A stretch of DNA of 62,924 nucleotides, counting the filler, from Asterionella formosa (Eukaryota): NCBI GenBank assembly GCA_002256025.1. It is 16 parts of 16 records of this genome, joined end to end, with 100 filler letters (N's around TTAATTAATTAA, not from the genome) between each part and the next. Parts side by side here need not be neighbours in the genome. Positions count along the whole stretch, not along the records: positions 1 to 16,141 come from NKIB01005081.1; 15 more parts are not named here. One strand, 5' to 3'. The notes below the pieces were generated by a model, which was not told the DNA's origin, did not search any database, and saw nothing but the letters and a program-made list of their open reading frames with translations. A program made the position numbers and the translations under genes. This document shows positions 1 to 62,924 of this stretch, one piece after another (the stretch's first letter is position 1; every line of letters starts with the position of its first letter).

Positions 1-514
1 GCCTTAGTATTCATAGTCATCATGTCGGCTACCTCAAGGGCCGATATTGCCAAAAAGTAAATCTCTCTGTGTGTAACCTAGTAAGCATTCAGGTATTATC
101 CTGTGAGTGAACCAAATATGTATTGCATTCGTCCTGATTTGTTTGTCTATGCTTGTAACTACCTCCACGAGTTAATAAAGTCGGCACTTTTGGGTGGTTT
201 TAAACCACTCCGTGTTGAGGCAGTCTTGAGCATACGCAATCACTAGTCCTGAATATCCTCAGTACACTTTGTCAATTCTATCTTGTTTAACATGAAGTGA
301 AAAATAATGCAATACACCGGCCGCTGTTGTAGTTTGCTTTGTCACAGCCAACCACAAAAGTAAGACAATGACTCCAATCTGCCGCATCGCTTTCCGCCAA
401 AATGGCTGTGCCTAGTTTCCGCAACAAAGTGACATTTTAAGACAGGAAAAAAAACTGTAAATGTATCGTAATTATCAAGTTCATTATAGTATTGATGCTT
501 CCATAATACAAAAC

Positions 515-1621
515 CTAGTCTGTTTTAGCCTTTGCGGCTACCTTCTTGGACTTGAGCCAAGTGAAGAAGGCAGGGCTTGCCAAGATAAACATGGGTTCGA
601 TAGTCCACATGATATCACCAGCAAAGTTCCCATGCCAATCTGCGTCATCATTCGACATTCCAAATTTGAGGGTTCGAACAAATGACGTCTGAGACTCGAG
701 TTCTGGATGTGCATAGTATGCGACAACACCAAGGAAGTATCCATAAAAAGCAATAGAGTTGATTGCAAAGTACAGGACCTCCCGGTATGCCAAATAGCGA
801 AAGCCCTTAACCTCTGTTTCCAGCCGATCCGCGGTATCATGGATCGCCTGCTTGGTATACCACTTGTCATCGGATGGTTTCAGCCATCGGTTCAAGGTAC
901 TTTGGAGTGTCTCCATCTCTTGGCTAAGGCTTTCTGACCCACCACCAGTACATGACCACAACGGCGATAATGTGTTATGTGACATAAGCTCCAATGTTTC
1001 GGCGGTAATGATTTCAGAAGGCACAGTCCCTTCACACTTGCGAAGGATAGATATCAAGTAGTCGACACGAGCAGCCTTGCTGATAAGGTCAATCGCATCG
1101 ATAATCATGTAATATAGAAGAGGGACAAGAGCAACCAACATGATCGTCAGAGCGTGTATAAGGCCCTGAACGCCTCCAATCCAGTTGGTATCGGTAACAT
1201 GCCAGCTATTGGCAAAGAGCCAGAAGAAGGCAAGGCCAATACTGAGAACGTTGATTCCAACAAAGATGGACCGCTTGGAAGCAGTCAACTCTTTGGAGAT
1301 ACTCTCGTCAACTATCAAGTCGGCAAGGGTCCTTTGAGCTGGGCGCGTCTCGATCAACTTGTTGATCTGGCCCATCTTGCCAAATCCAGCAGAAAAGATG
1401 AGATTTATTCCAGAGAGCGAAATGGAAACAAACGCATAGAACTGAGTTATGGAAATGGCGACCTCTAGTGGTGTGGTTTGATTGAGTGGCTCTGGTAAAG
1501 TGTAAAAGTCCTTGAGGAATGCCTGCGTTGCATTCGGATCGTACAGAAAAGAGTTGGAAAAGAGCTGCAAATCCTTGATGCAGCACATCATGTTTCGCAC
1601 CATCTGAACAACAGCGTCCAT
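515..1621 (-). CDS. Multi-pass membrane protein of unknown function (368 aa)
   Basis: Long ATG-initiated ORF with about 5-6 hydrophobic segments (e.g. IFVGINVLSIGLAFFWLFA, LIHALTIMLVALVPLLYYMII, VLYFAINSIAFYGYFLGVVAYY) and a Lys-rich tail KKVAAKAKTD; no family recognised. Confidence 0.75.
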   Translation of the reverse strand: MDAVVQMVRNMMCCIKDLQLFSNSFLYDPNATQAFLKDFYTLPEPLNQTTPLEVAISITQFYAFVSISLSGINLIFSAGFGKMGQINKLIETRPAQRTLADLIVDESISKELTASKRSIFVGINVLSIGLAFFWLFANSWHVTDTNWIGGVQGLIHALTIMLVALVPLLYYMIIDAIDLISKAARVDYLISILRKCEGTVPSEIITAETLELMSHNTLSPLWSCTGGGSESLSQEMETLQSTLNRWLKPSDDKWYTKQAIHDTADRLETEVKGFRYLAYREVLYFAINSIAFYGYFLGVVAYYAHPELESQTSFVRTLKFGMSNDDADWHGNFAGDIMWTIEPMFILASPAFFTWLKSKKVAAKAKTD

Positions 1622-1663
1622 CTTGAATTAACTAGTGAGAGCTTTCGTGGTTCAAATGTTCCT

Positions 1664-2159
1664 NNNNNNNNNNNNNNNNNNNNNNNNNNNNNNNNNNNNN
1701 NNNNNNNNNNNNNNNNNNNNNNNNNNNNNNNNNNNNNNNNNNNNNNNNNNNNNNNNNNNNNNNNNNNNNNNNNNNNNNNNNNNNNNNNNNNNNNNNNNNN
1801 NNNNNNNNNNNNNNNNNNNNNNNNNNNNNNNNNNNNNNNNNNNNNNNNNNNNNNNNNNNNNNNNNNNNNNNNNNNNNNNNNNNNNNNNNNNNNNNNNNNN
1901 NNNNNNNNNNNNNNNNNNNNNNNNNNNNNNNNNNNNNNNNNNNNNNNNNNNNNNNNNNNNNNNNNNNNNNNNNNNNNNNNNNNNNNNNNNNNNNNNNNNN
2001 NNNNNNNNNNNNNNNNNNNNNNNNNNNNNNNNNNNNNNNNNNNNNNNNNNNNNNNNNNNNNNNNNNNNNNNNNNNNNNNNNNNNNNNNNNNNNNNNNNNN
2101 NNNNNNNNNNNNNNNNNNNNNNNNNNNNNNNNNNNNNNNNNNNNNNNNNNNNNNNNNNN
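1664..2159. other. Scaffold gap (N run); further gaps at 7479-8093 and 11154-11659
   Basis: Plain N runs without the stop-codon linker, i.e. within-scaffold gaps. Confidence 0.95.
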
Positions 2160-2965
2160 TACCAAACAAGATTCATTGTACATGCAAGAGAGAATGAAAG
2201 TAAATAATTGTAAGTAGAAAGTCAGTAACGGTACTACCAGGTTGACTGCTACCGGTAGTACATGCATTTTGGCATTGAAAATAGATGCTCTGCTATTATT
2301 ATAAAATATATCATATAAACGACCGGTATAATGAAGAATAATAGCTATGTATAACTATTCTATATTATTCAAAAACGCAAGTGCACAAAAAGCGGGAGGA
2401 TGGCTGGTCGAGAAGTCAGAGGTTCATAGCGGCACAAGAACAACAAATTCATATTACCGGTATAGCTATGAGTCAGCTATACCCTGTTTGCTTAGGTTAC
2501 ATGTTAATTTTATATGAAGCGGTCTCATAGAAATCGTTACCAGTATTTCAGTGGTTGCAATAGGATTGTGGATGGGTAACCTTGGCCAACTTTTACATAT
2601 CACTTGATCACTTCACAAACTTACAGAATGTTCTTCGCATTTCACACATGTGGAAAGGGGTGGGGGCTACAAAGTTTCGTTGAAAGTCTATCATGACCTG
2701 TAAACCTCTAGCTATCATATACATCAAGTTACAAATTTGCAATCTGCAAGTGTCTGCAAATTATGTTCCTGGTCATCATGGTTAAACTTGGATACTGCCA
2801 CTCAAGTTTTACCAAAATAGAATGCCACCACCAGTGAGCAATTCAAGTCAAAATTGCAAAATCCTTCTATAAGAACAAATATTCACACTGGACGTGCTTG
2901 ATAACCTCATCTGCTTCATCATGATGGCAATATCCAGGGAAACAATAAATCGAGCCAGCTCTTGG

Positions 2966-3973
2966 CTACTCAATTGTTTCCATTGTATTCATATGATTTG
3001 TCAAAAGCTCCAATGCCTTTAGTGTCTGCTGTTGCACTATGCTTAAACTAAGCACACGTTGCTCCAGCAGGATCAGTTCTTCACGAACATGTTTCTGTGC
3101 TAATCCTTTATCATATTTGGCATGACCTTCAGGATAGTGAGATTCTCCAACAATCATGACCTTTTCGTCTTCTTTTAATGCTGCAATGGCATCACAAAGG
3201 ACAGCAATAATTAAGTTGACAACCACAAAGGAGGAAATAATAACAAACGCCAAAAGCGGGAACCATGACCAAGATCTAGCTGTCATGAGTTCCCGGGAAA
3301 CTGTCGAGAAATCATCCAATGTCATGATTTGGAATAGTGTAAAGAAGCTCAGGTCCAATCTTCCAAAATAGTTGTCAGTCGTTTCTCCGTCTGCATAAAG
3401 AGTCCCAAAGAGTTGGGTAAACATGACGGCGAAAATATAGAAAATCAATAATAACAGTAATCCAATAGCTGCCATTCTTGGCATGACACCAAAGAGAGCT
3501 TCAACCAGATTTTTCATCACCTTCATTCGTGTGACCAAGCGAAGTGCACGGAAAATCCGAAAGGCTCGAATAATTTGAATGGATGCAAAGGACCAGGACA
3601 TGATGATAATGAGGAAATCAAAGAGCAGCCAACCGTCCAAAAATAGGTGCAGTCCATGATAGATGAGCTGCATGGCAAGTTCCAGTGTAAAAATGGATAG
3701 AAAGACAGTATCGACAATATCAAACGCGTGGCTCACGGCTATACTTTCTGACACAACATTAAAGGTCGCGATTCCCATCATTAATGCGTTGATAGCAATG
3801 AACACTATCACACCAAGCTGGACTCGTTCATTGTTGACGCATGCGCCACAAAAGTTTCGACATTGTTGGACTGCTCGAAAAGCATTCTGTGTGGTTGATA
3901 TATTTGCTTCGTCGTCTCGTTCAGAAGAGGAATGTGACTCGACTTCGACTTTGTTCATATTTCTTTCGTTCAT
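2966..3973 (-). CDS. Single-domain (6TM) voltage-gated cation channel, BacNav-like / diatom EukCatA type
   Basis: S1 (VIVFIAINALMMGIATF), S2 (FLSIFTLELAMQL), S3 (GWLLFDFLII), Arg-rich S4 (IRAFRIFRALRLVTR), S5, pore helix and filter TLFQIMTLDDFST (3302-3322), S6 (FVVVNLIIAVLCD), C-terminal coiled coil. Confidence 0.92.
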   Translation of the reverse strand: MNERNMNKVEVESHSSSERDDEANISTTQNAFRAVQQCRNFCGACVNNERVQLGVIVFIAINALMMGIATFNVVSESIAVSHAFDIVDTVFLSIFTLELAMQLIYHGLHLFLDGWLLFDFLIIIMSWSFASIQIIRAFRIFRALRLVTRMKVMKNLVEALFGVMPRMAAIGLLLLLIFYIFAVMFTQLFGTLYADGETTDNYFGRLDLSFFTLFQIMTLDDFSTVSRELMTARSWSWFPLLAFVIISSFVVVNLIIAVLCDAIAALKEDEKVMIVGESHYPEGHAKYDKGLAQKHVREELILLEQRVLSLSIVQQQTLKALELLTNHMNTMETIE

Positions 3974-4899
3974 GCGGTTGTCTGCAATTTTGACGCCTGT
4001 TGTCTTCGGTCCTTGCTGCCCAGAATCTATTGCCTCTGTTTCGGGTTCAGTGCTTGTGAAATTCGTTCTTTGATGGAACCTCCACCGTTGGAAGAACCGG
4101 TCTACCGGTACTCTACTGCCGACTTGTTGTTAAGAGGCGTTGACGAGAGAAGTAATGGAAGTCCTACGAGAGAAATAAGTCAAGAAGCAAGCCAAGCGAT
4201 AGTCGAATAAGTAGAATCCAGTTGTTAGTCGCTGCTACCCGTAAGTATATTATGGTGGTCTGATGTTGGTCTTTGCTTGCCTCCTATACAGGTAGCCCAG
4301 CTACTTTATCACTAATCCGTGTTAGGGTCACCATAACTTAAATTTAGCTAACGGTTCTTTTTTGTACATATTCCGGTATGAATATATTGATGAGTGTATG
4401 GTAGACTGGTATTATAGGTGTGTCCTGTACGTACAAACTAATTACCGGTACCGGTATCCATGTTAACGACTGAGCTGCGCATGCCAGGATTAAGAACAAA
4501 CACGCATTGTTGCACCCCATGATCAATTCCTAAAGTACACACAAGGAACGAAGCATCGTCGATAAATTGGCTGGGCGACCTTCATTGGCGTCGCTTCCCA
4601 ATGGCGTACGTTGCTGTCAAGAAGGTACGAGAACGATCGATCATTGTGTTGCCTTATTACATCAATGCCAGAAGAAGCTGTGAGCGAGCGACTTGTGTGT
4701 GTTGCGCACCTTGCTGATTGTGATGGAGCTACCTGACGGCAGGGACTGGCAGCACTGAACTTGACCTTGGCTACTGTACCGAAAGTTGTGCCGGCGGAGT
4801 GTTGCACAAGTATCCATAACTAATAACTCAGCACCCCTCTCATTCTCCTTTCAACATAGGTTCAGTTTCAGTTTCACCGACTTTGATTCATCGCACACA

Positions 4900-6084
4900 A
4901 TGATCCGTTCGACAGTACTCGTACATGGAAAGGTGCATCGTACAAACGAGCTCGAAATCTTGACTACGGCCCAGCCAGTTCAGAAAACGAATAAAAGCGA
5001 ACGCCAGGCTCGGAATGATAGATGGAATCAATCGATAGAATCTACGGCAATCACAACCCCTGAAAGTAGTCGCGAATCGGACCACTCTGGTCCGACAGAC
5101 CAAATTGAAATCAACAACAACAGGAAGTGGACCGTGAAGCGATTCCGAACTCTCTGCGGTACCCTTGTCAATCATGCTCAAGTTCAGAATTGCGTTGTCT
5201 GTCTCATTCTTCTCAATGCCATCATCATGGGAGTGGCGACCTTCAGTTTTGTGACGGACAGTGCAAACATAGCAAGCGCCTTTGACACTACGGATTTGGT
5301 ATTTCTGATCATCTTTTCGGTGGAATTATCGTTTCAACTTGTATATCACGGATTCCGTCTCTTATCGGATGGGTGGCTTGTCTTTGATTTTATCATCATC
5401 GTTCTATCTTGGTCTCTATCCTCCCTTCAAGTGGTCAGAACATTTAGGGTTTTTCGAGCACTACGGCTCATTACGAGGGTACAAGTTCTCAAGAACCTGA
5501 TTGCTGCGCTTTTCTCGGTTGGACCGAGAATGGCTGGAATCACAGCTCTCCTTCTGCTCATTTTTTATATTTATGGGGTCATGTGTACGGGCCTCTTTGG
5601 AAGTCTGTTTGTCGACGGCGAAACGGAAGATGACTACTTTGGAAGGTTGGACAAGACGTTTTGGACTCTCTTTATCATGATGACATTGGATTGGTCCAGC
5701 GTTTCTCGGCAAGTTATGGCGGTATACAGCTGGGCATGGGTCGTCTTTGTATCATTTGTAATGGTATCATCATTCATTGTGTACAATTTGGTTGTTGCTG
5801 TTGTTTGCGATTCAGTTGCAATTATTGAAGCGCAGGGGAGGGACAATGAAACAGAAAACGTTCAACTTGCAGAGCAACGAAACTTGGAGCATGTCCGCGA
5901 CCTCAGTAAACGATTGGATATTCTAGCGATGGAACAAGGACTTATTCTGGAGGCTTTGTTGATCGCTTTGGATAAGATTGGCGTGGACACTCCACAAATA
6001 ACTTCTTTGTTTGCAGGAGATGGTAACGACAATGACCCCGTTGCACCACGATTTGATGAGAATCAAGCCACCACACGACGATGA
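4900..6084 (+). CDS. Second single-domain voltage-gated cation channel, BacNav-like / EukCatA type
   Basis: First in-frame ATG at 4900; S4 VRTFRVFRALRLITR, filter TLFIMMTLDWSS (5683-5700), S6 FIVYNLVVAVVCD, C-terminal coiled coil; clear paralogue of 2966-3973. Confidence 0.92.
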   Translation: MIRSTVLVHGKVHRTNELEILTTAQPVQKTNKSERQARNDRWNQSIESTAITTPESSRESDHSGPTDQIEINNNRKWTVKRFRTLCGTLVNHAQVQNCVVCLILLNAIIMGVATFSFVTDSANIASAFDTTDLVFLIIFSVELSFQLVYHGFRLLSDGWLVFDFIIIVLSWSLSSLQVVRTFRVFRALRLITRVQVLKNLIAALFSVGPRMAGITALLLLIFYIYGVMCTGLFGSLFVDGETEDDYFGRLDKTFWTLFIMMTLDWSSVSRQVMAVYSWAWVVFVSFVMVSSFIVYNLVVAVVCDSVAIIEAQGRDNETENVQLAEQRNLEHVRDLSKRLDILAMEQGLILEALLIALDKIGVDTPQITSLFAGDGNDNDPVAPRFDENQATTRR

Positions 6085-6348
6085 GACGATGATTGTGGTG
6101 ATGGAAATCCCAGGAAAATCAAGACAAAGTACAATTTTAGGAGCACTTGGCAAATCATACGGTTTGTGTTGACGGAAACTCGAGAAAGTCACGACTGTTT
6201 TTATAATGACGTTAAATAGTCAGCACTGCTGCTGCTGCTTTGTAAAATGAATATTTATATCTTTTCTTAATTACTAATTTAGGAAATAGAGGCGCGAATA
6301 TTCCTTGCACGAAATTTCAAATTGCTTAAAAGCAAGAAAAAAAATAGT

Positions 6349-8530
6349 CTACGACAAATCGAAGACAAATGGGTTTTTGCCTTCTCCCACTGATACTTTC
6401 ATGGGCGGACTGATGCCACCTTTTCGAATCTGAAGAGCGATCAAGTTGGGCGTTTTGGAATATGGAACATACGTTTCCGCATCATACCCGTTGCCTTGGT
6501 TGGCATGAATGTAAATGACGGGTTTGCCTAGTTTCCTGATATCGTCGGCAACTTCAGCAAAAAAGTCTTGTTGCTGCTGACTTGGTCGAGCATTCCCCAT
6601 GAGCACCACCGCGCGGAAGTTATTGTAGTTCGCGAGTTGTTCCTCGACCCATTGGACATTCTTGGCAAGTCGCTCTCTCCAGCTATCATTGTCAAACATT
6701 CGACCTCCAACCAAGTGAAGGCCAATGAATAGGACACCACTGTGTAAAAAGCAAAAGTTAGCGTCATTTCCAAGCTGGTGAGTCACTTGAAAATTTTGCT
6801 CGAAATTCTCTTCAAAGTGATTCAAAAAACGCTGCCAATTTTCAATGGCAGCTACGGGGATGGGGCAGTTGTTATAATCTTCCGGTCCCGGCAACACAAA
6901 GACAGGGACGGGACTAGTTTTCAAAAAGAGTCCCGCTCTGGAGTAAGCGGTCTCTGGACACATGGTGATGGAAGCATCTTGGACATTTCCCAAATGGACC
7001 ACAAAGGTGGCGTCACCGGAAAGGGATGCCAGGTCCGATTGAAGCTTTGTTTCTCCGCTCAAGTCATATGGAACATCGCCAGTGACATAAAACGTCACAC
7101 CATTAGGTCCCAAGTTAGTTGAGGAAGCACTACTGCTGTTTTGGTCGTTCTTGTTGTGGCTCACGACACCAGCCACAATGGCGATGATGCAAACAGCAAT
7201 AGCAACCACGAGACAAATGCGTCGTCGCTTTCGAGCCTTTTCGATACTCTGGGGTCCGCGATGCTTCATGAGAGGTGGAAGAGACGGTAACGAGTTTCCG
7301 TTCGACTGAAGGTCCACATCTTTCCAAATACCGTGTAGATTGGTAGTCTTGGATGGAGATGGTGATTCCTTTTTGCCGCTGGAGAAAATATTTCCCTTGA
7401 AGGAGGGAAAATTAGCTCCAAATATCTTGGGGGAACCATAATTCTTGTCACCATAAGGGCTGCTCCAAGACATGTTTCNNNNNNNNNNNNNNNNNNNNNN
7501 NNNNNNNNNNNNNNNNNNNNNNNNNNNNNNNNNNNNNNNNNNNNNNNNNNNNNNNNNNNNNNNNNNNNNNNNNNNNNNNNNNNNNNNNNNNNNNNNNNNN
7601 NNNNNNNNNNNNNNNNNNNNNNNNNNNNNNNNNNNNNNNNNNNNNNNNNNNNNNNNNNNNNNNNNNNNNNNNNNNNNNNNNNNNNNNNNNNNNNNNNNNN
7701 NNNNNNNNNNNNNNNNNNNNNNNNNNNNNNNNNNNNNNNNNNNNNNNNNNNNNNNNNNNNNNNNNNNNNNNNNNNNNNNNNNNNNNNNNNNNNNNNNNNN
7801 NNNNNNNNNNNNNNNNNNNNNNNNNNNNNNNNNNNNNNNNNNNNNNNNNNNNNNNNNNNNNNNNNNNNNNNNNNNNNNNNNNNNNNNNNNNNNNNNNNNN
7901 NNNNNNNNNNNNNNNNNNNNNNNNNNNNNNNNNNNNNNNNNNNNNNNNNNNNNNNNNNNNNNNNNNNNNNNNNNNNNNNNNNNNNNNNNNNNNNNNNNNN
8001 NNNNNNNNNNNNNNNNNNNNNNNNNNNNNNNNNNNNNNNNNNNNNNNNNNNNNNNNNNNNNNNNNNNNNNNNNNNNNNNNNNNNNNNNNNNNNGCGTCTG
8101 ATCCGTAGTTGATCGTTTCTTCTCTGTTGCGTCCACGCGATGACGAAAAGGAGAAACTCTTTTTTTCTTCTGGATGAGGGAGACTTGATCCAGCTCGTGA
8201 CAATCTGTCATTAAAATCTTCCTGATAACTAATGTCCATTTGACGTTGTGCCGCTCGATCTGCTGCTGCCGCCACCGCAGTCATTGTTGCCTTTTGTGAA
8301 TCGCGCTGGAGCTGCTGTGGGTCGGCCTCGTACTGGTTCCACCGATCGGGATTCGAAAAGGCAGAAGAAGGAGGACCGCTACTTGCTGTTGACCCAAAGG
8401 CACCACTGGGAGGGGGGCGTCCATTGCTGTTTCGTGGCGACGGGGAGACAACTGCCGGTTCCGAAAGTCGTTCCTTGACAGCCGATGGGTCGGGGCCCAT
8501 CAATTCATCAAAGTCGTTGTCCATCATCAT
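6349..8530 (-). CDS. Type II membrane protein with C-terminal calcineurin-like metallophosphoesterase fold (degenerate motifs); spans an assembly gap
   Basis: Low-complexity N-terminus (MMMDNDFDELMGPDP) above the gap; below it a basic patch + TM (RKRRRICLVVAIAVCIIAIVAGVV) then FYVTGDVPY, FVVHLGNVQD, VFVLPGPEDYNNC. Joining the two parts into one gene is an inference. Confidence 0.65.
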
Positions 8531-9677
8531 GCTGCTGCAATGTATAGAACTGACTGTGTACCAACGATCACACGACAATGTGAGATTCTAATTATATATA
8601 ATCGTGGGAAGTTAGAAACATGGCGCTTCCCCCAAAGGAGTATAGAAGGAGCACCCCAACGCTACGCACGCCAGTCCAAGCATTGCTTCCAAACGGGTAC
8701 TTAACAGTAAAAGTGGACTCGGGATAGTCAAGGTGCACGTACTATAAACCAAATAGGTGCGCGTTGGGTGACCCTATTGGTGGAGTGACTATGAATTCCG
8801 GGTATTTCTGATCGTGCATCCAATGATGGCTGCGAAAAAAATGCTCACACATATAAGAGCAACGCTTATAGTTTGCACCCTACAGCACTAGTCTCCTATG
8901 TGATGATGTAGAATTATTCAACAGTCGTAAACACATGAATGTCGATGATTGAAAAACCAGGGTACCACACCCTGGTACCAGGTACCAGTACTCTATGATG
9001 CAAGGAAACAATTTGTATACCGATGTATAGTATAGTACTGGTAGTTTTGGGAACAACCGGCATCCTCCATGGCTTGCTGCAGTGCGCTGTCAGACCAAAT
9101 TTTGCTCGTCGTACCCGCCTCGTAATACCGGTACCTGGTACCCTGGTACCTTTACTCTAGTACTGTAACTCGTACCGGTATTCACATGCAGATAACAGGT
9201 ATTATACGGGTACCTGGTAGACAACCTGGTTGAGTACATATACCTAACCGATATGTTCCATAATCAACTGTCCCCTTCATACCGGTGCATGTACCGGTAG
9301 TATGATATGCTGCATCCTACTCGACACAGTATATCCACAAATAGAGTGATACGATTTTCCTGAGGAGCCTAATTGTCACGCACTCGTCGGGCAGACGAAA
9401 TGTACACGTGTACTTGATGGTACTTCATGGAACGAGCACATTAGAACACGGATTTGTTTGGTGTTCGCACTCCCACGACCGGATGCAGTAAAAATAACTA
9501 CCGGTATGTATATATTACAATGATGTTGGTATTTAATTAGTCCGACCGTTTCCATCATAGTATTATTGTCCCACAACTTTCGTTAGTGACACCACCACAC
9601 TTCAGGCAGCCGCAGATCGCTCATTCTCCCAAACGTTGTCACAACCAACAGGAAACAAAGCAGCAACGACGAGTGCC

Positions 9678-10985
9678 ATGAATGGAGACGACGAGGGAGG
9701 AGGCAGCCACAGAAAAGGCAAGGAGGGCCCTCCCACAAAGCCGCAGTCTGATGCCTCCTTGTCGACTGCTTCCACCGCGCAGACGGGAGCCATGACGCCC
9801 ATGTCTCACCTAACGTGCACGCCTCAAACTCCTCGTCGGCGCACCAGGCATCACGCACCGACCACCAACGAAGGAGTCTTGCTGCTTCGGCGGACCACGA
9901 TGTGTTATTCGGCCGCGTCAGTGTGTTTTCTGATACTGTTTCTTGTGGCGTACCTTCCCCTGGCGGCGATTTTGTTTCTGCTGGCCTTTGTGGCGTCGGC
10001 GATGTTGTCGTCGTATAGCTTGTTTCAATACTTGGTTGCAGAAGTTAACAGAACTGTTCAAGGCAGAGGCTTTGGGCACTTCATTTCGGATTCAATGTAC
10101 AATCAGCTGACGGAGCTCACTCTCCACGAATGGATGCAGGACAGCTCCTTCACTAGGGAGTATCGGCATTTGATGCTATACTTTGTTCCTGGAATCACTC
10201 CCGAACAACTTGACATGTACATTGATCGACTCCCTCCGAGACATCGGGACAATTTGCGACGACATGGGCTTGGACATTTGGTGGGGGAATCGTTTATGCG
10301 ATTCCTTATGGGCGACGAGAGGTATCGTTTTCATTTGGAACATAATTCAGCTATTAGACCCTCTGAATTGGTCCTCCTTCCTCCTCCTCCCACCACTAGT
10401 AATAATTCGACATTGTCCATTTCACGTTTACTTTTTGTTGAAGACTCGGAAGACGAACACAGTGATTTGGGTTTGCAACTTACGTCAGAAGATATGGTGG
10501 ATGAGTCGATTATGGTCAGCAGTATCCTACAACAGACACCTGGTGAATCTCCAATCACCATGGCTCCATCACCATTTGTAACGTCGCCATTATCAGATGA
10601 TGTACAACTATTGCAAGAACAAGAGCAAGAAGCCATCATTCTGGCAGATGCCTTTTATTCCATGTCACAAACATATTTACGTCAAACCATGTCGTCCATG
10701 ACTGTGGCAAGTGTTTCTTTCATTGAATATATATCTCCAATTGTCATTGGAAGTGGATTGACTGTCACTGTTTTTTCTGCTGCTACTACTGCTGCTGTTG
10801 CTGGTATTGGCTTATTCGGTGGGTGGTTTGGGAATGGCCCATCCTCGCAAAGAACGGGACTAGTTGTAGGTTCCTCCACCATGATGTTTGGAGGGGCGTC
10901 GGTGTCTCTCATGTATCTTGTTCGCAGTGCGGTTCGAAGTTGTGCCAATACGAGCAACAAGTCAATAAAAAAGAAGGAGGAATAA
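9678..10985 (+). CDS. Hypothetical membrane protein (N- and C-terminal TM pairs around an acidic linker)
   Basis: Open ORF from ATG 9678 (MNGDDEGGG); hydrophobic VCFLILFLVAYLPLAAILFLLAFVASAML and C-terminal Gly-rich hydrophobic helices. Confidence 0.75.
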   Translation: MNGDDEGGGSHRKGKEGPPTKPQSDASLSTASTAQTGAMTPMSHLTCTPQTPRRRTRHHAPTTNEGVLLLRRTTMCYSAASVCFLILFLVAYLPLAAILFLLAFVASAMLSSYSLFQYLVAEVNRTVQGRGFGHFISDSMYNQLTELTLHEWMQDSSFTREYRHLMLYFVPGITPEQLDMYIDRLPPRHRDNLRRHGLGHLVGESFMRFLMGDERYRFHLEHNSAIRPSELVLLPPPPTTSNNSTLSISRLLFVEDSEDEHSDLGLQLTSEDMVDESIMVSSILQQTPGESPITMAPSPFVTSPLSDDVQLLQEQEQEAIILADAFYSMSQTYLRQTMSSMTVASVSFIEYISPIVIGSGLTVTVFSAATTAAVAGIGLFGGWFGNGPSSQRTGLVVGSSTMMFGGASVSLMYLVRSAVRSCANTSNKSIKKKEE

Positions 10986-11659
10986 TTATGATTGCAGTAA
11001 TCAGCCAAACTCTCTTTCAACGAAATTGTTTAGAACTATAGAAGGGGGAGCTGATGATCTATTGAGTGTATGTTTTATCATTTGCATGAATCGGAATCAC
11101 CAGAGCGAATACTATGCTCATTAATTAATAATACCAGTATTTTTCATACGAGCNNNNNNNNNNNNNNNNNNNNNNNNNNNNNNNNNNNNNNNNNNNNNNN
11201 NNNNNNNNNNNNNNNNNNNNNNNNNNNNNNNNNNNNNNNNNNNNNNNNNNNNNNNNNNNNNNNNNNNNNNNNNNNNNNNNNNNNNNNNNNNNNNNNNNNN
11301 NNNNNNNNNNNNNNNNNNNNNNNNNNNNNNNNNNNNNNNNNNNNNNNNNNNNNNNNNNNNNNNNNNNNNNNNNNNNNNNNNNNNNNNNNNNNNNNNNNNN
11401 NNNNNNNNNNNNNNNNNNNNNNNNNNNNNNNNNNNNNNNNNNNNNNNNNNNNNNNNNNNNNNNNNNNNNNNNNNNNNNNNNNNNNNNNNNNNNNNNNNNN
11501 NNNNNNNNNNNNNNNNNNNNNNNNNNNNNNNNNNNNNNNNNNNNNNNNNNNNNNNNNNNNNNNNNNNNNNNNNNNNNNNNNNNNNNNNNNNNNNNNNNNN
11601 NNNNNNNNNNNNNNNNNNNNNNNNNNNNNNNNNNNNNNNNNNNNNNNNNNNNNNNNNNN

Positions 11660-12307
11660 CTACTAGTCTTTGTACCACTCGTATTGTTATCAATATCATT
11701 GTCGTCAACAACAACAACAACAACAACAACAACAGTCCATGCCTTTGGAACAGTAAGCCAGAGACCAATGGTGATACGACCCTTGAAAAGAAATCATCCT
11801 ATCCATATTCTGAAACTGTCATCCTCCTCCTCCAAGACTAGTAAAAATAATAATGACAGTGATGATGAATCATGGCCATTTTTACAAAAATATAACAAGG
11901 GAAGAGTGGGAGGACGACGAAATAAACAAGGAAAACCTCGTCGTAACAACAAAAAATCATCCTTATGGTCATCAGCTGCCAGTATTATTCCAATCATGAT
12001 TATTTCCATTTGGATTCTCCTCAAATCTTTCCTTGGTGGGGGAGAATCAACAAAGGGCAATTATTATTATTATCAGAGTAGTGTTTATGAAAGTCAAATT
12101 CTTGGGACCAATGGCAAAGAACAAAAGATTAGGAAAGAAAGTATTCGAACCAATGTACCATCAAGTCTCATGATAAAGACGGAACAGCAACAACGTCCAG
12201 GAGTATCAACATACGATAACTCAAGACTCAGCGATCAAGAGTTCGACAAGGAGTTGAGTGACATGATTCAAGGTCAAACGAGGGCATTCTTCAACGAGTT
12301 CTTTTAA
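11660..12307 (+). CDS. Putative plastid-targeted small membrane protein, 5' end in gap
   Basis: Frame open from the gap edge: LLVFVPLVLLSISLSS-(T)9-VHA/F (signal peptide + ASAF-like cleavage), basic Ser-rich transit peptide, one TM (IIPIMIISIWILL); (ACA)9 microsatellite at 11708-11734. Confidence 0.65.
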   Translation, partial: LLVFVPLVLLSISLSSTTTTTTTTTVHAFGTVSQRPMVIRPLKRNHPIHILKLSSSSSKTSKNNNDSDDESWPFLQKYNKGRVGGRRNKQGKPRRNNKKSSLWSSAASIIPIMIISIWILLKSFLGGGESTKGNYYYYQSSVYESQILGTNGKEQKIRKESIRTNVPSSLMIKTEQQQRPGVSTYDNSRLSDQEFDKELSDMIQGQTRAFFNEFF

Positions 12308-12449
12308 GAAACGAAATATCCACCATGCATTCATCATATTTAGAAAATACTCCATACGATATCTAGGACATTCGTGGCAACGACATGATGTTCCTAAGTT
12401 CGTCCATCCCATACGTAGCTAATACTATAGAAATGGCTTCTTATCATTC

Positions 12450-14860
12450 CTAAATTACCTTTTTAGTTCGAATGCCTGTTTTCTTTAATGCCATTGTGGT
12501 ATCAACATTTCCATCAACAGATTCTAGGTCAAGAGTGTTGAATGCACTTTGTCCTTTTGGACTTGACCTGGCTTTTGCATCTTTACTCTTTGTCCTTGTT
12601 ATAATTGTTTTCACAGTCAGTGATAGTTTCCTGTAAAAATTATTTTGGTGATGAGAGGAAAATAACTAGAGGAGTTGCGTGACATTACCAAAGTGTTCTT
12701 TACATACCATTTTTCATGCGCCACATCTGTTGCTCGAAAGAAATAATTTGGCAAATCATCGGGAATGGTAAGACCATGTTCAAGAATGACAGCACAACGA
12801 GGCTTTATCCTATTTTCCAAGTTCTGACGAAGGCAGTCTGGCATCACATTCAGCAACATACGGAGTCGTTTTGGAGATAACCCAACATCATTTCGAAAAT
12901 ACTCAATCTTTTCCCGAAGATTGCCATCCAATTTCAATGTCAGTATCTGTGGCCGGGTACTGAACAATTTTCTCATCTCAGCAGTAGACATTCCTATCTC
13001 ATGACGGAAAAAATCAAACTTGGGCTGCAAATTCTCTTCCACAGAGTTGGTGAGAATGTCCGGCATCCCAGCCAATACATCAATAGCAATCTTTTCATGG
13101 CCATTGTCAGCCGTTCGTTTCATGGGCAACCCAAGTTCCACAGAAATTTGTTTCACTTTTTTGACAAGTAGCTCCAGACTATAAGTCAACACTTCGGACC
13201 TTCGATATGCGATTTTACCCAAATGTACCGCATCACCTCCTACTTGTACCAAATAAAGAAGTGCGACGGGAACTTGGTCAGATAACAATAATTCCGGTTG
13301 TTTCAACAAAATTTCCTTGGCACGCAAATGTTGGATCCGATCGGCCTCTTGGGGGGTTGGCGCTTCTGCTGCCAGTACTCCACGTCGATCAATACTTCGT
13401 AGGCCCTGACCCAATAGCCCAGTTGTCCATTCGGAAATTCGTTCTTCTATTCTGTCAACTGTCAAGAGCCTGGGAACTTTTTTAATCATTGCCCCTATTT
13501 CAGTATCGGATAATTGTAGTTGACCTTGGAGTAGAGATGTGGTTGTCTTCATGACTTCCAAGCTAGTTACAAGGAACGATGGATGTTTGAGTATTATTTT
13601 CTTGAGAGTGGGTGTATTTATAAATTGTTGAAGGTGTGTCAACTTTGATTTTAAATCCATTCGGTCCAGTTGCAACAAATGATCGTGCTTGGTCATAATT
13701 TGATCCAGTGACATTTGTAACTCGCCTTGCAAAACTTGAATTGTACTGTGGAGTGTCACTTCCGGATCCTCCAAAAGAACTCGTACCATCATTGTGGGGT
13801 GCCTTTGCATCAGAGACATAACTTTTGCTGGTTTTAGGTTCAAATCTGTTGACAGGAAAAGTAATCGTGTCGTTAATGAAGGAATGTCAGTAAATAACTG
13901 GGGAAAATCATTTAACCAGCACATGGCAGTGGCCAAGTCCATCCCCAAATGGGATTGTAATGCAAGAAGTGCCCTATCTCGTTTCATCAAGAGTGGATCT
14001 GCTGTTTGCAAGGTGTCTTGCGCCTCCAACTCCTGTTCCTCCTTGGACCATTCCAATTCATCTGACAGTGCCCGAATATATGCCTTGACTTCTTCTGGAT
14101 TTTTATTTCTTTGTGGTGTATCCGTCAACAAATCCGAGTGCTTGCGTATCAGTTGCTGAAGCTGAGGTACTTGAAAGTACTGTTTAAGATAATGTAACTT
14201 CTCCTTGAGATCCAAACGATCCATGGATAGTACCATTTGTTGTTGTTGTTGTTGAGAAATTTCTGATAGTGTCATGTGCAATTCCCTTTGTAGTACCTCT
14301 GCTGTACTGATCAAACTTCGTTCTGGATCTTCCAACATAACCTTGAGCATCATGGTTGGGTGTGTCAGCATCATGCGTCGGAGCTTTGCCTTTGAAATGT
14401 GCAGCTCGGCCAAAAGATAGTGAAGCCGACTTGCCAGCGATGAAATATCTTTGTAGAATTGTGGATATTTGTCAACAAGATTGGCAGCCTCTACAATGGT
14501 CATATCGAGATTGGTGTAGAGTGCCAATAGAGCACGATCTCGCTTTTGAATGATTGGGTCGATTGGAGCCATAATACCAAGTAACTCGTCGTCGCCGTCG
14601 GAACTGCTATTTATTATCTGATCCACAATTAGCATGCCGTCAGTATTCCGATAGGCATGAGGCTTCTTCTTGATGGCTTCTCTCTTAAACTCCCCTAGTG
14701 CTGTAGTAGTAGTGCTGCTTGGCAATTCCCTTCGTGTGATGGATGCTTGGGTCGTCTGATACTGGAAAGCATCAGATGAGGAGCATGTTGACGACGAGTC
14801 GAGCGCAAAACTGAAAAGGCTAATGTTGAACAATAACGGCAGACGACAGAATTTCCTCAT
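12450..14860 (-). CDS. mTERF-family protein, probably plastid-targeted; exons 14860-12708 and 12630-12450
   Basis: mTERF repeats (MPDILTNSVEENLQPKFDFF, RPQILTLKLDGNLREKIEYF, MPDCLRQNLENRIKPR); signal peptide with SDA/F; predicted 77-bp intron 12631-12707 (GTATGT...TTTACAG) whose removal gives an open last exon ending TAG at 12450-12452. Confidence 0.85.
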
Positions 14861-14935
14861 GGCGCTGCATGCCTTCTTTCTGAAATTGATTGATATTGAT
14901 TGCGTCTGATGAATATGGTTTTGTCTTTTGTTAAA

Positions 14936-14997
14936 GGAATAAGGCCGGACGCAGAGAGTTGACGATGGAATAAGGCCGGAAGCAGAGAGTTGACGAT
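14936..14997. repeat. 31-bp tandem duplication upstream of mTERF
   Basis: GGAATAAGGCCGGA(C/A)GCAGAGAGTTGACGAT twice, one mismatch. Confidence 0.9.
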
Positions 14998-15489
14998 CTT
15001 GTTTGTGATCAAATTCGCTCCGAGAGGAAAAAATAAGTCAGAGTGTGTCTGTTAGGCTGTTGATGTCGGTAAGTGTCCGACCTAGTCTGAGGAATGTCGA
15101 AACGGAAATACCATTAGACAGGATTTATATACCGGTAACAGAATAATATGCAGACAAGAGGCGCGAGAAAGATCTTGACCGGTCATTCCAGGGCAGTACC
15201 GGGACTGGAGCGCGATTGAGTAGGCGCCATATATTTCAACAAAAATGGACATGCTAAGAGGCTACGTATGTACCAGGTGCCGGTATGACAAAACTTGTTA
15301 TCGTTGAGCTTTTGGGCGATTGGTCATCATCCCACCTTGTGTGTCTCGCCAGAGGAAGGTACGGTACGGTACGGTAATCGAGATATTTAGCTTAATCTTT
15401 TTAAGTAAAAAATGTAATCACAGAAAAGCAAGGTTGACCCTACCCTACAATTTTGGCCCTTAAACTTCCTAATAGAGACTCTGCTGAGA

Positions 15490-16025
15490 ATTGGGATGAG
15501 TTCTACCCAGATACTGAGGAAGGAATGACACCAGCACCCAACAAACATTATGCCAGTACCCAGTAAGGGAAATCATGAGAGGATTACTGTATTTGTCAAT
15601 GTTGACCATGGGAAAGATCAGCCCAATTAACTAGACGATTGACCACCAGGATCGTTTTATTCATTGACAAAACTCCAGTTAAAAGAGTGTTGAAATGACA
15701 GACAACTGTTAAATTGGGGAAGGGTGTCAGAGCTTCTTTTTATGGCCAGGGTTGCAACTGTTGGTTATTGCAATGTGAGTGAGATAACCTGCTAATGATG
15801 TTACTAGGACCTGTTGATGGCCCTACGACCCAAATGTTTGGGGACAACAACATGAGTGTGGTCTTGAATACAACCATGCCTTCAAGTATGCTCAAGAAGA
15901 AGCATAATGCCAGAGCATATAATGGTCCAAGCTAGGGAAGCAATTGCTGGAGGTGTAGTGCGATTTCAACATATTCACTCTGAAGAGAATTTGGGAGCAG
16001 ACCTTTTGTCCAAAACTCTCTTGGG
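15490..16025 (+). mobile_element. Decayed Ty1/Copia RNase H remnant
   Basis: Frameshifted translations give WDEFYPDTEE, ITVFVNVDH, LFIDKTPV, MSVVLNTTMPSSMLKKKHNA, REAIAGGVVRFQHIHSEEN..ADLLSK, typical of the Copia pol C-terminus. Confidence 0.85.
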
Positions 16026-16141
16026 TATACAAATTTGCTGGTGCGACCTTCTTTGTTCCATGTACCATGTTATATCAAGGAGTTGCATACATGAGGAGCA
16101 CTTTGCAAACCATGCAACTCACACAGCACATACACAACTAC

Positions 16142-16241
16142 NNNNNNNNNNNNNNNNNNNNNNNNNNNNNNNNNNNNNNNNNNNNTTAATTAATTAANNN
16201 NNNNNNNNNNNNNNNNNNNNNNNNNNNNNNNNNNNNNNNNN
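16142..16241. other. Artificial contig-joining spacer N44-TTAATTAATTAA-N44 (15 copies starting at 16142, 32373, 33475, 34577, 35679, 36781, 37883, 38985, 55218, 56319, 57420, 58521, 59622, 60723, 61824)
   Basis: Identical 100-bp units; TTAATTAATTAA places a stop in all six frames. Confidence 0.98.
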
Positions 16242-16884
16242 TAGCTTTGTCTACTCTTATTAGGCAATTTCTACTAGTCTAGTACAAATTACCGTACTGC
16301 TCTATACTTTTGTCCCGCGTGTACAAGCGTGAGGATTGAAGACAATGCATGTGAATTCCCATGAATTCTCGATTGCGAGACGACCAATTCGAACCAACTG
16401 TACTACAGGTGTACGAACATACTTCTGTAAGTCGACCGAATGTCCGGAGTCGTGATCGAGCATTGCTGCAGCAATAGCTCAGGTCGGCTTCTTAAGCCGA
16501 AGACGCCAGTCGAAATTATGCACATCCAGTGCCCACTTTCTTGTCATACGCTCGCGAATTTATGGTCATCAGGTCGCAATGATCCCATTGCGGTCCTGAC
16601 GTTTCTTTGTGGTTCCTCAAACTCGTTTGTTTCTTTTCCATCCCACCCTCCCTGCAAGTCCGAGTTTTCGAGCCTCAAAGGCGCGACTAGAAATTTAGCC
16701 TGCCTTTGATACTGGCGAGTACTAAGCTAAAGCTTCGTTTCTCCCATACTCAGATATAGCTTTGTCTACTCTTATTAGGCAATTTCTACTAGTCTAGTAC
16801 AAATTACCGTACTGCTCTATACTTTTGTCCCGCGTGTACAAGCGTGAGGATTGAAGACAATGCATGTGAATTCCCATGAATTCT
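16242..16884. repeat. 128-bp perfect direct repeat (16242-16369 and 16757-16884), period 515 bp, truncated by the scaffold edge
   Basis: TAGCTTTGTCTACTC...CCCATGAATTCT occurs twice; followed by a TA-rich tract. Confidence 0.9.
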
Positions 16885-16999
16885 GATTTTTTAATATATG
16901 TATATTTATATATATATGATGTATTATGCAAATGATATATGTATGTATATAATGATGATTACCGGGTTGGTTCAGTCCGAATAATAGTTGTTGTGCACA

Positions 17000-18340
17000 A
17001 TGACCATCATGCCGCTGTTGAATGCATTCCTAATTCTTGCTCTAATAGTAGTCTGCTCGAGTTCTGCCCGCGCACAAGTCCATGAGGTCCAACTGACAAC
17101 GACTCTCTCCAATCACAACGAATTTCCTCTCGTAGGTCTCGGAGTTGGAAATCTCGAACATGATTTAATTAATGACCAGATCTTCAAAGGCCTGGAAAAG
17201 CATCGAAATTATCGTTTGGTCGACACTGCTCATGCCAGCAAGAATGAACATCTCGTGCGAGACGCCATTAAATCTGGTAGCCTTCTCATATCGAAGGATG
17301 AGATTGTGCACGTAGTGACTAAAATTTGGTACACTCATCTGGGATATGAAAGGACGATGATTGCTGTCAAGGAATCCATGAGAAACCTCGACAATCCTAA
17401 CATTCGTGTGACAATTTTAATCCACTGGCCATACTGTCGCGACGATATTGTTTGGATGGATTGTGAAAAGGAAGAAGATGAACTTTCACAAGCAGTTAAA
17501 GACGCTGGTCAAGCTCCCCATCTGGACAAGGACAATGCATACAAGGAATCTTGGAGAGCTCTGGAAGACATTGTTTTGGGCAAAGCTAGCTTAGGCGACG
17601 TGGGTAAGGCCAAGCTCGAAAACATTGGATTGTCCAACTTTGAAGACAAGGAACTCAGTGAACTCCTTCAAATTGCTCGCATTAAGCCACATATACTCCA
17701 GGACAATGTGTGGAATTACATCTTTGATCCTTTTTTGATGCAACTTGTCCATGATCACAACATTCATTTCCAAGTCTACAACGTTATGGCAGGGATTCTT
17801 GAGGCTGACCAACAAAATGCGTCTCCCCGGGCCTATCAACAGCTGAAAATCCTTGCAAACAAACTAACCCAACAGAACAACGATGCTGGTTTACAGACCG
17901 AAGTCATCCATCCGTCGCAAGTGGTAATGGCATGGTTGGCGCAAAACGACGTTTCAGTCGTTGCTCGAACTTCGAACTTGTACCATCTCACTATGAATTC
18001 TCCCGCTGCCATAGCCAAGGTCCCAAAATTGACAACACGACATAACGAACAAATAAAGGCGGCGGTTGCGGCATTACTTCGCAGAGAACAAGATCTTAAA
18101 CAACCAAAAGTTAACTTCCGGAACAAGCATACCGAGGACGTGCACTTTTACTGGAAAGATATTGACAATAGAGGGAAGGAAAGTCCTGTCAGTGGTCACA
18201 TCAAACCTGGAGAAGAATGGGAGACTGACACCTATTTCGGTCATGTATTTGTGGCGTACAACGGCGACAAGTCAAAGCGCAAGGAGTTTACTATTGGTGC
18301 TTTATTCGGCGAACAAGACGGTTTCGAGATTGAGTTATAG
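17000..18340 (+). CDS. Secretory-pathway aldo-keto reductase-like protein with C-terminal VHL-beta-like domain
   Basis: Signal peptide (LLNAFLILALIVVCSSSARA); AKR motifs FPLVGLG, LVDTA, VVTKIW, LIHWP, SWRALE, NIGLSNF; C-terminal VNFRN..VHFYW..IKPGE..DTYFGHVF; ends FEIEL. Confidence 0.85.
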   Translation: MTIMPLLNAFLILALIVVCSSSARAQVHEVQLTTTLSNHNEFPLVGLGVGNLEHDLINDQIFKGLEKHRNYRLVDTAHASKNEHLVRDAIKSGSLLISKDEIVHVVTKIWYTHLGYERTMIAVKESMRNLDNPNIRVTILIHWPYCRDDIVWMDCEKEEDELSQAVKDAGQAPHLDKDNAYKESWRALEDIVLGKASLGDVGKAKLENIGLSNFEDKELSELLQIARIKPHILQDNVWNYIFDPFLMQLVHDHNIHFQVYNVMAGILEADQQNASPRAYQQLKILANKLTQQNNDAGLQTEVIHPSQVVMAWLAQNDVSVVARTSNLYHLTMNSPAAIAKVPKLTTRHNEQIKAAVAALLRREQDLKQPKVNFRNKHTEDVHFYWKDIDNRGKESPVSGHIKPGEEWETDTYFGHVFVAYNGDKSKRKEFTIGALFGEQDGFEIEL

Positions 18341-18379
18341 GAACAGTAACTGAAACAAGCATAAATTGAAAATTCTTTA

Positions 18380-21162
18380 TTATGAAGGGCATAATCCGTA
18401 GAGGATCGCATGTAATCGCCTCATCGAGCTACCTTTCACATAGTGAAACGCGACGGAATGCTTTGCACAATGTTCCTTTCCAAACTTAATGTCAATCGAG
18501 TATTTAGGATACCAATCCTTACATGAGGCGGCAAATGGATCAGGCTTGCAATTGGCGGGGACTTGATAGGTAAGGTGATGACCAGGCATGAAGGGCATAT
18601 ACCTCTCCCCACCTTCTTCGTCCTTGGTGTCATATGGGTAAACGCCGAACTTTCTGAATATTTTGGCTGTCATGGTGTCTTCCGAGAATGTGTGGGCATG
18701 TGGAAAATACTGCTTGAGCCCCTTGACGACCAACGTTTTGAGAGCAGCCTTGTTTAAGGTGTAACCAGCACCACCCGAGTTAAAAATATCATTTCGATCT
18801 CCCATGTAAGAGAATCTACGACCCAAGAACAAAGGTGTCTGCTCCGTTTCATTTCCATGAGGCAAATAGATGCCGCCATTTTGTGCTACTTGAATCTCTT
18901 CACTTTCCAGGTACAAACGTAAATTCTCTACCAGCAAGTACAAATCGTCCCCACCAACATGGAACCAATCATACTTTTCATAATAGTTGTCGTAAATATA
19001 GGACCACATTGAGCGCACCTTCTGCCATATATTATTGTATTCTTCTGGACCCTCGTGCAGAATATTGACAGCTCCGATAGACTCATCCGTCTTATTGGAA
19101 CCGACCATGAAGCCATCGCATTTCTGGCCCCACGTCTCTCGTATGCCTGGGATATTGTCATGACCCTTGTCAATCGTATAGACCAAGCAGAAAATCTTGG
19201 CACGTGGCTTTCCTGTTTTGTCTGCGGCAGCATGAGATGCAATATCCACACTGACACGTTCGGTCAACATGATGTAGTGAGAATCTTTGTTTTTGCATGC
19301 GACTTCCAGGTTATCAAATTTATAAGCAGGTGGGTTCCTGAATAATGTAGTCTCGTCGAGGATATATCCGAGAACACCGTTTGCGTCTGTTGCACCCATG
19401 TGAGGATGATCCTTATGCCCTTCACTAGCATCTTCAAAGGAAATATCAATTGGCTGGGCCTTGCCAACAATATCCTGACGATCCGTCGAAAGTGGCTTGG
19501 ATGGAAGCTTGCCTTGTTCCTCACGAGGTGGAGGCAATGCGTCAGCTTCGGGCTCTTTCCCTTCAATTTGAGGTACTTCCAATGGTTTATCGGGCGCAGC
19601 CAACTCATCTATTTGAACCGCCTTTTTTTCCTTTGTAACAGCTAATTTTCCCTTTTCCGGTGCCTGGTTCGTTGATTCCATCCCCTCTGATTTTTTCTTT
19701 TCTGGTTCCTTTTTTGGTGATTCGACTAAAACGTCTTCGTCCTCCTCCACTCCACGTCCTTCCAAGCTCATATTGACTTCATTAGCGAACCAAGAAAAGG
19801 AGCGGCAACGTTTGCTCATACCGTCTGGAAAGGTCAGTCCTGATTTTGCTTCCGACATAAATGTTTCCCATTCTAATCTGGAAATCTTGGTCTTTTTCCG
19901 AATCGCACGATAGACCTTCTTTGAATATGCCTCGTCCATCCAGGCGGCGGCGAAGCGTGCCGCCATCTTGACAGAGAGCGTCGGGGGATTGATGGGAGTT
20001 TCACTGTTCACCGTTACCTCGGATAGTACATCGATGCCATCGGCGCACAGCCACAAATTTAATGACAAATCCAAATTGGCAGCCCATTCGTCAGTCAGGG
20101 CCAAATCTTGGGCAGGCAGTAAAACGTATGTTTCCAATCTCATGGCTGTGGCTTCACCGCCCACTGCTGGAGTAGGAAACGATAATCCATCCGATAAAGC
20201 CATAGCGGATGCCACAGGGTCTTCTCTGACCTGTGTAAAAGTGAAATCAAATGAAACTGCCTTGGTATCCTTAGCCCCTTCCAATCCAAAACTGACAGCA
20301 TTGGCCAATTTCATAGAAACAGTCTGGTCTTCAACACCCAACAATGGAGGAGCGACAATCAAGGCGGAAGTGACCGAAGCCAACCACTTTCGTGACTCCA
20401 AATTGGCCCCAGACTTCATAAGCAAGAGTATCAAGTCTTCTTCGGGACTTTTGAGTCCAGCCTGTTCGTGTTTCTTAGCAAGAAGGGAAATGAAATCTAC
20501 GGCATCACTCCGACTTGCTGCTATCCCCTGCTTTTCGTTCGAATTCATCAGATGAATCTTTTTTGTATGTGCTTCAACCTGCTCTTCACCTGGCTTGTGC
20601 ATGTCGGGGCGGAGGCCGTGCCAATGCGGAACAGATCCCTTGTCAATGGCTTCCAACTCTGCGGCGAGTTGTGAAGTGGAGGCGACCCCGTCCAGGACGG
20701 CGCAGACAATAAAGAGTCTATCTAGGTCTGTGTTACTGCTCGATGTCGAATGACATTGTTAGCGTTTGTTTCAGCAGTCAAGTCTCGTCAAAGCGCCGAA
20801 ATGGCAGCTCTGGTTGTATCTGAACGGAATCCTTACCTAAATACGCTCTTGACAGTACTTAAAATCTGTTTTTCGTCGTCGCCCACCACAATCACAGCCA
20901 CTCTCGGATGCGTAGGTCCATATCCCATTATATCCACTCTATCAAGAAACTTGCGAAAGGAGAGGCCCGGATTGACCACTCTCACTGGCGCACTTCCATC
21001 TGAGGTCGTGTTGGGAGGTGGCGTTGTAAAGCCGTAGTACACTAGCATAAACAAGGGCCACAAGCAGGCGATCGACAGAAGCAGACGAGACGAGTCACCG
21101 CCACCCGCTCCTGCCTTGCCATACCTTCGACGAAGATATGATGGTGCAGAGGGGGTCACCAT
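18380..21162 (-). CDS. Type II membrane glycosyltransferase fusion: degenerate GT27 (ppGalNAc-T-like) domain + GT31 core-1 beta-1,3-galactosyltransferase (C1GALT1-like); exons 21162-20837 and 20735-18380
   Basis: 101-bp intron 20736-20836 (GTAAGG...CTAAC...GCAG) splices in frame (SVF-S-NTDLDRL). GT31 motifs IFCLVYT, ETWGQKCD, WQKVRSMWSYIY, YDWFHVGGDDLY, VENLR, SGGAGY, ED, VAFHY; GT27-like motifs listed under findings. Confidence 0.85.
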
Positions 21163-21797
21163 GGTCAACAAATTGGTGGTCGTTCTTTGTAGAGCAAACA
21201 CAGAGACTCAGTCATTGTTGTCGTCAAATGAGTCGGGACTGAACTAGTTGATACCTAATGAATCAATTGACTTGCTCGACCTTGCGACGACGTCATTTCG
21301 TTCCATTCGCCTGGTCGTCTGCGCTTTCCAACTTGATATGTATCTTTCGCCACTAACGCTTCAAAGTGCATATCTGTAAATATATGTTCGGATTTTCACT
21401 CTCACAATATTCTTCGCTGCTATTTACCGGTTCAGATGTACCGAGAGGTGCTTCCAGTGTACGTAGATGGCTAAATTGATGGTCGTACATATGTATGATA
21501 TTTGTACATAGCTACACAACAACACTTCCCTTGATCTGTTCGACGAGCATGCCACAGATTGAACATCAGGGGATTCTCCACTTCTCTACATGCTCCCACG
21601 TCTGCAAGTGGAACTTCGTACCGCCACTTTGAGTTGTTTCCCCTCCGCCTTGGCCAATCTCATCAGCGCATCGTTCTCGTCATCATAGTGAGAGTACAGT
21701 ATACGGTAGTCAAACTGGTTCCGTTCCGGAGAAACATAATACGACCGAGCACCTTATTTGAGCAAACATACCGGCAGCACTGCAGCAAGCCATAGTA

Positions 21798-23250
21798 ATG
21801 CGAACGATGAGAATCTCTACGCCAGCAGCAGTCACTTCCTGCTTGCTAGTAGTGACTGCCTATCTTGGGGCTTCAGTGTCGAGTTTGTCTTTATCATGTC
21901 ATGTTCGCGCTCGACCTGGGTCTGCTCGTTCAGCCACGCCTTACTTTGCAGATGAGCAAGTAAATGTACATACTGGGACTTCGACTGGCAAAACCTCGGA
22001 CAAGACTGTCATTGTAGCTGGAGCTACTGGGTATATTGGACGAGCCGTTGTGGAAGAGTCTGTCAAGCGAGGGTACAACACCGTCGCATTGGTACGATCC
22101 AAGGCTAAACTCGAAACAAAGGAAGGGATTGCCGGTTATAGCAAAGCCTTTTCTGGCGCCACTGTCGTGGAGTGCAATGTTGAGGACCCCAGCGAGTTAA
22201 AAATACTCATGGACACGATAGATATACCCGTTGATACAGTGATCAGTTGTTTAGCATCGCCGATTGGAACAAAAAAGGAAGCATATGCCATTGATTATCA
22301 AGCCTCACTCAATTGTTTGGAGGCTGGTCAAGCTGTCAATGCTAGACACTTTGTCTTACTGTCTGCCTTTTGTTGCCGTCGACCTCTGCTTCAACTACAG
22401 CAAGCCAAACTCAAACTTGAAGCGAAGATTCAGGAACAGTCTCAATTGACCTACAGTATTGTCCGACCCACTGCCTTCTTCAAATCTGTCTCTGGTCAAC
22501 TCGAAGCGATTCAAGGTGGTAATCCATATGTATTGTTTGGAGATGGGGCCGTCACGAGATGCAATCCCATTGCCGAATGCGAATTGGCGGAGTTTATGTT
22601 GGATAGCTTGACAAATCAGGACAAGCAGAATAAGATCTTAAATGTTGGAGGACCAGATCAACCGTTGACAAATAAAATGTTGGGAATGGTACGTTGGCAT
22701 GCGACTTTTCTGGGATTGCGTCTTAATCTTGGCGACTTGAGAATTTTTATCAATAGTACGTTCGCACTCACACAAGTGTATTATTTCTTGTCTGAAACAG
22801 ATGATGTTCAAGGCCATTGGAAACCCCGAACCCAGATTTGTATATGCCCCTACATGGATCTTTGACTATATTATTAACGCGCTTCAATTCCTTGCTACTT
22901 TGACCAAGAGCCAAGCCTTGGAGGATGCAGCAGAAACAGGCCGTATTGGTAAATATTACGCCGTCGAGGATATGCTCACCACAGATCCCGCTGAAAAATA
23001 TGGAAGAATTACTATGCAAGAGCATTACAATAGCATAGCCAAGCAGGGACAAGATCCCTTTACGCCAGTCCGAGCAACTGCAGTGATTGGACAAGCATTG
23101 GAATCGTTGCCTGCCTTGTTGTTGATAGTCCCGCTTGTATGGGCCATGATGCATCCAAGGGCAATGGAAGTTGGTTTAGGGCCGGCAGCTAATCAATTTG
23201 GGTTTTCTATGACCATGATATTAGCATCACTCACAGGGCATCATGTGTGA
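21798..23250 (+). CDS. DVR: Divinyl (proto)chlorophyllide 8-vinyl reductase, NADPH-dependent BciA/PCB2 type; exons 21798-22688 and 22801-23250
   Basis: GATGYIG Rossmann motif, [61 protein letters not shown]; 112-bp phase-0 intron GTACGT...AACAG; bipartite targeting peptide. Confidence 0.9.
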
Positions 23251-23529
23251 GGTGGAAGCAAGTTTACGTTTTTTAAACATCGTACAAAAGGCAACGAGTC
23301 AATGTTGACTCTAAGCAATTGAAACTCCTTAATCAAATTTAATGAGCAACAATATAATCAAATAGAAGAAGAATTGACACAAAATCAAATAGAGTATTGT
23401 GCAAGCTATTGAGAAAGCATATTCTCCTAGCATGCCTTTCGGCCTGGCAACAGGAACGATTACTCGACAAGGAATATGATATGTGAGCAGGTCAAGCAAT
23501 GTAGATTTCAAAATATGTAGTCCGAGGCA

Positions 23530-25197
23530 CTACAACAAGACATACTCATCGTCATCACTAATAAGGCCATCATCATCTGCCTCTTCTCCAGTCATGCTCA
23601 ACATCATTTCATGCATGGCTGACGACGCATTGGCCGAATAATCTGGGGTCGCATCCGCCATTGTAAATAATTCAGGTACCTTTGAATGCAGCTTGTTCCA
23701 CGCCACCAAGGATTGGCACAGGGCATCAAAGTCGCCTCGGTTCTTGCAATAGAATCCCAATGCCAAGCTAGGGTCTACTCGCTCCAAAGGCATGGCCTCG
23801 GTATTGGTTGTATGCACGCTGCGTAGGTAGTCGTCGGTTAAGGCTACAACCAGTTTCATCTTTCCAAGCGTGTTGGGGACATGACGTCGCTGTGGTGCCA
23901 TTTGAATGGTGTGTGGATCCAATCCATACAATTTACCGTCGGCTGAAGCTCCGTAGAACCAGCGGGCACCTCGTGGTCTGCCGCCGAGAACACCAACAGA
24001 TTGAGGCAAAGAGAATATGTTAGTTAAGCCTGTTGTGTATTCAGGATTAAATGTCTTAAGTCCAAGCCGGAGTGGGATCAAGAGCAAAAGGGCCGTGTCC
24101 CAGTGCAAGTCAGTTGTAGATTCCTGATTCTTCTCAGCCATATGTAGCGGATCGAGCGGATGAAGTGGTTCAGTCTTTCTTGTTGGAATAACTTGTTTGC
24201 GTCGTTCTTCTTGTGCATACTTGGTCATCAAGTCGTCCACGGCGTCCCGGTAAACAGTTCCTTGCGATGCGACGTGTACTCTAAAAATAGGTTCAGTACC
24301 GACGTGCTGGATCTGCTGATGTTCGTACAATTCCACCAAGTCTCTCATGACATATGCGGCTGTTCCAGGCCCGTACCATTCGCCAGGAAATACATCGTAT
24401 TTCGCTAATCCTGCTGCCACCATGTTGTGCAACGAAAAAACGCATTCTTGCCTTGAGGGATAATCTGCGAACCAGTTGAGAATTGACCCAACAAAGGGAT
24501 CAGTTCTTCTTTTCGCCAAAGCAGAAGGGGGCTGCCAAGACCGCCCCTTGAAATGCATTCTCAAAGCTTGCGCCAACATCATTTGTGCCGATCGCAACAT
24601 GCATCCCCAACCAGCGTCGGTAGAAATTCGGTAAGGCGATATTTCCGGGAAATCACATCTGTATGTGAACCAAAAAAGGTTCGATTCATCGCTCCGTCTA
24701 GCTTCGTAGTCGTGAATGCGATGGTATGACTTCCCCAAGATGTGAATTGGTGGATATTGTTGTTCTGGATCTGGTGAAAGTCCTCCCATGCTGGTGCAAA
24801 AAGTAGACATGTCGAGATCTAGGATATGAGTGTGATCGTCATATTCGTCTTGCGTGTATGCGTATTTGTATCCATGCTCCCTCGGCGAGTCTCCACCTGA
24901 TTCTCGCGAGGACGCCAAAGGGCTCTGCTGCTGCTGTGTGCCCTCCTGTAATTCCACGGCGTCGTCGTCACCAATATCCTCCTCCTGCACTGAAACAAAA
25001 CGCATGGCCGCTTGGTCGACTCGTCGAATGCACTTTGACTGAGCAGGCGACAGTTCGACGCTCTCACAAGTTGCTGATGCGACCTGAATGGTCCCATCAG
25101 ATTCTTCCCGTAGGCAATGAGGCCCGGTCACCACGACGACCTCGTCCGCCGGAAATGACTGCATCTGTGGATTGCTGATTGACGCAAACGCCTCCAT
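23530..25197 (-). CDS. ATG4: Autophagy cysteine protease ATG4 (peptidase C54)
   Basis: FWFTYR, TDAGWGCMLRSAQMMLAQAL (catalytic Cys), GEWYGP, LLLIPLRLG, GVLGGRP, GLDPH (Asp/His), DPSLALGFYC, acidic C-terminal LIR-like DDDEYVLL. Confidence 0.95.
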   Translation of the reverse strand: MEAFASISNPQMQSFPADEVVVVTGPHCLREESDGTIQVASATCESVELSPAQSKCIRRVDQAAMRFVSVQEEDIGDDDAVELQEGTQQQQSPLASSRESGGDSPREHGYKYAYTQDEYDDHTHILDLDMSTFCTSMGGLSPDPEQQYPPIHILGKSYHRIHDYEARRSDESNLFWFTYRCDFPEISPYRISTDAGWGCMLRSAQMMLAQALRMHFKGRSWQPPSALAKRRTDPFVGSILNWFADYPSRQECVFSLHNMVAAGLAKYDVFPGEWYGPGTAAYVMRDLVELYEHQQIQHVGTEPIFRVHVASQGTVYRDAVDDLMTKYAQEERRKQVIPTRKTEPLHPLDPLHMAEKNQESTTDLHWDTALLLLIPLRLGLKTFNPEYTTGLTNIFSLPQSVGVLGGRPRGARWFYGASADGKLYGLDPHTIQMAPQRRHVPNTLGKMKLVVALTDDYLRSVHTTNTEAMPLERVDPSLALGFYCKNRGDFDALCQSLVAWNKLHSKVPELFTMADATPDYSANASSAMHEMMLSMTGEEADDDGLISDDDEYVLL

Positions 25198-25927
25198 TTC
25201 CTGAGAGTATTTTCTACCGGCAGTTTTGCTATTATGCGGAGTACCAGGTAATGGTCCAAGTGAAGGCTACGATACGGTTTGATTTGAGCGCACGTAGACT
25301 TGTGAATCCAACAGAGAGGTGAGTTGACTACCGGTATGTATGTTGCCGATTAGTAGATTGAGTTATGCAACCATTCAAGAGCTCGCAGAAGACTTGCTTG
25401 TGCTCACTTTTACTATTCTTTGTCGTGTTTCGTAACGTCGGGGATCGATGAATAGCATACCCGGTAGTTCTACCGGTATTATTAGAATTGGTCATTCTTT
25501 TTTCCTCGTGGAGCGATTCTTCGTGCCATGCTTCTTGCTGGTGGCGCGGTCTCATTTCAGATCACCTCTGCCTGATGCCTGTGGTCGTGACCAACCTCGT
25601 TGCTTTTCTACTGGTGTGTTCGTTTAATTGTATGCTGTACTTTTACGTGCAATCCTAGAGAAATGTGTTCTAGAATGATACCCGTTATTTACCTGTCATA
25701 TGTATCAACTGACGAGGGGGAAAACTCACAAATAGGCACGGTATGCTCCTTCATAACTAACCTAAGGATCACTCTGTTCCGACGAAGTATACCGGCAACA
25801 TAAATGTTGTCCTTCTCGGACTTGGGTGCAAGAAATCTAGCAAAAGTACAAAATAAACATGCACCTATTCGCTTACCGTTTCCCTAGAATCAATGGTCTC
25901 GAAATCCAGGTTCGATGACGGGCACAT

Positions 25928-26755
25928 TTAGTGTTTCAGAGCGGCTGCAGCTAGGTGTTGAATGGTCTTATTCAAATCACTCAAATCATTCTCGGAAGCT
26001 CCTTCAGCTATTTCCTCGGTCCTTATTGTCTTGGCAAACTCCATTGGGGTCGCATTCAGGCACTTAACAGAGCGTCGTGATTGTGTATACAATCGAAAGC
26101 GACCACTACATGGAATATTTTGGTCAGCCCCCTTGCTTAATAAATATTTGACTACCGTTGACATGCCCCTCGCTGCTGCGACACACAGTGCTGTAATATG
26201 AGCAGGCTCATTGGTAACCAGATTGACATTCATATTTCGTCGTTCCAACAATTCCTCCGCGCATTTGAGAATGATCGCTTCCTTGACATGACGGGCACGG
26301 CAGACTTCCACCAAAAAGCTGCCACCACTACTCACCAAGTGATTCAATCGCAAGTGGGGGCCATATTCATCAATCAAGGATGACAACCTGGCCTTACTCA
26401 AGCATGCCTTCTTACTTGACGCTATGCACATTTCGGATAAATAAAAGTAGGCTATTTCAGTATTGTCTTTGATCATGAGGTGTGCATCGCGGACACGCTG
26501 CAAATGAGACTGTTTCAGTCTCTGGGAAATGCGCTTCCTCTTTCTCGAGTGACTAACATCCGCGACACCATAGTCACTATTCAGAATGGCATCCCAAATG
26601 GCGTTGGTCTCCGAGAGGGTGGACCGCGCACTTTTGCACAGTGCTGTCAACTGGTGGCAGACAACGTGGGCGCGATGCGTTGGGCCCGCTGAAAAGCTAA
26701 TGATTTGGTACACTAAAACTTCGGGGAGATCCCAGAAGGCGATGGTGGTGCACAT
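25928..26755 (-). CDS. F-box-like / ankyrin-repeat protein
   Basis: ATG 26755; N-terminal FWDLPEVLVYQIISF..LTALCK resembles an F-box; ankyrin repeat TALCVAAARGMSTVVKYLLSKGAD. Confidence 0.7.
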   Translation of the reverse strand: MCTTIAFWDLPEVLVYQIISFSAGPTHRAHVVCHQLTALCKSARSTLSETNAIWDAILNSDYGVADVSHSRKRKRISQRLKQSHLQRVRDAHLMIKDNTEIAYFYLSEMCIASSKKACLSKARLSSLIDEYGPHLRLNHLVSSGGSFLVEVCRARHVKEAIILKCAEELLERRNMNVNLVTNEPAHITALCVAAARGMSTVVKYLLSKGADQNIPCSGRFRLYTQSRRSVKCLNATPMEFAKTIRTEEIAEGASENDLSDLNKTIQHLAAAALKH

Positions 26756-27054
26756 TGAGGACAAGATGGCATAAGAGGCCAAGAGATAGAGCAATAGGAA
26801 AGGGCGCAAGAAATGGCTGTCTCAGTCATGTTCTGTCACAGAATTGATGTTCAGAATTGTTTTCCTGTTGCTGTTGGTGTTGACACTCACTTTGCAATAT
26901 TCTATGTATTGATGTATATATTTCCTATTCTTTTTAGTCTGTACATACAGCATTGAATGTTCCTGGATATACATAGTAAATTCGTTATATCTACCGGAAT
27001 ACAATAGACTGCCAGTAGTAACTCCTACATAGCTTGCGACAATCACGTGGAAGG

Positions 27055-27137
27055 AGTTGCGGTAATTTTGCTGAAACTAAATATTTAGCTTTTTTTATTC
27101 CATATTAAATTGTTTATTTAAGCAAATGGTCGCAACT
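27055..27137. repeat. ~84-bp inverted-repeat (MITE-like) element, second copy at 62131-62214
   Basis: AGTTGCG(G/A)TAATTTTGCT ... AGCAAA(A)TG(G/A)TCGCAACT with similar AT-rich cores on two unlinked contigs. Confidence 0.75.
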
Positions 27138-27611
27138 TGCTGGTGCATTTTAGTTATACCGGTAGTCAGCGTGTCAGCGCCAGTGGTATCTGGTAGTACC
27201 AAGTACTGGTGTACATACGTTGGAGTACCAGGTCCCTGGTCCCTGGTACCTGGTACTGCGTACGGAGTGCGGTTTTGCAGGTATCTTATGCACACATGAA
27301 TTCATGTTTTTGCCTGCCGGAGGGGAATACCGGTACCGTACATACGTACAAACAATTTCGTCGGGATTTGCTTGGAGAGAGTGCTTCCTTCTGTACGTTT
27401 ACACATCATGGCCACCGATTTATTCTACAACAGATCATTTCCTTTTACCTTTTCTCCTTTCTTATCACCTGTCTTTACATCATGGCCATCGCTCCGCCGA
27501 AATTGTTTACATAACAACACAGTGAGGGAGAGCGAGTGAAGCCTTGTCTCTTGTCTATCACCCCATCCACCATATTATCAACCAATCACCTATACTGAAC
27601 TACCTTTCAAC

Positions 27612-29486
27612 ATGGAGTCGGTACCTATCTCTCATGGCACCATGGTCAAAGTGCTTTGCTGCATGTGCGGTACTCCAGTCGATCCGAACCCTAGCAACAT
27701 GTGCGCCTCCTGCCTAGCGGCGCAATCTGACGTTTCGAAAGGCATTTCTACCGAAGGCACCCTTCATCAATGTCGAGGTTGTCAACGATGGCACAAGGAT
27801 GCAAACAAATGGATTGCTTGTGAATTGGAGAGTCGAGAACTCATGGCCCTGTGTTTGTCCAACGTGGCTGGTCTAAAGGCCAAGGGACAACAAGTGAGAC
27901 TAGTGGATGCTGGCTGGATTTGGACAGAACCACATTCCATGAGATTGAAAGTTAGATTGACTGTGCAAAAGGAAGTACAAACGGGAACTATCTTGCAGCA
28001 GAGTTTTACTGTTGTCTTTGTAGTGCGAAATCAGCAGTGCTTGGAGTGTCAAGCAGAGTTTCGTCAAGGATCTTGGAAAGCCGTGGTCCAAGTAAGGCAG
28101 AGAGTTGGTCACAAGCGAACCTTTTTGTATCTCGAACAGCTTATTCTCAAGCATGGGGCTCACCGTGGATGTTTGTCGATTGAAACTTTTCGTGATGGTA
28201 TGGATTTTTACTTTCCTGATCGAGGGAAGGCCAACAGGTTCATTTCGTTTCTGGAAAGTGTGGTTCCCATCAAGGTAAGTGATTTTGGGGAAATAACAGG
28301 GCCGAAATTCCTAGACGCATTTCGAATCTTACATTTCATTGATGAATCATAATTTCTAAAGGTGAAACATTCAAAAAAACTTATTGGAACAGATGACAAA
28401 TCCAATATTTCCAACTACAAGTACACCTACTTGGTCGAGATGTGCACCCTTTGTAAAGACGATCTTGTTTACCTTCCTGCCAAGCTCGCACGTACTCTAG
28501 GAAATATTTCTCGAACGGTTCTTGTCAAAAACGTTTCGAATCTTATTCATTTGATCGACCCTCTCACAGCTCAGACAGCATCCATGTCTGGGGACCAATT
28601 TTGGCGATATCCCATTCGACCCGTCATTACCGCTGCCCGAGCACGAATGACGAGATACATTGTCTTGGGTAAGGAAGCTGTAGTGACGGACTTTAATGGA
28701 TCTAAAAAGAGTGCGACTCGTAAGAACAAGAATCGTTTAGCTACTGTCACACTTGCCAAGGAAGACGACTTGGGAAAAAATGATCGACAGTACACTGAGC
28801 GATCACATTTGGGTTATTTGTCGAAGGCCGGTGACATTTGCTTGGCCTATGATTTGAGTGAAACACAATTTGTTGAAGATGATGCAGAAGAAGCGAGAAC
28901 AGCAGGAAAATTACCGGACGTGATTGTCGTTCGAAAGCTCTATGGCGGAGCGGCAACAGGTGAAGTAAATGCATCTAAAATGAGAATATGGCAGTTGCAG
29001 CGATTGGATGTGGAAGTAGCCGAAGACCTGAAAGCATCAAAGGCCAAGAAGAATGCCGAGCTGGATGATATGGACGAGGAGGATTTTTATCGGGAAGTTG
29101 AAGCAGATGCTGAAATGAGACGAAACATGAATTTATACAAGAGTGAAATTGGCAAGAAGAAGGCAGAGGGAGACTTGAGTGGTGTCCATATTGACGATGA
29201 CGACGAAGATGACGAAGACGATCAGAAAGTCAAGCTTGACGAGTTATTAGACGGCCTCGTTCTCGATGATGGACCTGATAATGAAGACTTCGCCGCAGAT
29301 GCAACCGAGGAGGCGGAAGATGACAGCGCCGACTACATGGGGGCATTCACTGAAGGAGAGAGGGCCGCCAAGGATGGCATCACGTACGTAGGCCGCGACC
29401 GGTATTTGGACATTCGCGACAAAGAAACGGCTGTTCCTGTTGCTAGCAATACTTTCGGAACAGATTACTTGAAAGACAAGACATAG
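27612..29486 (+). CDS. NMD3: 60S ribosomal export adaptor NMD3; exons 27612-28274 and 28362-29486
   Basis: CCMCG..PNPSNMCASC zinc motif, ESRELMALCL, WTEPHSMRLKV, WKAVVQVRQRVGHKRTFLYLEQLILKH, acidic C-terminus with NES-like LDELLDGLVL; 87-bp intron GTAAGT...AAAG. Confidence 0.96.
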
Positions 29487-29496
29487 GTTAAACTTA

Positions 29497-30855
29497 CTAA
29501 AGAGAATCGTAAATCAAGTTCCTGAGACTCAGATATGTTCCTACTAGCCCAACCATGCCGCCAACTAATAGAATGAGAACTGCAAGGTGAGAGTAACCTC
29601 TGAGCTTGAAAGAAAAAAGGGCAGGCAAGATAAATGCAATCACTGTGCCTGTTGCGCAACCAGCAAGGTCAAGGATATCAGAAAGGGATGGGGCGACGAC
29701 GCCCAGTAACGTCGTAACGCCCCAAATCACAACCGTCACAAGAACGTGTAGTGATGGGACCAACTGCTTGTCTTGCCCTCCCAGAAACCACCGTCGTTTC
29801 GAATGGTAATGATTTGTTTGTAGCGTATCTTCATTCCATCCTGGTATTTGCATGATGAAAATTTCGCGGCTACTAAAGAAAGGAAGTGGATATGTAAACA
29901 TCAACATGAAACACAGTAATAATTTGGCGAACGCAACGGCATTGACCGCTGGGTACAATTCAAAGATTGCACTCGATGTATCTTCCCAAAAGGTAATATA
30001 AACCATGATTCCAACTCCCAAAGACAAAGCGGCCGATAGAATCACTGAAATGGTCGACACCATCTTCCAGTTCTTCACCGTCCTTATCTCAGGCCTAAGG
30101 GATTCGAAGGCAAGATTGACTGTATGCTGAGCGACAAATGTAAAAACAAAGGTTCCAAGGCTTTCAATGTACCCAATCCTTAGTTCAAACCACTTTGTGC
30201 TCATGGATCCACCGGCTTTTCGAACGGTGCCACCAGGGTTTCTAAAGTAAAGATAAATTAATGTCGAGAGAATAGATGCAACCACAATGATCTTGATCAC
30301 CGAGACACGCTCCAAAAGTGTCATTTCTCGGAGAAGACATAGTGGTAGCACGACGGACGCACTGAGGATCGTTGTGACGAGATCTGGATTCCATTCCAGT
30401 GCCGTGAGATCACAAACTGCTGATGCAAAATTGTCCTTGACAATTTTAATGTAGGCAACGAGACATCCGAACGAGTACAGGAACTTCGACAACATCACAG
30501 CAAACCGACCTGGGCTGCCATAGGTGATGTGCCCCAATTGCTCGTATGATCCTCTGGCACCCTCGGTTTCTACTGATAAAATAATGACCAAATCAAAGGA
30601 GAGTTTCGTCAAAATGGCGAAGAACAAAATGGTGACAATGGATATCAGCCCCCCAGAGCGGGCCATGGCACTTCCCAAGCCTATGCATCCGGCACCTACG
30701 ATGCTGTTGGTAAAGTTCAACGCAGCTCCTTGCACAGAGGATCCGCGAGGTGTCGTCTCGTCTTGTGTGTCGCTGCTGCCTACAGGAAGCAAAGCGTTCT
30801 CTTCTGACGGCTGCTGAGTTTTGCTGTCGACCTGTCTCATTTTTTGCCACAGCAT
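29497..30855 (-). CDS. Amino acid transporter, AAAP/SLC38 family
   Basis: NFTNSIVGAGCIGL, SYEQLG, FGCLVAY, VLPLCLLR, FTFVAQH, FTYPL, FILPA; about 11 TMs. Confidence 0.92.
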   Translation of the reverse strand: MLWQKMRQVDSKTQQPSEENALLPVGSSDTQDETTPRGSSVQGAALNFTNSIVGAGCIGLGSAMARSGGLISIVTILFFAILTKLSFDLVIILSVETEGARGSYEQLGHITYGSPGRFAVMLSKFLYSFGCLVAYIKIVKDNFASAVCDLTALEWNPDLVTTILSASVVLPLCLLREMTLLERVSVIKIIVVASILSTLIYLYFRNPGGTVRKAGGSMSTKWFELRIGYIESLGTFVFTFVAQHTVNLAFESLRPEIRTVKNWKMVSTISVILSAALSLGVGIMVYITFWEDTSSAIFELYPAVNAVAFAKLLLCFMLMFTYPLPFFSSREIFIMQIPGWNEDTLQTNHYHSKRRWFLGGQDKQLVPSLHVLVTVVIWGVTTLLGVVAPSLSDILDLAGCATGTVIAFILPALFSFKLRGYSHLAVLILLVGGMVGLVGTYLSLRNLIYDSL

Positions 30856-31750
30856 TTGTTCTTGAGAGTGAGCTGTGTATAGTTATGTGGAGCCAGAAGT
30901 GACGCATCCATTCTTTTCTTACATAAGGTCTTTTTTGTTGTGGTAGAATGGTACAGAACGAACGACCGGCTGATAAAGAATGAAGAAGCACCAACGTTAC
31001 TCAATGGGGACAATATTTCACAGGTTCATTTCGACAAGAGCAGAAGTGCCATGGATGCACATCATCCTGTATTTCCGAGCTCGAGATAATTGAATGTGGT
31101 AACTACCGGTACTGTACATGATGTTGTACAGTTACTCGAGAATTCTGTAGTCCCCACCTACCCATCGATACCGGTAGTCAGTCAACTCTGAAACGAGTAC
31201 ATACGGTACCATGTAAACATATTAAATGTGACGGCAGGTGACGGTTTGTCAAGATTTAGTACTGCGTGCATATTAGTACAGTCGAACTAATCTATCTTGA
31301 ATTTTATTCCAGCCAAAATCCCGTATTGAAATGCTGTGAGAATTTGAGCAGCATTGATTGCCAAGAACTATATCAGCAAACCAAGGTAAATATTTGAATG
31401 GAGAATGTTCTAAGTAATCAATATTTCAATGAAGGAAAGGTATATATGCAATGCAGATAGCATTGAATATTCACGATTGTTCTACTAGTAAGTGAGTGGA
31501 GTTGAGTTGTCAGTTGAGAATTGAATGCTGTCTAACAACACAATGAATATCAATATACAAATTTGGGAAGAGAACCTTAATAATTGGTCATGTGAACGAT
31601 TACAAGATAGATCAAATAAGCTCACAATAAGGTGGGATTAGAACAGAAGAAGGTTTTAATACACTGAGCTTGTCTAGAAAGAGCTAGCATTGCAGTCAGA
31701 CTGCAGAAGAATTTAACACGCTTGCAAGCGGATCAACTTCGTTTTGCAAC

Positions 31751-32372
31751 ATGACTGAAGACAAAGGTGAGACCATTCGCCTTGTGAAGTTTGATGGCGA
31801 GGACTCCAATTGGCATGAGTGGAGTGTGAAGACACTTGCACTAGCCAAGACAAGAGGATTCAAGAATGCCTACATGAAGGATACCAATCCATGCAGCGAT
31901 GCTGTCTACGAGCCTACAGACAAAGACGATGTCAAGAAGATCTACGAGATGAACGATCGCGCATACCGGCTCCTGATTATGAGTTGCACTGGGATTGCGT
32001 TTGGTTTGGTTAACCAAGCCAAGACAAAGAATCATCAAGACGGCGATGCATTCCTTGCTTGGACCTACCTCAAGGCTCGCTATGTTCCTAATGCTACTAC
32101 AAGTGACTTAATCCAACTGTCAGGACAGTTCAACAAGTGCATCTGTGAGGGGAAGACGCAAGACCCAGAGGAGTGGTTCATCCAACTCGAGTTGTTGAGG
32201 AATCGAATGGCGACGATTGATTCCGCTTACGAAAAGAAGGATCTCGAGATGATTGCCCACATACTTGACAAACTACCTAAGGAGTACTCAGAAGTGGTAA
32301 CAATGGTTGAGGCTATGCCCTCCCTAACACTAGAAGACCTTAAGGCCAAGATACGCGCGTTCTTCAAACGCA
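31751..32372 (+). mobile_element. Ty1/Copia gag ORF (intact to the scaffold end); LTR/leader probably ~31320-31750
   Basis: KFDGEDSNWHEWSVK, AFLAWTYLKARY, DPEEWF..LE, HILDKLPKEYSEVV are typical of Copia gag; LTR boundaries not resolved. Confidence 0.85.
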
Positions 32373-33127
32373 NNNNNNNNNNNNNNNNNNNNNNNNNNNN
32401 NNNNNNNNNNNNNNNNTTAATTAATTAANNNNNNNNNNNNNNNNNNNNNNNNNNNNNNNNNNNNNNNNNNNNATATTCATTTATGACTAGTGGTAGTCTA
32501 CCCGTATATATACCAGTTCATTTGCAGGAAGCAATCATACACCATCTGGCTCAGTCTGTCAACAGTCACCGTCCTTTAACCAATACCGCGTCCGATGGGA
32601 ACTGTGTCGTGATCATTTAATGTGACTTTACCAGGGGATAAAATTCATCATTAATGATGCAACGGAAAAGCCCTGCTGGGGATGAATGACGAACCTGCAG
32701 ACTGCCTGGTGATTGGGGCGCGGAGCAAATATTGGGATACAAAACAGAAATTGGCTTGCTGCTAAATGAAAGACAAAAGTTTCGAAAGAACGATTATACC
32801 ATTCCAGGTCAGATATTATCATTGCAACATAGATAAGGTATGACATCATGGGTCCTGGTGGATTAGACTACTAACGTAAAGCGATTACACGTTAGTGACG
32901 AAGTATCATATCAATTGGTAAATCCAAAATTTTCTATTATTCTTCCATTGTACAGAAGGACCCTGGTGGATGCCGATGCACGGATCCTGATTTCGTTTTT
33001 TTGTTTGTGCAATGTATTGATATGGAGGCTAGTTTCTTGGAAATGCACCACGCTTGACAGGAAGAAGGAAACAACTGCAATGAATACCATTACGCTTGAG
33101 AAGAAAAGGCAAGAACCGAACTGAAAA

Positions 33128-33410
33128 ATTATTCCAAAAATTATGCGTCATACTTATGTCGAGGAGCTTTCTTACGAGCATTACTTGCAACTTGTACAGT
33201 TCCAGAATTACTGGAAATGTTCTGGGTAGAAATATCATTCTTACGATGACAATGACATTCGTAACTACTTCATTAAGCACTTCCCAGCAAAAGTGATGGA
33301 TGCCTTTGATTCCGTGAAACACATTTAAGGCAGATCTGTTTCAGTATCTTGTGTTGACAAGGGAAGGATGCAACTACGTGGACATTGATGTCGTCCTTGA
33401 CACCATCCAA
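33128..33410 (+). pseudogene. GT32 (OCH1/SUR1-like, DXD sugar-binding) glycosyltransferase pseudogene fragment
   Basis: Across a stop and frameshifts: IIPKIMRHTY ... WKCSG*KYHSYDDNDIRNYF ... KADLFQYLVLTREGCNYVDIDV (DXD at 33381-33389). Confidence 0.75.
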
Positions 33411-34874
33411 GACGTCACAATTTCGTCCCCCCACATCTCTCAGTTTTCGCTCCCTTTGATATTGTCTGCTACTANNNNNNNNNNNNNNNNNNNNNNNNNN
33501 NNNNNNNNNNNNNNNNNNTTAATTAATTAANNNNNNNNNNNNNNNNNNNNNNNNNNNNNNNNNNNNNNNNNNNNTCATTAACAAGCCTGCTTGATAAGAT
33601 GGCGATTACCAGGAGTTAATTTCAGTTTTGACTTTTGTTCAGCCGACTTGACTTTTCGTATCTTGTTCCCAAGCTTGCAACAATTATTCGAGTTTCTTGT
33701 ACATCGACGCACTCTTCGTAAAATCAAAGGGTTTAAAGATCCGTTCCCTGGTAATCTAAAATACTGGTATAGTCTTCAGCACATTTACCAGTATATATAT
33801 AATACAGTAGAACCTCCCAATAACATAATACACTCCCATAGGATACAGCCTGTATATAAGATACACTTTTTCAATGAAGTGTTCCCAATTTGGATATCCT
33901 TCTAAGTGGCCCTCTCTATAAGATACACTCTCTATTAGAGGCACTTGGATACAGTTTAGCTCGAAAAAGGTTATTCTGAACTCAGTATAAGATATAGTAG
34001 AGAACAAGGATAAGAGCACCACACAGCCAGTCTGCACTCAGTTTGAGCCCTTAATTTTTTCCTTGTTTTCCTTCTTTTATTCTCAAATCACTGTGGACTG
34101 ACAATCTTCAGTACCAGTTGCTTATGCATGTAATGGAAACATCAGTGTATGAACCACATCATTGTAGCGATGTGATGTGGTATCGCTTGGGATATTATAT
34201 GTCAAGAACAGTTTATGTTATAATCTTTAGTTTGTCTTTATATGTACTTAACTGAAAGGAATCTCAATCGTTTCTTGTACATTTGCTTCCATTCTTTCAC
34301 TCATACCGATCTCCAAGATTCAGACATTCTCACCATTCTCCTTCATTGGTAAAAGTTGTGAAGAGCATGTCAGAAATAAAGATAACATGTTTAAGTGTTT
34401 CCATTGATACAAAATATGCAGCTGTTATGCTTCACGATAAAAGGGATATTGTAAGAGAAGTTGCTTTTAAACTTGCCATAAGCATCGGAATTTTTCAAAG
34501 AGCCAATAAAGGAAGGAGAACATACTGATTGAAGGAGAATCGATGCAATCCATGAAAATGGTTCGCCTTAATAGTGNNNNNNNNNNNNNNNNNNNNNNNN
34601 NNNNNNNNNNNNNNNNNNNNTTAATTAATTAANNNNNNNNNNNNNNNNNNNNNNNNNNNNNNNNNNNNNNNNNNNNTGGCATTGCAGATGATTGGCTTCT
34701 TGAGTATGTTGTGGTGCCAAACATTCTTTCTCAGTAACAACGTGGTGTAGCATGGACACTGGCACGGCCACATCTTTGGGCGGCTTTTGAGCCCAGCAGT
34801 CTTCATGGTTATTTGCCAGTTGCCATGATAGCTCGCATTTAAAACGTATGGATCTGTTCAGCATCTGGAACCAG

Positions 34875-35520
34875 ATTTAATCCAGTTTAGAAGCGGTTTG
34901 TTGTTGTAACCGGGCATGAAGCAGAGGTGTACATTGACAAGGTTTGGGGGTCTGCTAGCTAGTACTACAATTGAAGGCAATTTAGTGAATGTCCTTGGTA
35001 AAGATGGGGAAGTACAAGGTGGTGGAGTTCTGGCAGCAGGACAAAGAGGGAAAAACAAGATCGGCTGCAACGGCCAAGGAACGAAATAATTGGACTTCAC
35101 TCACAGCAAAAAGAGACACAATGCGATGTTGTGGAAATGAAAACTCAAATAGCAGTAATTACCACCAGCACTGTTAGCAAGGGAATGGCACGAACAGAGA
35201 GGAGCATTCTTATTCGGTTTGCAAAAGTCCTGTGGCAACAATTTCGAAGCATTGGAAGTTACAATGGCAATGACATGATGACAGCTGAAACAAGAAACAA
35301 CAAGAATGAAAACATAGCACACAATGAAGTAGAAGGAAACAATGATCTGCAAAGCAACATGCTGGCTGGTGATCCAGACTACAATAGTAGTTTCAGCAAG
35401 ACACCAAATATGCTATTTGTTATTAGGCAGGAATGGGAGGTTGGGATTGGAGGGAGAAATCCAGAAAATCTATTTACAAGGGTCAAAAGGGGTAGAGTGA
35501 AATTTATTTACTGTCGGCAG
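34875..35520 (+). mobile_element. Crypton-like transposon 3' fragment (decayed)
   Basis: NPV*KRFVVVTGHEAEVYIDKVW and QEWEVGIGGRNP..FT..RGRVKFIYCR match the 51624-53377 element (NPVGKRLIVVNGAEAELYIDEIW; QEWEVGITGRKPARIFT). Confidence 0.75.
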
Positions 35521-36880
35521 AACCAGCAATTAGGGTAATGATGGGACAAGCTGGCATAACAGATAAACTAGCATTAATAGCGTTATCCACTAGTATGACT
35601 TGCTCCCCTTGGGGTCACATATTGGAAGCTGGGGTGGGAGTGGTTGCAGTGGTTTGAGTACGAGTGGGGCATGTTGTCNNNNNNNNNNNNNNNNNNNNNN
35701 NNNNNNNNNNNNNNNNNNNNNNTTAATTAATTAANNNNNNNNNNNNNNNNNNNNNNNNNNNNNNNNNNNNNNNNNNNNCACCTTACCCCCGCAGTACTGT
35801 ACCTGCAAGTTACTGTCATTTTTTTCAGTTTTCGAATAATTATGTATAATTACCGGTAAAACCAAAAATTACACAGAAAAAGAAAAGACTTAAGTTGTAG
35901 CAAATTTACCAAAACATGGTTGACCTTGTATTGGCATACATAGCTTCATCGTTAAGGTTGCGAATCCGTGCTCTCGCCAATACAAGGAAAAAGGCTCTTT
36001 TTTTAATAGGTATTTCACGAAATGGCCGGAATTTTTTCCTGAACGAGGTATGAATAGTTTCATAGTTTCTCTGAAATACTTTTGGCAAAAAAGAATTGAG
36101 GCAAGTTCACAAAAGACTACTACAGTACTACTGTGCTGATCACAGAATTTAGCGGTACTTAAGCTAAAGGGACCTCTGGGTCCCAATAGTTAATAATTCC
36201 TAAAACCGACCAATTCACCATGACAAAAGGCGCTATCCAAGCGGCCAACCAAGCAACGAAAGAACAAATCATAGATGTGTGACAGAGCCAAAAGATATTA
36301 ATGAAATCCTACGGAAAGAGAATGCAGAAAGAGGAGGAGGAGATGATGGAAAAGCAAACAAAGCTTACTGCAGGAGCAGTGGAAAATGGGGATTGCATGG
36401 ATGTCGATTTGGCATTTGCCGCAAACACTAGACACAGTTTCTGGGGAATTCAAAGCAATGGAATCAACACAACACAAACCATGCAAAGACAGTATCAAGA
36501 GTAAAGAAAAGAAGAAGTTTAACACCTTTTTCACTATCATAGTGAGCGCTATTACATTGCAAGAAGCAGACGAATACGAGAATGGCGGTATGCCAAACAT
36601 TAACGGGAAAGAAGAAGACAGAGAAATGAAGAAGACACTGATGCAGAAATTTCGCCAGAGCTGGATGTGCTGCTCAAAGCAATAAACTTTGTGATAACGA
36701 AGACTATGAAGACAGAGACAAAAACAATGACTTGGAAGCCCTGGAATCACCAATTGTTATGGAGACTTCAAATTGAATCANNNNNNNNNNNNNNNNNNNN
36801 NNNNNNNNNNNNNNNNNNNNNNNNTTAATTAATTAANNNNNNNNNNNNNNNNNNNNNNNNNNNNNNNNNNNNNNNNNNNN

Positions 36881-37575
36881 TCATACCGGTCAACTTCTCG
36901 TATTCGTGTAGAAGTTGCATACGAAATTTCTGCATTTGCACCTCCCAGTATTCACCATACTTGTCCTCTTTCCAAGCATATTCCACTCCTAGGTGTTTCT
37001 GTAGAATACCCTGCTCGGTAATATTAAAATCTTCCTTGATAACATTTTTCATATACTCCACTGCACTTGGAGTCCCACATACAATACCGTCATCCACGTA
37101 ATTAACAAGTAGACCATCAATTTGTCCATCCTTGTTCCGGTGCATAAATAACATAGGGTCGATCTTGCTCTTCGTCATACCTGGTTTATTGGTGACACAT
37201 TTCGCAAACGTCCTGGACCAGCATCGTGGAGCTTGTACTATCCCGTACATAGCCTTCACAAGCTTGCAAACATGTGTATCGGAATCGACTCCGATCAAAC
37301 CTTGAGGGGGCTCAATATAAATGTCCTCATCGACGTCAGCATTTAGAAATGCTGCTTCCACATCAATAGCCTCCGCTCGCCAACCGTTGTACATCGTCAC
37401 TGGGAGTACCGTTTTGATTGTCGCATCGCTTGCAACTGGAGCAAATGTCTCAGTAAAATCGACACCTGGGATTTGCTCATATCCCTTCACGACCAATCTT
37501 GCCTTGTAAATGGTCTTCCCGGTTAACACATCTTCTTTAATTCGAAACACCCATCTCGTTTTTAGTGTTCGCTTC
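36881..37575 (-). mobile_element. Ty1/Copia reverse transcriptase fragment, open frame
   Basis: RWVFRIK, YKARLVVKGYEQIPGVDFTETFAPVA, IDVEAAFLNA, KAMYGIVQAPRCW, YVDDG, HLGV; upstream it switches to non-coding DNA at a TTAA (~37576). Confidence 0.95.
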
Positions 37576-37982
37576 TTAAGGTTCCTGCATTTGAACCCCT
37601 AGCTCGAGGTAGGGTTAAAAAAATAATATTAAGTCAGAGTAGTCAAACATAGACTTCTTACGAGTAAAAAGTAAATGTATATCGCTAAACGGAGCTTTCA
37701 CCAATACACACCCTTTCCACATGCTTAAATACAGTAATTTATCAAAGTAGGGGTATAGGTCAACGCTATATATCGTCAGGATATAGGATCTGGCGAGAAA
37801 CTGCAGAAAGGAACTTCGGTTTTTTAACTATGCTGAAAATAGTGGATTTTACCGGGCTAACTCGTTTATTTGGCCTAGTAAANNNNNNNNNNNNNNNNNN
37901 NNNNNNNNNNNNNNNNNNNNNNNNNNTTAATTAATTAANNNNNNNNNNNNNNNNNNNNNNNNNNNNNNNNNNNNNNNNNNNN

Positions 37983-38984
37983 TCCTCAAATACCTATGAG
38001 GCATTCGCTTCCACCCCACCAAGGTGGGGACAGTTACAAATGCCCCAATCCGACACCGAACTATCAAAGCCAGTCCTGCTTGGTCTTTGGGACTGCCCCC
38101 CACACGTGACCGTGTGAGTGGATGCTTGTCAAATCCGCCTCCCTCATACCACACTGTGCGGGCCCCCGACGGACGAGTCAAGTTCCGTCGGATCCCACAC
38201 TCTCTCTCCAAAATGCATGCTTTCACTACCTCAGCCAGTACCTTTGGTTCCAGGCTCTGCCATCCAGCACCCAAGTACCTCTCCACAATAGACACCGGTG
38301 CATGGGGGAGCGCATAGCGTTTCAGCCAGCGCGGACCCCCCGAGCACCATGTCCATTTCTGACTTCGGAATGGTCTTAGGACCAATTCCTGAAGCCAGGT
38401 TTTGAGACCCGAGGCCTTGGCATAAGCTCTGGCCCGTCGGGCACCCGCCAAGGCACACATTGGCAACATCCGTGCCTCCTTCCACAGGCCTACTGATGGC
38501 ACATCCCCTGCCCTCCTGGCTCCAATGCTAGCCCTAAGGCATCGGTTCAGAAGAACCTGCATTTTGTCCGTAAGGTGACGGTTCATACCATACAGCTCAG
38601 CCCCAAAAAGGAGGCGGGGGGCAACTACTCCTGCAACAGTCAGCAAACGCATGGCCATTGGTACCACCGGGCACCGTAGAAACGGTACCAAGGTGGCAAC
38701 TGTGGCCCGCCCTTGCTTGACTCTATGGGCCACCATAGACGAGATAGACAGACCTGGTGTCATGAGGACACCCAGATACATATATCTGTCCACAACAGGG
38801 AGTGGAAGTCCCTCCAGTTCCAGTCCGGCCACATCTTGTCCAGGGACAAGCGGTTCGGTGGCCGGGTCTGGGTCTGGCGGTAGGAATTCCATCAGCCCAC
38901 ACTTCCCTATGCCCACACTCATCTCGTTAGCTGTAACCCAGTTGGTAACGTGCGTACAGAACCGTTTGGCCGCCTCCAGGGAGG
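37983..38984 (-). mobile_element. Non-LTR (LINE-like) retrotransposon ORF fragment, RT C-terminal/thumb region
   Basis: Open across the contig; MSVGIGKCGLM (domain-6-like), VDRYMYLGV (domain 7 YLG), PRLLFGAELY, downstream RCRIG; GC-rich. Confidence 0.8.
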
Positions 38985-40504
38985 NNNNNNNNNNNNNNNN
39001 NNNNNNNNNNNNNNNNNNNNNNNNNNNNTTAATTAATTAANNNNNNNNNNNNNNNNNNNNNNNNNNNNNNNNNNNNNNNNNNNNCCCCCCCCATCTCATC
39101 AAGAATGGAGATAGAAAAGAGAAAGAAATCAGCAGTTGTCAGAGCACGGGTGGAAAGGAATCAAGTGAATGAACAAGGGCCTGATGAAGATGATCAATAA
39201 AAGCATATCCCATCATAGTCATGCAGTGTGCACGCAAAGTTGCAAAAGGTAATGCCTTAGTGAAGTGATCAGCTAGATTGCAAGTAGATGAAAAACGGTG
39301 AAATGATACATGGGCATGACGGACATGTTCTTGGAGAGTCTGCATTTTAGTGGCAATATGACGAACATTGCGTGTAAGTTTCCCTGCATGAGCAATAATT
39401 TGGGCAGCAGAATTATCTTCACCTATGGGGACTGGGGCGTGGTATGGCAGAGAAATATCTTCCATATAGATGCGGAGGAGCAATAAAACATGTTTAGACA
39501 ATGTGGTAGCAGCATCTAATTCAGCCTCAGTTGTATTGTAAGATGTAGTACTTTGTTTGCGACATAGAGTGAAAATTGCAGTGCCATTGATCAAAATGAC
39601 TCTTCCAGGGTAAGCAAGGCGATCAAGAACAGCACCAACAAAGTTGGCATCAGCGAAATCCTGAGTAAGCGGAGCCATGCATGGAGTAGACTTATTGATA
39701 GTTTTTGGAGGAAGATGCCAAAATGTTTAGTCCTTATCCAAGTGATGAGCCTCATTACTAATGACAGTTGGTTCCCCAAGCCAGGGAGCTGCTTGACTGA
39801 TATAAGCACCAACTGAAAAAATACAACCACGGCACGTGACAGCTTATGATTGAAAGCTAATGTAATATCAGGATATCGTTGTAGTTATTTGGAAATTTGT
39901 AAGAGACCCGCAAAATGGATGATCCCAGGAGCATTTTGATATTGCGCAAGGCGTTGTACCACAGTTTGAATGTCCAGTTGCTTCCATTGAAACAGATTTC
40001 GGAATTGAACAAGGAGAGTGCGATATTCAAAACCATATGACTTAATAGCGAGTTTCATTTCCACATCTGAGTAGGGGAAACAACTTGCTAAAGCTTTGTC
40101 ATGTTGAATGCCAGCAATCATGGGAACAAGATTGGTAGAACAAGATTGGTAGAAGATGGGGTTTGGTGATTCCAAGCAGCCCCATAGACATAAGTGAGAA
40201 CTTCATGGATCATATGAGTTTGGTCTATGGTCATGCAGTGTGGACTGCTGAAAAGAAATTGGAGACCCAAAAATGTGAGACAATACCCACATTGTGAACC
40301 TACCAGTGAGATTCAAGGTGACTAACTATATGGTTGTAGGTCTCTAAAGAGCGTGTTCCAATGAGAATATCATCCGTTGCTTGAGCCATAATGACATGGT
40401 GATTATTAATGGTCCCTTGATAGATACATTGATCTGCCCGGTTTTTGGTGAGACCGAGTTGTCAACAGATAACTTTGTCAATATGTTCGCCCCACTCGTT
40501 GAAA

Positions 40505-41425
40505 GGCTGAAAGTTTGTCTATAGTAAGGTGTCAAGTGACCTTATCAAGATTCCATAGATATATGAACCATGACAATTAGTGCGTACATAAAACTCACTA
40601 CAAAATTGACTTAGAGGAATTTGTTGCATCTTGAAATGTTGTACCCTCTCCGAGAATACTGTCGCTAGGGTTTTCTCGTCTATTTCTACAAAACATAGAA
40701 AACTTTATCTAGTCAAAGTTATCAAGCTAATCACCGCCGACTCAAAAATGTCGCTACTTTGGTGATATCTTCAAAACTGAGCAAATGACGACCAGAAACA
40801 ACTTCCAGCGCCGATTTTAACTTTTTGTTGTCAATACTTGCAAAAAATGTTATGATTCAACAAAAATCTCGTCTATGTTTGTCTACATACACCTGCAAAA
40901 TAGGAATTGCTCATTGTCAATATTCGTGAAGATATTCAACTCCATAATTTCGTTATGGTCAAGATGGAGTTGCTGTCTCATCAACCCCATACCACATGCA
41001 GCTTTACAAACAACCATGCAAGCACTGGTAGTACATAACCAGTGATATGTACACCAAACATATATACCGCTAATTTGTTATTCTATATACGGAATGTACA
41101 AAGTATATACAAGGTCTGTTGCATTTATGATGTGTTCCATGTCGAAAACGTGAGTACTACTAGTACATCTGATACATTATGCATCAGATTTCTTGACAAA
41201 ATGTACAGTAGAACAAATATATTTTTAATTTTCGATTTTCAATATACTAAGTAAAAAGGGTCATTGAAAATTTAGTTAGGAAAAGTTTCTATCATTGAAA
41301 AAAATTATGATTGATTTGCTACAAATTTAGTCAAAAAAAGTAATCCCGAGTTCCCCCGACTAACTCATTATGCATTTTCGGACACTTTTATGCAAAAAGT
41401 GTAATGAACCTTTTTTAGAGGGAGT
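40505..41425. mobile_element. ~0.9-kb AT-rich non-coding insertion splitting the Copia RT
   Basis: RT similarity stops at about 41425 (PKEHATLF) and resumes at about 40500 (NEWGEHIDKV..NRADQCIYQG); boundaries approximate. Confidence 0.55.
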
Positions 41426-44400
41426 GTCATAAATAAAGTGGCATGTTCTTTAGGAAATTGAGTTTGAAACCAGAGTAGATATTCTGGGAACACACGAAGC
41501 CAAATACAATTACCAGCAGCGTTAGGAGGTGCAGGTGTATTTTGAAAAGCATTGCTGATAACCAGATGATAAAAGTCAAAGTGTAGATATAAGCCAGAAG
41601 TAGCTAAAAAAACTTTGATGTACATAGCCAAAATGGTGGGTGCAAATGATTCAGTGTAATCCACTCCTTTGATTTGGAAACTTCCATTGACACAAAGGCG
41701 GAATTTGCGATCGTTGATTTGCTTTGCTGTGTTAAGAACATGTTTGAGCACTAGCACAGCTGGCAAAAGTGAACATCATGAAGAGGCACTGATGGGGGAC
41801 CAAAAGTACCAATTCTGTGGCAGTTGTCAAGATGGGAAAATAAAGCAGCAGTCCAATCTCCCTTAAAGGGTCCCTTCATGGCCTCATGAAATGAGCGGGG
41901 ACATCACAGCCATGTCAAGCGAAAGCCATGGAGTACAGCTGGGAATAAGGTCCTCTATAGCATCATGTCATAGCGCTAGAGTGTGAGCTCCAACAGATTG
42001 ATCGCCAGTAGGATGGTCCAGCAAAGCTTTAGCCGCAGGGGAACAATCATGAGGGAGTCAATGACCACATAACTCATCGATAGCTGCATAGTGTGCATAT
42101 TGGACTTGTCCAGAATCACCAATGTATTGGTAAATGTGAGCCGTACCTTGAAAACCCACAAATTTCCCCAGGAGGGTGTTTGAATCTGGCCGATGATGAC
42201 TTGCTCGAAAAAATTTAACATGAAGATGAGATCCAAAAATGAATGCCATAGAGAGATTAGGAGCATGCTTATAAAAAACTTCGTAGGGAGCTCTGCCATT
42301 ATGAGCATCAGAGGGGCGCACATTGAAGAGAAAAGTTGCATAGGTAACAGCAAAACACCAGAAAGAAGGGTCCATTTGTGCTCCATACATGAGGCATTGA
42401 GCTGTTTAACCAATAAGTTTGATAGACACCTCTGCTTTCCCATTCTGAGATGAGGTATATGCTCCAGTAGGTTCAACAGCGATGTGTAGTAGTGAAAGTT
42501 GCATTTTCAATGTATCATTAGCAAACAGTTCACCATCCATACAAATACGTCGAACTTATTGGCCTGTTCTAATTTTGAACATGTTGTATAATCCAAAGTA
42601 TAAGTTTAACCGGGGTGGTTTTTGATTGCCGACAGAATTTCCAACGGTGATTGGAGATAGCTTCAGTGGCAACTATGAAACATTTGAAGCCCCGCCCAAC
42701 AGGATTGTTTACCATAAAAACCAAAATCCATATAAAGCATTTGGCCAACTACTTTAAATGGTGATTCCCTGGTAAGATGTTTGGATAGTGAAGGCTGTTT
42801 TTCTTTGAGACAGATACTAGGGCAAGAAAAAGTGTCTGGGATGATAACATTGGCAGGTAATCCAACAACGCTTTTACCATTGAGCAGTAATTCCATAGAG
42901 CGATGACCAGGACATCCCATGCGTAGATGGATAAGATGATATAAACCAGCTGGTTTCATGGTTTTGAAGAGATCAATGGCTGAAGTGGTAGTTGAGAGAG
43001 TCGGTTTGTGGAGGCGAACAATGAGATCATAATCTGCATCATCAAACGTAAGGAGTTTAAAAAGATATTCTTTTCCATTTGGTAGTCTTAACCATGGCAA
43101 ATTCACATTTCGACGAAGTCGATGGTCAGCTTCATAACTAAGTTGTTTAAGAGCATGGACACTAAGGGACCGACGTCGGTAATGGGGGAGTTCAACGGGT
43201 TTTGGCAACGAAATTTCAAGTTCAACAGTCCGATGTGCAGAAATGAAGCACGGCAATGAGGTTCCAACAATGTACCCAACTTGATCTATATCTCCAATTT
43301 TGACTGTTTGGCAGACCACATTGTGCAGCTCATTGCTCATACAAGTGACATTGCCATTTGCCCCAGTATCCACATGCATGAGAGATTCACCATCTCGTAA
43401 GAGGGCGGCATCTTCAAGGGAAGCTGTGATCGAGGTGGATGGAGAATGAGGTAGTATGGACAAAGGGGGTGCTAGATCATCTCAGTGGGGTCATTAGATG
43501 AATGGGTAAGATCAAAGTTTTTGTCATGCTCATATCTGATATGATTTACAAAAGCCACCATTCCTGTGTGATATACTGATGGGGTGACAGGATTGGATTG
43601 TCCATGATTATCCCAGCTATAAAGATGAGGACCTGTGTCCAAAGGGAGTTGTGTATGGTCCTGTGCAGTCAAGTGAATTTCTTCAAGAAGGGATTCAAGA
43701 GGGGGAGAAATGATTTCATTGAAATCCAGTGAATTCGAGATAGCATGAACACTGAGTGGGCGGGGGGAATGATTTGTGGACAGCTGATGAGTGCGGGGGG
43801 CATGTGTAGGACCTTCAAAAGGTGGTAATCATGACTGCTTTGATGAACAATTCTTTCCTGTTGTCACATAGTCCATTGAAATGCCAACAGTCAATTGTTT
43901 TATGTTTGCTCCCAAAGCAAATGCAACAGCAGAGAGGATCGTGTTTCACGCCACACCATGTGTAAGAACATAAGCCATGTGGGTTCGATATCCATGCGCG
44001 CTGGATAGCGGATACAATGAGAGCATGAATAGGGTGTTGATCAGTGCAGATTTGACCATCAAGAGCACGGTCCAGAGTGTGAGCAATATCGCTGGCAGAC
44101 ACAGGAAAGATGTCAGGAGTGGTTGAGGACATGGCTGTTGCTGAGTGCAGGTGGATGGAATTGGTTGAACGATTAGTGCGAGGACCGCTGAAGCTGCACG
44201 ATGCTGTGAGTAAAGCCAGAGGTCATCAGATTTCAGGGAACTTAATGAACATAGTTCTTCTTGAAGAAATTGTGAATTGGAACCGAGGCCTTGGATGTAG
44301 TGGAGAGGGAGATCAACTGGGCGAAATGTGGAGTGTTCTGGGTAAAGATATTGAAGCTCAAGCCATCGCGCAGAGAGAGTATTATACTTGGTAAGGGCAT

Positions 44401-45004
44401 CCAGAGTAGTTTGGTTTGCCCAATATGATAGTATATTAGGGAGCAGATGAAAGATGTTGAGCAAAGCCAGGGGCAAAGTTATCTCAGAGTCCAGGGTGAA
44501 GTAAGAGCAGGAGATCTTGTAATAACCCAAAACCATCACCAGTGGGACTGTGTTTGTCAAGACGGTCTTTGGCTTTGTCTTCATAATTGAGCGGCAGCAC
44601 ATCAGATGAGGAGAGGACAGAGTAATGGGTATTACCAGAACGACGATGTTCCCCCTCAAAAGAAGCAGAAGTTGCGGAGATAGAGAAGTGAAGACCAAAG
44701 AGAATGTGCATGGATGCAAGAAGGTCACCATTAACCGGAGTTGCACCAAGATCAGCATCATAAAGTAAATCCATGGCCTGTGGTAGGAGATCCATATAGA
44801 AGCCAGTGGAATTAAGAGCAGAGTGGAGGGAATTGTACCAGACAAAAAATTGAGAGGCATCAAGAGTGGTAAGTTTGAATTGTTTTACCCAACTAGGAGT
44901 ATTGACCTCCATAAGGACCCAAAAGAATGCCCGTAGAACTGTAAAGCCATGCAATAAGTGGGGAACGCCTATGACAAAGTAATGAGGGGATGCGGAGACC
45001 ACAA

Positions 45005-48000
45005 CGTCTGCAAATAAAAACCATCATATTTCCATGATGCATCATAGGATTATGATCATCTGATCATAATTTTTCGTTATATCATCAAATAATTTGATAA
45101 ATGCCCTTGTAATTTAAATAGTAACCCTTTTGACCATGGAAATTTTAATTTTTATATGTATTGTTTCTTTTAGGTTCCTTTATTTAAATTTCTTGGTAGG
45201 ATAATGTACCAGTTAGAGTAATGTGGTTTGGCTCATCATCCTCGCCAGTCCTCACTCTGATTCTTGAAACAACAACAAACCAGCCTTGTCGAGAGGAACG
45301 AGTGTTTGTGATAAAATCTTCATTTGTCGTTCAAGTCATCACATGTCTTCGATGAATCATCATCTACATTGCACAGTATGTTTGTACTATGCAATCCGTT
45401 AAGAGCTTGAAAAGAAATCCAATGAAAACGAAATGGCTCATCACACAAGACGAATATTTCCGGCCGGTCTGTCACCAGAGCATCAATCAGTGTTACAACC
45501 TCAATCATAACTAGTAAACAACATCCATTATAGAACAGCACAATCTACTTCTCCTCTGTAGTAACATCGTCTCTCTAACAAGAACGTGATACATGTAGAA
45601 TTGAAACGCAGCATAGCAGGCGATATGCACAAAGAAGCATGAGACTGTGCCATCTATTTATAGTAACAGAGTGATTCTGGTTTCGTAATTTTCATGTCTC
45701 ATTAGATTTTCTTTGTCAACGTACTAGTTCCTTACCTTTGAAGACAGGAGCGTAGCTATTCTTTGATGTATCTGGAATATTTCAATGGATGGCAGCAGTT
45801 GGTATTAGACACAAACCTCGACAAAAGCACTAGTAGCTTGTAGATGTTCATGAAAAGCGAGACACTTTGCTTGGCCTATCGCCCACCAGCCAGTCTATAC
45901 TGAAAAAATGCAAGAAGCAAGCACAAGTTGAATGCCCATTTATGGTATGGATTCAAGTTTCAGTAGTACAACAATGTAAAATATTAGAAACCGGAAGTCA
46001 CATTTCATCTAGTAATTACGGTTTTCATTAGCTATACTAGTATTGATTGAGCGGAAGCAATGGTAGAATGGCTGCCAAACGGGCGGGGGCAAACACAGAG
46101 AATCCTACTAATTTTTCTCCCCAATGATCCCAGACCCTTCTTGAATGTCATTTGCTACAGAAAATGGAGAACAGCCGCCATGATCTGTTGATTGTTGCTT
46201 TATGGTGCCACTGACCAAAACCTCCAGAAATCTCAATGAGTTGCTTGTTTCTTGACTTGAATGCCAAAGGTATCGAAACCAGTGGAAAAATCAAAACAAG
46301 GGAACTAAAAATGCTCTGCAAACATCAGGACAATTGTGAAAGAGAAATGAAGGTTCTTGGGAGGAGAAGTAAAGGGATAATTGCTTCTGCTGGTCTTGCG
46401 GGAACAAGAATAGATTGACCCAAACAATGTTGACAAATAGGTACCTACGGGAAAAGGAAGCAATGATTTCAGCATCATCAATCTATACACAAGCCTGCGC
46501 CACCTGATGTCGTCAGTATAGCTACCTCGACTTCATCAAGGAAGAAGTCAATGGGTGGAGCATGTGAGGAAAATCGGGGTTGAGGTTTTCTTGACGCCAA
46601 CGTGGGCCTGCTTGGCTGAACTTGCAGATGAAGGCATTTAATAACCTGGGCCTGCCTGTGAAGCCAAAGGATAAAGAAAAATCTACGACAAGGGTGGTGA
46701 GATAGTGCTTAGGAGGGGGGAGCAAAAGTTATCACAGCTGAACGCATTCGAAACTTGTGTAGACATTAGATGGTGGCATGCCATGGCTGCTCTTGGCTGA
46801 CAGCTGCAAAGTCAAGTACAAACACAACAAGGGTGCACAAAAGACAGTCCAATTTTAATCGACTGGCTGATACTTAATTTTGTGACTCACCATTCTCCAA
46901 TGGGGTGGACTTTGATCATTGCTTTGCTCGTTCAAAGCACAATCAATTCGAATGCTGTCCAGTGAAACAGCCAATGAAAACAATTGTGGCGAAAAAGCGC
47001 AGAACAGATCAAGAGATTTCATAGGAATTACAATAACAAAAGCAGGGCATATATGATGCACTGCTCCTTGTGTAGACTAGCTATATTTGATCATTTCCAT
47101 ATTTCATGCTATACAGGTGCAGCATGGATGATTCCTCCCTCCCATTCATTAGATATGCAACCATGTTGCGATAATTCTACAGGACCTATAGGATTGGTAG
47201 TCTGGTGGTCATCATTTCCGCATTGTATATACCAGTAGGATTCATGTATGCATGCATGCTGCGATAATTCTTACAAGACATAAAAATTTGGTAGCTTGGG
47301 AGTTATCACTTCCGCACTGTATACAGGGGAGGAAGGGGTTGTATGCATGAGCAATGACTACTCCAGTATAAACTATGATCTTTAATTGATGATTCTTGAT
47401 TCGTTTATCCTATAACTTTGATCATAACTTATTGATCATGTGATGAATGGTGTCGTTGATGAGAAAATGAACGATCAACATTTATTTTCAAGAATCAGGA
47501 TTGATTGATCTTAAAAAGATGAGCAAATGATCCTATACACATGAGCAAATTCAGTTTTTCGCTGCACTATCATGGCATTTCCATGATGAAAGTAATTACC
47601 AGCAATTATACAGTACTACCGGTAGGCCATATGAATTTTGGTCAACATGTCTATATACATAAATGTATGATTTCAACCATTTGAAAAATTGGTGATGATT
47701 CCCGTTTATTAAGGGGCTTAATTAATTCAGCCACTGACTGGTAGGTACAAGAATTGACACAAAAAAAATTAAAAAAACTCAACAGGTCGTGGAAAACTAT
47801 GAACTCATCATGCATTGTTTAAAACTATGCAAATGTTCAACTAGCTATATATACATTTAAACTTCTTACAAATCTTTTTATATATATGGTTTCATGGCTG
47901 AAACATTTGAAATCATGTTTTCATGTTCCTTGTCATGCATACACTTTGCTCCTGAAATGAAGGATTAACACAGATGATGACGCCGAAAACAAAAGTGATA

Positions 48001-49237
48001 ATACAGCACAATGATACTTGCGGCTTAGAAGAGAAGGGCGGAATCAATTGATGGTAAGGCAAGAGCAAATGCCTTTCATGTTCCTTGTCATGCTGCATCC
48101 ACTTCCTGAAATGAAGGATCTCAAGCAACACATGATGCGAAAATTGAAGTGACTATACAGCACGATAAGAATGAGTGAATATGATGGAGAAGGGCGGAAT
48201 CAACAAGCTGCCTGTGCATAGCATCACGGTTTGTCAAGAGCAAATGCCAAGATGATCATTTTCTGGGATTAAAAATACGGAATGACTTGTCCCGCCCCTT
48301 TCAGTGATTCAATAGCTCCTTTGCGATTGGTGGCTGGCCAACCATCAATGTGGACAAAAGAAATCGGTAAGTGCTATCAGCCATCTTTGGATCAATCTAC
48401 AACTGTTAGAAAAACTGACACATATGTGTTGCTTCTTTCAGGATGATGGTAGAGAAACAGTAATTGTAAGTTACAAAGAGCAGTGTTGGAGCCCATTTAT
48501 TCATCGATACTTTGCTTCTCATTCAATCTTCGACTGACACATTCTTCTACAGAAATATGCATCAGTTACTTCTTCAATTTGTGGTAAGTGATGGCAGATA
48601 GAAGCGAAAAGCATGTTGTTGTGTAAGCAAAACATGAACAGCTAACAATGAATTGCTTCTCTTTGTTAGTATGGCTGATTGGAACAACGAAACGGATTCA
48701 ATAGTGTATGAATGCAAACTCACAACAAACCTCAGGAGTAAGTGGGAAAAAGCAAGCAGGGGAACAACGGCAAGGCAACCAGTACAACAACCTTCAGAAT
48801 TGGATTGGGGGGAAGGTTGGAAGTGAAAGCGGCACCAACACCAATCATTGCGATGAGAGCATTGTAGAACATTCTGTAGCCACTAAAGATATAGAATCAT
48901 AGAACCATTCTTAGCTAAATATAGTTCTAAATTTCGATCAATTTCATCCTATTTTAGACAGTGATATCGATGAGAATTACGATCATGCTAAGATAGATGT
49001 ATGACAAAAGTATACACATCATGTGACCATGTTTAACTAATCATATGATGCAATGATATTATAACTATGATAGTCTCATCATACTTCAAGCTTGGTAAAA
49101 GTTTACTGCATGATCATAATTATATGATACATTGATCATTTTTTTGATTGAAAAACTATCATGCATTTGAAAATCCTGTGCCACTTAGCGTACGATACCC
49201 TTGATCATATTTTCATGATATTTTTTATTTACAGACG
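45005..49237 (+). mobile_element. 4233-bp TIR DNA transposon nested in Copia gag, with decayed IS630/Tc1-like DDE transposase remnants
   Basis: Terminal inverted repeats CGTCTG(C/T)AAATAAAAA..ATCAT; TGATCA-rich subterminal DNA; remnants at ~46340-47060 (SKG..VLREQE*IDP, SLRHLM, TPTWACLAELADEGI, KSRAYM). Confidence 0.7.
47915..48250. repeat. Degenerate ~155-175-bp tandem duplication
   Basis: Blocks TTTCATGTTCCTTGTCATGC, CCTGAAATGAAGGAT, ATACAGCAC, GAGAAGGGCGGAATCAA and CAAGAGCAAATGCC each occur twice in order. Confidence 0.75.
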
Positions 49238-51623
49238 AAAGAAATGTACCAAGTTTGGTTGCAGTTGGAGTAGTGGGCCGAAAGCGAGGGATAAAAGGGT
49301 TAGAAGAAGGAGAATGATCTCTGGAAGGTGCATCACTGTGAGAAGAGTTGTCATCTGGATCTGGATCAGGATCAGGAGGACATGGTTCGGGAAAGGACAA
49401 TCCATGGGAAAGTGGAGGAATCCCTGAGAGTATGGGGCGCTCGGTAGCAGTTCTAGAAGAACTGGGCATCGTGCGGTGATGTCTGCGGAGATAGTCAGCG
49501 GCAATAGTTTCCCAGAGCATCAAGTTCATCCCACATAAGAGGAATCATAGTAAGAGGGAGTGAAGCAGGAGGCGAAGATTGGTGAAACCGAGAACCAAAT
49601 GCTGGGCGCTAGCTATGGACAGAAGTGGCCTCATCAAGGATGGTGTGGAAGATAGACCCAGTGTGTTGGTGGTTCAGAATAGGAGGGAGGAAACGTTCTT
49701 GGAGTGACTGGTGGTGAAAGCAAGGACGACCAGGTCTGGTAGTAATATGTGCTTCTATTTGGCCTGGATCAGAGGAGACAGAAAAATCCATGGGTGGAGG
49801 ACAATCAGGAAGAGGAACTTGGCATGGGGAAGAACCAAGTTGGGTCTGGAGATCATGATATTGTGCAACAGAACCGCGAAAGAGATGAGGAACTGTTACA
49901 TGTGTCTCTGCAGGTGGTGAAGAATGAGAGAGTTGAGAGGAAGAAGTATGGGGGAGAAGCCGAGTGGAGCATTGAGGGGGCTGGGAGTACCGTGGCACAT
50001 GAGTCTGGCGGGAATGGGTCTGTTTAGTTTGCCTGGACATTCGAGGAAGGAATCAAAAAGAGAAGAGAATTAATTTAACTAGGATTTTGTAGGAAGACTA
50101 GAGGCAGAGTAGGGAGAAGAAGGTGGATGGCAAGTCTACACAGAGTTGAAGTAGTTTGGCTCAAGCTTCAATGTGTTCCAAACCAAAAGCAGCACTCAAA
50201 GGAAGCCCTCCTTGGCGTAGGAGATAGGCAACCACAAATGCCAGATTTTTCTTGCTGCAAAAGGCTAAAGCAAGTGGGAAGTAAAAGAAACCAGGTGAAT
50301 CAATGGAAGAGTAAATGTTCTTGGTTGAGGATTAGGTCAGCTTTGTTGCTTGGGAAGCCACAAAAGTGGAGAGTCAAGTGTAGGGAGGATGAGATTCTTG
50401 AGTCTATGAGGGTCCCTAATAAGTTGCGAGAAGAAGTGGAAGAAGGAGAGTTAGTTTGAATGTAGGTGTGATGATGGGAGCAGCGATGACAAATAAAACA
50501 CAAAATATACTCAACAATGAGAATATAATGAGGGCAACAGAGAGAAAGGTATATTTTGAGGTGGTAGAACAGCATGTACACAAGTACGTATAGTATATAT
50601 AACAGTGAAATGCCTACACAAGGATGCAGGTACATAAAATTTCAAACACACGTGGTGCAGGCTTGTTCGGTGACACGTAAGTATGTACCGACAGACATTA
50701 GTATTTTATTCCTTAGAAGAGAACGTAGGTATGTATCTGCAGAAGTACACGAGCACGCAATACGACAGTGTGGCCGGTGACACCGAAATGTGTACCAACG
50801 GAGGTTTTTAATATTTGAGCAAGCAGACCAGTATGACAGCATGGACGACGGTGCGGTCAGTGACACTTAAGGTTGCGGCCCTCGGCTTAACCCTAGTTTG
50901 GAGAAAACGTCGCTAGGGTTGTAAAAAGGCATGGAACAGGGAGTTTGCTGCTACGAGTTCCCATGATTTGAGCGTCCATTTGAATATTTGAATTAAATAG
51001 GAGTCGGCGCCAGATAGACAGAGTTCCATTTTAAACAAACAAAAATGATATTTAAACGTTTATACTATATCTACGTTGCTGAATGTAGACATAATTTTGT
51101 TCCATACCATAACACATAAATAAACCAGGAGTATGCCTAAATGTATACTCATGATCTTTTTCATCCGTTTATACCGGAGTAATGGTGTACTAGGGTACCT
51201 GGTACCAGTAGTACATAATCTCGGTTAATGACGATGGATGATGAAACTACCGGTGGTACTTATTTTACCTACCAGGTACCGGCCGGCACATTTTTGATGA
51301 AATTCTACCAAATTAGTATTTTTCTGTAGGGTTCCAGTAGTGTTCTACTCTGGACAGGTCAATCCTGTCCGGTACCCCTCCCTTGCTTGACCGTGGTGAA
51401 AATATGGTGTAGAGAAAGGCAAAAATTCCACCCAGTAGTACTGGGGTAGAATTTTTTTCACATTTTGGTAGAATATTCTACCAACGGACGACCGATGGAA
51501 CCCTGCAGTATGCCATGGTATTGTCCAAGAAATTCTACCATGATACAACATGGTATGAAATGGGATTGAAGTAAAAAATTAAACTAAATATCAACATGGG
51601 GACAATGCCAACAAGAAGAGGAA

Positions 51624-53377
51624 ATGAACCGCCCTACACAATCCCCTTTTTACAAGAGTGTCCTAGTTGCTATGATGTCATACAGAGATGGCATAGAATA
51701 TTCTAAAAGCTACAAGCTTAGTCCAGAGGAACTTGGGGAAGTTACACATGAGGATGTCTATAAATGGATGGCTATGAAAGTCTATGGCCGTCCTGATCCA
51801 AACAATGATGAAAATCCAACACATGGCTGGTCTTCTTCCCTGGAATACTACAAAAAGGCATTGTCGTATTTTATGCCAAATCGACTCTCCACTTGGAATG
51901 CTATTATGCACAGTGGCAATCCAACAAGGTCTGTGCCTGGTGTCAATAACCTCATCATGGCAGTAGAAAAGAAGGAAGTGCGCAGAAAAGGGAAACCATC
52001 GCGACCCCTAGAATCCCAAGAGTTCTCCAACACAATGCATATCCTTCATTCATTCAAGGACAGTATCCATCGGTATCAGTTGCCTGCACTGTGTGCCTTT
52101 CAATGCCACATGGTTGGCCAAATTGACGATTGTGTGCAATTAACAAAAATAAACCTAACTGCAAATCTTCGATTTCCTTTCACTCTGATGGCCAAGCTGT
52201 GTGGGACAAAAACGCTAAAGAAGAGAGGGAGGCACCAAACCAGGTACTCATTGCATCCATGTTGCAAGACTATTGCATTCTCCTTGCCTTGGCCATTCAT
52301 CTTGAGACAGAATGTATGGAACAAGGCGCATCACCCGAAAATCCATGGGTGTTTTCGCTACAAACCAGCCAACAATCAATCAAATGCTAAAAGAAAGGAC
52401 TATACAATTCTGCGTGATGATGTATGGGGAAGTAGTGAGTTCAAATGAATGAACAATGGTTTGATTGGCACACACAGCCTTCCGAAGTACCCATCAACAC
52501 ATGCACGTCGAAATGGCTGCTCCTGGTATGATGTTGCCTTCCGTGGACGCTGGAAACGGCGCACAGAACAAGTTGACACTTACATTGATGTTGAGCTACC
52601 TTATCCAGACGCCAAGGTTGCGGCAGCCCTTGTATTGGCGGCCCATGCAAGTATGTTCTGAATGAAGAAAGCGGTGTGTCTGATGATTGGCTTCTGCAAT
52701 ATGTAGTGCCAAATATGTGCATGGAGTTTCCACGTAATGTGGCAGTAACGCTGGCAGGTCCACTCCTTGTTTTTTGGGCGGTTTTTGAGCCAAGTCTACT
52801 GGGTTTCTTACCAGTCCAGCTGACACAACGGATCCAGATGGCATACGCACTTTTTCATAGTAGTAATCTACCACCAGGTACAAATCCTGTGGGGAAACGG
52901 CTAATTGTTGTGAATGGTGCAGAGGCGGAACTCTACATTGACGAGATCTGGGATCCAGATGAGTTTTCGAACAATGTGGGGAACAATGTGGGTGTCAGAT
53001 GAGTTTTCGAACAATGTGGGGAACAATGTGGGTGAATAAGTCGCTGACGTGTCAACAGGAGTAGCTGCAGTTTCAACAGTAAATAATGGAGGAGGAGGCA
53101 TACAGCAAGAATGGGAAGTTGGAATTACAGGACGAAAACCAGCAAGGATATTTACAAGGGGGCCGGGCAGAGAGGGGAGGACACAATTTATCTATTATTG
53201 ACGCAAGGTTTTCTGGGATACAGTGGTGGCAGGTCTTGTTCAAGCTGGGTACACTGCACATGCTGTAATTGACCTAATCTATGAGGCATGTGGTCCAGAG
53301 AAGACTGTTACTCAAATTCTCAACCAAATGTTGAAAGATCGCCGCAATGGTGGGCATCCACAACTACGTGTCTAACT
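51624..53377 (+). mobile_element. Crypton (stramenopile-type) tyrosine-recombinase transposon, frameshifted
   Basis: YYKKALSYFMPNR, GNPTRS, HMVGQIDD (R-box decayed), WDKNAKEEREAP, GTHSLPK (HxxR decayed), RGRWK, VDTYID (nucleophile Tyr), PYPDAKVAAAL, C-terminal EWEVGITGRKPA..KVFWD. Confidence 0.85.
52956..53034. repeat. 40-bp tandem duplication with nested 12-bp repeat inside the Crypton
   Basis: CAGATGAGTTTTC-GAACAATGTGGG-GAACAATGTGGG-TG twice. Confidence 0.9.
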
Positions 53378-53776
53378 AGATTTACATATTAACTATTAGG
53401 AAACTACTACATGCTTACATTCCATTCTCCTTTGATTTACAATTTAAATTCTGACTTTATTTTATTTTCGCATAGCACTGCAGCCGATCTGGAGCAGGTG
53501 AGTAAATTCAATTCAACCAATCAGAATATGTGTAGTGACACGGGAACTTAGTACCCTGGAGTCTTTTCGGACAGAGAATTATTCAGCAAAACATAACTAT
53601 GCAAGACTCTAAGTCTACAAGAACGTTTTTGCACATACTAATTCCGATTTCAATATTTTGGTTACTGTTGAAAAAACCGATCGGGTCGACTTTTTGGAAG
53701 AGGATTGCTCTACATCTACGGGGTTTCATGACGATTAAAATAGATAGCCGTGTGCCCTATAACGTCAGGATTTAAC

Positions 53777-53904
53777 TTCTGGAGAGAAGTGGCAGTTATG
53801 TATCGTAGATTTTTTGAAAAGCTTCGTAGCCCCTTTTTTTTTTTGACTATTTTTGCGGTAGTTACGAATCTATGAGGATACATAACTGTCACTTCTCTCC
53901 AGAA
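53777..53904. repeat. 28-bp inverted repeat with 72-bp spacer
   Basis: TTCTGGAGAGAAGTGGCAGTTATGTATC (53777-53804) pairs with GATACATAACTGTCACTTCTCTCCAGAA (53877-53904), one G-T pair. Confidence 0.9.
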
Positions 53905-54440
53905 ATGGGGTCCTTACCATATCTGTATATAGATCATACCCCTAAGTCGCGAAATGACTGTATCTAAGCATCTGCAAAGTGGTTGTAATGGTGAAAGCTA
54001 ATTTAACCTTTAATCCTTACACGAAGATCTGGTTCAACGAGAATGAACCAATTATCTACCAGATACTCGTACACAGGTTTACGTATGACGATCGATGCAG
54101 CAAAAATATGCCCAAGAACGAGAAGGATTTGCGACGAAACCAAAAACAAAACGCTGATGTGTCGCGAAGAATGAAAGGAAGGCAACCTTAGAATGCCAAA
54201 TATCACTCTTTTACTCAATACAATTGTGTACTGCTGCTGTGCACTAGTGTAGTATATATCTAGACTGATGTAGCAGACAAATGAATGACGTAAAAACAAG
54301 CGAATAAGAATGAGAATTTGTGGTCGGCGCCGATGGTGAAATCGAATTAACAATCAACAATGTCGTTTTGTTCAAGGAAACAGCTTGAGCTCATAACCCG
54401 CTGTGAAAGAGGATAAGATAGCGAACGACGACGAGGACGA

Positions 54441-54475
54441 AGGAGGAGGAGGAGGAGGAGGAGGAGGAGGAGGAG
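54441..54475. repeat. (AGG)n microsatellite
   Basis: About 11 perfect AGG units. Confidence 0.95.
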
Positions 54476-56418
54476 AGTAGGGTGAGTCAATTAACGAAAC
54501 TGACAAGCTTAATAGGAGTTTTTAAGGGGTATGTTAAAAAGAGTGATTATAGTAAAGTAAAAGTAAATAGATACAAACATAGAAGAACAGTAACACAGGT
54601 AGAGGCAACCATCAGTGTCTGACATACAGACATTCACGATGGATATAGTCTACTATTGATTTATAAAACATGTTTTCTTGTCGATCTCTGACATACTAGC
54701 TAGTATGCAGCAAAATTGTAAGTGAACTTTGGGTTGTAGTATGTTGTGATAGTTGCATGATGGGAATGCGACCACTCTTCTAACAGCTCGTTGCATGTGT
54801 GGATGTGATTTTAAAATAGAATGTTGGTGACTAGATATCATGACAGCCATGAAAATGTTTGTTTGATTATCTAGTCATCTGATTTATTCTGTTACCATCC
54901 ATGCCTAGTAGTATAGTGTCATACTTCTTCGTTTTTGTCACCAATTCAAGCCCAATTGATTGCCAACAACTATCATCGATTTACCACCCTGTTCTTATTG
55001 CTAGAAAAACCCCTTCGAATGTGTTCGTCTATTAATTACAGACTTCAAGTTTTAAACTCTGGCTGGCGCTTTTTTGATTGTTGACTTTATTCAAGAAGCT
55101 TTCTGGATTCTCTATCACCATGTCATGCAAATTTGTCACTGCGGGTCCACCATTTGTTGCAAGCTGATAAAGCAGGTCGGGTAGTTGAAAATTCATACAA
55201 ATAACATGATTCTTTGANNNNNNNNNNNNNNNNNNNNNNNNNNNNNNNNNNNNNNNNNNNNTTAATTAATTAANNNNNNNNNNNNNNNNNNNNNNNNNNN
55301 NNNNNNNNNNNNNNNNNAGCTATCACTTATCACATACTGGCTTACAACTGGTGGGACCATTTTTCTTTTGATAGATCCCATCATCTGCTGCTTGTTATGC
55401 TTGTTCGAGCGGATCGGTGAGTACAACAATGAAACACTGGATGACTATTTATTGAATTTCTGATTTCATTTCTTTCATGATCTATTTCGATCACTTCCGT
55501 TGTTATTTGACATTCCATACTGTCATTTTGGTTTGATTGTATCTATGTACACAAAGTCTGATGTAGGTATCAGTGCCTAATCTTTGAAGAAGTATTGTTG
55601 TTGATCACATTTGTTGACCATGGTGTCAATATTGCCGCCAAGCAATGCTTTTTGTACTAATGCGCTTTGCTACATTTCTACTTCGAGTTCGTATTGATAG
55701 CTGGAACGGGAATTGCTGCTATGCACCGGCAATTTCCACTCTAGCTATCGTCTTGCCATTCGGGTATTTCTAAGTAATTTTTAGGCTTTTAAGTAATTTC
55801 TTGAGTAATTTTTGTTTTAGGGTAAAATGGGGCACATCGAATTTTTCGGCAATAAAATTGCCGATTTTAGCATGACAACCAGAATAACGGTAATATGCAT
55901 AGAGATGGTACAACAAACGTAAAACACACAAGAATGATTGTAACATGCAACGTCAACGAAAATTGAACATGATGTTTGGAGCAACCAAAGTATGAAATGC
56001 GATGTCATAAGTAGCATCAAATGAGAAATAGAAAAGATTGTTTTGGGATAGAAATGATGTAAAAAATAAGAGTTTCAATGGAGATGTATGCATTGTGACA
56101 TTGTAGTACTTACACAGGCAATTGAATTTCCATCACCACACAATCAACGACTGAAATAAGAAGGGAAAAAGCTGAACCCAATCTTGACCTGCATGGTTAT
56201 GTAGTGTAGATCTCCTTGCTGTAACCATGCACATCGCTGTAGGAGTTTGACACAAGTTGCAGTCCTTCCGCCCACAGTCCTCATTCCTCCCATCAAACAA
56301 CCCTGATCATCATTCCATNNNNNNNNNNNNNNNNNNNNNNNNNNNNNNNNNNNNNNNNNNNNTTAATTAATTAANNNNNNNNNNNNNNNNNNNNNNNNNN
56401 NNNNNNNNNNNNNNNNNN

Positions 56419-56695
56419 CGATTTTTGCTGTTTGTCGTGATGATCAACTTGGCGGGGCTCACAGCTGATGGATGTTGCACGATAAGTGTGTTGCTGAGGG
56501 TCGCCTTTCTATCGTAGTAAACAGGTGTCTTTTTTACGAGAGTGGGATCAATAGATACAAACATGGTTAGAATTGAACGGTTGATCACAGATCACTGCAG
56601 GATCATAGCTGCATCCTCACCTGTGCAGTAACCAACATAGGTGTCCACAATGAGCCAGTCATGGTGAGACCAACTAAGAGTAAAAGTCCATTCAT
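56419..56695 (-). CDS. 5' fragment of a putative secreted protein (exons 56695-56621 and 56528-contig end)
   Basis: MNGLLLLVGLTMTGSLWTPMLVTAQ signal-like exon, 92-bp intron GTGAGG...CTAAC...AAAG, next exon open (TPVYYDRKATL) to the contig edge. Confidence 0.45.
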
Positions 56696-57608
56696 GTCGC
56701 ATCGATCACTAAAGTGTTTGATTCTTTGGGTTTAAGTTTCGCCTTGGAGCCAACAGTTGAAACACTCGCTCAGTGAGCCGATGTACCGATACCGGAACCG
56801 GTTCTAGTATGGAAAAATAATCCTATGTTGATGCCTCAGAAGCTGGAATAAGGGCGACAAGATATCGGGGATACCCGTACCGGTAGTCTATGTACTCTAT
56901 TCAACCTCCCGTGGTCTCATAAATGAAAGTGGATCGGTATCTTTTTTCTTTTCAGCATGGTACGTAGTGTATGTAATTCAAGGGGCAATTAAATTTCGGA
57001 AATTTTGTCGAATAGAATTTTTTTTGATCTGTGTATCCCAACAAAATTTCTCAAATTATATGTTATTCATTACCGTTTATATTTATATGGACTGACTCCA
57101 GAGTCCGTTCCAGCTAGCGGTAATTCGCCTCCACATACCGGTAGCTAATGCAGTTACCGGTATGCCGGTATATTCCCGGCATATCGTTTGTTATGGAAGT
57201 CTGTTTCAGGAAAAGGCATTTGCCGGGTAGGCTTAAAAAGTCGAAACTAATACAGATTGTACTGTGAGGGAGTAATCGAAGTATCTTGACAGCGAGACCA
57301 AAAGCATTGTTGGGGAAACAAGTGTAGGGGCTTTGATCTTGCTCTGCTGATGTAGATATCAAGTTGTAGATCCACCTATATACATACCGACGGAAAGAAT
57401 AGAGGGCTTTAATATTTTTNNNNNNNNNNNNNNNNNNNNNNNNNNNNNNNNNNNNNNNNNNNNTTAATTAATTAANNNNNNNNNNNNNNNNNNNNNNNNN
57501 NNNNNNNNNNNNNNNNNNNTCCTGTCACCACTTTCCTCGGCTACAATATATCATACCCTTGTATACCATTCATAACAACAACAACGACATTGCTCATCAT
57601 CCATCATT

Positions 57609-58508
57609 ATGCCTTCTGATGCAGGCACGCTAGTGACTACTGGCATCGCCTTGGGGGTGCTTCATGTCTTGACTGGTCCAGACCATTTATCCGCCATTTG
57701 CACTCTATCCGCCAGTGTATCCTCCTGTCGGACTTCCTTTGGTTTAGGGGTACGATGGGGCGTAGGACATTCCATTGGATTGTTACTGGTAGGAATTATT
57801 CTGATCGCCATTTTGGACGCATCGTCAGGTACGCTGGAAGTGCCTGAGCCAGTGTCAAGGTCGTTCGAAGCGTTGGTTGGGGTATTTATGATTCTTTTGG
57901 GTTTCTATGGGTTGGCACTGGCGCAAAGGAAACGACGTGATGCCAACAACAGCAGTGCTCAAGACATTGCAGTCCATGAAAGGACTAGTATCGAGCCAAA
58001 CAGTGTGTCTGAGGTGGACGTCGATGATGATCCAGAAGATGCATTGGTGGTGAAAGTATCAGCTGACGACGATATGCCAGGATCAGGTCGACCACAGCTT
58101 TCAGTGGACGCCGAACTAAATCAATGTGGTCCGGTAGTAGAAGCACATGCTCATGAGCATTTTGCATGTTGCCTATTCTTCACAAGCAAACTGTCCACCA
58201 CTTCCATGGCCCTATTAATGGGCATTGTGCATGGATTTGCTGGCCCAGGTGGGGTATTGGGTGTCATTCCTGCAGTTCAAATCAGAGATGCAAAGTTGGC
58301 CACATTATACCTTGGTACTTTTTGCATAACATCCACATTTACCATGGGGTGCTTTGCAAGTCTTTTTGGAGTGATGAGTAGATGGGTGGGGGTCAAAAGT
58401 GGGTGGGAGTTTAAGGTTGAATGCACCTCTGCATGTTTGAGTATAGTGGTGGGAATTACTTGGTTAGTCTTGACAGCTATTGGCAAGTTGGATGTTGTCT
58501 TTCCTTGA
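57609..58508 (+). CDS. Nickel/cobalt transporter, NicO/UreH-like
   Basis: LHVLTGPDHL (HxxxxDH Ni motif), WGVGHS, His/acidic loop (HAHEH), GIVHGFAGPGG, about 6 TMs. Confidence 0.88.
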   Translation: MPSDAGTLVTTGIALGVLHVLTGPDHLSAICTLSASVSSCRTSFGLGVRWGVGHSIGLLLVGIILIAILDASSGTLEVPEPVSRSFEALVGVFMILLGFYGLALAQRKRRDANNSSAQDIAVHERTSIEPNSVSEVDVDDDPEDALVVKVSADDDMPGSGRPQLSVDAELNQCGPVVEAHAHEHFACCLFFTSKLSTTSMALLMGIVHGFAGPGGVLGVIPAVQIRDAKLATLYLGTFCITSTFTMGCFASLFGVMSRWVGVKSGWEFKVECTSACLSIVVGITWLVLTAIGKLDVVFP

Positions 58509-58759
58509 AATATCATGGTANNNNNNNNNNNNNNNNNNNNNNNNNNNNNNNNNNNNNNNNNNNNTTAATTAATTAANNNNNNNNNNNNNNNNNNNNNNNN
58601 NNNNNNNNNNNNNNNNNNNNATAGATGATACAATAGACAGTAGTACCTGGTACCAGTACTCACACACAAGTAGACTCGAACATGCATATTCATATATGAG
58701 TATATCTATCATGTCTTCTAAACTATTGACCAAGACTGCTGTGTTCCATCAGTTGTCTG

Positions 58760-59330
58760 GCACTTGGGCTGACATGGACTAGAACTCTTGTATCCTACTA
58801 TATGATTCTTCAGATCATTTTCGGCCTAACTCATGGTTCCTTGAGCATTTGGTTGCGGTTCTCAAGGCGGATGATTGTCAAAGTGCTTCGGACTAAGAAT
58901 GAAGATGCCATTGTTCGACTACCTACTGCAGCTGAAACCACTTTATTTGCATCCATGATTCATAAGAAGCAAGTACCCTTCGATAATTTTTTTTGTTGGG
59001 GAGCAATGATGGATGGTCTGAAACTCAACCTGCAGTGACCTGGAAATGAAAGGCAGCAAAACTATTTCTACAATGGGTGGACTCATGAACACTATGTGAC
59101 AAACTTATTTTTTTCTCCTGATGGAAAAATTCGTTGCTCTTATTGTAATGCACCAGGTGTTCTCCACGACTCCACCATGGCAATTTGGTCTTCGATCTAC
59201 TATGATCAAATTGAAATGGTTTACAGGGATACAGGTATAAAAGTAGTTGTGGATTCAGCATTTGCAACTAAGAATCAAATGCAATGCTGAAATCCCATGA
59301 AAATAATGTGGATGGAAATGGTAATCCTTG
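58760..59330 (+). mobile_element. PIF/Harbinger-type (DDE_Tnp_4-like) transposase pseudogene fragment
   Basis: FGLTHGSLSIWLRF, GAMMDGLKL, QNYFYNGWTHEHYV, FSPDGKI, NAPGVLHDS, KVVVDSAF with stop and frameshift. Confidence 0.85.
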
Positions 59331-60276
59331 ACAAAGATTTGGCATTGGATTACCAATCTTACCAATTCTGTCTATTTGCCCAATATATACATACCGAAGC
59401 TTGAATGAATCATTTAAAATGTGCAGAAGATGGTCCCAAATTGGGACGCTAGCTATGAAACAAATCTTGATATAGTCAAAGATACTTCATTGAGAGACCA
59501 ATGCTGAGACAAGGTAGTGGCGCAAATGAAGGATTTTGGATGGTGGTAACAGTAAGGCAGGTACAGGGCCATGTACTTTCTGAAGTTCCTGACAATTGAT
59601 ATATGTTATATTTATGTAACCNNNNNNNNNNNNNNNNNNNNNNNNNNNNNNNNNNNNNNNNNNNNTTAATTAATTAANNNNNNNNNNNNNNNNNNNNNNN
59701 NNNNNNNNNNNNNNNNNNNNNATTGTGGAATAATTTGATGGATGGATCGTGAAAGCGTGTTGGTGCAGCAAGTGGGTGAGCGTTGGATGTTGTGTACCCA
59801 GGTACCGGTAAAAATATGTAGAAGTAGCTATGATTTTTGGACCGCAGTCTAATTTTTATGCTCTGACTTCAAATTTAGTACATCCCATATATAATGTAGC
59901 GTATAGTACTATTTTGAGAATGCTGATGTACCAGTACACTACCGGTAACGGAGTAAAAAATAAGGAAATTGCAGGAGAGGACCTCAATATTTTCTCAATC
60001 TGGTGGCTGGCTTCTTCGTCTTGCGATGAATCTTGACGGAATCTTCACAATTGGACCTACTCGACTCCATCTGCTTCGTTTTCTTCTTATAAGAAACTTT
60101 ATCAGTTCTATGCGAAGGCCGACGTCAATATAGGCAGTGAATCATACGACAATATCGTCATGCTGAGAAGAATAACCTGTACCAGGTACACAACTATGAA
60201 CATGAATGCATCAAGCATGCAAACACATAGCCCAACGAAATAATTCACTGTACCAGGTACCAGGTACCACTTAAAA

Positions 60277-60483
60277 ACTGTAAGCCACCGCTATTTTACT
60301 CTATCTTTCGACTAAAAATATTTATGTAATTCAACGATCAAAACTTGACGTAAGTACAAAGCTTATGTTAGACAATGCTCTCTGCTATACTATTAAGGAA
60401 TCAGTTTTGATTCAGTGTATCTAGCCATGAAGAAATAATTTTTCCAAAGTCACTAAGATTATTGCATAGCGGTGGCTTACAGT
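60277..60483. mobile_element. 207-bp MITE-like element with perfect 18-bp TIRs
   Basis: ACTGTAAGCCACCGCTAT (60277-60294) and its reverse complement ATAGCGGTGGCTTACAGT (60466-60483); right end reads CAGTG; no TSD seen. Confidence 0.75.
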
Positions 60484-62924
60484 GCATATTTTTCTATCTG
60501 TACATGGATATATTTTACCCCCAAACCGTGTTTATTTTTACTCCGTTAATACTACAAAAATTATTTTCTTATTACTTTACGTTTTACACTTTTGCAGGGG
60601 CAGCATCATCGTTGGAGAATTCTTCTGATGCATTACATTAATCTCGAGCTTCTTTGCATCTAATTACTTGCTTGCGGAGTCTCAAACTTCATCACGGAAT
60701 GGTGGATCGGCAGTAGCAGTTGNNNNNNNNNNNNNNNNNNNNNNNNNNNNNNNNNNNNNNNNNNNNTTAATTAATTAANNNNNNNNNNNNNNNNNNNNNN
60801 NNNNNNNNNNNNNNNNNNNNNNCGCCATTATTGCGTCTAGCCGGGGACGAGACGAAGGAACTCGAGGCGAGAAGGCCCGGGCTGACTTCCAGGTTGCAAC
60901 CGACAGGAGAATTGAAATTCTTCGCAGTTGCATTGACAAGACTTGCTTAGAATCAGGAATTGGCTAGAAGCAATGATATATTTGGTGCTTTGGGTTTGGA
61001 TTCCCATCATCTCTATAGTCTTCTGTGTCGTCTCGCAAATATCATGATGGAATACGGTAACAATAATCCGCGAAACTCCGCACATCCGCACATCCGCACT
61101 TCCTCGCTACGAGGATACACTTGTGCACAGCAACGAGGAGGAAGCAAAACGGACGGTACCAGCTACCCTGCTACCAAGGTACTGACCATGACTACATCCG
61201 ATAAATCCTGCGACCTGAACCATATACATACTTGTTTAGTTAAATATACATATATATTTATACCCGTCTGTGTATGCATTCTTTTTCTTGTTCGAAGCGA
61301 ACGGATTCCCAACAGATTTCATGATCAAGGGAACGGATGCGTTCTAACGGTGACTTTTATAAATGTATGCCGTTATGGATGTGTGTATATTTCAGCAATT
61401 TTTTAAATTGCATGCAAGAATCGATGGGACATGGTCATGAAAGCGGAACCGACTTCCGTTTCAATATGCGTTCTCGTGATGTTTCTATCTATTGGGTTAT
61501 TTAGAGTCATACTTATTTTGAGCAATATATTTTTGGGTTGTCGCGTATGTTTATTGCCTAGTAACAATTTCACCTCGACTACCGGTAGGTAATATCCTGA
61601 AATCCTTCATGCCGGTCGCACGAGCTGGCTGGCTGTGGTTCCCTCAGTTGTGTATGTAAACGAATGTATATAAAAATATATGTGTGATCCTATGCAAATG
61701 TGCTCAATTTAAAATACGGCCGGCATTGAAATCTGACTTAGTTGGTGCTGGATGTTGTGTGTTGTACTACACATGTTTTCGAGCTTGCTCTTTCTGGCAA
61801 GAGCAACGTTGTGAATAGAATGCNNNNNNNNNNNNNNNNNNNNNNNNNNNNNNNNNNNNNNNNNNNNTTAATTAATTAANNNNNNNNNNNNNNNNNNNNN
61901 NNNNNNNNNNNNNNNNNNNNNNNCACCCAGATGGCTCAGAGAAAACGACCTTGTCATTGTGACGATTACTGGTGCAGCAAGTACAGCGAAGGCTAGAGCG
62001 ATGCTCCCCACTTCTGCTCCTGCCATTACTGTCATGGTCTATCGAAGAAGTTACTCAGAGTTGCAAAGACAACGATGATGGCGAAATAGTGTTGTGTACT
62101 CCCTGTAAATGAGTTGATGATAGTCGATGGAGTTGCGATAATTTTGCTGAAGTTAAAGATCTAGCTTTCTTTATCTCAGATTAAAATGTTAGTTAAAGCA
62201 AAATGATCGCAACTTGCAGGTACCATGGTACTTCGAGTACCGGTACCAGGTACCTGGTACCAGGGTACCGGTACTACACCTATTTCTCCGTACTATACTA
62301 CACACTGCGGAAAAAATGGCGCGCTCCCACGAATGATCCAATTGGTCGGAGTTGGAAACCATCACTCTACCAGGTACTCGTCGTAAAGAAGTGTTTCTCC
62401 GTTTGAAAGAAAAATAATTAATATATATATATTTATACACATATTTAGAGCATGAAACGTTTTTCACCCTTAACTGTGTAAATATGTACCTACTCCGTAA
62501 AACCGGTACCTGGTAGTATAGCTTAGAGGGATTGGATGATTCGAAACCGACAATTTCGAAGACTTTCTATACATAGAGGTGTCAGAATGTGTCGGTTAGG
62601 CTGTTGATGTCGAAACGATCGGCACGGCAAGAAGAAAGATCTTGACCGGTCATTCCAAGGCACGACTATTATGTAAAGCACATGATCCAACCGTAAAATG
62701 AACATAGCTACCAGTAGGAGCGAATACAGTGAGTCCGTGGACAGCCAGCTTGTCCAATTCTTTCCAGCAAAGCAAATAACCGCATGTGGTTGCAGTTCGT
62801 ACCGGTATGTAATATACCGGTATTATAGTTCGTACGTATCATGCTGGTCTAGATATATTCTATTATGTACCTCTTCTCTCACTTCGATACCCTCCATGCT
62901 TGATGAATCAAATGAAGGCATTCC

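Follow-up and report, generated by a model that had tools for sequence, protein, structure and literature searches.

Two EukCatA-type voltage-gated channel genes that lie head to head in Asterionella formosa, one encoding a subunit with a long selectivity filter (P0001) and the other a subunit with a short one (P0002), very probably constitute a conserved, co-regulated pair of two subunit types. Both genes are contained in an N-free stretch (2160-7478) of the window, by which we mean the whole stretch of DNA that was analysed (62,924 nucleotides, filler included), and are arranged as follows:

2966-3973, minus strand: coding sequence of P0001, the EukCatA subunit with the long filter (335 aa); one exon, intact ORF.
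3974-4899, no strand: divergent intergenic region, 926 bp from ATG to ATG, a candidate bidirectional promoter.
4900-6084, plus strand: coding sequence of P0002, the EukCatA subunit with the short filter (394 aa); one exon, intact ORF.

The sequence-only reading had described two divergent single-domain channel paralogues around a region of about 0.93 kb on one gap-free stretch, and this layout was recovered in full: the two ORFs fall exactly where it had placed them, their products align with 136/273 identities (50%, E = 9e-93), and each has one match to the Pfam Ion_trans domain (PF00520), at residues 54-270 of P0001 (E = 7.7e-36) and residues 97-311 of P0002 (E = 2.2e-33). No third channel copy was detected in the window by tblastn, and the N-block and tandem-repeat check found no repeat behind its regular N blocks. 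P0126 (410 aa), which is 84% identical to P0002 and covers 100% of it as the query, aligns from the first Met of P0002, while the N-termini of P0001 and P0002 are unrelated to each other in the family alignment. The two proteins are real EukCatA-type subunits of the diatom EukCatA family. The adjacency of paralogues that are 50% identical is not due to chance; taken alone, it could reflect an old duplication.

Both genes are covered by RNA-library contigs of three runs from two studies (X1, X3, and X4), and the plus-strand gene possesses a spliced intron in its 5'UTR, both of which are new observations. The P0001 CDS is traversed without joints by contigs 2726-3749, 3725-4129, and 2797-4039. 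For P0002, contigs of X3 (4516-4626) and X4 (4510-4626) are joined to 4861-5259, and a further contig covers 5057-5756. The following transcript features were derived from these contigs:

2726-2965, minus strand: P0001 3'UTR, to the extent covered by RNA contigs (X1 contig 2726-3749).
4510-4624, plus strand: exon 1 of the P0002 5'UTR, with two short uORFs (ATG at 4519 and 4601; X3 and X4 contigs).
4625-4859, plus strand: P0002 5'UTR intron of 235 nt, GT..AG (GT at 4625-4626, AG at 4858-4859; joint 4626>4861 in X3 and X4).

The contigs reach 4129 on the side of the minus-strand gene and begin at 4510 or 4516 on that of the plus-strand gene, positions that may not be start sites, as RNA contigs indicate neither true ends, start sites, nor expression rank. 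The lack of RNA contig cover at 4130-4509 in four runs carries no weight either way. A scan of 3900-4950 for bacterial-type promoters and terminators, a model that is wrong for a eukaryote, gave the same counts as shuffled sequences. Synonymous changes account for at least 3 of at least 6 RNA-contig variants in P0001 and for at least 7 of at least 24 in P0002; this tally says nothing about selection, because the counts are lower bounds and X5 is another taxon.

The selectivity filters of the two subunits are located as follows:

3302-3322, minus strand: P0001 filter TLDDFST, residues 218-224.
5683-5700, plus strand: P0002 filter TLD-WSS, residues 262-267, with no 'beacon' residue.

The unequal lengths that had been read from the sequence (seven residues in TLDDFST, one fewer in TLDWSS) were upheld, the one-residue gap in P0002 being placed alike by the family alignment and by HMMER. 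P0002 fits the pattern T-L/M-D/E-(x)-W-x-x. P0001 keeps T-L-D-D, with Asp at the high-field-strength site and Asp at the 'beacon' (+1) site, but has Phe in place of the family Trp; its filter aligns without gaps to TQEDW of Cav3 domain II. The Phe is a point absent from the sequence-only reading. Among 316 rows, the filter Trp is missing only in the eight-row subclade of P0001 (F in four, M in two, and L in two), and 296 of the 297 other rows hold W in this column. This is the sole family column of at least 90% conservation at which the P0001 subclade departs, and both window proteins retain every other family-conserved residue. The loss of the filter Trp in this long-filter subclade alone is a new observation. 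In NavAb, the filter Trp bonds to the filter Thr of the neighbouring subunit, and a Trp-less homotetramer would therefore be unusual.

The difference in filter length, in turn, cannot be regarded as a special feature of this pair, since it is an already known dimorphism of EukCatA: PtEUKCATA1 is reported with the short filter TLE-WAD and OsEUKCATA1 with the long filter TLDAWAD, and each gives robust currents in HEK293 cells when expressed alone (PMC6509283). Because both filter forms conduct alone, the pair need not be heteromeric. P0001 and P0002 might instead form two independent homotetramers, each with its own selectivity or kinetics, from genes that are co-regulated or simply linked; this is a strong alternative, at somewhat less than an even chance. 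One such arrangement would combine a non-selective, beacon-less channel with a beacon-Asp channel that leans more towards Ca2+; the two might serve in separate membranes or at separate life stages, and the unrelated N-termini leave room for different targeting. The retention of all other family-conserved residues and the complete fold of the P0001 model also suit channels that work separately, but the loss of the filter Trp would then go unexplained.

Elements outside the filter are shared by the two subunits:

3521-3574, minus strand: S4 voltage sensor of P0001, IIRAFRIFRALRLVTRMK.
5431-5484, plus strand: S4 voltage sensor of P0002, VVRTFRVFRALRLITRVQ.
2990-3091, minus strand: C-terminal long helix of P0001, a candidate tetramerisation coiled coil (AF2 and alignment).
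5890-5979, plus strand: C-terminal helix region of P0002, aligned with that of P0001, a candidate coiled coil (alignment A1).

The near identity of S4 noted earlier is correct, RxFRxFRALRLxTR being present in both P0001 and P0002. The Arg positions of this motif are invariant in family alignments A1 and A3, as are R139, R142, and R145 of P0001 in A3. The AF2 model of P0001 (pLDDT 81.5) contains helices that span S1-S6, P1, and P2, and its closest folds in Foldseek are NavMs, CavAb, and NavAb; Cav3, CavAb, NavAb, and NavMs were the PDB sequence matches of the pair. The predicted fold of the pair is of the NavAb/NavMs type. The C-terminal helix of the P0001 model (residues 289-334) has pLDDT values of 74-94 in 10-residue blocks from residue 291, and in alignment A1 the positions L335, L342, and L350 of the P0002 helix region are invariant across both clades, with Q346 and L353 nearly so.

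The phylogenetic analysis was based on a careful maximum-likelihood (ML) tree of 92 rows (IQ-TREE), from which the filter columns were removed before building. All 55 long-filter rows were placed on one side of a single branch (UFBoot 99, SH-aLRT 94), and filter length appears to mark the deepest supported split of the EukCatA family. The careful search was relied on, quick IQ-TREE searches being poor. A FastTree topology that put IIa next to IIb (support 69) was not recovered in the careful tree, and a tree constrained to unite IIa and IIb was only ~13 lnL units worse, a value obtained by subtraction. The source names of the nearest relatives (Odontella aurita, Seminavis robusta, Fragilaria crotonensis, Grammatophora oceanica, and Skeletonema), together with the tree, place the window proteins, as far as sequence can tell, inside the diatom clade and apart from BacNav. 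Bacterial-like TLESWS sequences lie outside the diatom family, at the end of a branch as long as 1.13 changes per column, and no relative of the pair was found in the viral contigs scanned. An identity of the window genes as BacNav was rejected on the grounds that a spliced 5'UTR intron and a poly-A RNA library mark them as eukaryotic, that their filters differ, and that they belong to a separate clade.

Two full domains are carried by 18 of the 25 multi-stretch proteins examined from the best 150 representatives. Four of these proteins, whose d1 and d2 fell into different clades in a quick tree, were considered as possible fusions between the long and short lineages; the AU test did not bear this out, a tree holding d1 and d2 together being 40.8 lnL units better (p-AU 0.855). 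Since the two-domain fusions do not combine domains of the two lineages, they provide no Rosetta-stone support for the pair.

Conservation of the pairing in other diatoms, which the sequence-only reading had left to be checked, was found. Among 79 metagenome loci surveyed, short-filter and long-filter EukCatA genes recur head to head, a new observation, on four more diatom contigs (L016, L052, L065, and L061) that represent two additional lineages, with ATG-to-ATG gaps of 439, 625, 875, and 599 bp, compared with 926 bp in the window. Each pair comprises one gene from either side of the filter-length split, and the five contigs span both long-filter clades and, on the short-filter side, three deep branches. 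A head-to-head long-filter partner is present for three of the seven short-filter rows whose upstream DNA extends to 2000 bp or more (L016, L052, and L061); L065, with 1,935 bp upstream, is the fourth such pair. The remaining four rows (L042 and L043, which are probably one gene, L058, and L062) have no head-to-head partner, and neither do most long-filter genes of the surveyed loci, which means that EukCatA genes need not be paired. Paralogues in tandem (L062/L066) and convergent (L071/L073) layouts were also found. In Skeletonema menzelii, P0185, P0229, and P0262 are on one scaffold according to their source names, and include a TMEWAD-type and a CxDEWSG-type sequence. As a weak hint, closer relatives of both window genes occur on contigs of equal size: P0010 and P0132 (59,796), P0009, P0015, and P0131 (32,001), and P0013 and P0191 (34,521). 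An alignment of the intergenic regions of three Skeletonema-like pairs revealed no conserved block.

The same orientation and the same short/long make-up in five contigs across deep branches argue against a neutral relic, that is, an ancient inverted duplication kept by chance with its genes functionally uncoupled. Such a relic could be accommodated by the gene density of diatom genomes, by the lack of a conserved block in the intergenic regions compared, and by the existence of tandem and convergent layouts; however, young tandem duplicates would be long with long or short with short, and retention over such depth without selection is unlikely. Overall, we consider this explanation improbable. 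The recurrence bears on two separate homotetramers in a different way: alone, they do not explain why a short and a long gene stand head to head within 0.44-0.93 kb in distant lineages, but co-regulation of two separate conductances could account for the kept pairing, and many EukCatA family members are unpaired.

That the ancient co-regulated pair extends to co-assembly into a heterotetramer is a narrower claim, to which we give slightly less than an even chance. Transcription of both genes runs outward from a common region no longer than 0.93 kb, and a shared promoter would supply both subunit types to one cell simultaneously. Subunits of tetrameric channels often mix within a family, and for this reason P0001 and P0002 may co-assemble as heterotetramers. 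The resulting pore would be asymmetric, with four Asp at the high-field site, the P0001 positions contributing the beacon Asp and no Trp, and the P0002 positions contributing Trp and no beacon. The idea of heteromers is itself already known as a speculation, mooted for the diatom EukCatAs of O. sinensis (PMC8002053), and the literature contains no physical or functional demonstration of EukCatA co-assembly. Knockout of PtEUKCATA1 alone is reported to abolish depolarisation-evoked Ca2+ rises with two isoforms remaining (PMC6509283), a result that could reflect non-redundancy or, equally, a dependence of the others on the short subunit. The strongest version of co-assembly is unlikely: an obligate or preferred heterotetramer older than the split between pennates and Skeletonema-like centrics, in which the Trp-less P0001 would have no stable filter alone, the beacon Asp would occupy some positions, and P0002 would act as the Trp scaffold.

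Four-domain Nav/Cav channels are thought to have descended from one-domain tetramers via stages with non-identical subunits, and no natural heteromeric one-domain Nav/Cav-type channel is known besides CatSper. The conserved short and long pair offers two defined cDNAs for a direct test of such a stage. An obligate heterotetramer, if true, would represent Cav-like asymmetry obtained from two co-regulated one-domain genes, the step usually taken to precede domain fusion. P0001 is, in addition, a natural Trp-less filter useful for learning the role of the conserved Trp. The pair suggests that native diatom excitability may rest on mixed channels, which, if true, would explain the differences between heterologous and native diatom currents (PMC8002053).

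The closest known system is diatom EukCatA, with which the window proteins share a single 6TM domain, an Arg-rich S4, a T-L-D/E-(x)-W-type loop, and a C-terminal helix, P0002 corresponding to PtEUKCATA1 and P0001 to OsEUKCATA1 in filter length (PMC6509283). However, PtEUKCATA1 and OsEUKCATA1 were described and assayed as homotetramers, and the available text of that report mentions no gene-pair arrangement. P0001 also differs in its Phe, all characterised members having Trp. BacNav and CavAb channels (NavAb, NavMs, and NaChBac) are the best structural matches and likewise one-domain subunits of tetramers; they have a filter of seven residues (TLESWxx) and, at the C-terminus, a coiled coil, but they are prokaryotic, homotetrameric, and without short/long pairs. 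The silent (regulatory) Kv subunits that pair with Kv2 (PMC6279357), paralogues carrying an unusual residue at a conserved pore or gate site that work only in heteromers with a conventional partner, may serve by analogy as a model for a Trp-less P0001 that needs P0002; they differ in belonging to a K+ family, in having assembly controlled by a T1 domain, and in their unpaired genes. CatSper1-4 and the four-domain Cav/Nav channels have pores of four non-identical domains, whereas asymmetry here is a proposal; CatSper needs four genes and many auxiliary subunits, and the Cav/Nav domains are fused. The beacon Asp occurs in only some Cav/Nav-type domains (PMC10120453), and a mix of P0001 and P0002 would likewise put it on some positions only. 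Finally, head-to-head gene pairs have been reported as conserved and co-expressed (PMC1487180, PMC4089025), and the window pair resembles those with bidirectional promoters in being divergent and under 1 kb apart, its distance being known from ATG to ATG (926 bp).

The pair occupies an N-free interval (2160-7478), its start codons 926 bp apart in divergent orientation:
2966-3973, minus strand, P0001 ORF, long-filter channel (TLDDFST), 335 aa, intact
4900-6084, plus strand, P0002 ORF, short-filter channel (TLD-WSS), 394 aa, intact
In a 273-residue alignment the two proteins are 50% identical (136 positions, E 9e-93); they contain exactly one Pfam Ion_trans domain each, and tblastn revealed no further copy within the 62.9-kb window. 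Among solved structures, both matched Cav3 domain II and the single-domain bacterial channels CavAb, NavAb and NavMs (E 1e-37 to 1e-50). The AlphaFold2 model of P0001 (45-row alignment, mean pLDDT 81.5) contains helices S1-S6 and places the P1 helix at 206-217 and the start of the P2 helix at F222, with TLDD (218-221) unstructured; a long helix (289-334) lies at the C-terminus. Its top Foldseek matches were NavMs, CavAb and NavAb (probability 1.00).

P0001 and P0002 are new proteins within a known family, the EukCatA channels of Helliwell et al. 2019 (PMC6509283). Word-index searches returned 970, 258 and 291 relatives above the cut-offs, and an exhaustive search 765 representatives at E <= 1e-30. 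Among the relatives examined (the best 120 of each word-index search), the named sources were diatoms: Odontella aurita, Seminavis robusta, Fragilaria crotonensis, Grammatophora oceanica, Skeletonema, Thalassiosira, Nitzschia, Fistulifera and Epithemia. The filter-length difference stressed by the sequence-only reading turned out to be a known dimorphism: the main text of PMC6509283 gives both lengths (PtEUKCATA1 TLE-WAD, OsEUKCATA1 TLDAWAD), with fast Na+- and Ca2+-permeable currents from each channel alone in HEK293 cells and three isoforms in P. tricornutum, and a passage of PMC10120453 treats the missing residue as an absent 'beacon' (high-field-strength +1) position. Both lengths are common (213 proteins; 316 rows in a later set). 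Quick tree searches were clearly suboptimal. A careful ML tree of 92 representatives was computed without the filter columns, its root depending on very distant bacterial-like sequences. In it, all 55 long-filter rows fell on one side of a branch (ultrafast bootstrap 99, SH-aLRT 94), with P0001 within long-filter clade I and P0002 among short-filter rows. A tree forced to join clade IIa and the short-filter rows was ~13 lnL worse by plain subtraction of likelihoods.

The last two P0002 filter residues differ among close relatives: the organism of run X5, 95-99% similar, has TLDWAN for TLDWSS (S266A and S267N; window 5695 and 5699). CxDEWSG-type genes carry an intron inside the filter coding sequence, between C-L/M and D-E-W, and many database proteins of this clade (for example P0224, P0226, P0232 and P0237) are truncated or read through there. 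Metagenome genes with this intron were:
L052:3625-4722, minus strand
L065:125-1042, minus strand
L016:8418-9255, minus strand
L063

The sequence-only reading proposed a check of whether the pairing is conserved in other diatoms, and it recurs in four metagenome loci. A single metagenome scan gave 263 pattern matches, of which 140 were confirmed and the 80 best retained, yielding 79 loci with 87 EukCatA-type genes; 25 of these genes have 2000 bp or more of DNA upstream. Three of the seven short-filter rows with such upstream DNA have a head-to-head long-filter gene (L016, L052, L061), as has a fourth short-filter gene with 1,935 bp (L065); the partner is missing in L058, L062 and L042/L043, the last two probably a single gene, and L062/L066 has a tandem partner in its place. 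Start-codon gaps are 439 bp (L016), 625 (L052), 599 (L065) and 875 (L061), compared with 926 for the window pair. The tree places the pairs as follows:
L016, L052, L065: TMEWAD-type with CxDEWSG-type (long clade IIa)
L061: TLEWAD-type with TLDAWAN-type (long clade I)
window: P0002 clade with P0001 clade (long clade I)
By source names, a single Skeletonema menzelii scaffold carries P0185 (TMEWAD), P0229 (CxDEWSG type) and P0262 (TLDEWAD type). Equally sized contigs for ~60%-identical relatives of both window genes are only a hint (59,796: P0010 and P0132; 32,001: P0009, P0015 and P0131; 34,521: P0013 and P0191). A recent tandem duplication is expected to leave long+long or short+short neighbours. 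Since short+long pairs occur in five contigs from three deep lineages, they most simply represent one old inverted duplication, since retained; the majority of long-filter genes in the metagenome loci are nevertheless unpaired. Neutral linkage of the two genes is improbable.

In the Skeletonema-like pairs (L065, L052, L016) both partners begin Met-Pro-Ile (MPIAS..., MPIY...), except that the plus-strand gene of L016 begins MAIY; a common N-terminal signal is possible. This shared start is absent from the window pair. The starts are:
L065:1243, L052:4833, L016:9516, minus strand
L065:1843, L052:5459, plus strand

The filter Trp column (316 rows) contains W in 300, a gap in 7 (truncated or intron-retaining models), Y in 1 (a read-through model) and F, M or L in 8, the last confined to the P0001 subclade:
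F: P0001, P0003, P0004, P0005
M: P0006, P0007
L: P0009, P0010
Sister rows retain W (TLDAWDP and alike). Of all core columns conserved to 90% or more elsewhere in the family, the Trp column is the sole one at which this subclade departs (W in 296 of 297 others); the P0002 clade departs at a single column, from A to G. P0001 is therefore not decaying: one specific pore position changed and later varied. The Trp is also lacking in L008 (TL-DFAD) and L029 (TLDYVD in the alignment to P0001), transcript-like contigs from a different short-filter lineage, and may therefore have been lost more than once.

Thirteen runs contain part of the P0001/P0002 stretch, 12 of them recorded as RNA, and contigs of four were aligned. 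Both genes are covered in the same three runs of two studies, X1 (a poly-A library), X3 and X4, by contigs from which start sites, strand and level are not readable:
2726-3749, 3725-4129, 2797-4039, 2884-3728, 3700-4044, P0001 gene
4861-5259, 5057-5756, 5230-5363 and others, P0002 gene
In X3 and X4, a single contig links 4510/4516-4626 to 4861-5259; with genomic GT at 4625 and AG at 4858-4859, this marks a spliced 235-nt 5'UTR intron of the P0002 gene, so the material is RNA. Neither coding sequence contains a splice joint in these contigs, and the P0002 ATG at 4900 coincides with the start of P0126, an 84%-identical relative. If contig ends approximate 5' ends, the two messages start at most ~380 bp apart. 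The P0002 5'UTR holds two short uORFs (4519-4533, 4 codons; 4601-4886 spliced, 16 codons across the intron), which could possibly exert translational control. RNA contigs of far greater word depth (~200-360) occupy 5794-6600 (X3 5839-6600+; X1 5794-6272), running from the neighbouring minus-strand ORF 6349-8211 past 6084 and over the final 250-290 bp of the P0002 coding sequence; the 3' end of this convergent neighbour may overlap that of P0002.

P0001 and P0002 form a divergent, conserved pair of intact genes present in the same RNA libraries. The intervening region would co-regulate them and, because diatoms are single cells, both subunits would be synthesised at the same time in the same cell and could co-assemble. 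Such heteromers, to which we give slightly less than an even chance, are favoured by the general tendency of tetrameric channel paralogues to mix, by C-terminal helix core positions common to both proteins and by the absence of the Trp from one of them. The filter Trp presumably bonds to the neighbouring subunit's filter Thr, as in the NavAb structure, so four Trp-less subunits would lose all four bonds, some of which would survive in a mix with P0002. Also in favour are a suggestion in PMC8002053 that the native channels of O. sinensis 'may be heteromeric' and the strong phenotype of a single PtEUKCATA1 knockout described in PMC6509283. Against heteromers, both filter types function alone, pairing is not universal, and no fusion protein linking the long and short lineages was found; independent, co-regulated homomers are a serious alternative, if a distinctly less than even one.

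Two features appear to be novel: the conserved head-to-head pairing of a short-filter with a long-filter gene, and the subclade without the filter Trp. The main texts examined among the EukCat papers contain no statement on gene adjacency. That of PMC6509283 mentions neither adjacent genes nor a heteromer or heterotetramer, that of PMC11085791 neither heteromer nor heterotetramer, and that of PMC7335047, which describes family expansion through dispersed duplicates, has no mention of a bidirectional, head-to-head or divergent arrangement. Elsewhere in the window (32373-39084 and 55218-61923), paired 44-N blocks, 12 bases apart, recur every ~1,101-1,102 bp. As no direct repeat lies behind them in 31500-40000 and no matching tandem repeat is present, they resemble products of masking or assembly rather than a biological feature.

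EukCatA-like proteins with two domains exist, and one (P0282) has three:
P0282-P0295, P0306, P0321, P0251, P0134, P0008, multi-domain proteins
L022, 1-1890, plus strand, 629-aa frame without interruption, in which a partial unit and its C-terminal helix are followed by a complete second unit
Two full Ion_trans units were present in 18 of the 25 multi-stretch matches examined, and the halves often have unlike filters (for example TLDEWSN and TMAEWAS). They may be natural fusions towards multi-domain channels; for those without a species name, merged gene models are a possible alternative. Their TxxxW-type filters differ from the VNN/VND motifs of TPC/TPCL channels in the main text of PMC11085791.

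Follow-up and report, generated by a model that had tools for sequence, protein, structure and literature searches.

The Asterionella formosa locus described here, which lies in a window of 62,924 nucleotides (the whole stretch of DNA that was analysed), is one gene of two exons that encodes an 893-amino-acid type II (Golgi-type) diatom membrane protein. Two glycosyltransferase-type domains are joined in this one chain: an N-terminal domain (N-domain) that, as judged from sequence profiles and structural models, is a descendant of the catalytic domain of the GT27 polypeptide GalNAc-transferases (ppGalNAc-Ts), and a C-terminal GT31 domain resembling that of C1GalT1 (T-synthase). We favour, with a probability of roughly 0.55, the reading that the protein combines a working GT31 site with a non-catalytic, GT27-derived recognition or positioning module. 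The GT27-GT31 fusion has apparently not been described before; no description of it was found in the accessible text of the literature on diatom O-glycosylation, GT27 and GT31, and mucin-type enzymes, subscription journals being largely outside this coverage.

Gene model and transcript

The gene consists of the following segments.

20837..21162, minus strand: exon 1, with the ATG at 21162 (from stop-to-stop frames and sequence reading)
20736..20836, minus strand: intron of 101 nt, GT..AG (from sequence reading, RNA contigs and the spliced product in databases)
18380..20735, minus strand: exon 2, including the stop codon at 18380-18382; residues 109 (last base) to 893

The minus strand has two stop-to-stop frames at this locus, 18380..20758 and 20833..21207. 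By sequence reading, the splice donor is TTTAG/GTAAGG, cut between 20837 and 20836, and the acceptor is AGCAG/TAACA, cut between 20736 and 20735. Exon 1 ends two bases into codon 109; residues 1-108, which it specifies, comprise the cytosolic tail, the signal anchor, the stem and the opening strand of the N-domain. Joining the exons by these coordinates yields 893 amino acids and a stop codon. The product shows no mismatch to the database protein P0313 (893 amino acids) and only one, K216Q, to P0003; the single type II protein of about 890 residues that the first-pass annotation had predicted after splicing is thus present in the databases in identical form.

The intron junction proposed at the same time was confirmed by transcript data. 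Contigs in all four RNA runs (4/4, from three studies) skip the interval 20736-20836, the joint being 20735/20837. Furthermore, a single RNA contig of 2848 nt, running from 21335 to 18387, spans both the N-domain and the GT31 domain, and the 5' untranslated region is covered by RNA contig up to 21335.

That the locus is an artefact, either two adjacent genes mis-annotated as one or a chimeric, misassembled contig, has next to no probability. The long disordered linker between the domains could in principle conceal a gene boundary, and nothing else was found in favour of such a reading. Against it, the frame is uninterrupted from 20735 to 18383, both domains are spanned by RNA contigs in several runs, and full-length fusions are predicted in at least 10 named diatoms, from independent genomes and transcriptomes. 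Two genes or a chimera are rejected on these three grounds, as far as contigs allow.

Layout of the protein

From the N-terminus, the protein is composed of the following parts.

21025..21102, minus strand: signal anchor or transmembrane helix, residues about 21-46, with the hydrophobic core LLLSIACLWPLFMLVYYGF (from the sequence and an AlphaFold helix)
19760..20922, minus strand, with the intron inside this span: GT27-derived GT-A domain, residues 81-434 (from profile, hhalign and Foldseek)
19514..19759, minus strand: disordered linker of 82 residues, rich in Glu, Lys and Pro (from composition and a pLDDT below 50)
19196..19513, minus strand: conserved pre-GT31 segment, residues 517-622 (about 106 amino acids), confidently folded in the model
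18383..19195, minus strand: C1GalT1-like GT31 catalytic core, residues 623-893 (from phmmer and Foldseek)

A basic tail (RRRYGK) precedes the signal anchor, and the topology is type II. The helix predicted by AlphaFold at residues 32-57 of P0003 corresponds to residues 21-46 of the 893-residue protein. The pre-GT31 segment is also found in stand-alone GT31 paralogues.

The charged, proline-rich stretch that had been noticed before the GT31 domain proved to be the disordered linker listed above. Its 82 residues include 17 Glu, 12 Lys and 10 Pro but only three Ser and two Thr, and its mean pairwise identity is 17% among 22 full-length relatives. Because only five of the 82 residues are Ser or Thr, the linker was ruled out as a mucin-like acceptor.

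In the full-length AlphaFold model (pTM 0.48) the domains have no confident relative placement, so that a fixed cleft like that of B3GLCT is not indicated. A complex prediction of the N-domain with the pre-GT31 plus GT31 region scored 0.01, which counts neither for nor against docking.

GT27 ancestry of the N-terminal domain

A profile of the N-domain matched 15 distinct solved ppGalNAc-T sequences in the PDB (E 2.3e-7 to 3e-4), and hhalign aligned the domain with 20 GT27 proteins over 293 columns, with a probability of 99.6 and an E-value of 9.3e-25. The AlphaFold model of the domain is confident (pLDDT 80.9, pTM 0.84), and the Foldseek matches listed for it (ranks 1-49) are ppGalNAc-T chains only, with E-values from 1e-15 to 4.5e-12 and a TMq of about 0.6. 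The hhalign and Foldseek results thus agree with the GT27/GT-A assignment made from sequence reading. In an exhaustive profile search, 34 matches from outside the family were scanned; Glycos_transf_2 was present in 33 of them and Ricin_B_lectin in 24, and the GT60 family PF11397 in none (0/34). GT27-type proteins with ricin domains form the nearest outgroup. The names in the nearest GT27 outgroup clusters are those of one insect and one MMETSP transcript.

The ppGalNAc-T motifs were found at the positions where the first-pass annotation had placed them. The half that contains the Gal/GalNAc-T motif is recognisably homologous (WxxNLxLSxxxWxCxxG, ARxAxxWMD and CxxFxW), and the profile matches to ppGalNAc-Ts derive mainly from this motif. 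It reads W-A-A-N-L-D..NLWLCADG, where ppGalNAc-Ts have WGGENxELSFRxWxCGG; it is one residue shorter, and the first Glu is missing.

No Pfam family matched at E up to 10, whether the protein was scanned whole or as its two halves. The GT27 outgroup proteins, used as a control, score normally, which argues that both domains are too diverged for Pfam to recognise. No ricin B lectin domain was detected by Pfam anywhere in the protein, as had been noticed before; the linker and the GT31 domain come in its place.

Residues lost and kept in the N-terminal domain

The metal-binding motif of GT27 is replaced at the following position.

20408..20416, minus strand: K-S-G in place of the GT27 metal-binding D-x-H (from hhalign columns)

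In the profile-profile alignment, K-S-G falls column for column on D-x-H, just as had been read from the sequence, and D-x-H occurs in none of the 200 family sequences covered (0/200). The first position of the motif varies in the family among Q, R, E and K. It is polymorphic even within the species: the Lys codon of K-S-G carries a substitution (K216Q, 20416 T>G) in RNA run X7 and in P0003. The PCSxVGH segment, which holds the C-terminal metal-binding His of GT27, is replaced by variable sequence, and no column there has His among its six commonest residues. From the missing metal ligands (D-x-H and the C-terminal His), we infer that the N-domain is non-catalytic.

Loss of DxD or DxH is, however, no proof of inactivity, since GT-A enzymes that work without metal exist; GT14, which has no DxD, and bacterial GT6 are such enzymes (PMC7185993, available text). 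The Asp and the Arg that hhalign aligns with the 'VDD' and 'GLxxAR' positions of GT27 are retained in the N-domain. In addition, the domain has two conserved lineage-specific insertions, PHWHG...H...H and KHExxGLKSPEED, and five His in the diatom-specific insertions are invariant (H87, H89, H96, H106 and H139, alignment A1). With these invariant His and the retained Asp and Arg, a non-canonical active site would be possible.

Such a site is central to a reading in which the protein is a bifunctional enzyme: the N-domain would put the first HexNAc on Ser/Thr non-canonically, either without metal or through the His cluster, and the GT31 domain would add the second sugar, giving a core-1-like disaccharide. 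The two domains do resemble enzymes that act in succession, and the N-domain is clearly under purifying selection, since its mean pairwise identity is 45% and 16 diverse members share 63 invariant columns; the invariant His in the insertions, the GT27-type Asp and Arg, and the precedent of metal-independent GT-A families (PMC7185993, available text) are also in its favour. We nevertheless regard a bifunctional enzyme as unlikely. No member retains any of the three GT27 metal ligands, and the former Asp position varies freely, down to the polymorphism within one species. The WGGENxE region is altered and shortened by one residue, the PCSxVGH segment is replaced, and the N-domain has evolved much faster than the GT31 core, in which mean pairwise identity is 71%.

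The GT31 domain

The best solved relative of the GT31 domain is Drosophila C1GalT1 (DmC1GalT1, PDB 7q4i), which phmmer found with an E-value of 1.7e-25 and which Foldseek placed at rank 1-2 for the full-length model, with a TMt of 0.75-0.76. Both searches support the earlier description of the domain as C1GalT1-like GT31. The Pfam family Fringe remained below threshold; its best score was 20.7 bits, against a cut-off of 21 bits, in the distant relative P0168. The candidate active-site motifs are the following.

18944..18952, minus strand: G-D-D replacing the DxD of DmC1GalT1, Asp181-Asp182-Asp183 (from the alignment; residue numbers from PMC9065035)
18677..18682, minus strand: E-D of the xED motif, its Asp aligned with the catalytic base Asp255 of DmC1GalT1 (from the alignment; E805 and D806 invariant)
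18440..18445, minus strand: H-Y aligned with the C-His His324 and with Tyr325 of DmC1GalT1 (from the alignment)

The GT31 motifs had been described at first pass as intact. This is correct for the xED base (S-E-D), the G-loop (SGGAGY) and the C-His (F-H-Y), all of which align with DmC1GalT1, but not for the DxD, which reads G-D-D. In DmC1GalT1, Asp181 and Asp183 are both Mn ligands, and His324 and Tyr325 make Mn and pyrophosphate contacts (PMC9065035, available text). A Gly stands at the equivalent of Asp181 in the diatom protein, and the first Mn ligand is thus lost; the equivalents of Asp182 and Asp183 are present. G-D-D is invariant in alignment A3, and all 98 readable relatives have GGDD or AGDD, stand-alone forms included.

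Residues E805, D806, G774, G775, G777 and Y885 are invariant in alignment A3, and H884 is shared by at least 90% of the sequences. Among the 22 full-length relatives, the E-D of the base, the G-loop SGGxGY, the C-His/Tyr pair and the equivalents of Glu150, Lys158, Asp182 and Asp183 are invariant or nearly so. Five of the eight acceptor contacts of DmC1GalT1 have equivalents (Ser220, Asp255, Trp300, Tyr304 and Tyr325), the Ser220 equivalent being the residue that reads the acetamide; the other three are changed (Tyr218 to Phe, Tyr213 to Met and Arg152 to Tyr). This pattern of residues suggests that the GT31 domain is likely to be catalytically active, whereas its activity and its donor and acceptor specificity are not assured in view of G-D-D and of the replacements of Arg152 by Tyr and Tyr218 by Phe.

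It is very improbable that both domains are non-catalytic and that the protein is a lectin-like or structural component of the Golgi or cell surface. Such a role would accord with the loss of the first DxD Asp (an Mn ligand in DmC1GalT1) and with the replacement of Arg152, but the catalytic base, the G-loop, the C-His, the ribose-binding Asp and the second metal Asp are (near-)invariant, and the GT31 core, at 71% identity, is the most conserved part of the protein. G-D-D is, moreover, common to the whole diatom clade, so the stand-alone forms share it (98/98 readable). In several GT-A families, it is chiefly the last Asp of the motif that coordinates the metal.

Fused and separate forms of the modules

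The N-domain continues into a GT31 region in 116 of the 120 homologues listed, and the named fusion members among these are diatoms only, pennate as well as centric (Thalassiosira oceanica). A check of the taxonomic spread, as proposed at first pass, thus finds the fusion in both groups, and its recurrence in pennate and centric members suggests that it is under selection across diatoms. Both modules also occur separately as type II proteins, namely, as stand-alone pseudo-GT27 and as stand-alone GT31, the latter carrying the same pre-domain and G-D-D as the fused form. Fused and stand-alone GT31 proteins are found together in Nitzschia inconspicua (P0331, P0048) and in Mayamaea (P0422, P0071).

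These separate forms bear on the idea that the pseudo-GT27 domain is a built-in chaperone or scaffold, a Cosmc in cis, that stays off the substrate and that the GT31 domain needs in order to fold, dimerise, leave the ER or be retained in the Golgi. We regard this as possible but doubtful. Cosmc is itself an inactive GT-A paralogue needed by vertebrate C1GalT1 (PMC9065035, PMC7185993, available text), the N-domain is without catalytic ligands, and the separate type II modules would fit parts that are also able to cooperate in trans. However, some species with the fused form also have GT31 paralogues that stand alone and share its pre-domain and G-D-D, so that the N-domain is not an obligatory folding chaperone for the GT31 clade as a whole, whose members are presumably able to fold without it. 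Invertebrate C1GalT1 needs no chaperone (PMC9065035, available text), and Cosmc is a GT31 paralogue whereas the N-domain is GT27-like.

A historical reading may be added, although we think it improbable. The gene could be a Rosetta stone relic of a diatom ancestor that had a GT27 initiator and a T-synthase extender in one chain, the initiator having since become a glycopeptide-reading or partner-binding module, or being catalytic through a new His site. Since stand-alone pseudo-GT27 and stand-alone GT31 proteins exist, the module would in that event work in trans too, as an independent Cosmc-like system. If this were true, GT27-based mucin-type O-glycosylation would be no invention confined to animals and apicomplexans.

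Proposed function

In the favoured reading, with one working GT31 site and one recognition or positioning module, the GT31 domain would be the sole working catalytic site of the protein. It would be an inverting, UDP-sugar-dependent transferase of the C1GalT1 type and would most likely attach a hexose (probably Gal) in beta-1,3 linkage to a HexNAc alpha-linked to Ser/Thr on secreted or cell-surface glycoproteins. The N-domain, held by the flexible 82-residue tether, would bind the (glyco)peptide acceptor or position the enzyme on its substrates. By analogy, we propose for it a role comparable to that played in B3GLCT by the inactive N-terminal GT-A domain, or in GalNAc-Ts by the lectin domain. 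In the available text of PMC8724618, diatom genomes are reported to carry GT60 polypeptide alpha-GlcNAc transferases, and GT27 enzymes to be absent from protists other than apicomplexans. The GT31 domain may thus act on GlcNAc-alpha-Ser/Thr as its acceptor and not on the Tn antigen.

The retention of a GT27-derived domain in pennate and centric diatoms bears on the origin of the mucin-type O-glycosylation machinery, and the family from which the pseudo-domain comes is the one that performs the preceding step in animals. The existence of each module on its own makes the function of the pseudo-domain directly testable. In diatoms, the glycoproteins of adhesion, motility and the wall carry heavy glycosylation, and the present protein points towards an O-glycan extension step not yet characterised in these algae. 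The accessible text of the literature searched named no enzymes of O-glycosylation for these glycoproteins. A mucin-like O-glycan pathway for adhesive or mucilage proteins, as suggested at first pass, may be the setting in which the protein works.

Comparison with known glycosyltransferases

The N-domain is similar to GT27 ppGalNAc-Ts (e.g. human GalNAc-T2, PDB 2ffu/4d0z) in its GT-A fold, motif order and type II topology. It differs from them in having no D-x-H, C-terminal metal His, PCSxVGH segment or ricin B lectin domain, in its two insertions, and in that Pfam Glycos_transf_2 and Glyco_transf_7C do not score. GT60 polypeptide alpha-GlcNAc transferases, the sister family of GT27, occur in diatom genomes and are without a lectin domain, like the N-domain (PMC8724618, PMC7185993, available text), and are plausible suppliers of the acceptor sugar. 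However, GT60 keeps DxH (PMC7185993, available text), which is absent from the N-domain, and the N-domain gave no Pfam match to the GT60 model PF11397 at E up to 10.

With Drosophila C1GalT1 (PDB 7q4i), the GT31 domain shares the xED base, the G-loop, the C-His/Tyr pair and the uracil and ribose contacts. The diatom protein differs in the conserved extra segment of about 106 amino acids before the core, in an insertion of about 14 amino acids after the DxD strand, and in the fusion of its GT31 domain to another GT-A domain.

Cosmc (C1GALT1C1), likewise an inactive GT-A protein functionally coupled to a T-synthase, works in the ER as a protein of its own. It is a GT31 paralogue in which neither DxD nor xED survives. 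In contrast, the pseudo-GT27 domain is GT27-like and is covalently fused to its partner.

B3GLCT also has a GT31 catalytic domain preceded by an extra GT-A domain, which is inactive in B3GLCT and probably inactive here. In B3GLCT, the N-terminal GT-A domain is essential for acceptor binding, packs against the C-terminal domain to form a substrate cleft, and likely evolved from the enzyme's own C-terminal domain (PMC13597200, available text). The extra domain of the diatom protein is instead GT27-derived and is attached by an 82-residue disordered linker, with no fixed arrangement predicted. If it is inactive, as its lost metal ligands suggest, the diatom protein would be the third, independent case, after Cosmc and B3GLCT, of an inactive GT-A domain recruited to a GT31 enzyme.

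Gene structure and transcripts

The gene is encoded on the minus strand (18380..21162) in two open frames, at 20833-21207 and 18380-20758. The donor (TTTAG/GTAAGG) and acceptor (AGCAG/TAACA) sequences define a canonical 101-nt intron at 20836-20736, exactly the junction predicted in the first-pass annotation; the splice sites and RNA contigs agree on it. The joint 20735/20837 was found in a contig of each of four RNA runs (4/4) from three studies, comprising metatranscriptomes (lake and freshwater) together with one poly-A library. One contig of 2848 nt extends from the 5' UTR (21335) to 18387 and covers both the N-terminal and the GT31 domain, as expected from the single transcript proposed earlier. 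Because this RNA evidence consists of assembled contigs, it is informative on presence and connectivity and not on expression level. Joining the two exons by their coordinates gives 893 residues, which match a database protein of equal length (P0313) throughout and differ from another (P0003) at a single position, K216Q. That the gene is an artefact is extremely improbable.

Two genes flank it on the plus strand. An aldo/keto reductase family gene at 16997-18337 (Pfam PF00248, E 3.3e-15), whose product has a hydrophobic N-terminal leader and a C-terminal extension of ~90 aa, is convergent with the glycosyltransferase gene, the stop codons being ~40 nt apart. A divergent gene at 21762-22700 encodes an NmrA-like/atypical short-chain dehydrogenase, NAD(P)-binding (PF13460, E 5.6e-19), and its frame runs on past ~22700 into an apparent intron.

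Protein layout

The type II product is organized as follows:

residues 1-20: basic cytosolic tail
residues about 21-46: signal anchor
up to residue about 80: stem, low confidence
residues 81-434: N-terminal GT-A domain
residues 435-516: disordered linker
residues 517-622 (window 19196-19513, minus strand): pre-GT31 segment, conserved and confidently folded
residues 623-893: GT31 core

The 82 linker residues (pLDDT <50) include E 17, K 12 and P 10, and only five Ser/Thr. The full-length AlphaFold model has a pTM of 0.48, and the N-terminal and GT31 domains are therefore not confidently placed relative to each other. The pre-GT31 segment (~106 residues; consensus ...KPIDIxFVDVSxGHKEHPHMGAxDExGxxGYIHDETALRxNPP...), ahead of the core, lies outside the phmmer alignment to Drosophila core 1 galactosyltransferase (DmC1GalT1) and is confined to this diatom GT31 clade.

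Ancestry of the N-terminal domain

No Pfam family was recognised anywhere in the 893-aa protein. A profile built from 16 diverse family members (alignment A1) matched 15 distinct solved ppGalNAc-T sequences in the PDB (E 2.3e-7 to 3e-4) and, at E <0.001, no other glycosyltransferase family; these matches fall on the Gal/GalNAc-T-motif half of the domain. An hhalign comparison of this profile with 20 GT27 proteins extended over 293 columns, covering the whole catalytic domain (probability 99.6, E 9.3e-25). The AlphaFold model of the domain (pLDDT 80.9, pTM 0.84) retrieved only ppGalNAc-T chains among the Foldseek matches listed (E 1e-15 to 4.5e-12, TMq about 0.6). In an exhaustive profile search, 293 of 1.84 billion representatives reached E 0.001 or lower. 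Below the family were 40 longer non-family matches, of which 34 were scanned with Pfam, three were left out and three were family fragments; Glycos_transf_2 was present in 33 of the 34 and Ricin_B_lectin in 24, and the GT60 model PF11397 in none. A language-model atlas, taken as a lead only, placed chordate GT27 fragments first (0.95). The PDB profile, hhalign, AlphaFold/Foldseek and exhaustive searches establish that the domain is GT27-derived, in line with the identity first proposed from its motifs.

Loss of the metal site

GT27 FLDsHcE aligns with LLMKSGA, so that D-x-H becomes K-S-G (window 20416-20408), a replacement noted at first reading and now seen column by column in hhalign. The segment bearing the GT27 C-His (PCSrVGH) aligns with variable sequence. 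The D-x-H site is covered in 200 of the 236 family sequences that were aligned to the profile, and none of these 200 retains it: the first position is Q in 87, R in 46, E in 29 and K in 27, and the third is G in 159 and D in 38. The former Asp position is polymorphic within the species, K216Q (20416 T>G) occurring in RNA run X7 and also in P0003. Run X7 has three more non-synonymous variants, all in the disordered linker (P453L, L445F and E442K; window 19704, 19727 and 19738), and three synonymous ones, one shared with runs X1 and X2.

Despite the lost metal site, the domain is constrained, judging from 63 invariant columns in A1 and a mean pairwise identity of 45% among 22 full-length relatives. 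Conserved positions include an Asp and an Arg that pair with VDD and GLxxAR of GT27, and two lineage-specific insertions carry invariant His (PHWHG...H...H and KHE..GLKSPEED). Loss of the DxD-type motif is strong but not absolute evidence that the domain would be inactive; the available text of a GT-A fold survey (PMC7185993) describes families that work without metal and notes that the C-His has been lost repeatedly. It is unlikely, though conceivable, that the protein is bifunctional, its N-terminal domain still initiating as a non-canonical active enzyme.

GT31 core

Drosophila C1GalT1 (7q4i) was the best phmmer match in the PDB (E 1.7e-25), with chondroitin synthase 3 and B3GLCT far behind, and it ranked first in Foldseek with the full-length model (TMt 0.75-0.76, 26% identity). 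We mapped the active-site residues of DmC1GalT1, as given in the available text of PMC9065035, onto the phmmer alignment (chain index plus 72). The base Asp255 (S-E-D), G-loop (SGGAGY), C-His His324 with Tyr325 (F-H-Y), Glu150, Lys158, Asp182 and Asp183, and the acceptor contacts Ser220, Trp300 and Tyr304 are kept, whereas Asp181 is replaced by Gly, Arg152 by Tyr, Tyr218 by Phe and Tyr213 by Met. The first-pass description of intact GT31 motifs thus holds for the base, G-loop and C-His but not for the DxD, which reads G-D-D. The kept residues and G-D-D are invariant or nearly so across the 22 full-length relatives, and GGDD or AGDD occurs in all 98 readable GT31 relatives (22 of 120 were too short or unmatched by the pattern). 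We consider the domain to be probably active, because no other part of the protein is as well conserved (71% mean pairwise identity) and because it keeps the base, second metal Asp and C-His; that both domains are inactive appears very unlikely.

Tyr218 of the fly enzyme hydrogen-bonds the axial OH4 of GalNAc, according to the same portion of PMC9065035. The invariant Phe in its place, combined with the kept acetamide-reading Ser, would be compatible with a HexNAc acceptor other than GalNAc. GlcNAc-alpha-Ser/Thr is a reasonable candidate, since diatoms are among the protists with GT60 pp-alpha-GlcNAc transferases and, apart from apicomplexans, protists lack GT27 enzymes, as far as the available text of PMC8724618 states.

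Distribution of the fusion and its modules

A word-indexed search with the N-terminal domain found 168 proteins. Among the best 120 of these, 116 reach the GT31 region and about 20 contain all of it; most other listed homologues end near residue 69 of the C-terminal query segment (PPAYKFDN-to-end), just past ...IRETWG and ~seven residues into the core. This common end point probably arises because gene callers cut the models short at an intron on metagenome contigs, and suggests an intron position conserved in other diatoms and missing from the present gene. All matches with an organism name, a minority, are diatoms: Nitzschia inconspicua, Nitzschia sp., Seminavis robusta, Mayamaea pseudoterrestris, Cylindrotheca fusiformis, C. 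closterium, Grammatophora oceanica, Pseudo-nitzschia (Psemu1), Bacillariaceae MAGs and the centric Thalassiosira oceanica; the true range may be wider. The database labels are 'hypothetical' or 'N-acetylgalactosaminide beta-1,3-galactosyltransferase', and every label omits the N-terminal domain.

Both modules also occur separately. Four representative clusters (P0156, P0160, P0165 and P0177) comprise type II proteins, about 600-675 aa long, with the pseudo-GT27 domain (R-P-D at the DxH place) and no GT31. In many other type II proteins, about 420-500 aa long, only the pre-GT31 segment and GT31 core are present; stand-alone paralogues of this kind (P0331, P0422, P0325, P0329, P0392 and others), from diatom species that also carry the fused gene, have a TM anchor and a GGDD core. 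Fused and stand-alone forms coexist in N. inconspicua (P0048 and P0331) and Mayamaea (P0071 and P0422). P0331 is very similar to fused P0048 in its N-terminus and anchor, which suggests that P0331 may have lost the N-terminal domain from a fused ancestor. The existence of stand-alone GT31 paralogues weakens the idea of a Cosmc-like chaperone or scaffold acting in cis, which we regard as rather unlikely, though less so than bifunctionality.

Proposed function and comparison with known systems

In the reading that we favor, with a probability of roughly 0.55, the GT31 domain would be the sole working site, extending HexNAc-O-Ser/Thr, and the tethered pseudo-GT27 domain would bind or position (glyco)protein acceptors. 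The architecture is not described in the literature searched, whose coverage is incomplete. Its evolutionary interest is that a domain of GT27 type has become fixed across diatoms, joined to one of T-synthase type. Cosmc, cited as a pseudo-GT scaffold in the available text of the GT-A survey (PMC7185993), and B3GLCT are known cases of an inactive GT-A domain that serves a GT31 enzyme. In contrast to B3GLCT, the extra domain of the diatom protein is of different origin and is carried on a flexible tether, with no fixed cleft.
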